Source of the DNA: Bdellovibrionales bacterium
GTDB lineage: Bacteria; Bdellovibrionota; Bdellovibrionia; Bdellovibrionales; UBA1609
Length of the DNA: 64,000 bases
Assembly (NCBI GenBank): GCA_965199825.1
Contig: OZ241329.1
Span: 672,001 to 736,000 of the forward strand
Direction of reading: 5' to 3'
Both the position numbers and the translations under genes were made by a program. Shown here piece by piece: positions 1-64,000 of the stretch; position 1 is the stretch's first letter; each line of letters begins with the position of its first letter. A model generated the notes under the pieces. It ran no database searches and was not told the origin of the DNA. It saw only the letters and a list, made by a program, of their open reading frames with translations.

Positions 1-273
1 TTGTCGATTGAACAATTCAATCGCAACATTCGAGAATTCGCGTTTACTCAAATCAAAATTTTCTAAAATTGGTTGGATTCGTGTGACAGCACCTTCGAGT
101 TGCAAACGAGTTTGCACCGCAAGCGAGCGCGAAACAGCAGCACTCGAATCAAACACGTAAGCGACCTTGTCTTTTTCAAAAAGCCTTGTTGCCATAACGA
201 GGTAAAGGCCAAGACTAAAAAGTGGCAGGAGAGTGAGCAGCAATAAAAGTTTGGTTCGAATCGAGAGATTCAT
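1..273 (-). CDS. 5' part of a membrane sensor-type protein (probable Cache/HAMP signalling protein); runs off the window edge
   Basis: Not in the ORF track. Manual translation from ATG at 273 gives MNLSIRTKLLLLLTLLPLFSLGLYLVMATRLFEKDKVAYVFDSS..., an S-I-R-x-K-L plus TM helix start typical of HAMP-containing sensors; frame open to position 1. Confidence 0.65.
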   Translation of the reverse strand, partial: MNLSIRTKLLLLLTLLPLFSLGLYLVMATRLFEKDKVAYVFDSSAAVSRSLAVQTRLQLEGAVTRIQPILENFDLSKREFSNVAIELFNRQ

Positions 274-282
274 ACTCTATGG

Positions 283-309
283 ATATCGGCAAAAAAGCGT
301 AAAGACTCA
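283..309 (-). promoter_or_regulatory. Putative sigma28 (FliA) promoter
   Basis: Minus strand TGAG-N15-GCCGATAT, about 10 nt upstream of the ATG at 273; consensus is TAAA-N15-GCCGATAA. Confidence 0.55.
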
Positions 310-1422
310 ACTAATTTGAATACGACCGGTCATCAGTATGTCATTGCCCACGAGCTCCCAGTGCACATGTTTTAGATTTAGACGACCCTCCATACTGGAC
401 GTTGCAAACGTCTCAGTCCACGACGTAGTAGCCAAGCTCCCAAGTATCACTGGTCCAATAAATTGATAGAGTCGCGATGCCGATTTTTGATTTAAGAATT
501 GTGACAATGTGTAAGCTCCACCCTCGACGAACATCGAGGTGATCCCTTTTTGATACAGAATTGATCTTAAACTCTCAAGATCCAAATCTTTTTTAAAAGG
601 GCATTCAATCAGAGTTGCAAATTCAGATTCAAGATTTAAACCTTCGTTCACGATCACAATTACTTTTTTGGGGTCGTTTCTGAGTTGAACAACTCGGCTT
701 TGTGCAAGACGGTCTAGAGTTTCACCACGCGGATCAAAAATCACCACCGTATTGGATTGATCGGCAAACGAAGTCCCGCGCAAATCCAATTGGGGGTCAT
801 CATTCAAAAAAGTTTTTTTACCCACCCCTACCGCTTGGTAAAGAGCGCGCAATTCTCGCGATTTTCGACGTGCCGGCTCGCCCGTGATCCATTGACTTTC
901 ACCATTTTGAAATCCAATTTTACCATCAAGACTTGTTGCAATTTTGAGAGCAATAAAAGTTTTTTTCTGGCGCATATTACAAAGAAAAATCTCGCACAGA
1001 TCCTCAAGTTCGGTTTTAAGATCATCAAATTCTATTGCACTTTTGCCCACCGCTTTGAGGATCTCGGCTCCCTTGCCCTGCACAAGTGGGTTTGGATCGC
1101 GCAATCCATAAACCACTCCGGCAATGGGAAGCTCACTCAAAGTTTTTGCACAGGACGGGGTACGCCCCACATGGGCGCAGGGCTCGAGTGTTACAAAAAA
1201 TCGGGCCCGCTCAAGTTGCTTCGGATCTTTTACATTTTTGAGTGCCACAATTTCGGCATGATCCTGACCCGCTTTGGAATGGTATCCTGAGGCGACAAAC
1301 CGATTTTGGCGATCAAGGATCACGCAGCCCACCGGTGGGTTGGGTGAGACAGTGGTTAAGCCTTTTTTGGCTTCACCAATTGCTAATGTCATCGCTTCGA
1401 GATCTGAAAATATTTCTTCCAC
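307..1422 (-). CDS. ribD: Bifunctional riboflavin deaminase/reductase RibD
   Basis: SPNPPVGCVI, HAE, VTLEPCAHxGRTPSC, ATSLDG, SQWITG and VEGG motifs; probable GTG start at 1422 (track extends to 1548). Confidence 0.95.
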   Translation of the reverse strand: MEEIFSDLEAMTLAIGEAKKGLTTVSPNPPVGCVILDRQNRFVASGYHSKAGQDHAEIVALKNVKDPKQLERARFFVTLEPCAHVGRTPSCAKTLSELPIAGVVYGLRDPNPLVQGKGAEILKAVGKSAIEFDDLKTELEDLCEIFLCNMRQKKTFIALKIATSLDGKIGFQNGESQWITGEPARRKSRELRALYQAVGVGKKTFLNDDPQLDLRGTSFADQSNTVVIFDPRGETLDRLAQSRVVQLRNDPKKVIVIVNEGLNLESEFATLIECPFKKDLDLESLRSILYQKGITSMFVEGGAYTLSQFLNQKSASRLYQFIGPVILGSLATTSWTETFATSSMEGRLNLKHVHWELVGNDILMTGRIQIS

Positions 1423-1486
1423 GCTGTACCAAACAAAACACGAAAGCTTGAGAGTGACAAGGGCGTCAAACCTCTTTAACATTCGA

Positions 1487-1846
1487 ATGATGACTGAATT
1501 TAAAGATAAAACAAAAAATGAAGATTGCAGTGGCGTATTTGATATCACCTGCGCCGAACTTAAAAATCAAAAAGACGATGTTTGTATGATCGACGTCAGA
1601 TCAGAACAAGAATACGTGGGTGAGCTTGGGCATATCAAGGGCACTCAATTGATGGTGCTCGACACGTTGCCGTCACAGCTCTCACAACTTCCAACAGATA
1701 AAGCAATTGTGTTTGTCTGCCGCAGTGGTGGCCGCTCAGCGCGTGCCGCACAGTTTGCTCAATCGCAAGGATTTGAAAATGTCTACAACATGAAGGGTGG
1801 CATGCTTGCCTGGAATGAGCAAAACCTTCCGGTTGAGCGCTCATGA
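1487..1846 (+). CDS. Rhodanese-like domain protein
   Basis: IDVRSxxEY...GHI.G, active loop CRSGGRS, NMKGGMLAW; start trimmed to ATG at 1487. Confidence 0.9.
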   Translation: MMTEFKDKTKNEDCSGVFDITCAELKNQKDDVCMIDVRSEQEYVGELGHIKGTQLMVLDTLPSQLSQLPTDKAIVFVCRSGGRSARAAQFAQSQGFENVYNMKGGMLAWNEQNLPVERS

Positions 1847-3225
1847 CCGGCCCCGTTTTTGTTAACCGCACTCTCAATTTAAAAAAGATAAACTATATCG
1901 GTTTAGATATGGATCACACCCTGGTTAGGTACAATAGCCATAATTTTGAAGCATTGGCCCACAAGATTATGCTTAAAAAATTGGTGAGCGATTTGAATTA
2001 TCCTGAAGCGATCTCGAATCTTAAATTTGAATACGACCGTGCGATTCGTGGACTGGTTATCGATAAGACATTGGGAAATGTTTTAAAACTCAATCGCTTT
2101 GCAGCCATCCGAGTGAGCTACCATGGGCTTAAAGCGATCGATTACCGTGTTCAAAGAAAGCTTTATAACAGTCGATATATTGATTTAGGCGATTCAAAAT
2201 TTGATACGGTCGACACCACATTTTCGATCGCCTTTGCAGGGCTTTTTGCTCAATTGGTAGATCTCAAAGATCATCATGGACAAACCGAGCTTCCCTCTTA
2301 TGACCGCATCGCCGCAGATCTTGCGTTTGTTTTAGATAAAGCCCATCGCGATGGCAGTCTCAAAAACGAGGTCGCCCACAATCTTGAGCAATTTATTGTT
2401 AAAGAAAAGGACATGGTCGAGGGGCTTGAGCGCTATAAAAAGCATGGTAAAAAAATCTTTATTTTGACCAACTCGGATTTTTTCTACTCAAAACTTTTAC
2501 TCGATTACGCCATTACTCCATTTTTAAAAGAGCACGAATCCTGGCAAGATCTTTTTGAGTTTGTAATCACCTCGGCTCAAAAGCCGCGATTCTTTTTTGA
2601 TAAAATCAAATTCTTAAAAATCAATCCCGCCGATGGCAGCATGACCAATCAAGAACTACCTATAACAAAAGGTGTTTATCAGGGTGGGTGTGCCTCGATC
2701 TTTACCGATGATCTTGGGGTCAATCCTGACGAGATTTTGTATATTGGCGATCATATGTATGGTGATATCGTTCGGCTCAAAAAGGATTGTGCTTGGCGGA
2801 CGGCCTTGGTGGTCGAAGAACTTCAAGACGAAGTGGAGCAGCTTAAAGTCGCTGCTCCTTCGACCTCACAAATCAATGAGTTGATGGCCAAAAAAATTCC
2901 ACTTGAAATCAAAGTCGATGATCTCATTTCAAAAAAGATCGAGACCGGCAAAGACACTCATCAAGAAGACATCGCCCAAATGCTCCAAGCAATTAGCGAA
3001 ATCGATAAAAAGATTTCTACCCTTATCTTATCCCAACAAAAATTATTTAATCCACATTGGGGCGAAGTGATGCGGGTTGGAAACGAAGAGAGCTTTTTGG
3101 CGTATCAGATCGAGCGCTATGCTTGCATTTATATGTCGAAGCTTGCCGATCTTACCGCACTTTCACCAAGAACTTATTTTCGCTCGTTTAGACGTCCACT
3201 CGCCCACGAGTTCGGCTCACTGTAA
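1843..3225 (+). CDS. HAD-IG family 5'-nucleotidase (cN-II-like)
   Basis: GLDMDHTLVRY motif I, TNS, KPRFF, YIGDHMYGD motif IV. Confidence 0.9.
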   Translation: MTGPVFVNRTLNLKKINYIGLDMDHTLVRYNSHNFEALAHKIMLKKLVSDLNYPEAISNLKFEYDRAIRGLVIDKTLGNVLKLNRFAAIRVSYHGLKAIDYRVQRKLYNSRYIDLGDSKFDTVDTTFSIAFAGLFAQLVDLKDHHGQTELPSYDRIAADLAFVLDKAHRDGSLKNEVAHNLEQFIVKEKDMVEGLERYKKHGKKIFILTNSDFFYSKLLLDYAITPFLKEHESWQDLFEFVITSAQKPRFFFDKIKFLKINPADGSMTNQELPITKGVYQGGCASIFTDDLGVNPDEILYIGDHMYGDIVRLKKDCAWRTALVVEELQDEVEQLKVAAPSTSQINELMAKKIPLEIKVDDLISKKIETGKDTHQEDIAQMLQAISEIDKKISTLILSQQKLFNPHWGEVMRVGNEESFLAYQIERYACIYMSKLADLTALSPRTYFRSFRRPLAHEFGSL

Positions 3226-3750
3226 AAATAAGACGTAGGCGCGCTTACCAAATTGGCTGAGCGCCATCCACTGCCCGCTTGATTTATAAGTCTTGCGGTA
3301 TTTGGGCCCGAGCAAAGACAGTGGTGCGCATTTTAAAAAGTCAGGATGTTCGGGATCAAAACGAAGTTCGCATTGATCTTTGGGTTGCTCCACTGCGGCT
3401 TCAAAAATGGTAATCGATTGATCGGTATTTTTATTTTTACCTATCAAGATCGATTTTTTACCTCGTTGAAGTTGGACTTGTGCCTCTTCGGCATCTTTAG
3501 CAATGGTAAAGTCGCTAAGCGATTCGGCTAATCCATCCACCACCGCTTTTTGAGGAATATCCAGAATAATTGTGGTGATTTTTTCGAGCTCTGGTTTTAA
3601 CGACCGGCTAATCAGTCGCCCCACCTGCTCCTGACTTTCGTAATGACTGAGGTCTATAATTGGAATCGCTTTTGGAAGTAAAGCAAAACGCAAAACTAGA
3701 CCAATACTAAAAATTACTACGCTTACCATAACTGCAATCAGAAGTTTCAT
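3217..3750 (-). CDS. Hypothetical membrane-anchored protein
   Basis: 177 aa ORF with an N-terminal hydrophobic helix, filling the gap between known genes. Confidence 0.6.
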   Translation of the reverse strand: MKLLIAVMVSVVIFSIGLVLRFALLPKAIPIIDLSHYESQEQVGRLISRSLKPELEKITTIILDIPQKAVVDGLAESLSDFTIAKDAEEAQVQLQRGKKSILIGKNKNTDQSITIFEAAVEQPKDQCELRFDPEHPDFLKCAPLSLLGPKYRKTYKSSGQWMALSQFGKRAYVLFLQ

Positions 3751-3826
3751 AGGGCTGGAATAACAAGGAACCAGTTGAAATTCTATGCTGAAATGCTAAA
3801 CATCTTTTAATGAAAGGACTTGATCC

Positions 3827-4525
3827 ATGGGACAGGTACCTCGCAAAATTCTCTTTATTGGTCGCGGTCGTGTTTCGCGCCATTTCCAGCATTATTTCGA
3901 TTTGCTTGGAAAACCTTATGCCGTCTGGCATCGCGAGCAATCGATTGCTGAGCTCAAAAGATTATGTGGTGAAGTCGATCGAGTAGCACTGCTGATTCGC
4001 GATGATGCCATCGAAAGTTTTTACCAACAGCATCTTGATATATTAAAACACAAAATCACTTTTCACTGTTCTGGAAGTCTTGCTCTTGATCAGCTTTCAA
4101 GTGCTCATCCACTGATGGCATTTGCCCATCGAAATTTAAGTCTGGCAACCTATCAAACTATTACTTTCGTGACCGAATCAAATAAAAAAAGTTTGTCTGA
4201 ACTCTTGCCCGAATTGAGCAATCCAAATTTTAGTATCCCATCAAGCGTAAAACCTTTTTATCATGCTCTTTGCGTTTGTGCCGGCAACCTCCCGCTCTTA
4301 ATTCAGCGGACTGCTTTAAAAGAATTTGGCCTGATCGGAATTCCTAAGGAAGCTTTAAGTCTTTATCTCAAAGAAAATTTGCAAAATTTGTTGCAAGATC
4401 CCGAGACCGCTTTAACAGGACCCATTGTCCGCGGTGACCAAACAACCATCGAGCGAAATCTAAAAGCCCTCGATGGCCACTCATTAAAAAATATTTATTT
4501 ACAATTTTTAGAGGAGCGTCCATGA
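3827..4525 (+). CDS. Rossmann-like/DUF2520 protein, candidate PanG-type ketopantoate reductase
   Basis: IGRGRV, HCSGS, HPLM, YHALCV and LTGPIVRGDxxTIERNL motifs; first gene of the pan operon. Confidence 0.8.
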   Translation: MGQVPRKILFIGRGRVSRHFQHYFDLLGKPYAVWHREQSIAELKRLCGEVDRVALLIRDDAIESFYQQHLDILKHKITFHCSGSLALDQLSSAHPLMAFAHRNLSLATYQTITFVTESNKKSLSELLPELSNPNFSIPSSVKPFYHALCVCAGNLPLLIQRTALKEFGLIGIPKEALSLYLKENLQNLLQDPETALTGPIVRGDQTTIERNLKALDGHSLKNIYLQFLEERP

Positions 4526-5307
4526 ACGTTTTAGATTTTCAAAAATATAAATCAGAAAAAAAGAAAATCAGTATGGTCACCTGTTACGATTATTGGTCGG
4601 CCAATTTGTTGTCTGAAACAAAAATCGATTGCGTACTTGTCGGCGATAGTCTGGCAATGGTGATGCATGGATTTACCAGCACTCTGAATGCAACCACCGA
4701 TTTGATGGCGTATCATGTGGCCGCAGTTCGACGTGGAATTGGCAAAAAATTTTTGGTGGGTGATATGCCTTTTTTATCTTACCGAAAAGACCTCACCTCC
4801 AATATGGATCAAGTCGAAAAAATCATGCACGCTGGGGCTGAGGCCATTAAAATTGAGGGAAGTCTTGGCAATATCGAGCTTGTGACCCACTGTGTGCAAT
4901 CGGGTGTTCCGGTGATGGGTCATTTGGGTCTTACTCCGCAATCGATTCATTCTTTTGGTGGATTTAGAGTTCAAGGGCGCGGCGAAAATGGCAAAGCGGT
5001 TCTTGATCAAGCCCTCAAACTTCAAGATGCAGGAGCCTTCGCGGTGGTCTTGGAATGTGTTCCTTGGCCAATTGCTAAAGAGATTTCGGAAACCTTGAGT
5101 ATTCCAACCATTGGGATTGGCGGCGGCATTCATTGCGACGGACAAGTTTTGGTTCTCCAAGATATGCTTGGGATGAACACCCACTTTAAACCAAAATTTT
5201 TGCGCACCTATCTTGATGGTGCAAGTTTGATTCGCGATGCCATTGATCGCTACGATCACGAGGTCAAAGAACAAACTTTTCCTGGCCCCAAAGAGAGCTA
5301 TGAATGA
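4522..5307 (+). CDS. panB: 3-methyl-2-oxobutanoate hydroxymethyltransferase
   Basis: LVGDSL, DMPFLSY, KIEG, GHLGLTPQ, GIGGG..CDGQVLV. Confidence 0.97.
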   Translation: MNVLDFQKYKSEKKKISMVTCYDYWSANLLSETKIDCVLVGDSLAMVMHGFTSTLNATTDLMAYHVAAVRRGIGKKFLVGDMPFLSYRKDLTSNMDQVEKIMHAGAEAIKIEGSLGNIELVTHCVQSGVPVMGHLGLTPQSIHSFGGFRVQGRGENGKAVLDQALKLQDAGAFAVVLECVPWPIAKEISETLSIPTIGIGGGIHCDGQVLVLQDMLGMNTHFKPKFLRTYLDGASLIRDAIDRYDHEVKEQTFPGPKESYE

Positions 5308-6062
5308 CCGTTTTTAATTCGGTCAAAGAATTTCGCGAATACCGCTACACCCATTTTCAAAAATCGTTTGGGTTTGTTCCAACGATGGGGGCGCTTCATC
5401 AGGGTCATTTGAGTTTGATTGAACAAAGCAAATCACAAAATGCTTTGTGCGTGGCGAGCATTTTTTTAAATCCTACTCAATTTGATAATGCCAAGGATCT
5501 TGAAAAATATCCGTCTTCGCTTGAACGAGATCTTGAACAACTCAAAACTGCCGGCTGCGATGCGGTGTTTGTTCCTGACACAAAAGAGATTTACAAAGAT
5601 GATTTCCGCTACCGCCTTTCTGAAAATGCCAGTAGCCGAATTTTATGTGGCGCACATCGTGAAGGTCATTTTGAGGGAGTTTTAACAGTCGTACTTAAAT
5701 TGTTTAATATCATACAACCCACGAAGGCCTACTTTGGCGAAAAAGATTTTCAGCAATTACGATTAATTCAAGGGATGGCGGAGGCTTTATTTTTGCCCAT
5801 CGAGGTTATCGGATGCCCGATCGTTCGCGAAGCTGATGGTTTGGCAATGAGTTCTCGCAACGTGCGCCTCACTCCAGAGGATCGAAAGATCGCACCTTTG
5901 TTTTATAAAACATTGAATCGTCATTTGCCTTTGCATGAGATTCGCTCTTCGCTCAAAACCATGGGTTTTGATGTGGATTATGTCGAAGAGCATTGGGGAC
6001 GAAGGCTTGCTGCGGTCAAGCTTGGAGAAATTCGTTTGATCGACAATGTGGGTGTGCCGTGA
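5304..6062 (+). CDS. panC: Pantoate-beta-alanine ligase
   Basis: VPTMGALHQGH, NPTQF, FGEKDFQQ, READGLAMSSRN, RLIDN. Confidence 0.97.
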   Translation: MTVFNSVKEFREYRYTHFQKSFGFVPTMGALHQGHLSLIEQSKSQNALCVASIFLNPTQFDNAKDLEKYPSSLERDLEQLKTAGCDAVFVPDTKEIYKDDFRYRLSENASSRILCGAHREGHFEGVLTVVLKLFNIIQPTKAYFGEKDFQQLRLIQGMAEALFLPIEVIGCPIVREADGLAMSSRNVRLTPEDRKIAPLFYKTLNRHLPLHEIRSSLKTMGFDVDYVEEHWGRRLAAVKLGEIRLIDNVGVP

Positions 6063-7168
6063 AAATCCTTTTTCAAATGACTGGGTCCATCGCGGCCTTT
6101 AAAGCCTGCCAAGCGATTTCTAATTTAAAAAAAGCGAGCCACACTGTGCAGGTTGTGGCTACTCCCTCAACCCTTAATTTCGTGGGTCGTTCCACTCTCG
6201 AGGGTTTGACTGGGCTTCCGTTATTGATGGATTTGTATGAGGCCGGACATGCGATGGATCATATTCATCTGAGCCGTGAGTACGATGTTTTGGTTTTATG
6301 CCCAGCTACGGCCAATACCATTAATCGACTGGCTGCGGGTCTTGCTGATGATTTGATCGGCGCCCTTTTTTTGGCGCGCCCTCAAGACAAGCCCTATCTT
6401 ATTTTTCCGGCAATGAATGTGGAGATGTATCAAAATCCGATCATCCAAAAAAATCTTAAATTTCTTGAAAGTTTAGGTGTGCAGCATGTCTCGGCTCCCG
6501 CTGGACCTCTCGCTTGTGGCGAATACGGTGTGGGGCGACTTCTTGAAGCCGATGATATTGTTGAAATGATCATTAAAACCGGTCCCACCACTCAACGCGT
6601 TTTAGTTACTTATGGCGGCACCTCTGAACCGATTGATGATGTGCGATCGATAACCAACCGAAGCAGTGGAAACACTGGTGCCCAAATCGCAAATGAATTT
6701 TTTAATAGCGGATGGCACACCACCGTATTTTGTTCTGACCGTGCGGTTAAAAGTTTTGCCCATGTTCGCCGTATTTTTGATACGGCCAAAGAGCTCGAGC
6801 AGCTTCTTGAAGAGAGCGGCAACTATGATGCAATCATTCATCTTGCAGCCGTGAGCGATTACACTCTTGAGCGCAAGCCCGGAAAGATCAGTTCAAGCAA
6901 TAAAACGCTTCAGCTTGAGCTTGTTTCAACACCTAAACTGGTCAATGCGATCAAGCACAACTTTCCGCAAGCCAAATTGGTCGCCTTTAAGCTCACCTCC
7001 GGCTCAGATGGCGATCAGGCTGCGCGCGAGCTGATGAAGCATTCTAACGCCGATTTTGTGGTCCAGAATGACATCAAAAATTTATCAATAAAAACTATTT
7101 ATGATAAAAATGGTCATAAGAAGATCGGGTCGAACCTAGCAAAAGAGCTAAAGGATTTACTCTTATGA
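6059..7168 (+). CDS. coaBC: Phosphopantothenoylcysteine decarboxylase/ligase
   Basis: [15 protein letters not shown], PAMNxxM, LACGxxGxGRL, GGTxEPIDxVRxITNRSSG, AAVSDY; GTG start at 6059 overlaps the panC stop. Confidence 0.93.
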
Positions 7169-7935
7169 TTTTATGTTTAGATGTGGGCAACAGCCAGATT
7201 TACGGCGGCTTGTTTGATCAGGGAAAACTCAAATTTAGTTTTCGCCAAAATTCGCGCTCAGGGGCCTCATCCGACGAATATGGTTTATTCTTGAGGGCAG
7301 TTTTGCGCGAGAACAATTATGACCCCAACACGGTTCAACACATTGCTCTTTGCACCGTTGTGCCCGAGGTTTTGCACTCGGTTCGCAATTGCTGCATCAA
7401 ATATTTTAATCGTAATCCATTTGTTCTTCAAGCCGGAGTCAAAACCGGATTAAAAATCAAATATCGTAATCCTTTAGAAGTGGGAGCCGACCGCATTGCC
7501 GATTCGCTCGGGGCCTGCACCCATTATCCTAACCAAAATATTGTGGTGGTCGATTTTGGAACAGCAACAACACTCAGTGCAACAAGTGCTTCACGAGAAT
7601 TTTTGGGAGGTGCAATATTGGCAGGGGTTCGGATCTCGATGCAGGCACTTGAAACAAAAACCTCGCGACTTCCCTCGGTTGAGATTGTCCAAAAAGGCGA
7701 AGCCCTTGGCCGCTCTACGGTTGAGAGCATCCAGTCTGGATTATTTTTTGGTACCATCGGTGCGGTCAAAGAGTTGGTGAGTCGAATTTCTGATGAGGTA
7801 TTTGAAGGTCAACGCCCGCGAGTGATTGGCACAGGCGGATTTGCTTCTCTCTTTAAAGACGCGAAACTTTATGATGAGGAAATGCCCGATCTGGTTTTAG
7901 AGGGGCTTCATCGCGCGTTTCTTTTGAATCATTAG
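7165..7935 (+). CDS. coaX: Type III pantothenate kinase
   Basis: [28 protein letters not shown]. Confidence 0.95.
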
Positions 7936-9019
7936 GTTTTGGCAGTTTACTCAACAAAATATTTTGCCAATTGACCTCGGTCTCACCCTCGCAGTGCCGA
8001 ATCACGGTGACCCGCTCGGCTGGAGCTTTTTCTAGTTTTGGAATCGCACAGGTTAACAAAACTAGATGATCAAAAAATAGTTTTTGGCGCGGCAAAACCG
8101 CAAGAGTTGGCCAAATTGTCATTTTGTTTTTCTCAAAAATCACGATCGGAACTTGCCAACTGAAATGCTGTAGTTGGGTCAAACTTTTTTGCGAAACATC
8201 TAACAGCTCCACACCAAATGGCAAAGGATCTGAAAAACTTTTGAGTTTAAAAATCTGATCAAAAGAGTTTTGAAGTTGGGCCAATGAATTAAATTTTGGG
8301 ATATTGATTCCGTGATCGATGAGATTTCTCAAAAATTCAAAACGCTCTTTAAGCCCAAGCGATTTTTCTTTGGCTTTAAGTAAAAAGGCAAAAGATGTCG
8401 CCATCGCAAAGGGTGAGATCTGATTTGAATCTTCACACTTAAAAAGTCGTGGCTCTTGAAGACAAAATTGTTTTGAGGTCACCAGATCATAAATCCAATG
8501 ATGTTGAATTTGATGACTTGTGAGATAAAGACTCAATGTCCAAGTCTCAAGCTCGTGACCTTTTTTAAGCAATAAAAAATAAATCAAATTTGTTTCAAAA
8601 CTTGTTGCTGCGGCAACGCCCTCGCCCAATCTTAAAACCGGTCCATCAATCCGAGCCTCAAAGGGTTGAGGAGCAGTGATTTGCAAAAACTTTTTTGAAG
8701 TATTTTTTGGTAACAGTTCGCTCAACATATTTAATTGCTCAATCTGAACGATGCGTTTTTGTTGAGAGGTTGTTAGAGCAATGGGTTTAAAAAATTCGCG
8801 CACAGTATTGCACTGATACACGGTCAACTTTGAGTTGTCGGATTTTACAAACTGCACCGCTTCGATAAAAGGGGAATGAATACACCGAACCCGGGTATCT
8901 AGAACACGAGCCGCATAAATGGCAAATACAGCCATGATCGGAACACACATGATAAAAAGAAGGCGGCGGGAATGCATTGTCAGTAAAAAGAGCAGGATCT
9001 GCGCCATCACGGTGGGCAA
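7853..9019 (-). CDS. Hypothetical protein with an N-terminal TM segment
   Basis: 388 aa ORF; start uncertain; 3' end overlaps coaX by about 80 nt. Confidence 0.6.
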
Positions 9020-9079
9020 TTGGCTGGGAGATGACGACTTTTAAGCTGCCTAAATAGTCACAATGATTGAAAAAAAATT

Positions 9080-10288
9080 CTACTTGGTCGACTGAGGGAT
9101 TTTATCACTGCCTTGAGAACTTACGACCTCACCCCGGTAAACAACCTTGGCAATTGCAAGGCAGGCCTTCTCACCGGTTTTGATTTCGATGGTGGGATGG
9201 GCATTGCCCAGTTTTGGAAAAAGAAGCTCGGCCGAAGGTGAGGCCACACTCACCGTGTTACCCCCAATGGTGCATGTTTTTTTTGTGCTGTCATAGGTCC
9301 CAGCCAAACTATTTAACACCGAAAATGCGCAATGCTCGTTTTGGTCAAAGATGATTTCACCATTGTCTTCATGATTGGAGTTGGTCATCACAAGACGGGT
9401 TTTCACATCGCTGATTTTTGTTGTGGTTAAAGGTTTGATTTCGGCAACGCTTTTCCCTGCTTGCCCCACCATCCATAAACCATTTGGCCGAGGAGGAACA
9501 ATCACTTCACGATAAACAGAAGACCCATCACTTAGCTCTTTAAAATTAAAGGATGAGACGAATTCATTTCCATTCACTTTACAGTTTGTGATGTGCTCGT
9601 CGGATTTTTTAAGCGCCAATCTTTTATAAAGAGAATTGCAATCGGAGTGATCAAAGGAATTGATCGGCTTTGAACCGGCAGTAGTGCCGCAGTAGTTTTC
9701 GACATTCTCAATCATTTTTTTAAAAGCCCTCACCAAAGAGGGATCGCTACTTAAGGCCTCGGACAATTCTGTGGCGGTTTGTGCCTCATCGTCACAGATT
9801 TGTGTCAGTCCCACTTGTTCTTTATGGCAGATTTTTCCGCCAGTTTTTTTACTCATAAATATGGGATAGGCACACTCAATTTCTCCAGGCTGACAACTGC
9901 CGCGCAACACATCCGAAGTGCCAGGCATTTCATTTAGCCGACAGCTCATTCTTTTTTGTGAGGTGATCGCCATACAAACCGTATTTCCTGCAATGACACA
10001 GCGATCTCTTCGCTCGGTTACCAAACGCTGTAGACCCTTACTCAAATTTGCCGCCTGCTCGTCGCTAGTACAAATGTTAGAAGCGTTCGGAATAATCAAT
10101 CGAGATTCGGCTGCAAAGGCCTCGTTTAAAAAAGCAAATTGGTTGTGAAAATGAATTTGCTTTTGCTCTTGTTGCACCAAAAACTTTCGAATGTCTAAGA
10201 TCGCACTCGCCTGTTGTGATGGCGTTAAATCTTTAAAATTTTCGAGCAATGCAAAGCTGGGAACCAAAAACAACAAAAGTAAGATCAT
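9080..10288 (-). CDS. Secreted cysteine-rich hypothetical protein
   Basis: Short signal peptide MILLLLFLVPSFA, many Cys; coupled to the HMG-CoA lyase stop. Confidence 0.7.
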   Translation of the reverse strand: MILLLLFLVPSFALLENFKDLTPSQQASAILDIRKFLVQQEQKQIHFHNQFAFLNEAFAAESRLIIPNASNICTSDEQAANLSKGLQRLVTERRDRCVIAGNTVCMAITSQKRMSCRLNEMPGTSDVLRGSCQPGEIECAYPIFMSKKTGGKICHKEQVGLTQICDDEAQTATELSEALSSDPSLVRAFKKMIENVENYCGTTAGSKPINSFDHSDCNSLYKRLALKKSDEHITNCKVNGNEFVSSFNFKELSDGSSVYREVIVPPRPNGLWMVGQAGKSVAEIKPLTTTKISDVKTRLVMTNSNHEDNGEIIFDQNEHCAFSVLNSLAGTYDSTKKTCTIGGNTVSVASPSAELLFPKLGNAHPTIEIKTGEKACLAIAKVVYRGEVVSSQGSDKIPQSTK

Positions 10289-11172
10289 AGTCCCAACTTT
10301 GAAAGTTTAGAGGGCAGAGTTTTTTCTAAAATCTTTTCGAGCTCGCGCGCGGCACTTTGCAGATGCTTAAGATCAAGCCCGGTTTGATAACCCATTTGCG
10401 AGAGCATATATTCCAAATCTTCGGTTGCGATATTTCCCGAAGCCCCTTGAGCGTAGGGACATCCCCCCACTCCCCCAATGGCCGAATCAAATCGAGTGAT
10501 CCCGCCTTGAAGACCTGAAAGCACATTGGCTAACCCGCATCCACGGGTATCATGAAAGTGAAGTGCTAGATGCGTGGAGCCCACCGCTTTGATCAATGCC
10601 TTTACCACTTTTTTGACCTGAATAGGATTTGCCACACCAATGGTATCCCCAATTGAAATCTCAAAAACTCCGAGTTGCTTCATCCGTTTTGCTAAGGAAA
10701 CCACACGGCTCAGGGGCACATCGCCCTCATAGGGGCACCCGAAGGCCACACTCAAATAACCGCGGACTCGGATCTTATTTTTTTTGGCTAAAGTGCAGAC
10801 GTCTTTAAAGCGCACAAAAGATTCTTCGATAGTGCAGTTGATATTTTTTTTGCTAAAACTTTCGGAGCACGCACCAAAGATCGCAACTTGGCGAATGCCA
10901 CTCGCGATGGCCAAATTCATTCCTTGAACATTTGGAGCAAGAACCGAGAACTGAGAAAAATGGGGTTCTTTTTTTAAGCCTTCGACGACCTCAAGTGAGT
11001 GATTCATTTGGGGCACCCAATGGGGTGATACAAATGCACCCACCTCGATTCGCTTTAGCCCTGCTTGGATCAGTTGATGAATCAAATTTGTTTTTTGCTC
11101 GATCGACAGATGTTTTGATTCATTCTGTAAACCATCTCTCGGGCCAACCTCGATAATTTCAATTTTTTTCAT
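10285..11172 (-). CDS. Hydroxymethylglutaryl-CoA lyase (LiuE/HmgL-like)
   Basis: EVGPRDGLQNE, GDTIG, HFHDT, GGCPYAxGASGNxATED. Confidence 0.95.
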   Translation of the reverse strand: MKKIEIIEVGPRDGLQNESKHLSIEQKTNLIHQLIQAGLKRIEVGAFVSPHWVPQMNHSLEVVEGLKKEPHFSQFSVLAPNVQGMNLAIASGIRQVAIFGACSESFSKKNINCTIEESFVRFKDVCTLAKKNKIRVRGYLSVAFGCPYEGDVPLSRVVSLAKRMKQLGVFEISIGDTIGVANPIQVKKVVKALIKAVGSTHLALHFHDTRGCGLANVLSGLQGGITRFDSAIGGVGGCPYAQGASGNIATEDLEYMLSQMGYQTGLDLKHLQSAARELEKILEKTLPSKLSKLGL

Positions 11173-11540
11173 ATGGGTTTTATAACGGCAAGAGTTTGAC
11201 CGATTTGAACCTGATCGCCCACTTTACAAGAAATAAATTCGATAATGCCTGGACCGGTGCTTTCGAGAGTGTACTCCATCTTCATCGCCTCCATCACAAT
11301 AATGGGTTGACGTTCCAAAACTCGCATCTTCGATTGCGCAAAGATTTTTATAATTTTGCCCGGCATCGGGGCCTTGATATTGGAGGCTTGTCCAGGCGCT
11401 TTGGATTTTTCTGCAGTCTCGACATTTTTTTCGACCGCAAAAGTTTTTCCGTTAAAATGAAACCAAAGAACTCCATTGATTTTTTTTGTCGGAATAAAAT
11501 AAGTGCGTCCTTCAAATTTTATTTCCAGCTGTAGCTCCAA
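11169..11540 (-). CDS. Biotin carboxyl carrier protein of methylcrotonyl-CoA carboxylase
   Basis: APMPGKI and EAMKME biotinylation motif. Confidence 0.9.
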   Translation of the reverse strand: MELQLEIKFEGRTYFIPTKKINGVLWFHFNGKTFAVEKNVETAEKSKAPGQASNIKAPMPGKIIKIFAQSKMRVLERQPIIVMEAMKMEYTLESTGPGIIEFISCKVGDQVQIGQTLAVIKPI

Positions 11541-12976
11541 GGGCTTTGTTGTGTGACCTTGTCACCCATAAAACCGTCGAGCTCAAGTCCAAGCTCAACT
11601 TCAAATCGACTCAAAGCTTCGGGCTTTAAGCCCTCTGCAAAATGGGATTCAATAAATCGTGTTGTCATCACGCCATCAATAAATTCAGGATGACTCAACA
11701 TTTTTTGTAGGAATGGAATATTTGTTTTAATCCCGAAAACAATTGTCTCTGATAAAACATGCCTCATTTTTTGAATCGCTCTGAGGCGTGTTTCATCAAA
11801 CACCACAACTTTTGCAATCATTGAATCATAAAACGAAGTGACCTCATCGCCTTCTTCAAAACCAAAATCAAAACGTCGACCCGCCCCTTGCGGAAAAAAG
11901 CTATATCCGATCACACCAGTTGATGGGATACCATTGCGAAAAGGATCTTCGGCATATAGCCGGCACTCAATGCTATGGCCATGCGGTTTCAGATTTTTAA
12001 AATTTACCGAATCGCCTTGAGCGGTTAAAATTTGTGATTTAACGAGGTCAATCCCCCAAGTGAATTCGGTCACAGGATGCTCAACTTGAAGTCGGGTGTT
12101 CATTTCCATAAAGTAGAATTGATGATCCTGAACCAAAAACTCAACTGTTCCGGCACTTTTGTAGCGGGCCGCCTCGGCCAACATGGTCGCCGAGTTATAG
12201 AGTTGTTTTCGTATGTAATCATCAAGCGCAGCGGCCGGTGCTTCTTCAATAATTTTTTGATGTCGGCGTTGGACCGAACATTCGCGATCACCCAAAGCAA
12301 AAATATATCCGCTGGCATCACCAAAAATCTGGACCTCAATGTGCTTTGCCCGATCTAAATATTTTTCGATAAAAATATGATCAGATCCAAAACTGCTTAA
12401 GCCCTCACGTCGAGAGGACTCGATGGCCGACAAGGCCTGATCCATTTGGCGAATCACTTTGAGTCCACGTCCGCCGCCGCCGGCTGCGGCTTTTACAATA
12501 ACGGGTAAACCAATTTCTTTTATTTTTTGTAAAAGAGTGGCATCGCTTTGATCAGAGCCCTCATAGCCGGAAATGATCGGAATTTTTAAATTTCGCGCCA
12601 TCTTTTTTGCAGAAATCTTGTCGCCAAAAATACGAATGCTCTCAGAAGAGGGACCAATAAAAGTCACACCCGCTTTTTCAAGACCTGCGGCAAAATCGGC
12701 GTTCTCAGATAAAAAACCAAATCCGGGATGGAGCGCATCTGCACCTGCCGCGAGCGCACCATTGATATTGGATTCAATATTTAAATAACTTTGTTGAACT
12801 GGGCTTGGGCCGATACACAATCTCTCATTGGCCATACGATAAGCCCGAGTTTTGATATCGGCTTCCGAATGAAGCAAAACAGTCTCAATGCCAAGCTCAT
12901 GACAGGCTTGCAAGATTCGAACGGCCACTTCGCCCCGATTGGCCACAGCTATTTTTTGAAATGCTAACTTTGCCAT
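11519..12976 (-). CDS. Biotin carboxylase subunit (MCC alpha, BC domain)
   Basis: ANRGEVA, HPGFGFLSEN, GGGGRG, RECSVQRRHQK, EMNTRLQVEHPVTE. Confidence 0.93.
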   Translation of the reverse strand: MAKLAFQKIAVANRGEVAVRILQACHELGIETVLLHSEADIKTRAYRMANERLCIGPSPVQQSYLNIESNINGALAAGADALHPGFGFLSENADFAAGLEKAGVTFIGPSSESIRIFGDKISAKKMARNLKIPIISGYEGSDQSDATLLQKIKEIGLPVIVKAAAGGGGRGLKVIRQMDQALSAIESSRREGLSSFGSDHIFIEKYLDRAKHIEVQIFGDASGYIFALGDRECSVQRRHQKIIEEAPAAALDDYIRKQLYNSATMLAEAARYKSAGTVEFLVQDHQFYFMEMNTRLQVEHPVTEFTWGIDLVKSQILTAQGDSVNFKNLKPHGHSIECRLYAEDPFRNGIPSTGVIGYSFFPQGAGRRFDFGFEEGDEVTSFYDSMIAKVVVFDETRLRAIQKMRHVLSETIVFGIKTNIPFLQKMLSHPEFIDGVMTTRFIESHFAEGLKPEALSRFEVELGLELDGFMGDKVTQQSPWSYSWK

Positions 12977-13704
12977 TGAGGCTTTCGCTTTTCGAAAAAG
13001 GCGTTGAATCCCTCTTGGCCTTCATCACTGGTGCGAAGTTCGGCAATGAGTTCGGTGGTTAATTTTTTAAAACTCTCGACCGGCAAAATATGATTGCAAA
13101 GAGTTTTGGTTTTGTTCATCGCACTAGGGCTATTTTTTTTAATTTGGATCAGAGTGTCTTCAAGCCAAACCTCATCGCCGATGGCTTGAACCAATCCGGA
13201 TTGCAAAGCTTGATGAGCATCAAAGCTTCGACCCGATATCATCATCGCCCGGGCAAAGCCTGGATTCATTTTTTGTAAAACAAATGAACTAATCACCGCA
13301 GGCGCAATTCCCAAGCGCACCTCTGAAAAACAAAATGTGGTGTCTGGTGATGCAAGAGCCATATCGCTTGCCGCAATTAAACCTAAGCCGCCGCCAAAAA
13401 TTGCGCCATGAACAAAACTAACCACCACAGCCTTACAATTTCGAATCGACTCAAACAGTCCAAAAAGTTTTTGGGCCTCTGACAAATTATCTCCATAACT
13501 TTGATCTTTTGAATTTTTCATATCGTCAAGATCTGCACCTGCGCAAAAAGTTTGGCCTTCACCTCTCAGCACAACTGCAGTGGCGGTGGTCGACTCAAAA
13601 ATCTGGGTCAGCTCTTTGATCAGCTCAGAATTCAAGGCATTGCGCCGCTCGGGTCGACTGAGAGTCACATGCAAAATGGTATCAAACAATTGAGACTTGA
13701 TCAT
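12964..13704 (-). CDS. Enoyl-CoA hydratase family, probable methylglutaconyl-CoA hydratase (LiuC-like)
   Basis: RRNAL, FCAGADL, GGGLGL, FSEVRLG, EGQEG..AFFEKRKP; operon context. Confidence 0.88.
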   Translation of the reverse strand: MIKSQLFDTILHVTLSRPERRNALNSELIKELTQIFESTTATAVVLRGEGQTFCAGADLDDMKNSKDQSYGDNLSEAQKLFGLFESIRNCKAVVVSFVHGAIFGGGLGLIAASDMALASPDTTFCFSEVRLGIAPAVISSFVLQKMNPGFARAMMISGRSFDAHQALQSGLVQAIGDEVWLEDTLIQIKKNSPSAMNKTKTLCNHILPVESFKKLTTELIAELRTSDEGQEGFNAFFEKRKPQWQS

Positions 13705-13708
13705 CAGC

Positions 13709-15310
13709 TCACATCCGAAAAATTCCGTGTTTCAGTGGATCCCAAGATTTGTTCATGGAAGCACTTAAGCCCAAGGATAAAACCCGGCGGGTGTCCCGCG
13801 GATCAATGATGCCGTCATCCCACAGGCGAGCGGTAGAATAATAAGCCGAGCTTTCGTCTTCATATTTTTTTAAAGTTGGTTTTTTGAATTCCTGTTGCTC
13901 TGAAACATTCATCTCCAAACCTTTAAGTGCCAGCTGGTCTTTTTTGATGGTGAGTAAAACATTTGCAGCCTGTTCTCCTCCCATCACGCTAATTCGAGCA
14001 TTGGGCCACATCCACAGCTGCCGAGGTTGAAACGCCCTGCCGCACATTCCGTAATTGCCCGCCCCATAGGAGCCGCCAATAATGACCGTAAATTTCGGAA
14101 CCCGCGCGTTGCTCACCGCCATCACCATCTTTGCTCCATGTTTGGCGATACCTTCGTTCTCAAATTTTTGGCCCACCATAAATCCTGTGATGTTTTGCAA
14201 AAAAATCAGCGGAATATTGCGCTGATCACACAGTTCAACAAAGTGAGCCGCCTTGAGTGCACTTTCACTAAAAAGCACTCCGTTATTGGCGACGATTCCC
14301 ACCGGATAACCAAAAATATGGGCAAAGCCGGTAACAAGAGTTGAGCCGTAACGACTTTTAAATTCATGAAACCGACTGCCATCCACAAGGCGCGCGATAA
14401 TCTCACGCACTTCAAATTGAACCTTTGGATCTCGGCTCACAATTCCATAGAGATCTTCAGAAGAATACAACGGCTCAACCACTGACTCGGTCACAAGCTG
14501 CACCGGTTTTTTACGCTTCAAGGTTGCAACAATTTGGCGAGCAATTTTAAAAGCCTCGCTCTCGCTAGAGGCATAATGATCGGTCACACCACTAATATCG
14601 CAGTGAACTTTTGCTCCGCCCAGATCTTGGGCCGAGACTTCCTCGCCCGTTGCGGCTTTAACCAGGGGTGGGCCGCCTAAAAAGATTGTGCCGTTTTCCT
14701 CAACAATAATATTCTCATCACTCATTGCGGGAACGTAGGCTCCACCTGCGGTGCAACTCCCGAGCACAACCGAAATTTGGGCAAGACCTTGCGCCGACAT
14801 TTGGGCCTGATTATAAAAGATCCGACCAAAATGATCACGGTCAGGAAACACTTCAGATTGCAGAGGCAAAAATGCGCCGCCACTATCAACCAGATAAATA
14901 CAAGGCAAACCATTTTCGCTTGCGATCTCTTGAGCGCGTAAATGCTTTTTTACGGTCATCGGAAAATAGGTCCCACCTTTTACTGTGGGATCATTTGCAA
15001 CGATGATGATCTCGACTCCGCACACCACACCAATACCGGTGATCAGACCCGCAGCTGCGGCTTCGTCATTATAAAGACCATTGGCCGCAAGACTCGAAAA
15101 TTCCAAAAATGAAGATTGAGGATCGCACAATTTTTGAATGCGCTCGCGCACAGAAAATTTATTTCGGCTTTTGAGTCGATCTAAAGTTTCAGCTGAGGGC
15201 TCATTTTTTTTAAGATGTTCATTGAGATTTTGAACCTGCTCGAGCATCGCTTGGCGATTCGAAGCGAATAAATCAGAGTTGCGATCAATACGTGTTTCTA
15301 AAATACTCAT
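13709..15310 (-). CDS. Methylcrotonyl-CoA carboxylase beta (carboxyltransferase) subunit (LiuB-like)
   Basis: [51 protein letters not shown]. Confidence 0.95.
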
Positions 15311-15326
15311 TGGCGTTCAACCTTAA

Positions 15327-15803
15327 TCACTTCGGTGCGCTTAAGCGAGCAAAAAGTCGGGTGTGAATTTGTAAGATGATTTGCCCAACGATCAACCCTT
15401 CGCTTGTCCTTAAACTCCACATCATTTCTATCGGACCTTTAAGGTCGGTCAAAAGATCTTCACGCTCCTGCGCCAAAAGTCGGTAAGTTAAATTAAATTT
15501 GGAATTTGCGATTTTGCTCTGCACTCGGATGTCTTTGATTTCAAATTGTGGCAAAAACTGCGACCAAAATCGCTGGGCCAAAATCTCAGCAATCAAGACA
15601 GTTGTGGCAAGCGAGGCCGATCGACTAAAATGACCACCGATTTTTTCAAGCGAATCATTTTTTAAAATAAATCCGGTGGCCAAAAATGCAAACTCTCGGG
15701 TTAATGATGCAGGGCTTAACAAAGAATTCAAACCGAAGCGCTTCATAGACTCATAGGCATACTCCAGTTTATAACTTGAAAGAAATGAAATACCTTGGCC
15801 CAC
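15327..15803 (-). CDS. Hypothetical protein
   Basis: 158 aa ORF co-oriented upstream of the liu operon; true start probably further downstream. Confidence 0.5.
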   Translation of the reverse strand: MGQGISFLSSYKLEYAYESMKRFGLNSLLSPASLTREFAFLATGFILKNDSLEKIGGHFSRSASLATTVLIAEILAQRFWSQFLPQFEIKDIRVQSKIANSKFNLTYRLLAQEREDLLTDLKGPIEMMWSLRTSEGLIVGQIILQIHTRLFARLSAPK

Positions 15804-16204
15804 TCGTCCTTATTTTATTGATGTGTTTATCGTGGAAGCTTGCAAACTTCGAGAGTCCAATCTCTCAACAGGTGCATGTTTCTATTCAACAAGATTTAAA
15901 AAAAATCATTAGCGATTACATTCAGCAAAATCTGCCGAACTCAAAAGATCTTCGCTTTGATCGCTTTTGGACAGAGACGATGTCGCTTGATAAAGTGAAA
16001 GCCTCTTTTTTATATTCCTTTGAAGATACCACCGAGGCCTCGGGTCAAGCCCGGGTCCAGGTCGATGGGTACGCCATTTTAAATCGCGATAAGGCAAGCT
16101 CTGATGACAAAAAAGAAACCTGGAGTTTTGATGAACTCTACATTTCAAATAGTCAGATCGAGTTTAAAGATCCAATGACCATAACCCCAGATAAATCCGA
16201 GTGA
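15785..16204 (+). CDS. Hypothetical exported protein
   Basis: Hydrophobic N-terminus after MKYLGP; stop overlaps the next GTG. Confidence 0.7.
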   Translation: MKYLGPLVLILLMCLSWKLANFESPISQQVHVSIQQDLKKIISDYIQQNLPNSKDLRFDRFWTETMSLDKVKASFLYSFEDTTEASGQARVQVDGYAILNRDKASSDDKKETWSFDELYISNSQIEFKDPMTITPDKSE

Positions 16205-17202
16205 GTCACTATCTCAGCCTCGATGAAGAGGGTTATTTTATGTCTCAAGGGTTGCGCTGGGATCAAGCTGAGCCCGAAATGTTTGAGAGTCTTAAGCGGA
16301 CTTCAACCGGTGCATTTCAAGTCACATTAAAAAATGAAGACTATTTGCTTGAGGCTTTTGACCAACCCTTGGTGGTTCAAAATGTCGAAATTAAAGATCG
16401 GCTTGAGTTGCAATTTCCCTATGGATTTAAGGCCACTGCCGATTTTAAAAGCTTGAGTTGCGATTCTTTTGATCGCTTTCATGGATTAACAGATCAAGGT
16501 TTTCCATTTGTTTTTTCGCGCAAGGCTCAGGCCCAACTTTTTAATTTGGCAGAAGATTATGACGATGATTCGCTTACTTTTAATGGCCACAAGTATCAGC
16601 TTGAGCCTTGGCTGGTTGAAGATCAGACCGTCATCAAGAATGATTTTTGGGATAAGCGATACTCGAGCGGCGAGACCCAATGGAATATGAGCGAGCCCCA
16701 TCCTGGTCTTGTTGATGCTTTGCCCCAGTTAAAACTTCCGCGCAGCCGCATTGGAATCTTGGGTTGTGGCGAAGGTCATGACGCCGCCTTTTTGGCAAAG
16801 TCGGGGCATCTTGTGACCGCTTATGATTTTAGTGATGAGGCTTTAAAAAAAGCACGCGAACTCTACGGCACAATTCCAGGTCTTACTTTTAAAAAGGCCG
16901 ATGTGTTCGAGATGAAAGAACGCGAATGCTTTGATGTGATTTTCGAACACACATTTTTTTGTGCGATCCCACCTTCAAAACGCGAAGAGTTAATCGCTCT
17001 TTGGCGTCAATTGCTGACACCGTCTGGTTATGTGCTCGGCATCTTCTTTGTGGTAGAAAAACGCAAAGGTCCGCCGTGGGGTGCAACCGAATGGGAACTC
17101 AAGCGTCGGATGCAAAAAAAGTTTGAAGCTTTGTATTGGAATCGTCTGCGCGTGGGCCCCCGACTGGGTCGAGAGCTCATTATGTTAATGCGCAAAATCT
17201 AA
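16201..17202 (+). CDS. Class I SAM methyltransferase (TPMT-like) with an N-terminal extension
   Basis: FWDKRY...W, ILGCGEGHDA, FDVIFEHTFFCAI, GPPWG. Confidence 0.85.
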   Translation: MSHYLSLDEEGYFMSQGLRWDQAEPEMFESLKRTSTGAFQVTLKNEDYLLEAFDQPLVVQNVEIKDRLELQFPYGFKATADFKSLSCDSFDRFHGLTDQGFPFVFSRKAQAQLFNLAEDYDDDSLTFNGHKYQLEPWLVEDQTVIKNDFWDKRYSSGETQWNMSEPHPGLVDALPQLKLPRSRIGILGCGEGHDAAFLAKSGHLVTAYDFSDEALKKARELYGTIPGLTFKKADVFEMKERECFDVIFEHTFFCAIPPSKREELIALWRQLLTPSGYVLGIFFVVEKRKGPPWGATEWELKRRMQKKFEALYWNRLRVGPRLGRELIMLMRKI

Positions 17203-19254
17203 AGTTTGAAATAAAAATTCATACTCAAGAGCCTCGTTTGCCGCTTTATCTTTAAGAAGCATATGGCCACCATGACCGCCCTCGGTCTCTTCATGATAAT
17301 AAAATTTTGATTTTAACTCCTCAAGCCGTGCCGCAAACTTTCGAGCATGTAACGGATGGACCCGATCATCATGCAGCGAACTTGCAAGGTAAGTGGGAGG
17401 ATATTGCACATCGGATTTAAGATGATGGTATGGCGAATAAATATAATTTGTTTTCTGAGGATCGCCGTACTCATCCATCCAGCTCGCACCGGCCAAAAAC
17501 AAATTGTAGCGCAGCATATCTGTTAGTGGAAACAGCACCAGACTTGCCCCAAAAAGCTCAGGCCTTTGAGTCATCGCCGCAGCTGTGAGGAGCCCCCCAT
17601 TACTGTACCCCCGAATTGCCAGCTGATGAGGTGTGGTCAAATTTTGGGCGATCAGATCTTCAGCAACAGCAATAAAATCATCATATGTTTTTTGTTTATT
17701 TTCGCGCTGAGCCGCCTCATGCCACTGCGGTCCAAATTCTGATCCACCACGAAGATGGGCCAAAACATAAGAGCCCCCGCGCTCGAGCCAGACCTTGCCC
17801 AACACCGCGTCGTACTGGGGCCACATCGCAGACCCGAATCCCCCATAGCCGGTCAACAAAGTGGGCCTTGACCCTTTAGCCGACTTTCCTCGAACGAGTT
17901 CATAGGGAATATGTGTTCCGTCTTTCGATAATGCCGTACGCATTTCAACTTCAAAGTGAGCTTCAGAAAATTCAGAAGGATTTTTTTTAATCAATGTGGT
18001 GGTCAGATTGGGATGGAGTTGATCGAGTCGATCTGGTTTTAAGAATCCTTTTGAAGAGATCCAAATTCTCTGATCACGAGGATCGGTGGATAAGGGCATC
18101 AAGTCTACGGTCTCACCTTTTTCGAACTGCTTTTCTCTCACGACCAAAAAATCTTTAAGCTTACCAATGCGAAAAGTTCGCACCCGAAATCTAAGATTTT
18201 CGGTAATCAGAGCGTAAACATAATCATCTGAAGTTTGAATATCTTGAAGCGACATCAAATCACTCGGTTCAAATAAAGATTGAAGTTTTTGGGGCTTTTC
18301 TTTTCCTAATGATTCAAAAAGATCAAAGGCAATCAAACTTCCGGCTTTAAAATTAAGGTATTGTTTTTTAAGGCGCACAAGCCCCCGACCTTGGGGCGCA
18401 TCCAGCAGCTCGGCATCCGAGGGAAGTGGAATGGGCTCGATTTTACCTGTCTCTGCCTCAAGCAAAAAATAGTCGTGATCAAAAAAAGTGCGATGCTTTT
18501 CGAGAACAAAATAATATTTATTTTTAATCCAGACCGGATACATCGAAGATCGTAAATCTTTTTTTCCAACCGTGATCAAAGTTTTGGCTTCCGCCAGTTT
18601 TTGACCGCGCTTGAGCAGTCGGACCTCTGCTGGATAGCCCGACTCGGTCATAGTTTGGGGGCCAAAATCGGTACTCACCAAAACGGTGCTTCGATCAACC
18701 CACTCCACCTGATTTTTAGCAGCGGGCATATCAAAACCTTCGTTCACAAAACTTTTAGTGTCGACATCGAATTCTCTGACCGTAGTGGCATCCTCGCCCG
18801 AATGGGAAAGACTGATGAGGCAGCGTTTAAAATCTGGAAAAAGACATTTGGCTTGATCAAAATTCCAGATCTGATTTTCTTTTTTTGAAAGCTCTAAAAA
18901 ATCAATCAAGACTTCCCACTTGGGCTCGGGCTTACGATATTCTTTTTCTGTAGCTCTGCGCCACACCCCTCGCGGATAGGTCGCGTCTTGCAAAAAGTTA
19001 TAGGCAAAACCGCCACGAAAGCGTGCAAATCGAATCTTTTTTTGCTCGTTGAGTATTTTTAAAATTTCATCTTGGATTTTTTTAAATCGCTCAGACTTTG
19101 CAAGCGAATTTTCGGTTTCGGTATTGTGCTGCAGTACCCATGCGCTCGATTTTTGTGAATCAAGCGATTCAAGCCAGGCGAAGGAGTCATCTGTTTTTTT
19201 GGGGTGAGTCGCGCATGACAAAAGAAAAAAGCTGAGAACAATAATTTTGACCAT
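17185..19254 (-). CDS. Prolyl oligopeptidase (S9A), lipoprotein signal
   Basis: LLSC lipobox, GYGGF, RGGSEFGPQWH, GYSNGG nucleophile, DDRVHP, GGHG. Confidence 0.93.
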   Translation of the reverse strand: MVKIIVLSFFLLSCATHPKKTDDSFAWLESLDSQKSSAWVLQHNTETENSLAKSERFKKIQDEILKILNEQKKIRFARFRGGFAYNFLQDATYPRGVWRRATEKEYRKPEPKWEVLIDFLELSKKENQIWNFDQAKCLFPDFKRCLISLSHSGEDATTVREFDVDTKSFVNEGFDMPAAKNQVEWVDRSTVLVSTDFGPQTMTESGYPAEVRLLKRGQKLAEAKTLITVGKKDLRSSMYPVWIKNKYYFVLEKHRTFFDHDYFLLEAETGKIEPIPLPSDAELLDAPQGRGLVRLKKQYLNFKAGSLIAFDLFESLGKEKPQKLQSLFEPSDLMSLQDIQTSDDYVYALITENLRFRVRTFRIGKLKDFLVVREKQFEKGETVDLMPLSTDPRDQRIWISSKGFLKPDRLDQLHPNLTTTLIKKNPSEFSEAHFEVEMRTALSKDGTHIPYELVRGKSAKGSRPTLLTGYGGFGSAMWPQYDAVLGKVWLERGGSYVLAHLRGGSEFGPQWHEAAQRENKQKTYDDFIAVAEDLIAQNLTTPHQLAIRGYSNGGLLTAAAMTQRPELFGASLVLFPLTDMLRYNLFLAGASWMDEYGDPQKTNYIYSPYHHLKSDVQYPPTYLASSLHDDRVHPLHARKFAARLEELKSKFYYHEETEGGHGGHMLLKDKAANEALEYEFLFQTLDFAH

Positions 19255-19303
19255 TTGAAATCATAGGCATAGCTGATAGGGAAAATAAACAATCAAAATT
19301 TTA

Positions 19304-21511
19304 CTAATTTGGTACAATCAATGCTGAACCAATTGCCGAAGAGTTATCGTCGGTAAAATTTTGCGAGCTTCCACCGGCAATCGTTGAAATGATTCCAGTT
19401 TTGGCTGAAACCTGGCGGATCCGCCCACTTGTGTAATCGATTAAAATAAGATCACCAGCCGAATTCAATTTTATATTCGAGGATTGTATTGTTGCTTTGT
19501 TCGCAAAATCATTGTCACCCGATGTTCCTTTGACTCCTGTACCAACAACTGTCGAAATTTGATAAGCTTTGCTGTCAACGGTACTCAGTTTTCGAATGAC
19601 GGCATTAATGGCATCAAAAATAAAAATGTCACCTTTCGAATTTATCGCTAAATAAGTAGGTGAATTCATTTGTGCCAAAGCTGATGCTCCTCCATCGCCA
19701 GAATAACCAGCCTCGCTCGTTCCAGCAATCGTTTCAATTTTTCCCGTGCTCGATAGGATTCGGCGAACAACATTATTGCTTGAATCTGCAATCCAAAGAT
19801 TGTTTGCACTATCAAAAGCAAGCCCGGTTGGAGAATTTAAGCGAGCGTTGATCGCAAGACCGCCATCTCCTGAATATCCAAAGGTGCCATCGCCAGCGAT
19901 TGTTGTGACGACATTATTACTGAGATTCAGTTTTCTAATCACCGAATAATCTGAATCAACAAAATAGAGATCGCCGCTCAGATCGAATGATAAATCCCAT
20001 ACGCTTCCGATTTGTGCTTGAGTTCCAAGTCCTCCATCACCTGAATATCCATCCGTGCCGTTACCAACTACGGTTGAGATCATTCCAGCTTTGTTGACCT
20101 TAAGAATGCGTCGATTGCCGACATCCGAAAAATAGAGTTCACCCAATGGAGAAACCACGACTGGACCCGGGCCATTGATCACAGATTCAGTTGCCTGTGT
20201 CGCTTTTGGGAAAACCCCATGAAATATTCCGGCAACTGGCGATATCAAACCTGTTTGAGCATTGATTCTCACAAGCACACGATCGGGATTAACAATAAAA
20301 ACAAGATTATCATCTGCATCGATAACAACAGGATTTGAATATCCAACATTCAAATTTTTAGGCGATCCAAACATCAGCATATTCAACGCAACAAATGGAA
20401 AAACGCCGCTGATTGTATGAACTAAATTGGAGTTTACATCAATTTTGCGAATACTATATTGTCCCAAGGCGCTAAAATAAATATTGCCGGCTCGATCTAC
20501 TGCAAGACTCGCAATTTCTCCTAATATAGTTTTGTTTGCTGGGTGTCCATCTTCATTGATCCCATCACTTGAAGCTGATCCAGCGTAAGTCGTCATTATG
20601 CCAGTTACTGAATCTACTCGTCGAATTTGATAATCTGCGATCAAAAGATTACCTCCCGGATCGAAGCTTAATCCATGTGGGATACTAATTGAGCTTTGGG
20701 TTGCTAAAACGCCGTCATTATTTCCATCAAACTCTTTCCCTGTTCCGGCGTAAACACTCAGTATCCCAATTGGAGTGACCTTTAAAACACGAGCAGTTAT
20801 CCCATCGGCTATAAACAAATTTCCTAACGTATCCACCGCAATTGCGGCAAACTCATTGGTGAAGCCGGTCGCTGTTGCCGACATCCCATCTTGCACTTGA
20901 GCTAATGCGGCGGAATTTCCACCAGCAAAGGTTGTGATGACTCCAGTTTTTCCGTCAACTCTACGAATTACTAAATTCTTGCTGTCGCAAATAAAAACAT
21001 TGTCCTGTTGATCTACCGCAAGACAGGTGGGCGCAGATAAAAGGCTGAGAGTTGCGGGCCCTCCATCCCCAGAGTAACCGATCTTATTTGTTTGACCCGC
21101 TACTAAGGTAAGTTTGTTTGTCGACTTTTCTATTTTATAAACAACGCTAAGCCCATTATCTGCCAAAAACAAATTGCCGTTCTTGTCGTAGGCAGTTCCC
21201 CAAGGGTTACTAAAATTTGTCTGAAACGCCGAACCGACGAGACCTGCAACGGTTTGAAGAGTCCCGTCGCGACTATTGATTCTTCTGATGGTATTGGTGC
21301 CGAGTTCAGAAAAATAAAAGTTGCCTTGAGTATCAAAACGCTGAGTCGAAACTTGCCAGGGTTGGTTTACAAAAGCAGAAGAGGATTGATCTAAGCTCAT
21401 TTTCATAGCGCCAAAACCTGAAGAGCAGTTTTGGAAACACACCCCAATCAGAGTGACAAACAGTAAAAGCAAAGCAAATTTGAGTTTGCTGTTTCGATAT
21501 CGAATTGCCAT
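19304..21511 (-). CDS. NHL-repeat (teneurin-like) surface lipoprotein
   Basis: Repeated GYSGDGG.A....L..P.GLAFD..GNL.IAD..N..IRRI units; VCFQNCS signal. Confidence 0.88.
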   Translation of the reverse strand: MAIRYRNSKLKFALLLLFVTLIGVCFQNCSSGFGAMKMSLDQSSSAFVNQPWQVSTQRFDTQGNFYFSELGTNTIRRINSRDGTLQTVAGLVGSAFQTNFSNPWGTAYDKNGNLFLADNGLSVVYKIEKSTNKLTLVAGQTNKIGYSGDGGPATLSLLSAPTCLAVDQQDNVFICDSKNLVIRRVDGKTGVITTFAGGNSAALAQVQDGMSATATGFTNEFAAIAVDTLGNLFIADGITARVLKVTPIGILSVYAGTGKEFDGNNDGVLATQSSISIPHGLSFDPGGNLLIADYQIRRVDSVTGIMTTYAGSASSDGINEDGHPANKTILGEIASLAVDRAGNIYFSALGQYSIRKIDVNSNLVHTISGVFPFVALNMLMFGSPKNLNVGYSNPVVIDADDNLVFIVNPDRVLVRINAQTGLISPVAGIFHGVFPKATQATESVINGPGPVVVSPLGELYFSDVGNRRILKVNKAGMISTVVGNGTDGYSGDGGLGTQAQIGSVWDLSFDLSGDLYFVDSDYSVIRKLNLSNNVVTTIAGDGTFGYSGDGGLAINARLNSPTGLAFDSANNLWIADSSNNVVRRILSSTGKIETIAGTSEAGYSGDGGASALAQMNSPTYLAINSKGDIFIFDAINAVIRKLSTVDSKAYQISTVVGTGVKGTSGDNDFANKATIQSSNIKLNSAGDLILIDYTSGRIRQVSAKTGIISTIAGGSSQNFTDDNSSAIGSALIVPN

Positions 21512-21517
21512 TAGAAC

Positions 21518-21545
21518 TTTTCGGATTCAAAGGGGTAAATCTTAA
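21518..21545 (-). promoter_or_regulatory. Putative sigma28 (FliA) promoter of the NHL gene
   Basis: Minus strand TTAAG-N15-TCCGAAAA, ending 6 nt before the ATG at 21511. Confidence 0.55.
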
Positions 21546-21580
21546 TGAGCGATCTGTCTCGTATTGAAACAAGTGTTGCT

Positions 21581-21618
21581 TAAAAATAAAGGGCGAAAGC
21601 TTTTAAGCCCTCGCCCTT
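21581..21618 (-). terminator. Intrinsic terminator of rnpB
   Basis: AAGGGCGA...TCGCCCTT stem followed by a T-rich tract on the minus strand. Confidence 0.75.
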
Positions 21619-21620
21619 AA

Positions 21621-21966
21621 GTTCGTACAACTATAAGCCGGATTCTGTTGGCAAAAGCGTTAAACTTTTGCTGATGCTCATTCATCTGAGAAAATCATTG
21701 CTGATTTCCTTAAGCGATCGACCCGAAAACTTCGTACTGGCCGTACATGTGTTTTCCTATTTGATCTTGCTCCGCGCAGAGTTTGGCTGTTTTCACTCCA
21801 GCGGCTCCCAAACTATCTCCCGTTCCCAATAGTAAGATCAAAGCCCTGGACATTCTCTCTGTTCCACTGTTCCTCACCTTACGGTGGAGGGGCGTTACCC
21901 CCTGCGCTGCCATGTGGAGTCCGGACTTTCCTCTCCGTTGAAGGAGCGAACATCCATCGGACGAAC
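21621..21966 (-). ncRNA. rnpB: RNase P RNA (bacterial type A)
   Basis: Minus strand GAGGAAAGTCCGGACTC near the 5' end, GGGTAACGCCC, ACAGAATCCGGCTTA near the 3' end; P1 pairing GTTCGT/ACGAAC. Confidence 0.96.
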
Positions 21967-21984
21967 GCTCTTTGCTATCATGAT

Positions 21985-22839
21985 TTACTTTTTGTCGGCA
22001 AGCTTTTGGCCTTTTTGCCAGATGCAATCTGCACCGGTGAGAACTAAATCTCCAGCTTGGCTTGGACGGATGACGACGCTGTCTGCTTGCCCATCTAAAA
22101 TCGCCACTGTTGCAATTCCAGTAGCGCTACCCGCAGGCTGTCCCAATTGCGACAACGTCGTCATTTCATTTGAGCTTAAATCTTTTGTTGCACAAAATTT
22201 TGGAGCAGCACCGTGGTGGACTTTTGGCACATCCCCAGCATTTTCAACCACCAAGATTTGGTGCTCAACACCATCTTTAGCAAATCGTGGATTTTCAAAA
22301 TGCACACTGTATCTTTCGAGTTCGCTAATTTTTTTCCAACGCAAAACAAATGTTGCAGCTTCTTTGCGGCCCGAACATCGCACATTTTTGGCCGTTCTTA
22401 CAATGTCGCCATTATCAAGAGTCCAGCTGTAGGAACCAACCGAGCACTGATCATAGGGCTTAAAGTAATTGGCGGTACGTTCTGTTGAGTAATTCAAAAC
22501 AAACTGGCCGCTAACTATATTGTATTTATTAACTTCAACCAATGCAGAGCCGTCGAAACGAAAGTTCTGCTGGGGCAGCATCGAGTTTTGCCCGATGGTC
22601 GCAACAGGATAAGAATTAAACTGAATCTCATTGTATTTGCCGTTAGCATCGAGAGGAGCTTCGTTAAAACGAAGGGTTTCGCATCCTTGCTGAAATACAG
22701 CAACTGCAGAATTGAACTTTTCATAACGAGGATTGTCTTTAAGTCCTACCATAGCCCAATCAGAATTATAGACGCCGGTAAAGTTTGGGCAGTCTTGGGC
22801 AAGGGCAAATTGAGAGAGTAACAGAGTAAATAAAATCAC
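21985..22839 (-). CDS. Secreted hypothetical protein
   Basis: Signal MILFTLLLSQFALA-QDCP; GGAGA RBS before the GTG. Confidence 0.75.
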   Translation of the reverse strand: MILFTLLLSQFALAQDCPNFTGVYNSDWAMVGLKDNPRYEKFNSAVAVFQQGCETLRFNEAPLDANGKYNEIQFNSYPVATIGQNSMLPQQNFRFDGSALVEVNKYNIVSGQFVLNYSTERTANYFKPYDQCSVGSYSWTLDNGDIVRTAKNVRCSGRKEAATFVLRWKKISELERYSVHFENPRFAKDGVEHQILVVENAGDVPKVHHGAAPKFCATKDLSSNEMTTLSQLGQPAGSATGIATVAILDGQADSVVIRPSQAGDLVLTGADCIWQKGQKLADKK

Positions 22840-22894
22840 TTTTTATCTCCAAGTTTCGAAAGTCCATCTTCAAAACTATTACAAGGTGATCTTT

Positions 22895-22910
22895 TGCAAG
22901 CTGCCGGCCA
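22895..22910 (-). promoter_or_regulatory. Putative sigma54 promoter
   Basis: Minus strand TGGCCGGCAGCTTGCA (GG-N10-GC). Confidence 0.55.
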
Positions 22911-23080
22911 CCTCAGTTGCTCATTAAAATAGATCCAATGGGTTTATGCCTGACTAGCTTCTAGGCGCAAAAGGTAAATTTTTACCGGTTAACTTTTTTG
23001 ATAATGGCCAAATTAGGGCACCCCAAATGAACATTCTGCAGCCAAATCGGCGCCAAACTCTATTTATTTAGAAATGAAGC

Positions 23081-23096
23081 TGGAATCAAACCTGCT
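23081..23096 (+). promoter_or_regulatory. Putative sigma54 promoter
   Basis: TGGAATCAAACCTGCT (GG-N10-GC); near-copy at 24458. Confidence 0.6.
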
Positions 23097-23162
23097 ATGT
23101 ATTCGTTTGTAATTATCCGTTTATTTTTAATGAAACCAATTTTCCAAAGTAAAGGAAGGAAA

Positions 23163-23789
23163 ATGAAACTAAAACTACTTATTACTGGTCTTGCCGCAAC
23201 TGTTGCAGTTGTTGCCTGCTCGAGTAAAGACAAAGCTCTTAAGCCACTCGTTTCTCCCTCAAGTTCTGCGACAACAAATTCTGTTCAGGACAAGAGCGTA
23301 GAAGCTATGAACCCAACCGAACAGGTTCAGGGTTTGGATGCTATGACAATGAGCTGGGATGACGGCGATGCTAAGAAAGCTTATCAAGAAAGACTAAAGG
23401 GTTTAAACGTAAGAATCCTTGTTAACGACGATATCCAAAGCGTTTTGAAACAGGAAGCTTCGGAAAAACACTCGAAGTGCACAATTCTCGCTGTTGGAAC
23501 ACACCTTGCCGCTGGCGATCAGTTGTTTATCAAAAGTATGGTTGGCGAAAAAGTTTTTGATTCTTCAGAAGGATCACACATTGGTGACGCTTCAGTTTTA
23601 AAACAAAACGAAGGTAAATTGAAAGTTGAATTCACTCTTGCCAAAATCGGCAAAGATGGAACTCCAACTTCTGATAAATCAGTAAACAATGAATTGACCC
23701 TCCGATGCATTAACGACTTTTCGGTAATGACTTTCGGAGATGTATCAGCCGCTTTGAATAACAAGCTGTTGTTTTTCTCTGCTAACTAA
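23163..23789 (+). CDS. Lipoprotein, paralog 1 of a tandem triplet
   Basis: VVAC lipobox, GGAAGGA RBS, shared C-terminus (C..D.S.MTFGDVS.AL...L.F.S). Confidence 0.8.
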   Translation: MKLKLLITGLAATVAVVACSSKDKALKPLVSPSSSATTNSVQDKSVEAMNPTEQVQGLDAMTMSWDDGDAKKAYQERLKGLNVRILVNDDIQSVLKQEASEKHSKCTILAVGTHLAAGDQLFIKSMVGEKVFDSSEGSHIGDASVLKQNEGKLKVEFTLAKIGKDGTPTSDKSVNNELTLRCINDFSVMTFGDVSAALNNKLLFFSAN

Positions 23790-23800
23790 TCTTAATTTTT

Positions 23801-23833
23801 AAAGGATCATCCTTCGGGATGGTCCTTTTTTTT
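23801..23833 (+). terminator. Intrinsic terminator with a cUUCGg loop
   Basis: AAAGGATCATCC-TTCG-GGATGGTCCTTT followed by a T tract. Confidence 0.85.
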
Positions 23834-23861
23834 GCCCAATTTTCCATGGAAGGAAAATGCG

Positions 23862-24383
23862 ATGAGACTTAAATTTTTAATGGTCAGTGTCTTGGTTTTA
23901 GCAGCCTGCTCAAAGCAGCAACAAACAGCTAAACCCATTGATCTTGATACGGCCACTGACTCGATGGACTCTGCCCATTTTAATGTTCTCAATGCGATGA
24001 CGCCTGCTTTGTTTGACCAAAATCTGGTCGCCGAATTCAAAACACAATTATCTGACCTTGCACCTCGCGGATTGGTCTCGGGCGACATCCGTCGCAACCT
24101 GGACTTAAATTCTCCCTGTAAAATGACCGCTGTGGGCAATAACATCCAAATGAGTGATCTCTTATTTTTTGTTGATCAATCGGGATTTAGAGATGGCGAT
24201 CTTCATGTCAGTTATAGACTGAGCAAGATTGATCCCGACTTAAAAGACGAATCTGGAAATCCCATAATTTCAACTGCAAAAGATGAAGTCTCTTTCACTT
24301 GTACTAATGATGGCTCGTTTATGAGCTTTGGTGAGATCACTCAAAGTTTAAAGGGCAATTTGAACTTTATCTCACTCAAATAA
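23862..24383 (+). CDS. Lipoprotein, paralog 2
   Basis: LAAC lipobox, GGAAGGA RBS; LNAMTPALFD..AEF..LSDLAPR shared with paralog 3. Confidence 0.8.
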   Translation: MRLKFLMVSVLVLAACSKQQQTAKPIDLDTATDSMDSAHFNVLNAMTPALFDQNLVAEFKTQLSDLAPRGLVSGDIRRNLDLNSPCKMTAVGNNIQMSDLLFFVDQSGFRDGDLHVSYRLSKIDPDLKDESGNPIISTAKDEVSFTCTNDGSFMSFGEITQSLKGNLNFISLK

Positions 24384-24457
24384 ACAAAATTTGTCACTGG
24401 CTTTTGAAAAATTGAACTGCCTAAAATTCCCAAAACGCATACTGAGCGAGATGGGGT

Positions 24458-24473
24458 TGGAACCAATCCTGCT
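24458..24473 (+). promoter_or_regulatory. Putative sigma54 promoter
   Basis: TGGAACCAATCCTGCT (GG-N10-GC). Confidence 0.6.
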
Positions 24474-24511
24474 CAATAAAACGCACTAACAATTTCTACG
24501 GAAGGAAACTT

Positions 24512-25039
24512 ATGAACGTTAAACTCATTCTTTCTGGTCTACTGGCTGCGACAATGATGTCGGCATGCTCAAGCTCTGATCAGAAAACAAAAGCTGTGGC
24601 CCGTGTCGGTAAAACAGACACAAACAGCGTATTGCTCAACAGCTTAAATGGAGTTACCCCTGCAATGTACGATGAAGCCGAAAAAGCTGAATTTGCTAGA
24701 TCTTTAAATGACCTCGCTCCACGCGTTGTTGTTTCATCGACTGCAAAAGTAGATGAGAAATCGGTTTGCTGGATTCGCGATGTCGGATCTGATATCAAAA
24801 AAGGTGATACTCTTTTTATTGATATGACAAAGACCACCGCTTTGCGGGATGGAAAATTGGTTGTTGAATACGTTCTTACCAAATCTAGCCCAGAACTCGT
24901 TGACGATACCGGTCGCGGTGTACAGTCTTCGACTAAAAACGAAATGACTTTGGGTTGCTCAAGCAACGGCTCTGTTCTTACCTTTGCTGATGTCAGCAAA
25001 GCTTTGAATGGCGCTTTGACTTTTGTTTCAGGTAAATAA
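24512..25039 (+). CDS. Lipoprotein, paralog 3
   Basis: MSAC lipobox, GGAAGGA RBS, homology to the two preceding ORFs. Confidence 0.8.
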   Translation: MNVKLILSGLLAATMMSACSSSDQKTKAVARVGKTDTNSVLLNSLNGVTPAMYDEAEKAEFARSLNDLAPRVVVSSTAKVDEKSVCWIRDVGSDIKKGDTLFIDMTKTTALRDGKLVVEYVLTKSSPELVDDTGRGVQSSTKNEMTLGCSSNGSVLTFADVSKALNGALTFVSGK

Positions 25040-25046
25040 TTTCTTT

Positions 25047-25079
25047 CAAGACCGCCTTTACCGGCGGTCTTGCCTTTTT
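25047..25079 (+). terminator. Intrinsic terminator
   Basis: CAAGACCGCC-TTTACC-GGCGGTCTTG followed by Ts. Confidence 0.75.
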
Positions 25080-25116
25080 AATTCCCACCGCTTGATCTGT
25101 TTGTTAAAACAACTTT

Positions 25117-25785
25117 GTGATAAAAATAATCTGCTTCTTATTTGTGATCTCGTCTTCTTCTTTTGGCCAACTTGTGTCCGAAGAGCCCCCACCCGATTCA
25201 ACTGGACCCAAAATATTAGTCGCCTCACCACATCATCAATTTCAATGGTGGATCGATTCTCAAAATCGCTTGGCAAATTTTCGCCGTTGTGAAGTCTTGC
25301 CCAACCAAAACATTCGCTGTAATGCCCCTGTTCTTTTGCGCGGAATTCCTCCCGCAGAGCTGCGAACGATGATTAATTTTTATGCCGAACGTTTAACTAA
25401 ACCATTGAGCGAAAGCCTTAAAAGTTATGCACTTGCTGCAACTTCCCTTACCGGAACCGCAGCGCTAGTCGCGGTGAGTAGTCAGATTCCCGAAAATTTT
25501 GTTAAGCGGATTTTGCGTGGCAAAACTGTTGCGATTGGAACTGTCATTACTGTCGTTGCGGTGGTTGGTTATATGGGTCTTGGGTTTTATCGTAATCATC
25601 AAGACAGAATTATTATTCAAGCCTTCTCTGACGCGACAGAAAAAGACCCTAAAGTTCCTCCGCATATCTTTTTGACCAATGACGGTTTATTTAAAGAATT
25701 TTTCCGCACCTTTCGTTTGATGCTCCAGGACTACACACATGGTGGTGGTACCTTTTACGAAGATGGGAATCTTATTTTTCAATAA
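25117..25785 (+). CDS. Hypothetical exported protein with two internal hydrophobic helices
   Basis: Signal-like N-terminus; 222 aa. Confidence 0.65.
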   Translation: MIKIICFLFVISSSSFGQLVSEEPPPDSTGPKILVASPHHQFQWWIDSQNRLANFRRCEVLPNQNIRCNAPVLLRGIPPAELRTMINFYAERLTKPLSESLKSYALAATSLTGTAALVAVSSQIPENFVKRILRGKTVAIGTVITVVAVVGYMGLGFYRNHQDRIIIQAFSDATEKDPKVPPHIFLTNDGLFKEFFRTFRLMLQDYTHGGGTFYEDGNLIFQ

Positions 25786-25797
25786 AGGAGAACTGAT

Positions 25798-26217
25798 ATG
25801 ATCAAGCGCAAAGCCAACGTCACATGGTCTGGCACAGGCAAAGATGGCAAAGGGCAAATCTCAACCGAGAGTGGTGCAATCAAACAAGTCCCATTTACCT
25901 TTAAAACTCGTTTTCAAGGCGAAAAAGGCACCAATCCCGAGGAGCTTATTGCAGCCGCTCACGCTGGATGCTTTTCGATGGCACTCGCATTTATGCTCAG
26001 TGGTGAGGGTCATACACCTGAGTCCATTGAAACCTCGGCTGCAGTCTCGATGGAAGAAAAACCCGAAGGTTGGACGGTGACCGAAAGTCTTTTGACCTTG
26101 AAGGCATCCGTTCCTGGTCTGGATGCCAAAGCAATCAAAGAATTTGCCGAAAAAGCAAAAGCGGGTTGCCCGATTTCACGCTTGCTCAATGCTAAAGTTG
26201 GGCTTGAGATCGTGTAA
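25798..26217 (+). CDS. osmC: OsmC family peroxiredoxin
   Basis: GTNPEELIAAAHAGCFSMAL, AKAGCPISRLL; AAGGAG RBS. Confidence 0.95.
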   Translation: MIKRKANVTWSGTGKDGKGQISTESGAIKQVPFTFKTRFQGEKGTNPEELIAAAHAGCFSMALAFMLSGEGHTPESIETSAAVSMEEKPEGWTVTESLLTLKASVPGLDAKAIKEFAEKAKAGCPISRLLNAKVGLEIV

Positions 26218-26218
26218 T

Positions 26219-26253
26219 AAAAAAAAGTCTTCCAGCCTTCAAAGCTGGAAGAC
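26219..26253 (-). terminator. Terminator between convergent osmC and the small protein
   Basis: GTCTTCCAGC...GCTGGAAGAC stem with an A tract on its left. Confidence 0.7.
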
Positions 26254-26259
26254 CACAAT

Positions 26260-26466
26260 TTACCTTTTGGCTTTACACGCGTCAGAAGCCTCGACAGATA
26301 CACCTTCCACAGTGCCCCCACCTTTAATGGTCTTCACACACGATTTCACTTCCATTCCTTTTTTGCCCGCTGCCCGACAAGCCTCGCGCACCTCTTTACA
26401 AGGCCCGCCTTTTGCGAATGCCATAGAGCCCGAAATCATGATTGCAGTTAAAATTAATTTTTTCAT
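26260..26466 (-). CDS. Small secreted Cys/Lys-rich protein
   Basis: Signal MKKLIL...AFA, four Cys, GGAGGA RBS. Confidence 0.8.
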   Translation of the reverse strand: MKKLILTAIMISGSMAFAKGGPCKEVREACRAAGKKGMEVKSCVKTIKGGGTVEGVSVEASDACKAKR

Positions 26467-26558
26467 TTAAAGTCCTCCATGAGCTGTGAAGTTATCTTCA
26501 TTTGTTATCCTTACGATAGTTTGTTCATCTGCTTCTTCAACAAAAAAAGGAGATTCAC

Positions 26559-26909
26559 ATGAGTCTAGTTACAGATATTATTCACAAGATTTTTGGAACA
26601 CAAACAGCGACCGCAACCTTGCCTAGTCAACCTTTACCAGCCACACCACCTGCGGTGAATGTCGATGAAATTTTATCGGGGCTTGCAAAAAAACATACCG
26701 AGCGTTTGGACTGGCAACATTCGATTGTTGATCTGATGAAGGTGTTGAATATGGATTCAAGTCTTCAAAACCGAAAACAACTTGCAAAAGAATTGGGTTA
26801 CACCGGCAGCCAAGATGATTCGGCAACAATGAACAAATGGCTACAAAAACAGGTTTTGAGCAAAATTGTCGAAAATGGTGGAAAACTTCCTGAAGAGCTT
26901 TTGCACTAA
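26559..26909 (+). CDS. DUF3597 domain protein
   Basis: LDWxxSIVDLMK.L..DSSL..RK.LA.ELGY.G...DSA.MN.WL...NGG..P. Confidence 0.88.
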   Translation: MSLVTDIIHKIFGTQTATATLPSQPLPATPPAVNVDEILSGLAKKHTERLDWQHSIVDLMKVLNMDSSLQNRKQLAKELGYTGSQDDSATMNKWLQKQVLSKIVENGGKLPEELLH

Positions 26910-28210
26910 TTGAACCACGAGATATTTTCGCCGATTTTTATTTTATCGGTGTAATTCTCAAGTTCATCTAACCAGTGGCCGTGAACCAAAATTTTGGCAA
27001 AACTCAATGTGTTGATCTCGTTGAGTTGAATGATTGTCAAAAAGGCGGCCACTGTATTTCGGGCTAACATCAAATTTTCTCTTGAATCCAAATCCAATTT
27101 TTCAAATCGACTTCTCCACCGCAACACTTCGGCTTCTGAAATATTCAATGTTACCAGTGTTGGCTCGATGACTTGCCTTAAAAAGGTGCCCAACGCTTTT
27201 CTTTTGGTCAAAACCGACTGATGCCAGTAGTCCACAATAAATTCGGCAAGGACCGAATTCGCCGCAGTATGAATCATATCAAAGTAAGCTTGGGTCTGAT
27301 CTTCGCTCATTGACGGATTGCCCTGCGGCCGGTTCTTAATATAGCGGTAGGCCGCCTGCACTACGACATCCTTTGGGATGTAAACCGAACCATCAGACTC
27401 CATCGCTCGCAAAGAAAAAAAAGCGGAGTCTGCAATGAGATACATTGCTTCAGTTTGTTTTTTGATCACCACCGCATGTGAGGCACAATCCTCCACATTT
27501 TTTTCATAGCGAATATTGAGTCCGCACAATTTAACGAACACCGAATGATTCAGGCTTAAGCCCCTTGCGATCGCTGCCGAAATCTCTTGAGGATCAAGAG
27601 CCAAAGTTTTTGTAAGCGGTGATGAAGGGGCCTCGACCTGGTGGTCACACTTTCTAAAATTCACCGCTTGAGCCAGAAAATCCAAACCGTTTTTTGATTT
27701 TTTAGCAAGGGATTCGAGAATCTGTTTGGTATTTTTTAATCGATACTTGTCCAACTCATGATCGGCGCTGGATTCAAAAAAGATATGCTTTGACTGATAG
27801 CTGTTAAAAAATGCAGGCAGCATCTCATCAAGATCATAGGCCAAGGGATTTAAAATCTTTGATCGATTGATCAAAAATAGATCTTTTTCGAGAGTGCAAT
27901 GAGCGGCGGTAAAACTTTTTTTGGCTGGAAGATAAGGAAATTCTTGATGGGATCCATCAAAAAAAATGTGAATATTTGAAGCTTGAATCTCGAAGTTTTG
28001 ATTCAACTCATATTCGCGATGAGCACGAACAATCTCGAAAATCGAATACTTCCATTGGGCCGCATTGAGCGAGCACTCTTTACAAGTGGCATCCTTCATG
28101 AGTTGCTCCTCAGCAAAACTCATACAGAAAGGGGTGTAGGCTTGTCCGCGCAGCTTGAGTTCGTCAAAGGCTTGAGCCGCAATCCATACCCACAGAACAA
28201 AAATAAAAAT
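26906..28210 (-). CDS. Secreted papain-like cysteine protease with no canonical in-frame start
   Basis: Frame extends upstream of the track's ATG at 28123 and encodes IFIFVLWVWIAAQA-FDELKLRGQAYTPFCMSFA (Q-x5-C); SHAVVI and YLIADS downstream. Confidence 0.65.
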   Translation of the reverse strand: MFIFVLWVWIAAQAFDELKLRGQAYTPFCMSFAEEQLMKDATCKECSLNAAQWKYSIFEIVRAHREYELNQNFEIQASNIHIFFDGSHQEFPYLPAKKSFTAAHCTLEKDLFLINRSKILNPLAYDLDEMLPAFFNSYQSKHIFFESSADHELDKYRLKNTKQILESLAKKSKNGLDFLAQAVNFRKCDHQVEAPSSPLTKTLALDPQEISAAIARGLSLNHSVFVKLCGLNIRYEKNVEDCASHAVVIKKQTEAMYLIADSAFFSLRAMESDGSVYIPKDVVVQAAYRYIKNRPQGNPSMSEDQTQAYFDMIHTAANSVLAEFIVDYWHQSVLTKRKALGTFLRQVIEPTLVTLNISEAEVLRWRSRFEKLDLDSRENLMLARNTVAAFLTIIQLNEINTLSFAKILVHGHWLDELENYTDKIKIGENISWFN

Positions 28211-28299
28211 TGCCGCCCCCTCAAATGTTGGTGAGCGACTTGATACGTCACAAACCGATAACAGCTGTTGTTTAAAATAAAATCATCGAAGCTTTTGAG

Positions 28300-28536
28300 A
28301 TGACTGAAAAGCAAGAACGCACCAATACAATTATCTTTTTACTTATAGGGAGTATTGGCCTACCGATTTATTTGTATCAGTGGTGGGTTCAGTCTTCAAA
28401 TGGTTGGGTTTGTTTTTCACGCCATGGAAATATTTTAGAATACACTTCGGTTTGTAAAACAAAAATATTTTTAGGATTGTTTTTAACCGGGATGGCGCTA
28501 TTTTTATCGCTGCGAAAAATTCTTAAAACAAAATGA
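28300..28536 (+). CDS. Small two-TM hypothetical protein
   Basis: 78 aa, two hydrophobic helices around a Cys-containing loop. Confidence 0.5.
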   Translation: MTEKQERTNTIIFLLIGSIGLPIYLYQWWVQSSNGWVCFSRHGNILEYTSVCKTKIFLGLFLTGMALFLSLRKILKTK

Positions 28537-28777
28537 TAAATTAGAAAACAATCGGATTAAACTTTTTTAATTTATTAATCAAAGGATTGCGATATTTTGA
28601 CACAAAATCCTTCATCCGATCTTTTTCGGCTCTGGCTTGAATGAGGTACGCCTAGAATTCATCGATCACCAAATCTTCGTTTTCGATATTGTAGGCCTTG
28701 CCAATATCCAGTCATGGACTCCATTTGCTAACGAGATCGGCTCGTTTATTACATTGATTTGCGGCTTCATGTTTTTA

Positions 28778-30187
28778 TCAAGGCACATAGCCCAGAACTC
28801 CTTCAACTGCAAAACCGTGTTGCAAACACTCATTTTGATCAAGAGTGTCCATATGTCCTGAATCACTTTTTATACAGCGGTAAAGTGCCTTCGACGCTTG
28901 CGGTGAACTTCCGTTTTGAACAAAACCCAAAGGGCCTTCGTTATCGTTGCCTCCACAATCATCGGTTGAAGAGGTAAAATGATCATCGGTTCCTCTGACA
29001 AGACATCGGTAAATGGTGTGTCGATCAGATCCCCCCACATTGAGTAAGCCTGTGAGTAGTCCATCCTCATTCCACTCTGCAGTCACATCGTTCAAATCGA
29101 TTGCCGACAAATGATATAAGGTACCTGATTTAATCAAACGATAAAGAGGATGTACACTAAAGTCAGCACCGGTCGCGACGGGCGCAGGATTGTTGGTCGG
29201 TGGTGTGACAGTCGGAGGCGCACCGGGAGATGATGGATTAAACGTTTGATGCAAATTCTGAATGGCTTGGGTCACCTGAGTCACCGTTCCCACACTCACG
29301 TACATTCTAAAACTATAATCACCAGCTGGTGTGTCTGCAGTTCGAAACACCGCATTCCATTTCATCGTATCACCTGGAAATGAAAAGCGACCAAAGCCGG
29401 CTTGTGCGTAAGCGGCTTGAGGAAGATCGGGAGAATAAATTCCCATGGCGTAATTTTGATCAGAGGTTGAGAGAATCACAGGAATGGGTTGCTCTCCATT
29501 TTGATTCGATAATGCTCTTAGCGATGAAGATCGTGGATCGTATGTCCAAAATGTTGAAAATTGACTGGGCATATAACCGGTCAAGGCCTCAAAGGTCGCA
29601 CTCGAATGATGAGCGGCCACGTGGTAGGTTACCAAATATTCGATCACATTGGATTGTCCGTTATATCCAATGGTCACTTGCTTGCTGATTTGATCATTTG
29701 ATAAATCAGTTGTATTTAGTGCTGAAAAACCTCCGCCGCATCCATTGGGATAAGGCATTTGAGCAGGAGTCCAATAAGCCATTTGGGTTGTGGTTTTTAA
29801 AACGTTATTGTTTGCGCTGATTCCAAGGAGTTGACTAGTGGAAACTGTTCCATCAGTTGCCGACCCCGCTTCGGTCGGATTTAGACATTCCCCAAATCCA
29901 TCAAAGCTCACTGCAGACTGAAGCTCTCTTCCATGATCGGTGCTGTTGATAAATTCTTTGTTATTCCAGGTGAGCGATGTGATAGCTCCGGCCATTTGCG
30001 AACTTGTTTTGATAACTAACGGAGATCCAAGTGCCACACCCGCAATCGAAGTATCGCCGCTGGATGCAACCGAAGAGGAGCTTAAACTCGAACTCAATGT
30101 CGCTTTCGAAATGCCCCGAAAAGCGGAGCAGCCAAAGATCACCGCAGTGAAAGAAGCAAATAGTATGAGTTTAGACAGAAAGTTCAT
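28778..30187 (-). CDS. Lipoprotein with a beta-sandwich domain, Pro/Thr linker and C-terminal LYRC-type repeats
   Basis: IFGC lipobox; three repeats like LYR(C)....H......C....EG.LG.V; GGGGA RBS. Confidence 0.75.
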   Translation of the reverse strand: MNFLSKLILFASFTAVIFGCSAFRGISKATLSSSLSSSSVASSGDTSIAGVALGSPLVIKTSSQMAGAITSLTWNNKEFINSTDHGRELQSAVSFDGFGECLNPTEAGSATDGTVSTSQLLGISANNNVLKTTTQMAYWTPAQMPYPNGCGGGFSALNTTDLSNDQISKQVTIGYNGQSNVIEYLVTYHVAAHHSSATFEALTGYMPSQFSTFWTYDPRSSSLRALSNQNGEQPIPVILSTSDQNYAMGIYSPDLPQAAYAQAGFGRFSFPGDTMKWNAVFRTADTPAGDYSFRMYVSVGTVTQVTQAIQNLHQTFNPSSPGAPPTVTPPTNNPAPVATGADFSVHPLYRLIKSGTLYHLSAIDLNDVTAEWNEDGLLTGLLNVGGSDRHTIYRCLVRGTDDHFTSSTDDCGGNDNEGPLGFVQNGSSPQASKALYRCIKSDSGHMDTLDQNECLQHGFAVEGVLGYVP

Positions 30188-30403
30188 CGCGTATCCCCCT
30201 GAGACTCATATAAATTGCAATTTCAGAGTGATTTCTTAGTGATAAGCTTTGAATTTGGACGGACAAAAATGTCGAAGAAGTAAAACTTGGATGATTGATT
30301 TACGCCGCAAAATGAGACGCCTCACTTTAAGCCACTTGCTTCAACATCAAGTTCAATCAAAAAAATCTTTTGAATCAAAAAGAGCTTTGGCCTATCACTA
30401 GAT

Positions 30404-31054
30404 ATGATCATTTTTATTTTATTGAGTTTTATGTGCTTAAAAAGTTTTGCAGGCGATTTTAAACTTACGATGCGTGACCAACGTCGGATCACTTTTGAAT
30501 ACAACGATGATTACTCACTCACGCCGTATGCCAAAAATAGACTGAGAAATTTTGCTGTGGTTGACCCTTTATTAGAAAATGACATCGCAATTATTTTTAG
30601 CGTTTTTTATAACACCCAAGTGATCGAGAGCAAATTTAAAGATTTACCTCTGACCACAATCGATTTTTTAAATGGACGAATCAATTTATTACCGGCCCAT
30701 TTTTCAGACTACATCAAATCAACTTTAGCATCGGTGCAGCGACTTCGTTATCCAGAAAATCAGAAAGAACTTTCAAGATTCGTTCGTCAGTATCTGTCGC
30801 TAAAATTTGATTCACTCTCGAAGACCGCGTTGATTAGACCTCTTACCAATTCGCTTGCTTCGAGAGCTTCAGCTCGCCTGTTAAATTACTATTCGAATTC
30901 TTTATTTTGGCAAGTGCTCCAAGCGAATCTTAAAATGGGCTATCCAAATCAGGTAACGGATCCGACACAAGTCAGATCTTTGATTGAACAGCTGTTTAAG
31001 ATCGACCAACCTTCGGACTCAGTGGATTGTATGCGCCTGTTGGGGTCAGCTTAG
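30404..31054 (+). CDS. Secreted ORFan, paralog of 40919..41584
   Basis: Signal ..KSFA; shared RR, AV.DP, L.[RK]PLTN, FW..L motifs; C-terminal CMRLL. Confidence 0.7.
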   Translation: MIIFILLSFMCLKSFAGDFKLTMRDQRRITFEYNDDYSLTPYAKNRLRNFAVVDPLLENDIAIIFSVFYNTQVIESKFKDLPLTTIDFLNGRINLLPAHFSDYIKSTLASVQRLRYPENQKELSRFVRQYLSLKFDSLSKTALIRPLTNSLASRASARLLNYYSNSLFWQVLQANLKMGYPNQVTDPTQVRSLIEQLFKIDQPSDSVDCMRLLGSA

Positions 31055-31056
31055 TT

Positions 31057-34008
31057 TTATTGTCCACCATTTTCTTTTTTGCGAACAGAATTAAATAAAG
31101 GCTGCATGGAAGTGAACTTTGAATCGTTCATGTAATTAGAGTCAGTATTAACCATAGTTTCAATAATCTGAATTGAAGGACCCCGTTCTAGGATAATTTC
31201 GCTGTAGTTTCCGTGTTGAAATGCTGACGCAACCGAATCTGTCCAAAGCTGCAAACCTCTTCGAAATTCCACGGTCAGCTCGATCAAAGTGGAAACCTTG
31301 AGTTCAAGAGCGTCTTTAGAGTCCTTATTTTCTGCATTTGAGTCTGACAATACGATGTCCTTACTCGATGGAAAATCATTTCGACAATGTTCATCAGCAA
31401 ACGAATACTGCCAAGGCCAACCAGAAACTTTGGGAAGATCAATTTTTATTTTACTGCAAATAACATTAGCCTCATGGCTAAAATCCACTTTAATCTGACT
31501 CAGTTTGTTTAGATAATTTCTGATGCTTGCTTGCGCAAATCGAATATTAGGATTTTGGTCCACATAACTTTCCAGATAGCCCAAACCAAAAAATCGTACT
31601 AATAAATGCTTCCTTAGTAGAGGGCTCGCATTATTATAAAACTCAAGATAACGTTTCGGATTGCGAGCGATATTTGCCGTAATTTTGGCTTCACGTTCAA
31701 TGATTTCGCTAAAGGAATAGGGGAGCTGAATACCAATTTGGATTGGTTCAAGACGATTCCACTCGATTAACTGATACTTATCGTTATTTCTTCCCAATTT
31801 AACTGCAAGTGATGAATTGAATTCATTGGTTAATTTTTGGGCCATACGAAGTTCGTCATCACTACAGGCGAGAAAAGCAGAGAGAGTTGACTCAAAATCA
31901 TCTTGTTGGGGTGCAAAGTAAACTTTTTTGAACGTCTCATTTGAGACTATTCGTTGTAGGTCCTCATCTTGTTTTTGGTCAACAAATCGAAGAAACATTA
32001 TTGGAGTTAATCCTGCTTCATGAGATTTGTTTATGAATTCCAAATAAATACTTTCATCGAAAGCATCTACTTGTATCATGTCACTATAGTTTTCGGACTG
32101 AAAACGACTTAATTCGTGATCCTTTTTCTGTACTAAATTTATCACATAACGAAATTTTAGTTTGTTTCTATTTTGATCCCCTTCACTTTGTGAGCTGCTC
32201 ATGTGAGAGCGAAACAAATCTCCCACACTATCAACAATTTGAGAAAAAGAGATTTGAGCTGAATAAGGGACATCGTCCGGATTACCGGCGGCATTTCCGT
32301 TTTCCATTCCGAATTGCAAGTCCATGATTGAGAGATCTTCTAAAACACCTTCACGTTTATCCTTTTTGAGGTTGAACCTTTTAAATAAGTGAGACACCGA
32401 AAGTTGTGCTGATGCTAATAGGGTTTTACCTAAATCAATTTTATAATAAGAAGAGTCTTTGTACTTGGCATCGAACAATTGGTCTTTAAATAAATAATTT
32501 CGAAGCAACACGGCCATCAGCCACTCGTAACGATAAAGAACTAAACCATCTGTATCTTGATTGCGCGTGCCTTGCATCAGACGGGTGAGGTATTTGCCAT
32601 CCCACACCGCGGCCTCCATATGATCACTTGTTAACAGCACAGAGAGTTGCGATCCTGTTGGGAGGCGATTCACATAAGGCTCAAGAAGCGCGATCAACAA
32701 CATAGATTCGGCAACACAATTCCCACCCCATCCCATAAACGTAGATGTGAGATTTGGGTAATCCCGTTTGTAGTTATGTAGAACCGAACTAATTGCTAAT
32801 TTTCTAATCTGATCTAATTTTGTTTGATCTAGAAGTTCGTTTCCTACAATACGAGAAACTTGAAATTTCAGTCGTTCATAACCGCCTTGAATAAAGTCCA
32901 TCGCCAAAAAGTCATTTTTATCTCGGTGGTCAATACCTTTATATTTTTCGGTTTGGAAAAATATTAACCCGTAATCGATCTGAGTCTTTTTTTGAATATG
33001 ATCACGGACAGAAGCTACGATCTCTTTAAGATCAGCAAGCTTAAAGTTTGGACGAAAATCTTTGTAATTTTCTAAACCGAAATTGTCTGGAAAGCTGGAA
33101 TCAAAGGAATTCCATAGATTATTTAAAGTAAAAATCGTTGGTTCATAAGTCTCGGTTTTTGTGACCCCATTTTGTTTCTCATCTGCAAGATAAAGTAAAC
33201 TTGATCCCAAGCCTCCCGCATGAAGACCAAGCGAAGCAAATGCGCTCCACTGCAATCTTGACCGATTTTTTAAAAATGGGCTAATCGATTTGAAACCGCG
33301 AATCAGTTTTGCAGGCACTGCTACTCGACTGATTTTTGATAAATTTGGCAACTGAAATAGCGATTTGCCTTTCAAAGCTACTGGGCCAGCAACTGTAGCA
33401 GCCAAAAGATCAAAAACAAAGCTAACAACCGTTGCAGATTTCTGAAATGAAATTCCTGACACAAGTTCACTCGCAGCTTGTCGGACCTCAGAGTTTTGAT
33501 TTTTTAAAAACGGCGCAGCGATGACAAGTGTTAGATTATAATCTTGATCCGTTGTTAAAATATAAACAGCTGCCATTTGTAAGATAAATTTTAGACGTTG
33601 ATTGAGGTCTGGAAATCTTTTTTCAGATATCAATACAGTGTCTAAGAACTGGCTTCGAGTTCCATTAAGATTGAGGCTCCCACGTGCACTTGGAAAATGA
33701 TGAATCCCCGCCCATTTATAATAGTATTTTGCGAGATACCCCTCACTTTGTGCAATGGAACCAAAAATTTCTTCTGTGGTTTTAAAATGACCGGACTCGA
33801 TGGCGTCGGACCATACTTTTAAAAAAGTTTGAATATAAGCTTTGTTGGCAAGTTGTTCTGGATCGTATGCTGTATCGTGACCCTCAAAATCTGCTGCGAT
33901 AATGCCTTGGAAGAACGTGTGCGTGGTCTGCAGCTGCAAGTACGTATCAACCTGTGAAGCTTTAGCGGCACCGACTGATAATAGGCATAAAAAGACAATG
34001 ATCTGCAT
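31057..34008 (-). CDS. Large secreted protein with a transglutaminase/papain-like Cys-His-Asp region
   Basis: Signal MQIIVFLCLLSVGAAKA; GGNCVAESMLL ... SDHMEAAVWD; two internal hydrophobic stretches. Confidence 0.65.
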   Translation of the reverse strand: MQIIVFLCLLSVGAAKASQVDTYLQLQTTHTFFQGIIAADFEGHDTAYDPEQLANKAYIQTFLKVWSDAIESGHFKTTEEIFGSIAQSEGYLAKYYYKWAGIHHFPSARGSLNLNGTRSQFLDTVLISEKRFPDLNQRLKFILQMAAVYILTTDQDYNLTLVIAAPFLKNQNSEVRQAASELVSGISFQKSATVVSFVFDLLAATVAGPVALKGKSLFQLPNLSKISRVAVPAKLIRGFKSISPFLKNRSRLQWSAFASLGLHAGGLGSSLLYLADEKQNGVTKTETYEPTIFTLNNLWNSFDSSFPDNFGLENYKDFRPNFKLADLKEIVASVRDHIQKKTQIDYGLIFFQTEKYKGIDHRDKNDFLAMDFIQGGYERLKFQVSRIVGNELLDQTKLDQIRKLAISSVLHNYKRDYPNLTSTFMGWGGNCVAESMLLIALLEPYVNRLPTGSQLSVLLTSDHMEAAVWDGKYLTRLMQGTRNQDTDGLVLYRYEWLMAVLLRNYLFKDQLFDAKYKDSSYYKIDLGKTLLASAQLSVSHLFKRFNLKKDKREGVLEDLSIMDLQFGMENGNAAGNPDDVPYSAQISFSQIVDSVGDLFRSHMSSSQSEGDQNRNKLKFRYVINLVQKKDHELSRFQSENYSDMIQVDAFDESIYLEFINKSHEAGLTPIMFLRFVDQKQDEDLQRIVSNETFKKVYFAPQQDDFESTLSAFLACSDDELRMAQKLTNEFNSSLAVKLGRNNDKYQLIEWNRLEPIQIGIQLPYSFSEIIEREAKITANIARNPKRYLEFYNNASPLLRKHLLVRFFGLGYLESYVDQNPNIRFAQASIRNYLNKLSQIKVDFSHEANVICSKIKIDLPKVSGWPWQYSFADEHCRNDFPSSKDIVLSDSNAENKDSKDALELKVSTLIELTVEFRRGLQLWTDSVASAFQHGNYSEIILERGPSIQIIETMVNTDSNYMNDSKFTSMQPLFNSVRKKENGGQ

Positions 34009-34161
34009 AAGTTCTCCCCATATTCGGATTTGCAAATTGAAAGCCTCTTGATTGCGAGCACTTGTACAATAAATTTAAATGGTTAGTATCGAGTAAATCC
34101 CGTGTGACAAAAATTGTTTGACGTTGAAATAAGCTTTAGACACAAAAAATAAGGGGGTTTT

Positions 34162-34761
34162 ATGAAGAGGTATTCGAAACAGATTACGTTAGCATTGGTA
34201 GGAGCAGCTTTGATTGTTTTTTTATGTAAACAAAAAATGATGGAGACGCAGAATTCGAGTTATAACTCAAGTCCAGGCACCGAGCCACACTGCCTAAAGG
34301 ACAACAGCAATTCAGTAATTAATTTTGCTGCTTTTGTAGATCCTCTTATTGTAGCACAAAATGATCCAAAAATACGTCAATTAGAATTTAGAACAGTAGT
34401 AGTTTCGAATCGCGAAATTGATTCTATTTTAGGTATCATCGAAATAGATCTTCCGGGCGAAGAGAGTTGCACAGGTCCATCTACATCTCGTTATCCATAC
34501 CCATCTGCCACATCATTTGAATATCAATCTCAATCGGCTAGTGGCGACAGGAATTGTTACAATCAAATTGCGCATTACTTTGTCTTTGAAGTTGAACTCA
34601 ATGACGGAAAGAAAATTGCGCGTTATCGCACTGGCGATTATCGTTACAATGGCGGAGATATCAACTCAGTCTGGCAAACACAAAATGATAGCAGAGACAT
34701 GTTGAGCCGGCTGCAATCGGTGGTCAATATCGCTTATAAAGTAAGAGATCGATGCAATTGA
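34162..34761 (+). CDS. Hypothetical exported protein
   Basis: N-terminal TM or signal; GGGGG RBS. Confidence 0.7.
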   Translation: MKRYSKQITLALVGAALIVFLCKQKMMETQNSSYNSSPGTEPHCLKDNSNSVINFAAFVDPLIVAQNDPKIRQLEFRTVVVSNREIDSILGIIEIDLPGEESCTGPSTSRYPYPSATSFEYQSQSASGDRNCYNQIAHYFVFEVELNDGKKIARYRTGDYRYNGGDINSVWQTQNDSRDMLSRLQSVVNIAYKVRDRCN

Positions 34762-34839
34762 TATCGCGATCCTACCCAAAACCCAAACCTTTGAAGAGGT
34801 AGGAGATCAATATGGCTGGCTTCATGCTATTCTTCACTG

Positions 34840-36222
34840 ATGCAAAATATTTTTTTTATTTTTATTTTATGCAGTTCCTTCAGCTTTGCGGCTGATAACG
34901 GAAGCGGGACATCGCCCTTCACACCACAAGAAATCAAACAACGAGATCAAATCTTAAATCAAAAAAAAATTGCTTTCGTGATTGGCGGTGGTGGTGAGCC
35001 AGCAGGAGATAAAACGTTATTCGACACATCACTTCAAAATACTCTGCGCGCGCTCAAGGAAAGTAGCTATACCACTTTAGCAAGTTTTAATGGGGGCCAC
35101 GCCAACACCGAAGCTATTTTAAACAATCAATTGCCCTCAGAGTTTTCAACCTTTACCAATCAAAATGTGTTGAGTCAGATTCATATTCTTGAATCTGTTA
35201 TACAAAAAAATCAGCTTGCTTCGGGTGCTCAGTTGATTATTTTTATAAATGGCCATGGATTTCCAAAAGCCGATTCGGATTTGTCTCACCAAATAGCAAC
35301 TGACGAAACTCCAAATAAAAATTTCCCGGTCGATGCGCTCACAAATCTGCAGGCTTTGGCCAAGAGCAAAAAAATCAAACTCGCCATCATAGATCAAGGT
35401 TGTTATTCGGGAGCTACCCAAGTGCTTGCAGACGACAACACCTGCGTCATCTCGGCAGCTTCGGCAACAACTGTTGCATATTCCGATTTTGGTCAAAAAT
35501 TTGGCCAAGCGATGAAACCCGGAAAATCTTTAGAAGATGTTTTTCTCGAAACCCGGCGTGATTTAAAGCAACCAGGTCTGCCCGAAATAAGCACTCCTGC
35601 AGGAGAAGCCGCCATAAATTCAGTGAGCCAACTTCAGATCAATCTAGAGTCTTATGTTGGTGATGTTAAAAAACAATGTGATCCAATGAACCAAACTCAG
35701 TTGAGCAAAAATATTTCGGCGGTGATGGCTGCGGTTCAAACTGAAGTTCCAATGTCGAGACTCGAATCCTTCACACTTAAACGTCAATTTGAAATCAATC
35801 TTGCTTCTTACCAAAAAGCCCATCAAGAGGCGATCGAGCTTGCAAATTTTGCCGAAGAAGAAATTAAATTAGATCAACTTGAAGTGAGTCACCGTGATCT
35901 AGCCGAACTCGAATCACTTGTAAGGTTGGCAAAAAATAAGATCAATAAACTGGAGAAACCTGAGAGCAATTATTTCGCCTCCATCGTTGCTGGAGAAGAT
36001 CGTTTAAGAGCCGAGCGCAGTCGACTAATCGAAAACGATCCAAAATTTAAAAATTATGTTGAAAAAACTAAGAGCGATCCATTTCATCTCTCGCAAGTCG
36101 ATCAGAAGTTGTATGATCTTGCATCACAAATTTCTCCGACAGAACGCAAAATCTACGACATCGAATATCGAAACAATCTTAAAAAAGAAAGCAAATCCGC
36201 ATGCTCCGATTTTATACTTTAG
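34840..36222 (+). CDS. Secreted clan CD (caspase/legumain-like) cysteine peptidase
   Basis: IFINGHG (His) and IIDQGCYSG (Cys) dyad; signal ..SFA. Confidence 0.7.
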   Translation: MQNIFFIFILCSSFSFAADNGSGTSPFTPQEIKQRDQILNQKKIAFVIGGGGEPAGDKTLFDTSLQNTLRALKESSYTTLASFNGGHANTEAILNNQLPSEFSTFTNQNVLSQIHILESVIQKNQLASGAQLIIFINGHGFPKADSDLSHQIATDETPNKNFPVDALTNLQALAKSKKIKLAIIDQGCYSGATQVLADDNTCVISAASATTVAYSDFGQKFGQAMKPGKSLEDVFLETRRDLKQPGLPEISTPAGEAAINSVSQLQINLESYVGDVKKQCDPMNQTQLSKNISAVMAAVQTEVPMSRLESFTLKRQFEINLASYQKAHQEAIELANFAEEEIKLDQLEVSHRDLAELESLVRLAKNKINKLEKPESNYFASIVAGEDRLRAERSRLIENDPKFKNYVEKTKSDPFHLSQVDQKLYDLASQISPTERKIYDIEYRNNLKKESKSACSDFIL

Positions 36223-36527
36223 TTATTTTTTTACTCCTCCATTCCGTCGCCTTCGCAACCGAAAAATATCGAGTGGTCGGACAACTCAAAAAAGGATCAC
36301 AGATTGTCGTTTTTGAAAAAACAATAAGTGAAAGAACTCTCGAAATCGTTTTTCCAAAAAACGTAAAGCGCGGAAAGCTCATGGCCGCGGCACAAATACT
36401 TTCGAATTCGACCGTCGAAGCTCTGGGCACGATCCATCAGCAATCTCTTGAGATCGAATCTCTTAAAAAAGGAGTTCCTGATCCTTTGCATGCCGGCAAT
36501 GGTTCGGGGATGTGGAAGGTGAAGTAG
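36201..36527 (+). CDS. Small secreted hypothetical protein
   Basis: Signal ..SVAFA. Confidence 0.6.
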   Translation: MLRFYTLVIFLLLHSVAFATEKYRVVGQLKKGSQIVVFEKTISERTLEIVFPKNVKRGKLMAAAQILSNSTVEALGTIHQQSLEIESLKKGVPDPLHAGNGSGMWKVK

Positions 36528-36622
36528 GCTCGCATAGAGTAAAAATTTCGACTTAATCTATAAAGCGTCTAAAAAGGATCTAAATTAAGGTGATTCCGCA
36601 GCCTCAATGGTAAGTGTGAACA

Positions 36623-37348
36623 ATGGTATTCATTAAAGTTCTCCTTTTGACCTTTTCATTTTCTTTTGTCCAAGCACAAACTCTCACGAAGGAACAGTGG
36701 CGTGGATTTTTAATTCACACCTACCCACAACTTAATCAATCGATTGATGATTTAAAAATCAATATGGATTTTGTTTCGAAAGCGATTGCCCAGTATAAAA
36801 TTTTGTCTCAAGCCAAATTGGTGAGCGACTCAAAAATTGCATCTCTAGCGAAGCGAGTTCGGGGTGAGAAAGATTTAGAAGCCGAAGTTGTCAAAACCGC
36901 TTTTAATGTTGGAGCAATATACCTTGCAGAGCTAACTGACCCTTCGGTTTTGCCATTGACTCCCATTCAAAATATGATGGTACAGGACATAATTGAAACT
37001 GTGGAGCGGCCAGCAAACCTCCATTTTTCGGAGAAGGAAACTGCGGCATTCTTAAATAGTCCATTAGGCACATTTATGTATCTGTTTCAAACGCTCTTAG
37101 CGGTCTCGCTGACCGATGAACAGTTGGACCGCGTCTCAGAAAACTTGAAGTTTGCCATTCGTGAACTCATGCCGGCACATAATCTGTATTTTGAGCGATG
37201 CAAGCTTGTTTTAGAAAAGGAAACCGCGGCTCAATTGACTTTTACCGGTAGTATGAATTTTCAACTTTTGGGTCAAGTTATGAAAAACCGACGGGAACAA
37301 GTTAGACCTCAGGTAAACGCCTTTTTAAAATCAGTCGAAAATAAATAG
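36623..37348 (+). CDS. Secreted helical hypothetical protein
   Basis: Signal ..FVQA; 241 aa. Confidence 0.7.
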   Translation: MVFIKVLLLTFSFSFVQAQTLTKEQWRGFLIHTYPQLNQSIDDLKINMDFVSKAIAQYKILSQAKLVSDSKIASLAKRVRGEKDLEAEVVKTAFNVGAIYLAELTDPSVLPLTPIQNMMVQDIIETVERPANLHFSEKETAAFLNSPLGTFMYLFQTLLAVSLTDEQLDRVSENLKFAIRELMPAHNLYFERCKLVLEKETAAQLTFTGSMNFQLLGQVMKNRREQVRPQVNAFLKSVENK

Positions 37349-37475
37349 TAACTACTTATTGCACGTAATTTAAAATCATTGCTTTTTCATTGGGCAGTAG
37401 ACCCCTATTTTAAGGTTACTTCGTTACATTCTGAGCAGCTTGAAGATTTAGTTGCTGGACAACCAATTTCATCTA

Positions 37476-38471
37476 CTACTTTGTCGGGGGCCAGCTTAAA
37501 TGTTTCAAAGCGTCGTCTAAGCCGAGCTTATGATTCTGATATTTCGGAATAATATCAGAGAGCGGAACGCCTAGGTCTTGAAAAATTCCAACCAAATTCT
37601 GAGTGACTTGGTCTTTCAAATCCTCTGTCAAAGCCCTTTGCTTCATGAGTCGTTGAGTAAATTCGGTTCCATAACGTTGTTCTAAGAGATCGACTACTAA
37701 TTTTGAATTTCCAGTCAGAACCGCCTCTTGAAAAATCTTAAAAATCTCAAAATAATTTTTGTGCTGAGCTTGCGCAAGATCTGAAATTATTTTGTCGATC
37801 AAAGTGACTTCATAATGTCCTAAAAAAAATCGAAACCCAGCTATGCTTTTCAGAGATTGGCATCGAGGCCAATAATATTTATTTATAAATAGCTCTGTTA
37901 AAGAGGTTATTCCTTCGTTCAAAGCCTGACCAACTATCTCCAATTTGTTTTTGGAAAATTTTAATCCCGTACTCCCACTAATAAATTGGTTATCCCAATG
38001 ATCCAGTACAGTTACCGAATCTTGTACCGAATGAATCATCTCATGCAGCAAAACATTGTATCGGTATTCAATTGTTTCAGACCAAAGGACATCGGTCCAA
38101 CCCGTTCGAGAATGATAGCGTCCATCAAAATTAGCATCAATAGGCAGCAAAAATCTTGTACTTTCAAAACCACTGAGCCTGCGTGCGAAATCAAAGTTCA
38201 AATCTTTGCCAAATTCGATCAGACTTTTTTCGATGGCCTTTATTTTCTTTATGTCACTCCATGAAGGAGTGACAAGTTTTGCACGCTCTTTAATAGACAA
38301 GATTTTAAAACCCAATAATTTTTTGCATTTTGGGATAGCGATATCGATATAGCGATCTTTGCCAAAGGTCTTATAATTAATTCGATTAGGCCCAAGCACC
38401 CGGAGCGGCTCTGCAAAGCTTTTAGTGCCTGCTAAGCCGAATACTAAAAATAGAATAAAGAATTGGATCAC
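37476..38471 (-). CDS. Secreted zinc metallopeptidase-like protein (HExxH), paralog 1
   Basis: VLLHEMIH and downstream ALNEG (gluzincin-like third ligand). Confidence 0.75.
   Translation of the reverse strand: MIQFFILFLVFGLAGTKSFAEPLRVLGPNRINYKTFGKDRYIDIAIPKCKKLLGFKILSIKERAKLVTPSWSDIKKIKAIEKSLIEFGKDLNFDFARRLSGFESTRFLLPIDANFDGRYHSRTGWTDVLWSETIEYRYNVLLHEMIHSVQDSVTVLDHWDNQFISGSTGLKFSKNKLEIVGQALNEGITSLTELFINKYYWPRCQSLKSIAGFRFFLGHYEVTLIDKIISDLAQAQHKNYFEIFKIFQEAVLTGNSKLVVDLLEQRYGTEFTQRLMKQRALTEDLKDQVTQNLVGIFQDLGVPLSDIIPKYQNHKLGLDDALKHLSWPPTK
37486..37541. repeat. 56-bp direct repeat, copy 1 (pair with 38563..38618)
   Basis: GGGGGCCAGCTTAAATGTTTCAAAGC[G/A]TCGTCTAAGCCGAGCTTATGATTCTGATA, 55/56 identical. 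Confidence 0.95.
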
Positions 38472-38543
38472 TTTAGACCACTACCTTTGGGCTTTGCATG
38501 AACTTCATCGATTTACATTGCAATTATTAAGCCCCTCAGTCCT

Positions 38544-39506
38544 TTACTTTGACTCCTTTGCAGGGGGCCAGCTTAAATGTTTCAAAGCATCGTCTAAGCC
38601 GAGCTTATGATTCTGATAGCCTGATTCAATATCTTCTTTTGGAATGTTAAGTTCAAAAGCCAATCGGAATTCAGCATCAGCTTGTTGGTGCATCAGGCGA
38701 TCAACAAAATCTTTTCCATATCGATTTTCTATCAAACTTCGCACCTGACTTGAGTCGCCAATAAGCATCGCTTCAATAAATATATTAAAAATTTCTAAAT
38801 AGTTCTTTTGCTGAGCTTGAGCGATGTCTAAGATGATTTTGTCGACGATTAAGATTTCAGCTCTATTATATGAAATACGTGAGCCCGCAATATTTTTTAG
38901 CGATGCAACCCGAGTCCAATAGTGCGTGCTAATAAATGTCTCGGTCAAACCTGTAAGCCCCTCGTGCAACAGTTCACCAAATTTTTCTAAATCTTTTGCG
39001 ATGGTCATTAGGCCCAGGACTGCACCTATAAATTCATGATTTCGGCCATCTATTACGATCACAGATTTTTGTACCGAATGAATCATTTCGTGGAGCAAGA
39101 CTAAGTATCGAAAACTGAGCGCCTCAGACCAAAGAGCATAAATCCAACCATCTTCAGGAGTATACACACCCGGATTTTCGGGATCGCATTCACGCAAAAA
39201 TTTTATGCTTTTAAGACCGTTGAGTCGGCGCGAGAAATCAAAATTTAAATCATTACCAAACTCAATGAGGCTTGCTTCGATGGCCTTAATCTTTTCGGTT
39301 TCATCAGATGTTGGTGCTGTTAATTTTGCCCGCTCTTCATCAGTTAATAAGAGTTCGTTACACTTGGGAATCTTGATATCAACAAACTCGTTTTTGCCTA
39401 AAGTCTTGATTTGGAAGCAATTGGGCTCAAGCAAGCGCAGTGGCCGCGCAAAGCTCGATGAAGCCACTAGGGTTATTATCAACAGTATGAGTCTCGATCG
39501 AATCAC
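38544..39506 (-). CDS. Secreted zinc metallopeptidase-like protein (HExxH), paralog 2
   Basis: VLLHEMIHSVQ, LLHEG; colinear with 37476..38471. Confidence 0.75.
   Translation of the reverse strand: MIRSRLILLIITLVASSSFARPLRLLEPNCFQIKTLGKNEFVDIKIPKCNELLLTDEERAKLTAPTSDETEKIKAIEASLIEFGNDLNFDFSRRLNGLKSIKFLRECDPENPGVYTPEDGWIYALWSEALSFRYLVLLHEMIHSVQKSVIVIDGRNHEFIGAVLGLMTIAKDLEKFGELLHEGLTGLTETFISTHYWTRVASLKNIAGSRISYNRAEILIVDKIILDIAQAQQKNYLEIFNIFIEAMLIGDSSQVRSLIENRYGKDFVDRLMHQQADAEFRLAFELNIPKEDIESGYQNHKLGLDDALKHLSWPPAKESK
38563..38618. repeat. 56-bp direct repeat, copy 2
   Basis: Direct alignment to 37486..37541. Confidence 0.95.
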
Positions 39507-39598
39507 GACAGCGCTTTATCCTTAAAAATGTATTTTGGCTCAAATGATTTTGCAAAATAGAAGCCTTTAAATAACGGCAAAAGGCCCTTGAGGCACAA

Positions 39599-40666
39599 TC
39601 AAATTTTGGTCTTGAGCAAATTCTCGCATTGATCATAACGCCTAAGATTTCGGCTGTAGTGACTCTCACTCATTGCGATTTCGAGCAGTTTTAAAGAGGA
39701 AAGAATTTGTGGGATTTTGTATTCCCTTTCGAGATGATTTTCATTCAGTAAATTTTTTTTAAGAACTTCGAATTCGTTTTTGATCACTGTCGCAATTGCT
39801 GCAAAATCTCCGGCCATGGGATCGACTTCGATATTTGCTTGCATAAAAACTCGACTATTCACCAGTCGATTAAGAGGTATTAGCAGGGTTTTCGCCTGTA
39901 AAACAATTTGAAGTTTATCAAACAGAAGTTCCTGTGAAAATCCATTCCGGGCCAGCAACAAAATGTTGATAAACAAAACTTGAAATACGGTTTCTTCTTT
40001 AAAACAGGTTTCGATATTCTTCATTAATTGGGCCACCCTCTGATAAAACAAATTTTGGTTATACCAAATCTTTTCTTGAATCATCGAGCCATTTAAAAAA
40101 TAAAGATAAAGCGCCGTCGCTTTGGGCTCAATGTAAGAATTTTTAAGGAGCAAAGTCAAAAAATCATCCTCGATGGCTTTGCTCAAAACTTGCAAATTAA
40201 TCTGATCATTTTTATTTATGTTTTCAAGAAGTTCGAGAATCCAATTCGTCTGAGCTTCACTCCATGAGTAAATAAAGGGGTATTCCACATGGATATCTGG
40301 AGAAATAAGATTGAATAGGATGGCCCTAAAAATATCAGAACGGTCTCGTAGACGACGCAAAGGATGGGATTCCAGCGGTGATTGATCCGGCCCATCAGAA
40401 TATTTTAAATCAAAAAATTCAAACAGATTTCCAGGATCATCATCAACCAGCGAAATGGTTTTAAATGAATCAAATCGACGTCGCATAAAAACAAACTTTT
40501 TTTCTACTGAATCTAGAGATTCGTAACCAAGCAACAAAACTTTTAAAATGATCCGCTTTGCCTCTATGGACAATTCTGCAGCTTTTTCAAAACGCGGCGA
40601 ATAGACTGACTGGGCATTCACAAAACAAGATCCTGCTAGTAACAGCCATAAATAAATATAACCCAC
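39599..40666 (-). CDS. Secreted helical ORFan, paralog of 43199..44236
   Basis: Shared LKVL..G, P.NLF.F, LYF, F.EE.V, LNR motifs; C-terminal CENLL. Confidence 0.7.
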   Translation of the reverse strand: MGYIYLWLLLAGSCFVNAQSVYSPRFEKAAELSIEAKRIILKVLLLGYESLDSVEKKFVFMRRRFDSFKTISLVDDDPGNLFEFFDLKYSDGPDQSPLESHPLRRLRDRSDIFRAILFNLISPDIHVEYPFIYSWSEAQTNWILELLENINKNDQINLQVLSKAIEDDFLTLLLKNSYIEPKATALYLYFLNGSMIQEKIWYNQNLFYQRVAQLMKNIETCFKEETVFQVLFINILLLARNGFSQELLFDKLQIVLQAKTLLIPLNRLVNSRVFMQANIEVDPMAGDFAAIATVIKNEFEVLKKNLLNENHLEREYKIPQILSSLKLLEIAMSESHYSRNLRRYDQCENLLKTKI

Positions 40667-40918
40667 AACTTTTCCTCACCAAATTGATAGGGGGTGCTTT
40701 ACCAAATAAAACAAATTTGTACACATTTTTATTCCGAACGCGATTACTAGATTATCGTCGCCTTTTCAGATTACTTCAAAAAGACTGCTTACTGTTTAAA
40801 CCAATTTCATTTTGAATTTGAGGTGGGCCAATCATTCATACGGCTGGTGTGTCGATAGGCATTAAAAGAATTTACAACTCTCTTGATCAAGATAACTTTG
40901 AACTGTAAGCGACTAGCT

Positions 40919-41584
40919 ATGCTAATAAAAATTTCTTTAATTTTTTGTGTTTATCTAACCCCTGGTTTTGCAAAAGAGGTGACTCTCTCAACAAACGAAG
41001 GGCGTCGTTTTCAAATCCACCTCGGTGAGAGTTATCAGTGGTTGAGTGGAGATAAGATTAAAAACCAAATCCCCGCGGTATTGGACCCTTTTTTTGAAAT
41101 TGAGTTGGTGGCGATCGAGAGAATATTAGCATTGACTGGGCAAGTGCACTTTCGGGTCAGAACTCTGCCGATAAGTGTTTTAAGAGATCCCGAATATATC
41201 GTCTACGTCGCAATTGAGATGGCCGATTATATTAACCAAACCATTGAACTCTCAAGAAGGCTGATTTCGGTTCAAAATCGAATTGCGATGATGACGCTAG
41301 TTTTAGACTTTTTGAGTGATCAATTTGAAATCATCGATCGACCACTGGTCAAACCACTCACCAACGGCTTTATTGCAAATTATCATGCCTCTCAAACCGA
41401 CAAATATGTGCGCAGGAAATTTTGGGCAAGTTTGTCAAAAAGTCTGGGGTTTATTGATCCTAAAATTTTTAAAAGCAATAGGTCAGACAAGTTTGTTTTG
41501 ATGCTGAGACAGATTTACAATCCTTACGGCCTTTTTTTTGGGAAGCCGTCTGGATGTCAGCTGCAATTGAGTCTAAAACCTTAA
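40919..41584 (+). CDS. Secreted ORFan, paralog of 30404..31054
   Basis: Signal ..PGFA; motif similarity; C-terminal GCQLQL. Confidence 0.7.
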   Translation: MLIKISLIFCVYLTPGFAKEVTLSTNEGRRFQIHLGESYQWLSGDKIKNQIPAVLDPFFEIELVAIERILALTGQVHFRVRTLPISVLRDPEYIVYVAIEMADYINQTIELSRRLISVQNRIAMMTLVLDFLSDQFEIIDRPLVKPLTNGFIANYHASQTDKYVRRKFWASLSKSLGFIDPKIFKSNRSDKFVLMLRQIYNPYGLFFGKPSGCQLQLSLKP

Positions 41585-41817
41585 TTTGAAGAACCAACTT
41601 CTGATCCTATTTAAATTATTTTAATAGACCAGCATAAAACGGCCATGAGCAATAGCGTCACTCAGGCCTCCAACCAATACCCAATAGGGCGAGTCGAGTG
41701 GCGATTTTGACTCCAAAGTAATGGGTTTCGCCAAAAAATTAAAATGATTTTATCTGATGATCTTGGATCGAATTTTTTTATTTACAGCACCCGCTGAGTT
41801 GTTATTGAAGTATCCAA

Positions 41818-42627
41818 ATGCTTTTGCTGATCCTTATTTTTCAGATTTCGATTTTTGCAGAAGATTTTTGCGCTTCGCTGAACAACACTTTTGGTACGAT
41901 CAAAACTTCCACTCAGTTTGAGCGCATTCCAATCCAGCCTTATATTCAAAACCGAAGTTTTGATGACTACGATTTGTTTTCTCAGAGACAACTCTCGAAA
42001 GTTTTAAAACAAAAACCTGAGCCGATCTGGCTCGATGCAGGCTCCGGAACCGGCACTGCGCTTAGGCAACATCTCGAGCAAAATAAAAATTCAAAAGCGA
42101 TTGGAATCATCCGCGAAAGTCCACTGCGCCCCTTTGATTGGTATAGCTTTTCAGAAAGAGAGCGACTCAAGTGGTTTCAAGGTTGGAAAATTGAAGACAT
42201 CGCGAATGCTGAAATCGGTGAGGTGGACATCATCACAGATATTCTTGGCCCATTTGTTTACAGCAGTGAGCATCCTGATCGTATTCTTAAAAAGTATTTG
42301 CAACTGCTGAGACCGGGCGGGCATTTGTTTCTTGCACTTCAAAATAGAAGCATCGTGATCGATCACGAAGTCGAATTCACTATAGCAAGATGGTTGCAAC
42401 ATCAAGTGGATTGGAAGAACTCAAAAGTCGAAGTTCATTATGGCTTCAATATGATCGGGACAATTGTGCCAACGATGTTCATTGTGGAATTAAGTGAAGA
42501 GTCTCGTTCGATTCATATTCCTAGCTTAAAAAAGAAGAATCATATCGCCAAGACTTTGTTCCCGCCTGCCGTGGTGTATGAAGTCCAACGCTCATTCATT
42601 CAGGGTCCTGTGCAAATGGGTCACTGA
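41818..42627 (+). CDS. Class I SAM methyltransferase fold with a signal peptide
   Basis: WLDAGSGTG motif I, DIITD, LLRPGGHL; N-terminal MLLLILIFQISIFA. Confidence 0.75.
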   Translation: MLLLILIFQISIFAEDFCASLNNTFGTIKTSTQFERIPIQPYIQNRSFDDYDLFSQRQLSKVLKQKPEPIWLDAGSGTGTALRQHLEQNKNSKAIGIIRESPLRPFDWYSFSERERLKWFQGWKIEDIANAEIGEVDIITDILGPFVYSSEHPDRILKKYLQLLRPGGHLFLALQNRSIVIDHEVEFTIARWLQHQVDWKNSKVEVHYGFNMIGTIVPTMFIVELSEESRSIHIPSLKKKNHIAKTLFPPAVVYEVQRSFIQGPVQMGH

Positions 42628-42761
42628 AGATTATTTCACTTACGAGCTAGAAATAATTATAAGACAGATTCAAAAAATTCGGTTTTTCATTAAATAAATC
42701 CAGTTCATGATAGAAATCAACTTTCAAGCTCTTACGCTAAATTTGATCCTTAAAAAGGAGA

Positions 42762-43061
42762 GTGAATATGAAATCTATCGCGTCCCTCACTGTTGCATTT
42801 GTTTTATTGACGAGCGGGACTGTGTTCGCAGAATCAGTTTCAGAATGCCGGCCAAAGTTCGCAATTGCGATAGAACGCGCAACTAAAAATTGCGCAGTTT
42901 GGGGTTGTCACGGCATCATCGCAACAACTGCTGAGGTTATCGCTCAAGGTATTAACAATCCGAGCGAGATAATAGCTGAAGTTAAAAAACGAGAGGGCAA
43001 AAACTATTATTCTGAAGGCCCGCTTTTATTGATGGCAGAACTCGGTCTAATTAAATTCTAG
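42762..43061 (+). CDS. Small secreted protein
   Basis: AAGGAG RBS, signal ..TVFA. Confidence 0.7.
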   Translation: MNMKSIASLTVAFVLLTSGTVFAESVSECRPKFAIAIERATKNCAVWGCHGIIATTAEVIAQGINNPSEIIAEVKKREGKNYYSEGPLLLMAELGLIKF

Positions 43062-43198
43062 GAAAATAGTAATTTTGTAAAGGATCGAAACTTCTTCCGT
43101 GTTCGAATGTGTTTTCAAAATTCCCTATTGTTGCCATCATAACTTTAAGAAGATTTGCAGATCTTTTATCTTTCCGATACGACAGCAAAGAGGTGCAG

Positions 43199-44236
43199 AT
43201 GCTTAATTTTTTATTCAGTTTTTTGGTTGTCAGTCCATGTGCACAGGCAAGCAGCGTTTATGAGTATCTTGTGCACGATGCGGCAGAAGTTGCTGAACCC
43301 ACACGGATGACATTGCTCAAGGTTCTTTTTAAAGGATTGGGTCAGCTGACCGAAGAAGAGCTCAAAACAATTGTGGTCAAAGAAACTAATGGCAAGTTTC
43401 AAATTTCACCTCTTAGTGAAGAAAGCCCACAAAACTTATTTACGTTCAGTGAGCCTCTTCAAGGACATCCTCTCACTGAGCTCGATGATCACGATTGGTA
43501 TTTACGACAGAGCATCACCCAAGGGCTTTTTTTAAATGAGCTCCTTAAAGACGTCAAAAAAAATCCAAGCTGGAATGCAGAGAAGGCTGCTGTACTGTCA
43601 CAGCTGATCGATCATGCTGCAGAAACCGAACTTGCTCGGCTGAAAGCATTAGATTTTATAAACCGAAGCTTTTTTTATCGTGTATTGTCCGATGAATCTC
43701 CCGTGCATCTTTCGGCTTATCGGCTTTATTTTCGATTGCTGGTGAGCGGTCTGATTGAAGGATATGAAGCCAACACTGGACGCATCATAACATCGATTAA
43801 TTCTTCAAATTTAAACAATGACTTTAAAGCGATCACGCCCATTTTTGATGAAGAGCGTGTGATCGCATTTTTGACCGTTACGGCTATGGCCATTCTTTAT
43901 AGCGGAATTGAGCCTGTTTCTTTATTCCTCCATCCAAACATGAAATCTTTTGAAATAGCTAAAAATGCTCAAGGCCTTGCAGTGATTTTGAATCGAATTT
44001 TTATAAGTAAACAACTTTCGGTTTCAGCACACCCGAAATCCCTCTTCAAAAAGTTCAGGCAGTATATAGATTTTGTTTTGCAGAATAAACCTGATGATGC
44101 CTATTCTGATTTTGAAATATCAAAACAACTCCTCACTCTCACGAGAGACCTTCGTGCAACCCTAATGGCCACCCCCTTTGCTCAATCCATTATTGAACCC
44201 TGCACTGTTTATTTAAGTCCGAAAGTGAAGCTGTAA
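43199..44236 (+). CDS. Secreted helical ORFan, paralog of 39599..40666
   Basis: GAGG RBS, signal ..CAQA; 3' end duplicated at 45596. Confidence 0.75.
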   Translation: MLNFLFSFLVVSPCAQASSVYEYLVHDAAEVAEPTRMTLLKVLFKGLGQLTEEELKTIVVKETNGKFQISPLSEESPQNLFTFSEPLQGHPLTELDDHDWYLRQSITQGLFLNELLKDVKKNPSWNAEKAAVLSQLIDHAAETELARLKALDFINRSFFYRVLSDESPVHLSAYRLYFRLLVSGLIEGYEANTGRIITSINSSNLNNDFKAITPIFDEERVIAFLTVTAMAILYSGIEPVSLFLHPNMKSFEIAKNAQGLAVILNRIFISKQLSVSAHPKSLFKKFRQYIDFVLQNKPDDAYSDFEISKQLLTLTRDLRATLMATPFAQSIIEPCTVYLSPKVKL

Positions 44237-44263
44237 GTCTTTGGTGATTCTATTGCTACGAAC
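44113..44263. repeat. About 150-bp imperfect direct repeat, copy 1 (3' end of 43199..44236)
   Basis: Aligns to 45596..45746, e.g. TCCTCACTCTCAC, CCCCTTTGCTCAATCCATTA, AAAGTGAAG.TGTAAGT, ACGAAC. Confidence 0.92.
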
Positions 44264-44370
44264 TTGACTTGGCCTCATCGTATTTCTGATTCAGAACAAA
44301 AATTAAATATAAAAGATCATTCCGCCCTTGATCGAAGACTTTTTGGAAATCTAACTTACGCGAAAATTAC
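44246..44370 (+). pseudogene. Orphan 3' fragment of a paralog of 47475..48026
   Basis: Translates DSIATNLTWPHRISDSEQKLNIKDHSALDRRLFGNLTYAKI versus DPVATHFTSPSRISDSEEKLDMNDDATLDRRLFGDPTYARL. Confidence 0.9.
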
Positions 44371-44426
44371 GAAGTGTGTGTCTTCCTACTCATAGGTACT
44401 GAACCAATTCGAGGATTCGATCGACT

Positions 44427-45430
44427 TTAGAAAAGTGGAATAGATGAACTACCATTTGTAGTGGGCCATGATGCAAATGTCAGCGGCGTTGCAATCTGAG
44501 CGGGTGAGGTTGTAAAAGTTGTTGCTGTGCCCGCCGCTGAGCGAATGCAGGTTGTGACTGGACCCGAGCAATCAATTCCCGACGCTGTCCAATAGAGGGT
44601 TGAATCTCTCACGTCCAGCCATGCATGATCCACACTTGAAGTAGCATTCGGAGCCAAGATTACAGCTACTGGAGTCTGCCAAGAGCCAGAAAAAGTCGAA
44701 CTCCAAAAGCTTTTTAAATTGGCACTCGAACATGTTGATCCATTCGATACATTTCTACTTGAAGTAAAAATAAGTTGAGAGCCGCTACTATCAAACATCG
44801 GGTTGTCGTCGTTACAGCTTGTTGAGTTTTGCACAAACGAAGATGGAACTGAAAATGAGTTATCGGCTGTTCGTTGAGTCAAATATATATTTCCATTTCC
44901 AGAGGATTTTTCATATTTCACAAAGGCCGTTATTGGAGTGGAGCTTGCCATCTTTAATGCGGCTAAACTTACAGTCTGAGAACCGTTCAAATTTAAATTT
45001 GTGAGTGTCCATGCAGACCCTGTTATAATACCGCGATAAATATTAAAATTTCCTGTTATACCTGGAGAGTTTTGGGTGACAAAACTGGGGGTCGGGGCAC
45101 AACTTCCATTATAGGTTAAACTCCCATTGTTTAAAGCTGTCCAATCAATCGAACTCACTCCAAAAAACAATTCACTCCCCGTCCAATACTGTGAATCTAT
45201 CCAGCACCCTTGGGGATTCATATTGCTTGGGAGCAAATAAACAGATTTTCCGGTCAACGATCCCGATAGACTCAAGCCTGTAATCTGTGGGCCAACAACA
45301 ATATATGAACTGGACACATTCGAAGTTAAACTGCTGTTGAATTACTACACGCTACAACCATTAGAGCTATTACAGCGATAAATAAGCGAAACATTAAAAC
45401 TGTGTAGAAAATGGTTCTGAGATTTAACAT
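44427..45430 (-). pseudogene. Frameshifted lipoprotein with a TolB/PD40-like propeller
   Basis: Signal ORF 45430-45326 (...IALMVVACSNSTAV*) is one base out of frame with the 296 aa body (NPMFDSSGSQLIFTSSR). Confidence 0.7.
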
Positions 45431-45595
45431 ACAAAATCGTAAATAAATTGTATTTTAATCGCAAGACTTCTTTCGTTTAGCACTTCCTAGCCTTACCACC
45501 TCGTCTTCAAGCAGTTCTTGAACCTCCATTTGGAGGCGACACTTTTGAAAGAAAAAATGGAAACGGAGCTTGCAGATGCACGACCGATCCAATCC

Positions 45596-45746
45596 TGAAA
45601 TAGCAAAACAAATCCTCACTCTCACAGAAAGACCCTCGTGCAACCCTGATGGCGAACCCCTTTGCTCAATCCATTAATGAACCCTACGATGCCTATTTAA
45701 TTCCAAAAGTGAAGTTGTAAGTGCTTGATATTTTCACATCACGAAC
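45596..45746. repeat. About 150-bp repeat, copy 2; decayed 3' end of a 43199..44236 paralog
   Basis: Direct alignment to 44113..44263 with one indel. Confidence 0.92.
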
Positions 45747-45795
45747 GGACCGATCGCTTCTTGAAAATCTGAGAGCAGTTGTGTAACCAACAGAA

Positions 45796-47292
45796 ATGAA
45801 AAACATTATTTTTTTTGTTTTAATTTTTTGTCCTTTGCTTTCGCAAGCCACCATCAAGGCCAATCGCCGAACCGTTTTAGGCTCAGGCCCGGTCAGTTTT
45901 TTGATGGGACTTTTTCAACCTCAAGCACCCGCGGCAGATCCGACAAAAATTGTGATTGATGCTGCACAAATATTTCATCCTGACATTCAAGATGCCGATG
46001 GCTCAATCGTTAAAGCACGGACACGAGCCTTTCACCGACTATGGGTGGATTCGCGATCGAGTGATGTTGATCAACTGAGCAATGCCAAAAAATACCAACA
46101 TTTCGGGCCTCTGCAAGCCGATTTGCTTGAAGATTGGCTTGTTACTCATCCTGATGCCGAAATTCAAACACTGCTCGATAAGTACGATCTTATTAAATAT
46201 GCTTTCGCAAATCCAAATTTTATATCTGATGACCCATTGGTCTTCGAGATCCGTCAATCTCCCCGGACTGTGTTTAAATTGCGAGAACGCCTCGAGCGAG
46301 ATTTGGCAAAATATTTTTATGAGCGTATTACTGAAGCTCCATGGAAAAATCTTTCTTGGGCTCAAGTTTTTGGGCCAAAAATTGCTGCAATGGAATTGCG
46401 GCTTGCTTATAAATACAATGTTGGAATGGGCAAAGTGGATCATGCTGTGGAATTTGGAATCAATGGCAATTACAAGATTGATTCACAGATTCGAAGTCTT
46501 GTCTTAGGCCAATTTCAGCCCGAGGATCTTGAGCTTTATAGTTCTCAATTTATTAATGAGTACTACGCGGGTTTAGCAAAAATATCTCCTCGTTTTTTTC
46601 GCCATAGACATGAAAGCCCAGGCTTTCAAAAAAATAATCGTTTCAAAAACGATTGGATAAAAACTGTTCGCAACACAATCGCGAGTGCCCTTCAGGCCGA
46701 ATTTGATGAAAGAGGAGTGCGCAGTTTTGCATTCAATAAATTAGCAAATGGTTTCTATTTATTAAAACAGCATCCTGGAGTCCCTCCCGAATACACCGCC
46801 GCCTATCTTGAATTTTTAAAGGAACTAGAAAATCTGCGAGAGATCCTTTTCCAACTACCCATTTCAGATTTTAAAACAGTCAGCTTAGAACAAGTGGAAT
46901 ATTTAATAAAAATCGCGAGCGAAGAATTGAATACACTTCCGCAACGCCTGGATATTCAGCGAAAAATAAGTGAGGCGCGGGCATCAAGAATATCTTCGAG
47001 CGATTTGGAAAACCACCCTCCGCCAACCTCGCTCGAGTGGCGCACATTTGGATTTTCAAATGCGTCTGAGGCGTTTACAAGCTCGATGAAATGGCTAGAA
47101 ACGGTTCGTGAAACTGGAATGAAGTTGGGGTTAAGTGCAAAAGTTCTAGAAAGCCTGGCGCTGGCTTTGCATGAGCCAGAACCTTGCAACGTCCTCTTAA
47201 TGGAAGCACCCGTTGAAGACATTGCTGAAGACAAAAATGAGAGACAAGGAGCAGCTGTTATTGCTGGAAATGTATCTCCAACAATCAATTGA
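45796..47292 (+). CDS. Secreted ORFan with an RR motif after the signal peptide; likely distant paralog of 49461..50930
   Basis: Signal ..LSQA, then NRRTVL; INEYYAGLAKI resembles IEDYFVGLDKV; CNVLL near the end. Confidence 0.7.
   Translation: MKNIIFFVLIFCPLLSQATIKANRRTVLGSGPVSFLMGLFQPQAPAADPTKIVIDAAQIFHPDIQDADGSIVKARTRAFHRLWVDSRSSDVDQLSNAKKYQHFGPLQADLLEDWLVTHPDAEIQTLLDKYDLIKYAFANPNFISDDPLVFEIRQSPRTVFKLRERLERDLAKYFYERITEAPWKNLSWAQVFGPKIAAMELRLAYKYNVGMGKVDHAVEFGINGNYKIDSQIRSLVLGQFQPEDLELYSSQFINEYYAGLAKISPRFFRHRHESPGFQKNNRFKNDWIKTVRNTIASALQAEFDERGVRSFAFNKLANGFYLLKQHPGVPPEYTAAYLEFLKELENLREILFQLPISDFKTVSLEQVEYLIKIASEELNTLPQRLDIQRKISEARASRISSSDLENHPPPTSLEWRTFGFSNASEAFTSSMKWLETVRETGMKLGLSAKVLESLALALHEPEPCNVLLMEAPVEDIAEDKNERQGAAVIAGNVSPTIN
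47221..47284. repeat. 64-bp direct repeat, copy 1 (pair with 48036..48099)
   Basis: ATTGCTGAAGA.AAAAAT.AGAGACAAGGAGCAGC.GT.ATTGCTGGAAATG.ATCTCC.ACAA, 58/64 identical by manual alignment. Confidence 0.95.
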
Positions 47293-47474
47293 ATGTCTGG
47301 ATTGTGTTCAAATTCTTTCACCACAAATATAGTAGTAACAACTAACCCCACCCTTCAATGGCATCTCGATGGCTCAAATTTGTGAACGGAACAAAAGAAT
47401 TTCATGCCATAGCCATTTAAAACACAAAGACCGACGCATAGTCTTTGCATCATAGACGAGAGGATTCTTAACTT

Positions 47475-48026
47475 TTGGAGATTAAATTGAAATCAATTAT
47501 TCTTATGTGCCTCTTAACAATGGGCATCGGTGCTACTGCACAATCATCTGATGTAGAAATGATCACAAAAGGTGACCTGATTTTCGATATCGGCACTCTA
47601 GATGCGGGCTCGGTTCCAGGTTATGTCACTGGAAAACCGCCACAGTTTTTATTTGAGATCAAATTAACGGGCTCGAATGGAAATCATGATTTTAAGGAAA
47701 TAACATTAAGATCTCTTCGACTTGGGAGTGTACCAACGGGCGAGAAAAAGAACTTGAACAGAGAAATTCGAATTGATAAAAATGAAATTAAACAAGTTAT
47801 AGCCAAAGAATTATCTGGCTTTGATTCGTCACTCATCATTCATATTTGGCTACGACGCATCGGTTACGTAATGAATGATCCTGTTGCTACACACTTTACT
47901 TCTCCTAGTCGTATTTCTGATTCAGAAGAAAAATTAGATATGAATGACGATGCCACCCTTGATCGTAGACTTTTTGGAGATCCAACTTACGCAAGACTTA
48001 GTGTTACGTTAAGAAGAGGCCATTAA
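47475..48026 (+). CDS. Secreted hypothetical protein lying between the 64-bp repeats
   Basis: GAGG RBS, signal ..GATA. Confidence 0.7.
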   Translation: MEIKLKSIILMCLLTMGIGATAQSSDVEMITKGDLIFDIGTLDAGSVPGYVTGKPPQFLFEIKLTGSNGNHDFKEITLRSLRLGSVPTGEKKNLNREIRIDKNEIKQVIAKELSGFDSSLIIHIWLRRIGYVMNDPVATHFTSPSRISDSEEKLDMNDDATLDRRLFGDPTYARLSVTLRRGH

Positions 48027-48035
48027 GACTTAGAG

Positions 48036-48099
48036 ATTGCTGAAGAAAAAAATTAGAGACAAGGAGCAGCGGTCATTGCTGGAAATGCATCTCCGACAA
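48036..48099. repeat. 64-bp direct repeat, copy 2; overlaps the 3' end of the GH26 gene
   Basis: Direct alignment to 47221..47284. Confidence 0.95.
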
Positions 48100-49264
48100 A
48101 TGTCCCGTCGGCGATATATTTCGAAATGCTATCGAGCACCGCAGGCTGAACGCCGCCAGTAAATTGCCACGAGCCATCTCCGGCTTGAATATTCCAAATA
48201 TTCATTCCCAGCATTGGAACACCTTGAGCACGCATCGACTTTATTGAGTCCGCCATAAAATCCCAAAAAGCGGTGTCATTTGAAAGTCCATGACTTGGGC
48301 CATTTGGATTTGGCCCACTCCCGGTTTCGGCAAAGTACATTGGCTTTTTAAGCTTCACGGCGAGAGCGATTTGTTGATCCATTCCCCATCCGTTTGGATT
48401 ATGCCAAAAACCAACTCGAGTTGGAATATCGTTTACATCTCCTCCACCCCAGTAAGAGTTGTACTGATCAGCTCCTAAGATATCCCATAACGAGGGATCT
48501 GGTAGATTAGTGTCAACAGGAAGTGATCCGTTACCCAGTGCAGGATTGTACATCAAATAGGCGACAACTCCTTTTTTAAAAGCTTCGGCGCGAAGAACTT
48601 TTGCGACATGTTCAAAAGCCGCTTTCCATTTGAGTTGTGTGTCGGGATCGCCAGTTTCACCGTCGGGCATAAAATTAAAATTATCTTCGTAGCCGATTCG
48701 AAAAATCGATACTGGAATTTGTGCGTCTGAAACTGCATCGATCATCTCAATCCAAGTGGCATCAAATTTACCGGCAGCAACGTCGACAAAAGCCTGTGGA
48801 TCACCCCACCCATAATTTTGCGGTGCTGTGTTTGCCCAAAAAAGTTTGATTCCAATAACAGGAACAATATTTTTTGCAATTGCAGAACTATGCATCGAAT
48901 CGACCGCACGCTTGAGATTGTAGTACCACCAGTTTTGATCACCGTAGACGGGGAAGACATTGATTGCGGTAATTGGTTTGCCAAGATCGGCCCCCAAACC
49001 CACCACGCCCTGATCCATATCAACATCGTTTCCTGCACCGTAATTCCAAGTTCCCGAGGGACCCGAGGTATACGTTCCCAAAAGGTGAAGATTCGATCCT
49101 GCGGTTAAACATTGAGGTTGTGTAGCTGGTGGTGTGCTTGGAAGTGATGAGCTGAGATTAGCTGGGACTGTGTTCATACTTTTTATTTGCGAACAGTTTT
49201 GATAGGCACATAACACGCACAAGAGGCCGCTGACTTTGATCGACTTCACAATGAATTTGTTCAT
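48053..49264 (-). CDS. Glycoside hydrolase family 26-like lipoprotein
   Basis: AYQNCS signal; FRIGYEDN (acid/base), DILGADQY, KPMYFAETG (nucleophile). Confidence 0.78.
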   Translation of the reverse strand: MNKFIVKSIKVSGLLCVLCAYQNCSQIKSMNTVPANLSSSLPSTPPATQPQCLTAGSNLHLLGTYTSGPSGTWNYGAGNDVDMDQGVVGLGADLGKPITAINVFPVYGDQNWWYYNLKRAVDSMHSSAIAKNIVPVIGIKLFWANTAPQNYGWGDPQAFVDVAAGKFDATWIEMIDAVSDAQIPVSIFRIGYEDNFNFMPDGETGDPDTQLKWKAAFEHVAKVLRAEAFKKGVVAYLMYNPALGNGSLPVDTNLPDPSLWDILGADQYNSYWGGGDVNDIPTRVGFWHNPNGWGMDQQIALAVKLKKPMYFAETGSGPNPNGPSHGLSNDTAFWDFMADSIKSMRAQGVPMLGMNIWNIQAGDGSWQFTGGVQPAVLDSISKYIADGTFVGDAFPAMTAAPCL

Positions 49265-49460
49265 AGTCTCTGATCGGACCAATGACTGGTTGTCTCAATT
49301 CTTTTTGACCTATATTTTTGTTGTGTCTCTTTTTGAGACAACATCTTTTGATCTTGGGTGCGAGGGCCGCTGTCGAGATCTGATATTCCATCCGTTGTTG
49401 AAATATGAGTGCCAAATTTTGTTTATTGACTCTGGTTTTGATCGAAGGCTTTTAACGAGT

Positions 49461-50930
49461 ATGCCACTTTTAATCTACGTTCTGTGTTTTACTTCTCAAG
49501 CCCAAGCGGTCGATTTATCCCGAAGACTGTTCTTAGCACTGAGTACGGTTGCGGTGACTTCACCCTATCTGCCAAAAATTCCTATTGACCTAGAATTCGG
49601 CGAAGATCAGATCGCAACTCAGCTTTCGAATTCTTATTTGTTAAATCAACGCTCTATTTTATTAGGGACTTCTAGCCAGACCAGCGCTGTCCACTTTTCG
49701 AATTTGCTTCAAAAACAAAATGAGATTGCTTTAAACATAGCAAACAAAATTAGTTTTCTCTCAAAAAAATACCATCTTACTCAAGAAAACATTTGGCTTA
49801 ACGTGATGCGGGCCTTTGATCAAGAATGGGGACGCATTGCAAAAATTGAATCAGCATTTGATCCACTGCCTTTAGAAATTCGCCGCGAGTTTTACAACTT
49901 TTGTAGCACGCTGTCGGAGGATCTTAGCCCAACATTTATAAAACATATTTGGTTTTGGTATGATAGCTTCGAATTTGATTTAAATTACGAAGATGAGCAT
50001 GTGTCTACTTTCCATAACTGGCTAGAGGTCGCAGCGTATCAGTGGCAGGATTTTACTTTTGATCACAACTATCGATTAGATGAAAATGAAAGACGCACAC
50101 TTTCACTGAAGGCGGGACAGTACGATCTCGATTTTGCAGCTAAATTGGATTTTCATCCTGCACGTCTCTGGGAAGAGATCGACCGCCGAACCAACCCATG
50201 GAACTACTTACCATACGGCGATAATTATTTGTTGAGCCGTTTTGCACCTTTGGGCGACTCGATTATCGAAGATTATTTTGTAGGCCTTGATAAGGTTTTT
50301 CCAGAGGCGGCTCAAGAAATGCGAATTGAATTTGAGGCCGCAAGAAAGTCTATTCTTCATCCTAGCAATCAATTTGAACATATCGGCCTCAGTTTTACAT
50401 TCGACGTAAAGCCAATTCAGTTTACGATGAAAGGTTTGGCGGCTTTCGAAACTGAAATGCAAAGCCTTGGAATCATCATTCCCTCGCATCCAAATTTAAT
50501 AAATCAAATCGATCCGCAATTTCGAAATATTCTGTATCAGTACTTCTCGGCTAAAAAGAGTTGGGGCTTTGATATGAATCGGTCAGTGCATGAGCAGCTG
50601 GCTGACTCCACCGCTACTCAACGTTCCATCATGCAGAGGCCAGTGATTGATGCCCCGATCGAAAACAAGCGGGCAAACTTATTAGGCGAAACAATACACG
50701 CTCGATTTCATCTGCGGTCTGTTGTGCCAATATTAAAGTCAATTGTACCAAAAATCGGAAATCTCGCTGTCCGCACAAATGAAGTTAATGATTGTATCCA
50801 AATTCTTTCAACATCAGTAATAAATAAAGAGCCTTTGTTGCTTACTCACGAGGTGATAATTCCGGCTGTTGATCCCATTCCTTTGGTAGAGGAGACTGCG
50901 AATCAGTTGTCCACAGAATCAAAAGACTAA
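49461..50930 (+). CDS. Secreted ORFan with an SRRLFL motif after the signal peptide
   Basis: Start trimmed to MPLLIYVLCFTSQAQA; then VDLSRRLFLALSTVAV. Confidence 0.7.
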   Translation: MPLLIYVLCFTSQAQAVDLSRRLFLALSTVAVTSPYLPKIPIDLEFGEDQIATQLSNSYLLNQRSILLGTSSQTSAVHFSNLLQKQNEIALNIANKISFLSKKYHLTQENIWLNVMRAFDQEWGRIAKIESAFDPLPLEIRREFYNFCSTLSEDLSPTFIKHIWFWYDSFEFDLNYEDEHVSTFHNWLEVAAYQWQDFTFDHNYRLDENERRTLSLKAGQYDLDFAAKLDFHPARLWEEIDRRTNPWNYLPYGDNYLLSRFAPLGDSIIEDYFVGLDKVFPEAAQEMRIEFEAARKSILHPSNQFEHIGLSFTFDVKPIQFTMKGLAAFETEMQSLGIIIPSHPNLINQIDPQFRNILYQYFSAKKSWGFDMNRSVHEQLADSTATQRSIMQRPVIDAPIENKRANLLGETIHARFHLRSVVPILKSIVPKIGNLAVRTNEVNDCIQILSTSVINKEPLLLTHEVIIPAVDPIPLVEETANQLSTESKD

Positions 50931-51130
50931 TCAATACCTTCGTTCGCATTAGGATCTGAGGTGTTGCCATTCAATTACTAAAGCGTGATCACATATTTTT
51001 ATGCGATATTGTGTCGCCTTTTATTTATACGTGCAGTTGGATTGCGGAATAGCTTTATATTTCCTACCATCGTTCACTCTTATAAACCTAGATCCTTTTG
51101 AACACGCCCCCTGCCGGGGGCCGAACTTGA

Positions 51131-53998
51131 TTATTTAAATTCAAAGCCCTCATTACTTGCATAGGCGTTACATTGATAAAGGATGATAGAAGTTCCAACT
51201 GCCTTTGATGCGTAAGCAACATTGAAGCAGCTGCCTGATTTTTTATTTACTATCATCGATGAATTATCAATGGACTTCTGCACACTCCACAATTGGCTCG
51301 CATCCCCGCTACACGTTTTACTTAACAACGAACCATCTTTGTCTCCAAGACAAAGGCCCGACTGCATAATTGTAAAACTACCGTCAGCATTGATATTGCG
51401 AGAAAAAATTTGATTGGCAGCATTCGAGTCGCAGTTGGTCTGATCGATACTTCCCCCTTTTTGCTCAAGACAGAGGTTGTTGAAATTCGAAACGATACTT
51501 GAATTTATAAAGCCAGTATTTGAACTCGGAATTGAACTTGGAGTCGCACTCGGCGTAGCAGAAGGTGCTGGCGTTGGAGTTGAACTGGGCACTGGATCTG
51601 GCGTTCTTGACTGTGAGAGACTCACAAATTGAAAGCGTTCGTTTGGTGCATATCCACTGCACGAATAGAGAATGATTGGTGCTCCCGCGCTCGTTGAGCC
51701 GTAAGCCACATTGAGGCAGTTGTTAGAAGACACGCTTTGGATCATCGTCGAGCCATCAAGAGAAGCCGTTGTTTTAAAACTCTGGTTCGCAGCGCCACTA
51801 CAGGAAATCTGTTGGAGCGAACCGCCAACATCCGTCAGACAGATACCCGATTGGCCAAGAGTATAGTTACCAGATGAATCGGTAGTGAGCACAAATTCTT
51901 GTGCTGCAACATCTGATGAGCATGTGGCCTGATCAAGACTGCCATTTTTTATTTCTAAACATAAATTATCCGATACAACTTTAATCGTAACCTTTGAGGA
52001 GCTGTTGGATCCTGTAGTTGGTGCAGAGGAAGCACTCGCACTCGGAGTTGGTGAAGGCGATGCACTTACGCTGGGTGCAGGCGATGGCGTCACCACTGGT
52101 GAAGGTGAAGCCGGCAGTGTTGTAGCAAAACTAAAGTTTTGCCAAACAGGAACAGCGTTCAATCCGCCTAATGCAATTTTACCGCTGCTAAAGCTCAATG
52201 TATCAGTCACGCTCAAAATCAGATTCATCGGATTGCTTGGCCCATCTTGAGCACCAAGAGCCACATTGTTAAAATATTTCACTTGCCCATCGGCAGTGAG
52301 AGTAACCTGCCAAGTTTGCAACGGAGTCCCCGGCCCGATATTTAATCCTGGAGCTGTCGCACCGATCTGTGTGATCACACCATTGATTGATTTCTCAAAC
52401 TTAATTATCTCACCTTCCATCGCCTGACCCGCGCTCAGCCGATACCAGTTTTGTTGATCTTGATATAAGAAATAAATAAAGAATGGACCATAGCTTCCAG
52501 CAGCACTGACCTTCACATCGATGGTCAAATTGGTGCCGTGAGTGGAGTCATTGTTCACACTTATATTTTTCGCAAGACCTGGTCGAATCCAATTTAGGTT
52601 GTCGAACTGATAATAATAGTACAGAGGGGAAATGTCGCTTGCTTGTGACAAATTCGCTTCAGTCCAACCTCCGCTATAAACAGTTTTAGTAGTATATGTC
52701 GAGCTGCCCTTATCATTAACAGCCTTAACTCGGTATCCCACATTTGCTGTCGTCGTAAGACCTGTATCTGAGTGGCTGGTAACGTTAGCACCAACAGTTG
52801 CAATTTGTGTAAAGACACCATTTATTTTTCGTTCAATAACAAAATTGGTTTCGTTGTATGAATTATCGGTCCATTGAAGGTCGATTTGATTTCCACTGAC
52901 AATAGTTGCACGAATGTTCGAGGGCTGACCCGGTTTACTCTTCGCGCCCACTGCCGGATAACCAGACTGTAAAACCAAAGTGTTGAGTGCTTCTTGAAGA
53001 GGAAATCTCTGAATTTCGGTAAGATATTTTTGATCTTTAAGACCGGTTGGATCAGGTGATGCAACCCAATTGTTCGTTCCATCCGCATTGACATGATTGC
53101 GACCGACATTCACAAAATTAAAAAGGCTTTGGCTTTCAACTTCACGAGCCGCGTAATAAAGACCGATCTGTCCCCATGAGGGATAATTATAGGAGTGCTC
53201 GATATCGACATACACTCGTCGGACAGGGTTAGTTACGGGAGTAGTGTAAAGGTCATAGGCTGTATGAATTGCTCCACCAAGACCGAATCCAACATAAACT
53301 GCGCCTGCAGGCCAATTGTTGATGGCGTACTCTGCTGCTTTGGGCTCAACAGTAAAATTAAATTCACCGCCATTGGGATAATCCCCTCCAGTACAAACCA
53401 AATATTTTACTTTTTTGGCAACTAAGTCAGGCCCACTTAAAGGACTATTCGCATCTGGCCCTGATTTTAAAAGAGCTTCTAAATTATTAAGATAACCACT
53501 CGTCACAATCACAACGCTGTTATCAGGCTGCGCTGCTAGGGTTTGCCGATACAAGTCAACGGCAAGTGGAGGATCCATAGGACTTGCATAAAGAGGATGA
53601 GGATATTCGTTGGCAATTTGAGCAGGATACCCGCCTACTCCTCCAACATCAGGCCTACGACCAACGGGAACATTAGGTCTTCCATACCAGGTGTTGATTG
53701 AATTCATAAAAAGAGCAGTGGCGCCATTTTGCGAAGACGACATCGTAGCAAGAATTTCGAACTCTCCAAGATCGGCTAGAGAATTTAGCGTGGCAATGTC
53801 GCCCACGTCATCCCAGTCACTTGAGGCATCCGAATCGAGAATGACCTTTGTCGGGATCTTTGTAGAAGAGACACTTGCCGTTCTTATCGAAACGTTTTTA
53901 TTTTTGTTTGTGGTCAGTGGTTCAGAGGCATTGCTATGATCAAAAACCATCAGACCTTGGACTGAGATCAAACAAAATAAAATCCGTTTATACTTCAT
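51131..53998 (-). CDS. Secreted multidomain protein: nucleoside-hydrolase-like domain, FN3, beta domain and two ricin-B lectins with Pro/Ser linkers
   Basis: ILDSDASSDWDD, TSGYLNNL, GGEFNF; LQWTDNSYNET.F.IER; CLNVAY.S..G..IILY.C repeats. Confidence 0.8.
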   Translation of the reverse strand: MKYKRILFCLISVQGLMVFDHSNASEPLTTNKNKNVSIRTASVSSTKIPTKVILDSDASSDWDDVGDIATLNSLADLGEFEILATMSSSQNGATALFMNSINTWYGRPNVPVGRRPDVGGVGGYPAQIANEYPHPLYASPMDPPLAVDLYRQTLAAQPDNSVVIVTSGYLNNLEALLKSGPDANSPLSGPDLVAKKVKYLVCTGGDYPNGGEFNFTVEPKAAEYAINNWPAGAVYVGFGLGGAIHTAYDLYTTPVTNPVRRVYVDIEHSYNYPSWGQIGLYYAAREVESQSLFNFVNVGRNHVNADGTNNWVASPDPTGLKDQKYLTEIQRFPLQEALNTLVLQSGYPAVGAKSKPGQPSNIRATIVSGNQIDLQWTDNSYNETNFVIERKINGVFTQIATVGANVTSHSDTGLTTTANVGYRVKAVNDKGSSTYTTKTVYSGGWTEANLSQASDISPLYYYYQFDNLNWIRPGLAKNISVNNDSTHGTNLTIDVKVSAAGSYGPFFIYFLYQDQQNWYRLSAGQAMEGEIIKFEKSINGVITQIGATAPGLNIGPGTPLQTWQVTLTADGQVKYFNNVALGAQDGPSNPMNLILSVTDTLSFSSGKIALGGLNAVPVWQNFSFATTLPASPSPVVTPSPAPSVSASPSPTPSASASSAPTTGSNSSSKVTIKVVSDNLCLEIKNGSLDQATCSSDVAAQEFVLTTDSSGNYTLGQSGICLTDVGGSLQQISCSGAANQSFKTTASLDGSTMIQSVSSNNCLNVAYGSTSAGAPIILYSCSGYAPNERFQFVSLSQSRTPDPVPSSTPTPAPSATPSATPSSIPSSNTGFINSSIVSNFNNLCLEQKGGSIDQTNCDSNAANQIFSRNINADGSFTIMQSGLCLGDKDGSLLSKTCSGDASQLWSVQKSIDNSSMIVNKKSGSCFNVAYASKAVGTSIILYQCNAYASNEGFEFK

Positions 53999-54129
53999 AA
54001 ATGTACCCCTTTTTTTGAGGCTTAAGTTCAACAGTCTATATTTCTTGCGTCAATATCTAAGCCGCTAGTTGGGGGTTGAAGTCTAGTAATCTAAAAGATG
54101 GGGTCTCAATGAGACTTCCGCAGCAAAAT

Positions 54130-55362
54130 TTAGTTTGCTGAATTGCCAACTGTTACAAAACTTCCCGCATTGTTTGCAATGGGCGTGGTCACATTTAAAA
54201 ATGTGTTGCTTTGTACATTCCAAATTCCGCTGCTTAATTGCGAAGAAAACTGTGCTCCAGTTTGAAGTCCTGTAAAAGAGTTCCCCATAATTGTGGCTGC
54301 AGTACTTGTACTGCTGATCACATCAATGCCCACACCTGAATTGGGATTCATTTGTCTAAACTCATTACTGCTAATTGAAATTGCTCCGTATGCCTCGTTG
54401 CCTACACTGCCGATTGAGATTCCTGTATGTGATGTGGGCACGAAAAATAAATTGTTGTTGATAAAAATATCAGTCATGTTGTTGACCACGATTTGAGTGA
54501 GGTCTGTATTAAATTGGCTCCCAGAAACGGTGAGTTGATCCAGAGCGTAGCCGGCATTGGCTAGAATTCCAGTTTGACCGGCATTAAAATTTGTTTGTGA
54601 AATCGTGATACCTTGTGATCCGTTGCCGAGCACAACACCCGCCTTACAACTGCCAAAATAAGAACCAGAAATATTTAAGATAACAACAAGCATATTGGTA
54701 GTTCCGGCCATCCAAGAAAGACCATAGGTCTTATCACCAACTGAGTCTCCAAACACATCGGTGTTTTGAACGTTCAGTAAGTTGACGTCGGTTGCATTGA
54801 TTCCGAACCGCCAATAATTCGTCATATTGATTCCGTCATCACCACGGATTGCCATATCACTAATGACAGAGGTTGCATCTGCGCCAGCTGTAAAGTTACC
54901 TGTGGCATCACTTAAAAGTAGAGCCGATCCACCACCAGCCACTCCCGTTGTTAATGACATTCCTGAGATCGTAAAAGTCGATTGAAAGCCGCGCGCGAGG
55001 TTCAAACCATCCGAATTTTTATCCCAATAAAGAGTTGTGACACCTTTGCCAGCGCCGCTAATTTTTATATTTTGATGGGCTTTAAGATTTACGACAGCAA
55101 CATTTGAAAAGCGGAATTTGCCTGGGCCAATCGAAATACAATTGTTTGTCGAGTTGACAGCATTTGTAGCTTTACTCCAGGCCACATCGTTTAATGCCAG
55201 CCCGTCGCCAACGCCACCAAAATTTTCTAGAGCAAAACATTGTGAAAAGGATTGGGCGGCATCAGTGCCTCGTGTACTCATATAACTTGAACAGTTTTGA
55301 AATGCCAAAACGCAAAAAGCAAGTGCCGCGAAAACTGGAATAATTGTGCGATACAGATTCAA
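54130..55362 (-). CDS. Pectin-lyase-fold beta-helix lipoprotein
   Basis: AFQNCS signal; FGGVGDG..ND.A, GPGKF, ISGAGKGVTTL, Asn-rich repeats; GGAGGA RBS. Confidence 0.75.
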   Translation of the reverse strand: MNLYRTIIPVFAALAFCVLAFQNCSSYMSTRGTDAAQSFSQCFALENFGGVGDGLALNDVAWSKATNAVNSTNNCISIGPGKFRFSNVAVVNLKAHQNIKISGAGKGVTTLYWDKNSDGLNLARGFQSTFTISGMSLTTGVAGGGSALLLSDATGNFTAGADATSVISDMAIRGDDGINMTNYWRFGINATDVNLLNVQNTDVFGDSVGDKTYGLSWMAGTTNMLVVILNISGSYFGSCKAGVVLGNGSQGITISQTNFNAGQTGILANAGYALDQLTVSGSQFNTDLTQIVVNNMTDIFINNNLFFVPTSHTGISIGSVGNEAYGAISISSNEFRQMNPNSGVGIDVISSTSTAATIMGNSFTGLQTGAQFSSQLSSGIWNVQSNTFLNVTTPIANNAGSFVTVGNSAN

Positions 55363-55535
55363 TGTTCTCCTCCTTTGCGAAGAAATATTGAATTCAGCTT
55401 GTCGAATAATTTTTACTGAGTCTACATTGAAAGTTTTTGTATTTCGGATGTACCGTGCCGTTTAGCATTTTTTAAATAAATTTTTATTGTTTATTAAAAA
55501 ACCTGACGTTAATTACGAATAAAAGGAGTGCAGTT

Positions 55536-55721
55536 GTGGAATACGATGAAAGTATTGATAATGCAGTTATTGGCTACGGAGAAGTCGTATCCGAGTTAAA
55601 ATTATTAGCTACAAAAAGAGACCGTGAATCGGTTGAGCGATATGGTGAGTTGATCGAACAATTGATGGTTATCGATATGGCATTAAAGCCTGTTAAATAT
55701 GTGATGAGAAAGGAGAAGTGA
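55536..55721 (+). CDS. Small hypothetical protein
   Basis: AAGGAG RBS before the GTG; 61 aa, helical. Confidence 0.45.
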   Translation: MEYDESIDNAVIGYGEVVSELKLLATKRDRESVERYGELIEQLMVIDMALKPVKYVMRKEK

Positions 55722-55740
55722 GCAATCAAGGGTGAGCTGA

Positions 55741-56232
55741 TTACAACGATAAGTCTTCGATTTCCACAAGTTGGTAGCAATCTTTTTTTACGATGATAAA
55801 GCGGAGATCGACGCTATCAGATTCTTTCTTGATGATCCAATATCTCCATCTGTTTTCGCCAATTTTTGTGAGGGTGACGTTATAGTCATCTTTTATTGAA
55901 GCGTCTCGCATGTCTTCAATAATTGGCAAAACGATCCTGTCTTTAGAAACCAATTCATTAATAGTTTTGTTGTCTTCACCTGCTGGCTCGAGATGCGATC
56001 GTTTTAATGGAAATTGAGTGTATCTTAATTGAGCTTCTTGGTTTGTTAGGAATTCTTCTAAAAATTGATCAACGCTAGAAAAAGGGCATGAAGATTTTTT
56101 CGTAAAAGTGGAAGTGGCTGGTATTACATTTTCTTTTTTCAAGTGTGATTGAGAGCACGAAATAACAATTAAACCTAGAAGCGTCGCCCGTATAAATTTA
56201 ATGTTTTCTCCAAAAGCAAAAACCGGAGTCAT
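55741..56232 (-). CDS. Lipoprotein, DUF4348-like
   Basis: VISC lipobox; FL..F......Q...T.FPL motif; start uncertain. Confidence 0.6.
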   Translation of the reverse strand: MTPVFAFGENIKFIRATLLGLIVISCSQSHLKKENVIPATSTFTKKSSCPFSSVDQFLEEFLTNQEAQLRYTQFPLKRSHLEPAGEDNKTINELVSKDRIVLPIIEDMRDASIKDDYNVTLTKIGENRWRYWIIKKESDSVDLRFIIVKKDCYQLVEIEDLSL

Positions 56233-56313
56233 TCTGTGGTTTCTAGGGACGCCGGTGCAGTGAATTTTTAAAGGCCGAGCTCCACCAATGATGGAGCCGC
56301 GGCAGATTAAAAA

Positions 56314-56409
56314 CTATTTTCCTTTTTCTTTCTTCTTGTCCTGCTTCTCTTTAGTGGTGAGTTTTTTCTTACCCTTGCCTTCTTTAGATTGCTTGTCGCC
56401 TTTGCCCAT
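56314..56409 (-). CDS. 31-aa Lys-rich small protein
   Basis: Not in the track. MGKGDKQSKEGKGKKKLTTKEKQDKKKEKGK; AGGAGA RBS; downstream GCTCCA/TGGAGC hairpin. Confidence 0.7.
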   Translation of the reverse strand: MGKGDKQSKEGKGKKKLTTKEKQDKKKEKGK

Positions 56410-56492
56410 TTGAATCTCCTTTTTGCCAAAAATAATACTGCATTGAGGCTAATGCACGACGCTCGGCAGTTAAATAAATGGAGTTTGCGGGG

Positions 56493-57701
56493 TTATCTGC
56501 GGCGACGAGGACCTCTTCTGAGTGGACTTCGAATTTCTTCTGGCTGAGCTCGATCTTTGAGTTCATTCAGTGCTAAAAAACCAAAGTGTTTTTCCCAGTT
56601 GAAAGGAATCACAAGCAAAAGACTCCCCTCAAGGAATCCATCTTCGAGCAGAAGGGTGTTGGCCATGAAAACGAGTTGCGCCCCAGCTGGCAACTGATCG
56701 ATAAAGTCTTTTTGAAATCCCAAATTTTGAAGTTGAGAGCTGTACGCCTTGGCTGGCTGAGAAAAGGGCTTTCCAACCAGAAGTACCTGATCATTTGCAG
56801 AGCTTTCTGCTTTGGTCCAAAATCCATTGAGTTGAAAATGATTTTTTTCCTTAGCTGGGGCTTTGAGCTGAACACTCAATTTGCTGACACCCTTGCGCGC
56901 TCTTCTTAAATCCATCAGTTTGTCTAAAGAGAAGTCACTCCCGATATATTGGTCAAAATGAAATCGCATTTTTCTTTCCGAAAAAATTGATGGCCCATTC
57001 TCATCAAAGGTGTCGACCCGCTCGGCAATTACAGTGTGGTGATCTTCTCCCACACCATTAAATCCAAACTCCGAGGACACTATGATCGGCCCTCCGTTTC
57101 GCTCAAATCCGACATACTGTCCAACCTTAAGGAGTTCGCCGCTCTGAACTTCATTTTCCATGTCCGTGACCGAACTGGTTTCATTGGAAATCGACAGAGC
57201 CTGGATTTTGTTAGGGACAGGCAGCTTGATTCCCTTTAAAAACTCATAATCGACATAAACTCTATTCCTCAAAGGCGTAGACTGATCACTGCGATCAGTG
57301 AAACGATGTCCGGTCGATGCACTCGGGTCAGCGAGACGCATTCTTTTTTGAAGCGCAAGTACCGGCAGCATCTGCGAAGGTTCAACCACGCCAGCGTTTG
57401 CGGTTTGCATTGGAGCAGCAGGCAATTGGTCAGCTTGAAAATCCTTTACAGCTTGCTCGAGCTCTCGACTGTTTTTTGTATTCAAAACTTTTATTCCAGC
57501 ATCTTGCGATAACAAAATAAAAGACTCACCATCATCATAGCCTTTACTCACCAAATATTCTCTTATCGCGTTGACGCGCGCATCGATTTGTTCTGACGAA
57601 TCCGCCTGATGAGGCATAAGGATATCGCGACAAGTCGCAGCTTCACTTGGCGAAAATTTAAAAAACGCTAAAAGAAAAAGACTAGCAATCAGATGACTCA
57701 T
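56493..57701 (-). CDS. Secreted hypothetical protein
   Basis: GAGG RBS, signal ..SEA, then ATCRDIL. Confidence 0.7.
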   Translation of the reverse strand: MSHLIASLFLLAFFKFSPSEAATCRDILMPHQADSSEQIDARVNAIREYLVSKGYDDGESFILLSQDAGIKVLNTKNSRELEQAVKDFQADQLPAAPMQTANAGVVEPSQMLPVLALQKRMRLADPSASTGHRFTDRSDQSTPLRNRVYVDYEFLKGIKLPVPNKIQALSISNETSSVTDMENEVQSGELLKVGQYVGFERNGGPIIVSSEFGFNGVGEDHHTVIAERVDTFDENGPSIFSERKMRFHFDQYIGSDFSLDKLMDLRRARKGVSKLSVQLKAPAKEKNHFQLNGFWTKAESSANDQVLLVGKPFSQPAKAYSSQLQNLGFQKDFIDQLPAGAQLVFMANTLLLEDGFLEGSLLLVIPFNWEKHFGFLALNELKDRAQPEEIRSPLRRGPRRRR

Positions 57702-58245
57702 TCGTACCTCTCGTAAATCAAAGACTTTTACCCGATAGTCACCGAAAAATTAACCTTTTAAATATGATGGTTTAACAGATGCTCTCAAGCTCAAGATAAA
57801 TCGTAGATCAGAAGTTGGCTCAATCGTTAAGTGGGTACTTTTTTCTTAACTTACAATTTCAAACCTTTAAAAAATTCGCTGAGATTTTAAAGACCATAAA
57901 TATTTTTAATTTATCTTAATAATGGATTTTTCTCTGAAATTCTTCTTACTCAGAAAGAGAAGTAAACCATTCGTACTTTCCTACAAAAAAGTATATGAAA
58001 TTTTGAATTTATAGTCTGTGGTTAGGGCAATAAAGGCACACTGGACTTTCCTTAGCGTCAGACACCAAATCTAATGGCTTGATTTTTTTATCTCTCCCAG
58101 CTCCACCATCTCAAAAATTAAAAAAGATTTTCAGATCTTTTAATAGATCAAACCTAAGGCTGGGATAAAATATATCCAGTCAACATACCAAGCTAAGGCT
58201 GCAGAATTTAAATTTATGTTATTATAACATGTAAGAGGTGGACTA

Positions 58246-59301
58246 ATGCTCAAGTTGTTTAAATTCAAATTTTATTGTTCGCTTTTGATGTTGCACGTGA
58301 ATGCACTATCATTTTCTGTACCCAATCAAAAATTTTTTAGTCAGCGGCAAAGCTGTTATGCAACCTCGGTGGATTTTATTCCCCCAAGCGAAGGGCTCGC
58401 CTCACTCAGTTTGCCACTGTCCTTAATGGCAGCAGCACCTCGCTTCGAACTTGATGATAAGAATGGCCAATGGGTCGACAAATGCTCAGCTAGCGTCATC
58501 TCAGATTCTGGCAAAATTTTAACAAATGCCCATTGTGTCGAAGACTGTGTTTTTAAAGCTGCGCTATATACTCAAACGGATGAAGGCACTGTTGTAAACA
58601 AAGAAGGCTTAAAAGATCTGATCTGCACTGCAAAAATTAACAACGTCGAGACAAAATTTAAGATTCTTGCGATGAGTGACTGTCGAGACAAAGTGGACGC
58701 AGCAAGGCTAAAGTACTATCCCAATAAAATTTGTAATGGTCTCGATTACGCAGTTTTACAACCACTTATAAATACGATTGCGCTGCATTGCATGAAACAC
58801 AATTATGAAAAACTCAGTGCTGATAAAAAAATTGCGACGATCGGATTTCCTAAAGAAACGTATCGCCACGTTTTTGTGAAAACGGCACGGGATAGTGACG
58901 GCCTCTCACAACAAATGAGTTTTGGAAAAACATTGGACTTTCAACCTTATTGTTATTTGAGAAATGACAGCTTAGGTTTTTTTGATTCAGGAAAAAGACC
59001 CTTTGCTGAAAAACTTGCCGTCTTTAATAAAAAAATGGTCAATACAGGAAACGTTATGCAGTCATCTTTAGACCAGATCAATGGGTCAAGCGGGGGACCT
59101 ATTTTTAATGATCATGGTGAGATTGTTGGTATAGTTGCCTATGGCTTGCCAGGCCTAAATGTAAATTCGGACATAAGACAATGCGATGGCTCAACTTTTT
59201 TTATCCCTCTCAGCGCCATCATCTCAGATGTTAAAAAAAGATTTCCAGATCTTTCATTAGATCAAGCTTTTGACTGTGCTCAAAACGCTGCAGTTCAATA
59301 A
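58246..59301 (+). CDS. Trypsin-like serine protease (S1)
   Basis: ILTNAHC, LDYAVL, NGSSGGP; GAGG RBS. Confidence 0.88.
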   Translation: MLKLFKFKFYCSLLMLHVNALSFSVPNQKFFSQRQSCYATSVDFIPPSEGLASLSLPLSLMAAAPRFELDDKNGQWVDKCSASVISDSGKILTNAHCVEDCVFKAALYTQTDEGTVVNKEGLKDLICTAKINNVETKFKILAMSDCRDKVDAARLKYYPNKICNGLDYAVLQPLINTIALHCMKHNYEKLSADKKIATIGFPKETYRHVFVKTARDSDGLSQQMSFGKTLDFQPYCYLRNDSLGFFDSGKRPFAEKLAVFNKKMVNTGNVMQSSLDQINGSSGGPIFNDHGEIVGIVAYGLPGLNVNSDIRQCDGSTFFIPLSAIISDVKKRFPDLSLDQAFDCAQNAAVQ

Positions 59302-59371
59302 GTGTACTGAATTGAGATCAATAGGTTTTTAAAATCGGCTATTATTAAAATCTCAGTTACAATTTTTAGAG

Positions 59372-60538
59372 ATGGCCAAGGTTATTTTTTGTTTTTCATT
59401 TTTATTTTATCTTACCCAAGCATGTGCTGAGGATTCCAATCGCATTCAAATGTGCGAAAACTACAGCGAAATTAAATCTAATGTAGTTAAAGCATTAGAT
59501 TCCAATCTAGTCGCTCAAGATTGTCGCGATATGGTGATTGAAACAATAGATAATTGTAAAGAGGCGATGTCGAAAGGACAAGGCGAGTTTGCACCGTCAA
59601 AGTTTGAATTCGGGTCAACCCTTGATTCTGTCCGTAGTCAACGCGATGCTTATACTGCCGCTCAAAACGTATTGATATTAGCTCAAAAAAGATGTGATGA
59701 ATTAAAAAATAATATCATTCAAACATGTCAGCAATCCCAACGGAGTTTGGACGCTGCGATTCAAAACAACATCAATGATCGGTCCACAAAACTTAATGAG
59801 TTTTATTTAACCCCTATGACCGAAGAAAATGTTGCTGCAAAAACAGAAATACAATCCACTTTTTCATTGGTGAATGCCCAACTTTATAATCAAAAGAAAA
59901 CCACCACTGATGCTCGGAATAATGGCTTAGCCGCAATAGATAAACTGGAGAGATGTGCCCTATCTCAGGGTGAACTTTATGCTTCTGCAGCTGTAAATGC
60001 TAACACCAATGTTTACTCAATAGAAACAAACCCAACCGGTAACCCCCAAACTATTGATACCCCCCCACAACCTCCCGGCGAGGATGCGGCCTTAAAAACA
60101 ATTGCTAATAAAGCAGCAGAGCAAGCTTTAATAAATGGTGCGGATGCTCAAGCCGAGCAATTTGAAGATCAACGCCATCGTGTTCCTGCCAATTCAACAG
60201 ATGAAGCATCACTTGAATCAGCGGAACAAAGATTGAGACTGGGCGGAAAGCTCATCGGACCAACGGGCGTATCTAAATCTCTTTTTGAAGCAGATCCAGT
60301 AGGCGCAGGGATTGGCACCGCTCAGACACTCGCTGAATGGTTAGCACCAAAATTTGCAACTACCATCACTGGCTTTGGATGGGCCGCAAGTATTTTATTT
60401 AGTTCAAAATCAACATCAAGATGCGACACCATTATTACAGACCCAGTTGAAGCAAATTTTAAAAGCTGCCCACTAAGCTCCATACAAGGAATCCGACAAA
60501 ATAATAATGCGATGAATTTAACGGATCCTTCACTATGA
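59372..60538 (+). CDS. Secreted Cys-containing helical protein
   Basis: Signal ..QACA; coiled region; Gly/Ala hydrophobic C-terminal part. Confidence 0.7.
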   Translation: MAKVIFCFSFLFYLTQACAEDSNRIQMCENYSEIKSNVVKALDSNLVAQDCRDMVIETIDNCKEAMSKGQGEFAPSKFEFGSTLDSVRSQRDAYTAAQNVLILAQKRCDELKNNIIQTCQQSQRSLDAAIQNNINDRSTKLNEFYLTPMTEENVAAKTEIQSTFSLVNAQLYNQKKTTTDARNNGLAAIDKLERCALSQGELYASAAVNANTNVYSIETNPTGNPQTIDTPPQPPGEDAALKTIANKAAEQALINGADAQAEQFEDQRHRVPANSTDEASLESAEQRLRLGGKLIGPTGVSKSLFEADPVGAGIGTAQTLAEWLAPKFATTITGFGWAASILFSSKSTSRCDTIITDPVEANFKSCPLSSIQGIRQNNNAMNLTDPSL

Positions 60539-61002
60539 TTTTTTCTAAGAAACACTATCTTTTTGAGTTCGTGATTAGCATGTTATTTTTTGTGTTGAGC
60601 TTGCTTGACCCATCTATGGTTTTTGGAAGGGCGGTCGGCTTTATTGGAGTCATGATTTTATTCATTCTCGCAAATATCGCTGGATGTTTAGCGTGGTTAA
60701 TTTTGGAATTTTTTTTCTCAAAGCTAAAACAAAACCTTTTAATACGTATCTCACTGGCAGTTTTTCTGACAGGTTTTATGCAATGGAGCACAGTGCTCTT
60801 CGCATATCAAACAACTGCACTCGGCCAGTTTTTTTACGAAAAGAAAATCACCTACCATTGCTTAACACGCCCTGATTTTGATCTGTGTGCTCGGTCGGTC
60901 ACATTTGATGCCGCAGCAGCACTTATGGTTGATGTTCAAACCAAACAAAAGGTTTTTAACTTTTTGCACCAAGGATACAAAAATCCTTTTTTAAAAAACT
61001 AA
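60535..61002 (+). CDS. Membrane protein (about 3 TM)
   Basis: ATGA overlap with the previous gene; hydrophobic helices. Confidence 0.7.
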   Translation: MIFSKKHYLFEFVISMLFFVLSLLDPSMVFGRAVGFIGVMILFILANIAGCLAWLILEFFFSKLKQNLLIRISLAVFLTGFMQWSTVLFAYQTTALGQFFYEKKITYHCLTRPDFDLCARSVTFDAAAALMVDVQTKQKVFNFLHQGYKNPFLKN

Positions 61003-61187
61003 TTTTAAAGACATTTCAACGTGGATTTCAAATCGAATCACCCTCTTAAATCACATAATAGACTTAAATAATTTCGGGAAGATTTCCTTCGGGTAATAAT
61101 CGAAAACCATTTTTTTCTTCGAGGACCAAGAACACGGGGAAAAAAATAAAAATCCAAAACACACTCCAAAACTTTCGTCTCCGATAT

Positions 61188-61418
61188 TCAAGGCTGTAGA
61201 AGCTCAAGTTGCTCATCGGTCAAATCGAGTTCAAGAAGAAAGATTCGAGACTGATTGATGAGTTGAACAACATCCACATTAAATTCTTTAAGACTGACCC
61301 CGATATGGATTGTGCCAAGTAAATAAGAATCTCCATGAGCTGTGCTTATTCTAAATAATGGAGCTTTGTTGACCTGCGCCTGAGCCGAAAAGCTGATCAA
61401 CAATAATAAAATAAGCAT
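61188..61418 (-). pseudogene. Truncated TraB/GumN-family gene (N-terminus only)
   Basis: Signal peptide, LFRI...SYLLGTIH and F.LELD motifs; stops at 76 aa. Confidence 0.7.
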
Positions 61419-61512
61419 TTGAGCTTCCTTACAAAAAAAATGCCGCTACGATGACTGTTATTGAGTGTCTACAACAGTTCGGCGACAATTTTTGTACTAC
61501 AACTGGCGAATA

Positions 61513-63414
61513 TTACTCGACATAAAACATATAAGTTTCATTTGGGGCTAATCCACGAATCACCCAGCTGTTGGCATCGACGATGTCTTGTGTGCGCCGC
61601 AGTCCGTCCCACCCATAAACTTTTATTGTTTGTGCTCCCACAGTTGAGGGAACGGTATAACTTGTACCAAAGTGATTGGTCCAATTTTTCCAGTTTTGCC
61701 AAACGTAGAGTTTGGTGTTCGCCATAGTCCCAGACCCGGTCAACGCGAACTCTCCGCGACCCTTTGGATCCATTCTTTGATTGCTCACATCAAAGTTAAG
61801 ATTTCTTGTCAGCCACATCACGAGGCCAATCACTGCTCCGCGAGGGTTTGGCTGCCATATCGGTGCAAGTTGAGTTGCCAATGCATAACCTGGCTGTGCA
61901 TCGGCGAGGGTCATCCCGACGTTCCACACTTCAACAAATTTTGCAGCTGGTGTTTTGCCGTCGGCTTTCACAACACCAAAGTTATCCCATATCCCGGCAA
62001 GAAGAGCTTTCGCGGCGTACTCTTCACTCATCCCCGTCTGTGTTCCGTCCACAAGGCCACGGCCGTAAGCAAATTCTGTTTGGTAAAAATTGGGTTGTGT
62101 GGTGATACCTGCAGACTGAAGAACGCGGTCATAGCAAGATTGGGCAGAAAAGAGTCTGTCGCCAGCTTCGATCGGAAAATACTGATGGCTATAATAGATG
62201 TGGATATCAATACCATCGAGCGCGCCTGAATTAAACAAATCTGCTATAGCCTTGGCGTATCCGCCTACATTGCTATCAAGAGATGTTCCACACAGTCCAT
62301 ACCCGCCGGGCAAAACATGAAGGCTGGTGTTTACGGAATGAATTCCATCTGCCACACCTTTTATGGAGTCGTGATAGCCTGTCAGCGAAATACCGACCCG
62401 AATATCGGGTTCATTAAGAGCCTCGTAGCTCACAACTCCCCAGTCGTGAATCCCCTGAGAAATCAGCCAAGCCGAATTCGGCTGGTAGCGTGTCGCGTAC
62501 AACTGACCCACCTGATACATGACGTTGTAGCCCGGTGGATCTCCCGCCAAAGTGCCATCCCATTCAAAGATGAGCAGCGGAACACGAACGCCGTTTTGGT
62601 AAGCTTGAAGAATGAGAGCATCAAAGGGACTTGTTGAACCGAGCGTTTGTTTGTCCGCCTTCACATAATCTGTCCCACCCATTCTTAATCCACCTAAACC
62701 CAAAGTTTTAAGTCCAGCATATTGGCCGATTCCGTTGGGAGTGAGAGTTAAAACAGGATTGTACCAGAATGCGCCCGCGCCAATTTGTGCAAGCCCAGTT
62801 GGCGCGGTTGATGGAAAATTCATCTGAGGCATTTTGCCAGGATTTGGTAAGGCATAATCAACGATCGAAAAATTTTGCAACAAAGACTTTGCATTAATGG
62901 ACACCAGTTCTACCGGATCATTCAATTGACCCGTGTTGCTCAAACAATATTGAGCATCGGTACTGCAAATCACGTAGCTGTCGGAAACACCCATGCCCAC
63001 CACCCATGATTGAGTCGAGACATCTTGGGTACAAGGCTGAAGAATCGTTTGCGGACTCATCTGAATATTTTTGGAATCGAGGCATAGAGATGACTGACCC
63101 TGTAACGAAATTTGATATGTGCCATCGACATTTGGAGTAAACAATAATTGTTGTGCACCTTGATCACAGTCAGCAGCTACTAATTTTTCTGGAGGAGTGC
63201 CTTGAGCAATACCAAAACAGATGTTGGGCGTACCGGCTCTAAAGATTTGACCCGTCCTGGCAGAAGGCGGAGACTCCGACGATCCTGTCGAGGAATTGCC
63301 GTTAAGCTGAGACATCGCTTTAAACTGTTGCGAACAATTCATAAAAAACAGTGAACTGCACATAAAAAGACCGGTAAACAAAATAAGACTACGGATGTCG
63401 ATACGACGTTTCAA
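61513..63414 (-). CDS. Lipoprotein with ricin-B lectin and clan GH-A-like glycoside hydrolase domains
   Basis: FFMNCS signal; CLD...LQPC...QSW; ALNEPD, DGIDIHIY, YQTEF. Confidence 0.75.
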   Translation of the reverse strand: MKRRIDIRSLILFTGLFMCSSLFFMNCSQQFKAMSQLNGNSSTGSSESPPSARTGQIFRAGTPNICFGIAQGTPPEKLVAADCDQGAQQLLFTPNVDGTYQISLQGQSSLCLDSKNIQMSPQTILQPCTQDVSTQSWVVGMGVSDSYVICSTDAQYCLSNTGQLNDPVELVSINAKSLLQNFSIVDYALPNPGKMPQMNFPSTAPTGLAQIGAGAFWYNPVLTLTPNGIGQYAGLKTLGLGGLRMGGTDYVKADKQTLGSTSPFDALILQAYQNGVRVPLLIFEWDGTLAGDPPGYNVMYQVGQLYATRYQPNSAWLISQGIHDWGVVSYEALNEPDIRVGISLTGYHDSIKGVADGIHSVNTSLHVLPGGYGLCGTSLDSNVGGYAKAIADLFNSGALDGIDIHIYYSHQYFPIEAGDRLFSAQSCYDRVLQSAGITTQPNFYQTEFAYGRGLVDGTQTGMSEEYAAKALLAGIWDNFGVVKADGKTPAAKFVEVWNVGMTLADAQPGYALATQLAPIWQPNPRGAVIGLVMWLTRNLNFDVSNQRMDPKGRGEFALTGSGTMANTKLYVWQNWKNWTNHFGTSYTVPSTVGAQTIKVYGWDGLRRTQDIVDANSWVIRGLAPNETYMFYVE

Positions 63415-63677
63415 AGTTCCCCCCTGGACCCAATGATTAATTTTAACCTACTTAAGTCGCGTCAGTTGGAATTATAGAATTTGCCCGTACATTCTTCCTC
63501 AAAATTCTTTATATGAGACGTTTAAAAGAACAAATGGCTCGGACGATCGGCAGCAGCGCCTAAAAGCGAGTTCGAAAACACAGCCTTGGTAATTTTATGC
63601 TTTTGTTTTTATATTTTCGGCATCTTGCTGTCTGATCGATCACCGAAGAAATAGTGTCAGATTAATCAGAATAAAAA

Positions 63678-64000
63678 TTAATAATTAGAAAGCAGAATTT
63701 TTGCGCAAGCTAATCCAGTTTCGCGTGCATTCGCTTTTAGTGCGAGTTCTGAGAGTGCTTTACTTGCGTAGTCGTAAGGTGCGAGACGCGTGATCAAACT
63801 TTTAATACGAATGTCGAAATATCTATAAGGTGCTGGCGAAGTCTGAGTGATTCGATCCAAGGCACGAATAGCTTTTACTGCGAGTGGTGTCCCGTGATGC
63901 TTATCCGCGAAAGTCCTTAGAGTTTGCACTGCAATTAGTGATGCCTGGTATCGAACTTCATTTTTTTCCGGCACAACTCGATAGCTCACGCCCATCACGG
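63678..64000 (-). CDS. 3' part of a hypothetical protein that begins beyond the window
   Basis: Open frame to the window edge, ending ...GLACAKILLSNY. Confidence 0.55.
   Translation of the reverse strand, partial: VMGVSYRVVPEKNEVRYQASLIAVQTLRTFADKHHGTPLAVKAIRALDRITQTSPAPYRYFDIRIKSLITRLAPYDYASKALSELALKANARETGLACAKILLSNY

Follow-up and report, generated by a model that had tools for sequence, protein, structure and literature searches.

Single genes between diverged gene-end copies in a Bdellovibrionales genome: possible scars of single-crossover donor capture

The window analysed here, a 64,000-nt stretch of DNA from a Bdellovibrionales genome, carries three pairs of direct repeats at gene ends, together with a stranded fragment that forms a fourth pair with part of an intact gene (Table 1). 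Local alignment recovered all four pairs reported in a preliminary description, with scores of 114, 165, 101 and 135 for pairs 1, 2, 3 and the fourth pair, against a shuffle maximum of 29–33 (200 shuffles each). Pair 1 spans 67 nt at 94% identity (spacing 1077), pair 2 about 129 nt at 87%, one 1-nt indel included (spacing 1483), pair 3 68 nt at 90% (spacing 815), and the fourth pair 125 nt at 82%; this range of 82–94% far exceeds that of shuffles. The length of 150 bp first given for pair 2 was too long, because the final ~20 nt (to 44263/45746) align weakly, and about 129 nt of it stands. As had been claimed, the repeats are unlike between units. The pairs are also not all of one kind, pair 1 being separate from pairs 2 and 3.

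Table 1. Genes and repeat copies in the repeat-bearing part of the window.
Feature	Position	Strand	Description
Pair 1 copy in A	37475–37541	−	Last 67 nt of A; 94% to 38552–38618
Paralogue A	37476–38471	−	331 aa, HExxH motif; downstream member of tandem pair
Paralogue B	38544–39506	−	320 aa; 51% amino-acid identity to A
Pair 1 copy in B	38552–38618	−	Matching 3′ part of B
Unit-2 anchor gene	43109–44236	+	345–375 aa, no family; distant paralogue of 39599–40666
Pair 2 proximal copy	44113–44241	+	Intact 3′ end of anchor
Stranded fragment	44245–44369	+	Derived from a gene related to the 183-aa one; 82% identity with 47876–48000
Unit-2 cargo	44427–45430	−	296-aa frame 44427–45317; tail-to-tail with anchor
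Pair 2 distal copy	45596–45726	+	Orphan gene end; 1-nt insertion, 11 amino-acid-changing differences
498-aa gene	45796–47292	+	No family; last 25 codons pass through pair 3 left copy
Pair 3 left copy	47217–47284		TGAG where right copy has overlapping-stop word TTAG
Unit-3 cargo	47475–48026	+	183 aa, no family, hydrophobic N-terminus
Pair 3 right copy	48032–48099		End of 409-aa gene, with 21 nt from an orphan end of the 498-aa gene
409-aa gene	48053–49282	−	No match in 60 other family genomes searched

The repeats are real, and assembly artefact is all but excluded as their source. The assembly is probably metagenomic and has unrelated small contigs, which would favour repeats generated by mixed-strain assembly, but the chance of this is negligible: a single contig of X1 (short-read contigs, possibly from the source sample) carries the entire region unchanged, covering 34000–53000 unbroken and showing neither a difference nor a gap; in a second sample (X2), contigs extend over all 30 bins, and 1 difference is listed; the repeat copies differ by 6–19%; and unit 3 with both its copies also occurs in a related strain (X3).

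Pair 1 is likely an ordinary, separate case. Genes A and B are paralogous over their whole length (64% nucleotide identity over 781 nt, 51% protein identity), so there is no unrelated gene between two repeats, and the earlier view of this pair as a bracketed cassette falls away. Their shared 67-nt tract is 94% identical, with identical runs of 29 and 26, whereas the body of the two genes is 59% identical with a longest run of 18. Such a short high-identity tract within diverged paralogues is the pattern expected of gene conversion, and the tract probably reflects either gene conversion or unequal crossover between the tandem paralogues. Besides A, no homologue of B was found among the candidates scored.

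Pair 2 encloses one gene unrelated to the anchor, and the 345-aa anchor has no homologue other than itself among 2605 candidates. The cargo has a predicted lipoprotein signal peptide (about 45326–45430) in a different frame from its 296-aa frame, and is likely a frameshifted pseudogene. The stranded fragment, too, lies inside unit 2, its intact partner being located downstream. It exists as first described, but stops 26 nt before the position of the 183-aa gene's stop codon.

An empty-site allele, as the preliminary description anticipated, is present for the 1483-bp unit in a related strain. This strain is represented by the contigs of another study (X3), whose flanks are about 95% identical, and the junction lies at 44229>45724; the stranded fragment is missing at the corresponding place. 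The copies of pair 2 differ at about 17 sites; at the 7 diagnostic sites that could be resolved in X3 (the last ~35 nt excluded), 4 agree with the proximal copy, 1 with the distal copy and 2 with neither copy. The X3 contig also has an extra block of 12.8 kb. Around the unit-2 site, divergence from the X3 strain stands at 11–20% along a tract, with a denser patch of 40 nt, compared with about 5% beyond it (Fisher p=1.5e-4 for the contrast), and divergent alleles have therefore been exchanged there. The empty allele could equally be explained as a deletion in the X3 strain.

Pair 3 encloses one unrelated gene. Its repeat crosses a tail-to-tail junction, with 47 of the 68 nt supplied by the 409-aa gene's end on the minus strand. 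The statement that each repeat consists of the last codons of a gene needs correcting here, as pair 3 spans two gene ends. Because the left copy replaces TTAG with TGAG, the 498-aa frame reads on. In the ESM Atlas, the 183-aa cargo matches only unnamed clusters. X3 carries unit 3, and no empty site of the 815-bp unit is found in it; its contigs give no cover for most of 35268–42875 and none usable at pair 1, and those of X4 cover almost none of the region. Two metagenome scans with the window proteins returned no relative, and none of 40 GTDB genomes is a close relative at the DNA level.

The same geometry recurs elsewhere in the 2.78 Mb genome. We aligned the last 60 nt of each of 2405 genes to find non-paralogue copies scoring at least 40; downstream same-strand copies occurred for 10 genes, against 4 in 15 control cells together. 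Five distinct events enclose one unrelated gene. Three of these clean events are at housekeeping-type genes, all outside the window, an outcome that the preliminary description had itself named as refuting its reading. At the three loci outside the window the repeat measures 34–157 nt. Another genus of the family (G042) holds one such event, the youngest, with a repeat of 170 nt at 94%.

Synteny also revealed empty sites in relatives at two housekeeping-type loci, and at both the insert is derived. No more than 400 nt separate the 356-aa anchor from a SelO-like gene at 38 of 80 Bdellovibrionales loci, and the insert is absent from all 80. Behind pgeF, 16 of 19 family loci share the same small gene, and none carries the insert. 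The gap between the 356-aa and SelO-like genes is larger in 19 of 57 informative loci and the duplicated end is present in none, so that the scar does not persist after most insertions at this site.

Events at a single gene end have repeats that stop 0–5 nt past the stop codon (4/4), and in two events the repeat spans the junction of two convergent genes. Read by eye, 11 junction sets had no common motif. The copies at a heptosyltransferase-like locus differ mainly at silent sites (pS 0.41, pN 0.11); pooled pN/pS over four orphan-type events is 0.53, and the G042 event has a near-neutral substitution pattern. Cargo is tail-to-tail with its anchor in all four unambiguous events (p about 0.01–0.02, after the fact). 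Tail-to-tail packing is tight genome-wide (median gap −4 nt; 32–39% of downstream neighbours convergent), and the abutment of cargo and anchor stop codons was rejected as a special feature, as it equals this norm. In the same genome, similar repeats lie behind tRNA-Leu, tRNA-Glu, tRNA-Asp and tmRNA.

Units 2 and 3 likely represent insertion with long target duplication, which is a known form of recombinase-free gene gain that is said to go back to Nobusato et al. 2000. Table 3a of Furuta, Abe and Kobayashi (2010) gives direct repeats of 25–423 bp that are 86–100% identical, and that survey describes cargo of one or a few genes, no other mobile element and an empty site in a relative (PMC2853133). 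The repeats often span a start or stop codon and the target stays intact; single-gene cargo is reported, and the cargo surveyed consists of restriction-modification genes, mostly in naturally competent species (PMC2853133). The mechanism is, in another source, recognised for other DNAs too (PMC3457768). Our units are similar in that the direct repeats vary in length, exceed about 30 bp and flank an insert of less than 20 kb, an empty site exists in a relative (unit 2; two core loci by synteny), and no integrase or transposase lies in or beside the unit. They differ in that the cargo is not restriction-modification (PADLOC, Pfam and NCBIfam gave no such match for the window cargo) but mostly family-less and probably exported, in that the host is a Bdellovibrionales genome in which two profiles did not find ComEC, and in repeat identities down to 81%.

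On balance, we lean towards the view that single genes between diverged gene-end copies are old scars of single-crossover capture of donor DNA, without a dedicated recombinase. A donor fragment from a related lineage, comprising the anchor's 3′ end, the cargo gene and its promoter region, would enter the cell, be trimmed, and then be circularised or joined to the chromosome at its non-homologous end by Ku and LigD, both of which are encoded. One homologous crossover in the shared 35–170 nt would yield an intact anchor followed by the cargo and, past the cargo, a spare gene end. As nothing is broken, events spanning the stop codon would be kept by selection. The spare end would then decay, and before it had done so a crossover between the copies could delete the unit; filled and empty alleles would spread between strains through ordinary allelic exchange. 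What the analysis shows is the repeat pairs, the alleles lacking a unit, the derived state of two inserts, the decayed copies and the set of recombinases encoded; all that concerns the DNA intermediate is inferred.

Under single-crossover capture, repeats limited by the stop codon would be expected because donor homology ends there, and the silent-site excess at the heptosyltransferase-like locus seems to fit two once-functional alleles. Tracts of 35–70 nt are short for a RecA crossover. From the decayed distal copies and the frameshifted cargo gene, the events look old and sporadic. A precedent comes from E. coli conjugation, where a duplicated gene end was present in 56 of 60 clones (109–950 bp in the 14 sequenced), which the authors explain by one crossover of a donor that had been trimmed and re-circularised (PMC3240628); a single crossover in a gene end, the route first suggested for this locus, is on that report plausible. 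In both settings foreign DNA is flanked by a partial gene-end duplication with no site-specific enzyme, although the former is an E. coli laboratory plasmid assay and the present repeats are natural, shorter and diverged. Homology-facilitated illegitimate recombination, as that source presents it (PMC3240628), likewise gives gene-end-flanked foreign DNA.

Less probable, though deserving serious weight, is target duplication in place: foreign DNA would have been joined at a break and the resident 35–170 nt copied on both sides during repair, both copies then being resident DNA and identical at the start. The pooled pN/pS is also what such duplication and subsequent decay gives, and the near-neutral G042 pattern, the mostly intact-copy matches of X3 and the two repeats across convergent-gene junctions point the same way. 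Ku/LigD, 26 HNH genes and 17 Y1 transposase-like genes are possible break sources in this genome. Double-strand breakage has been suggested for restriction-modification cargo (Furuta et al., PMC2853133), but the chromosomal cargo proteins tested have no defence-system or nuclease profile match. The silent-site excess and the halt of the repeats at the stop codon also argue against copying in place.

We consider it improbable, taken as a whole, that Bdellovibrio-like predators without ComEC routinely gain exported-protein genes via one-gene circles that Ku/LigD close or the 175-aa recombinase cuts and that dock in any shared gene end, the island being a hotspot that is still swapping.

Reduction of integrase islands to one gene, with attL/attR and a regenerated gene end as remnants, is quite unlikely. 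Regenerated target genes at integrase islands do have the same geometry, and the repeats behind the tRNA and tmRNA genes and the encoded 175-aa tyrosine recombinase, an orphan, would agree with it. Yet five unrelated protein-gene targets would require five integrase specificities, no integrase remnant was seen in a unit, no att copy has an integrase beside it, and no att-like repeat occurs at the same site in the relatives' 80 loci. The genome has three PF00589 genes, none near the window, and its two full-length tyrosine recombinases, set among housekeeping-type genes, look like XerC/D by size, motif and context.

A dedicated cassette-turnover system, in which one-gene circles are excised and re-integrated at gene ends, is very unlikely. 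Two clean events and a fragment within 4 kb, units of about one gene plus promoter, the consistent tail-to-tail cargo and an empty allele are in keeping with it. However, there is no shared site and no dedicated enzyme was found, copies are decayed (81–94% identical), tail-to-tail packing is the genome norm, 5 events are spread over 2.78 Mb, and one of the two window cargos is frameshifted. Empty alleles in relatives bear out that units are gained and lost; active turnover is unsupported, the copies being decayed and the events old. No unit-skipping joint was seen in the X1 or X2 contigs, a type of data that drops rare variants. A dedicated or new system and secreted-effector cargo, both put forward in the preliminary description, are not supported. 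The geometry has already been named in the survey (PMC2853133).

Several absences noted at the outset do hold. No attC-like site is shared, since repeats differ between units with no common motif (judged by eye); there are no terminal inverted repeats and the units are single-copy in the genome; and Pfam found no recombinase among 42 window proteins, the genome's recombinases and transposases lying outside. The proposed search for an orphan recombinase or reverse transcriptase gave no serine recombinase or IS110 in the genome and no chromosomal reverse transcriptase. Rfam identified only RNase P in the window.

Integron cassettes are one-gene units with a shared attC and an integron integrase. 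Ours are also one-gene units in an accessory region, but have no shared attC and no integron integrase, each bring an upstream region of their own and occur in both orientations; unlike insertion sequences or MITEs, they are single-copy and have no terminal inverted repeats. In the minimal mobile elements of Neisseria, cargo between conserved genes is exchanged by homologous recombination, and a duplicated gene end is not known to be required; strain-specific cargo at a fixed site is a shared trait, the 356-aa/SelO-like gap being filled in 19 of 57. C-terminal displacement in Rhs/T6SS effector-immunity arrays, as outlined in PMC5361080, is alike in that homology-anchored DNA displaces the old 3′ end downstream, where it becomes an orphan. 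In those arrays a non-homologous new tip arrives together with an immunity gene, whereas here the ends are homologous, the cargo is a separate gene and no toxin-immunity pairing is seen.

Long target duplication was previously described mainly for restriction-modification genes. The same scar surrounds unrelated cargo here, beside accessory genes as well as housekeeping-type ones, in a predator in which the usual channel for DNA uptake did not turn up; this argues that no nuclease of the cargo's own is required. The finding is modest, with a known geometry, few old events and no enzyme identified. A search taking in few subscription journals found no paper combining 'target duplication' with Bdellovibrio and nothing relevant on Bdellovibrio competence, nor on end-joining capture among the matches listed. 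With the empty-site strain X3, the origin of the spare gene end, from the donor or from the resident, could be tested directly.

Three other candidate links were set aside. The GGGCACGA motif occurs twice in the window (1–64000) and in neither unit. A link to HNH/Y1 genes is unsupported: HNH genes lie near 2 of the 3 outside loci, yet the genome has 26. The small contigs C2–C5, considered as circle intermediates for their head-to-tail repeats, have nothing in common with C1 and look eukaryotic; the sole reverse transcriptase is located on C2.

The duplicated gene ends in this window are a real feature of a known kind. All four repeat pairs lie essentially where the preliminary description placed them, with scores of 101-165 against a maximum of 33 in 200 shuffles each, although pair 2 extends for about 129 nt and not 150. 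They are no product of the assembly: one contig of X1, a run possibly made from the source sample, spans 34000-53000 with 0 differences, and a second sample of the same study gives cover in all bins of the region.

The pairs do not form one equivalent kind. Pair 1 joins the terminal parts of two tandem paralogues with 51% amino acid identity, whose last 67 nt are 94% identical in DNA versus 59% in the gene bodies; this is likely a conversion or unequal-crossover tract. Both paralogues carry HEMIH and, ~40 residues on, an EG motif, which we take to suggest exported zinc peptidases, and neither has relatives among 3078 candidates. In pair 2, the proximal copy is the end of a 345-375-aa gene (the anchor), followed by the stranded fragment akin to the 183-aa gene. 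The enclosed cargo gene is convergent to the anchor, and its predicted lipoprotein signal peptide lies in a different frame from the rest. The distal copy, an orphaned gene end, carries a 1-nt insertion together with 11 differences that change an amino acid. Pair 3 straddles a tail-to-tail junction. Its right copy holds the overlapping stop codons of a 498-aa and a 409-aa gene, so these genes likely abutted at the ancestral site; the left copy lacks that stop, extending the 498-aa frame by 18 codons. Since spare ends and one cargo gene have decayed, the events look old. Elsewhere in the window, the 3′ region of a trypsin-like gene recurs as an orphan copy (~80% identity, spacing 1112) immediately upstream of the gene, probably left over from a paralogue that was replaced.

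Coordinates of repeats and other features (window, or main contig C1)
Feature	Coordinates	Remark
Pair 1	window 37475-37541/38552-38618
Pair 2 (unit 2)	window 44113-44241/45596-45726	spacing 1483 bp
Pair 3 (unit 3)	window 47217-47284/48032-48099	spacing 815 bp
Stranded fragment/183-aa gene	window 44245-44369/47876-48000	fourth pair
HEMIH paralogues	window 37476-39506
Trypsin-like gene	window 58246-59301	repeat 58058-58170 vs 59167-59284
Heptosyltransferase-like anchor	C1 511417/512368	one unrelated gene enclosed
356-aa anchor	C1 659891/661410	one unrelated gene enclosed
PgeF-like anchor	C1 873479/875043	one unrelated gene enclosed
tRNA-Leu	C1 36261/37678	diverged direct repeats
tRNA-Glu	C1 168189/169823	diverged direct repeats
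tmRNA	C1 1422908-1424511	diverged direct repeats
tRNA-Asp	C1 2209375/2213582	diverged direct repeats
Lone tyrosine recombinase catalytic domain, 175 aa	C1 2381348-2381875	among housekeeping-type genes
RNase P RNA gene	window 21618-21965 (-)
C-terminal Cys motif, examples	window 30404-31054, 34840-36222, 39599-40666
GGGCACGA arrays, examples	C1 751476-751769, 808905-809784, 1202449-1202929, 1355528-1356003, 1576078-1576486

Duplicated ends were counted genome-wide using our own gene calls. For each of 2405 genes (at least 100 aa), four 60-nt pieces (first, middle, three-quarter and last) were aligned to 6 kb either side on both strands, paralogue-internal matches were removed, and scores of at least 40 were kept. 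The end was repeated downstream on the same strand for 10 genes, versus 4 matches in the 15 other cells combined, two of them due to the stranded fragment. Leaving out three rows that enclose no gene and one between fibre-like neighbours, and merging two that are one event, five events remain, each around one unrelated gene; two are units 2 and 3, and three lie outside the window. The 356-aa gene and pgeF occur in 34/40 and 28/40 family genomes, and in 11/19 and 16/19 family loci, respectively, the fetched stretch has the anchor followed by the gene that here lies behind the orphan copy. In 80 further loci of the 356-aa anchor, that gene was adjacent in 38 and more distant in 19; 15 showed no linkage and 8 allowed no test, and none carried the insert or a duplicated end. 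As many relatives keep these neighbours without an insert, the inserts at both anchors are derived. Among 1.6 Mb sampled from three family genomes, G042 has one clear event, a repeat of 170 nt at 94% over a tail-to-tail junction, and the protein enclosed has 385 aa and matches PADLOC PDC-S01; 300 gene ends of G049 and 297 of G003 gave none. Given the outside loci and G042, the pattern is specific neither to the island nor to exported cargo.

Similar repeats lie at or just behind three tRNA genes and tmRNA, enclosing 1-3 small genes, including an HNH gene and, presumably, a toxin-antitoxin-like pair; no PF00589 gene is nearby.

Furuta, Abe and Kobayashi (2010; PMC2853133) report insertions that bring a long target duplication of variable length and lack any other mobile element; single-gene inserts are among them, and the repeats often cross start or stop codons. 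The window shares the geometry so described but its cargo is not restriction-modification, which suggests that it works like this class and widens its cargo range. Among the papers searched, none joined target duplication with Bdellovibrio.

We somewhat favour single-crossover capture, in which donor DNA bearing a gene end and cargo would be taken in through one crossover, having been re-circularised or joined one-sidedly by illegitimate recombination beforehand. In four single-gene-end events the repeat terminates at the stop codon, one locus shows a silent-site excess (pS 0.41, pN 0.11), and divergent alleles appear to be exchanged at the unit-2 site. In an E. coli experiment, 56/60 clones carried gene-end duplications, which its authors credit to the single-crossover route (PMC3240628). 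Duplication of the target in place during break repair is a less probable but serious rival, consistent with a pooled pN/pS of 0.53 (16 silent, 28 non-silent) and with the allele of X3, a run of another study, being closer to the intact copy. Decayed integrase islands are improbable, fitting worse than either. Of the genome's three tyrosine recombinases, two (~300 aa) resemble XerC/D and the third is the 175-aa domain; none is near a unit. No serine recombinase or IS110 transposase was found, and the sole reverse transcriptase is on an unrelated contig, C2. The proposed dedicated cassette-turnover system is the least probable reading, again a poorer fit than capture or in-place duplication. 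No common junction motif is evident. The genome encodes DprA, Ku and LigD; two profiles gave no match for ComEC. Cargo is tail-to-tail with its anchor in 4/4 unambiguous events against a 32-39% background, a weak signal noticed afterwards.

The expected empty-site allele exists for unit 2. In a 20.7-kb X3 contig, 44229 is joined to 45724; the 1494 nt between them are absent and 9 other letters stand in their place. The stranded fragment is absent there, the contig's sole match being the intact 183-aa gene, and unit 3 is present (46629-49894 in one unbroken piece, 143 differences). With two alleles only, insertion here and deletion in X3 are equally readable. X3 differs at 39/712 nt upstream of 43952 versus 36/278 nt between 43952 and the joint (Fisher p=1.5e-4), and by ~20% immediately past the distal pair-2 copy; this rise places the unit-2 site in an exchanged or fast-evolving tract. 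At 7 readable diagnostic pair-2 sites, X3 agrees with the proximal copy at 4 and with the distal copy at 1, and differs from both at the other 2 (8/36 differences near the ends are unlisted). The same X3 contig (17) also carries the terminal 79 nt of the 564-aa gene (window 50853-50931, to the stop) 12.8 kb downstream of the point, 50605, where its alignment stops. A paralogue at C1 2.459 Mb stops aligning at this point too, and the 79 nt may represent either the end of a paralogue or a C-terminal tip that was displaced.

The assembly totals 2.84 Mb, including one contig of 2.78 Mb, C1, of which the window covers 672001-736000. For one conserved protein encoded on C1, almost every top-matching relative carries a Bdellovibrionota label, in most cases Bdellovibrionales, with identities of 40-58%; none of the 40 relatives searched is of the same genus. 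From ~26 kb onward the window forms an island whose proteins mostly belong to no known family and have hydrophobic N-termini (signal peptides called by eye). Across C1, a C-terminal Cys-x2-3-(L/I/F)(L/I/F) motif ends 57/2499 proteins versus 17 at mid-protein, mostly family-less bearers with hydrophobic N-termini, and is possibly an export or disulfide-anchoring signal. The small contigs C2-C5, unrelated to C1, hold head-to-tail repeats, with a retrotransposon-like reverse transcriptase on C2, and are probably eukaryotic contamination of the bin. The GGGCACGA motif occurs 522 times in C1, often in intergenic tandem arrays with units of 16-20 nt. The genome also encodes a family of 26 HNH genes and 17 divergent Y1 transposase-like genes, which together with the arrays make up a REP-like mobile repeat system.
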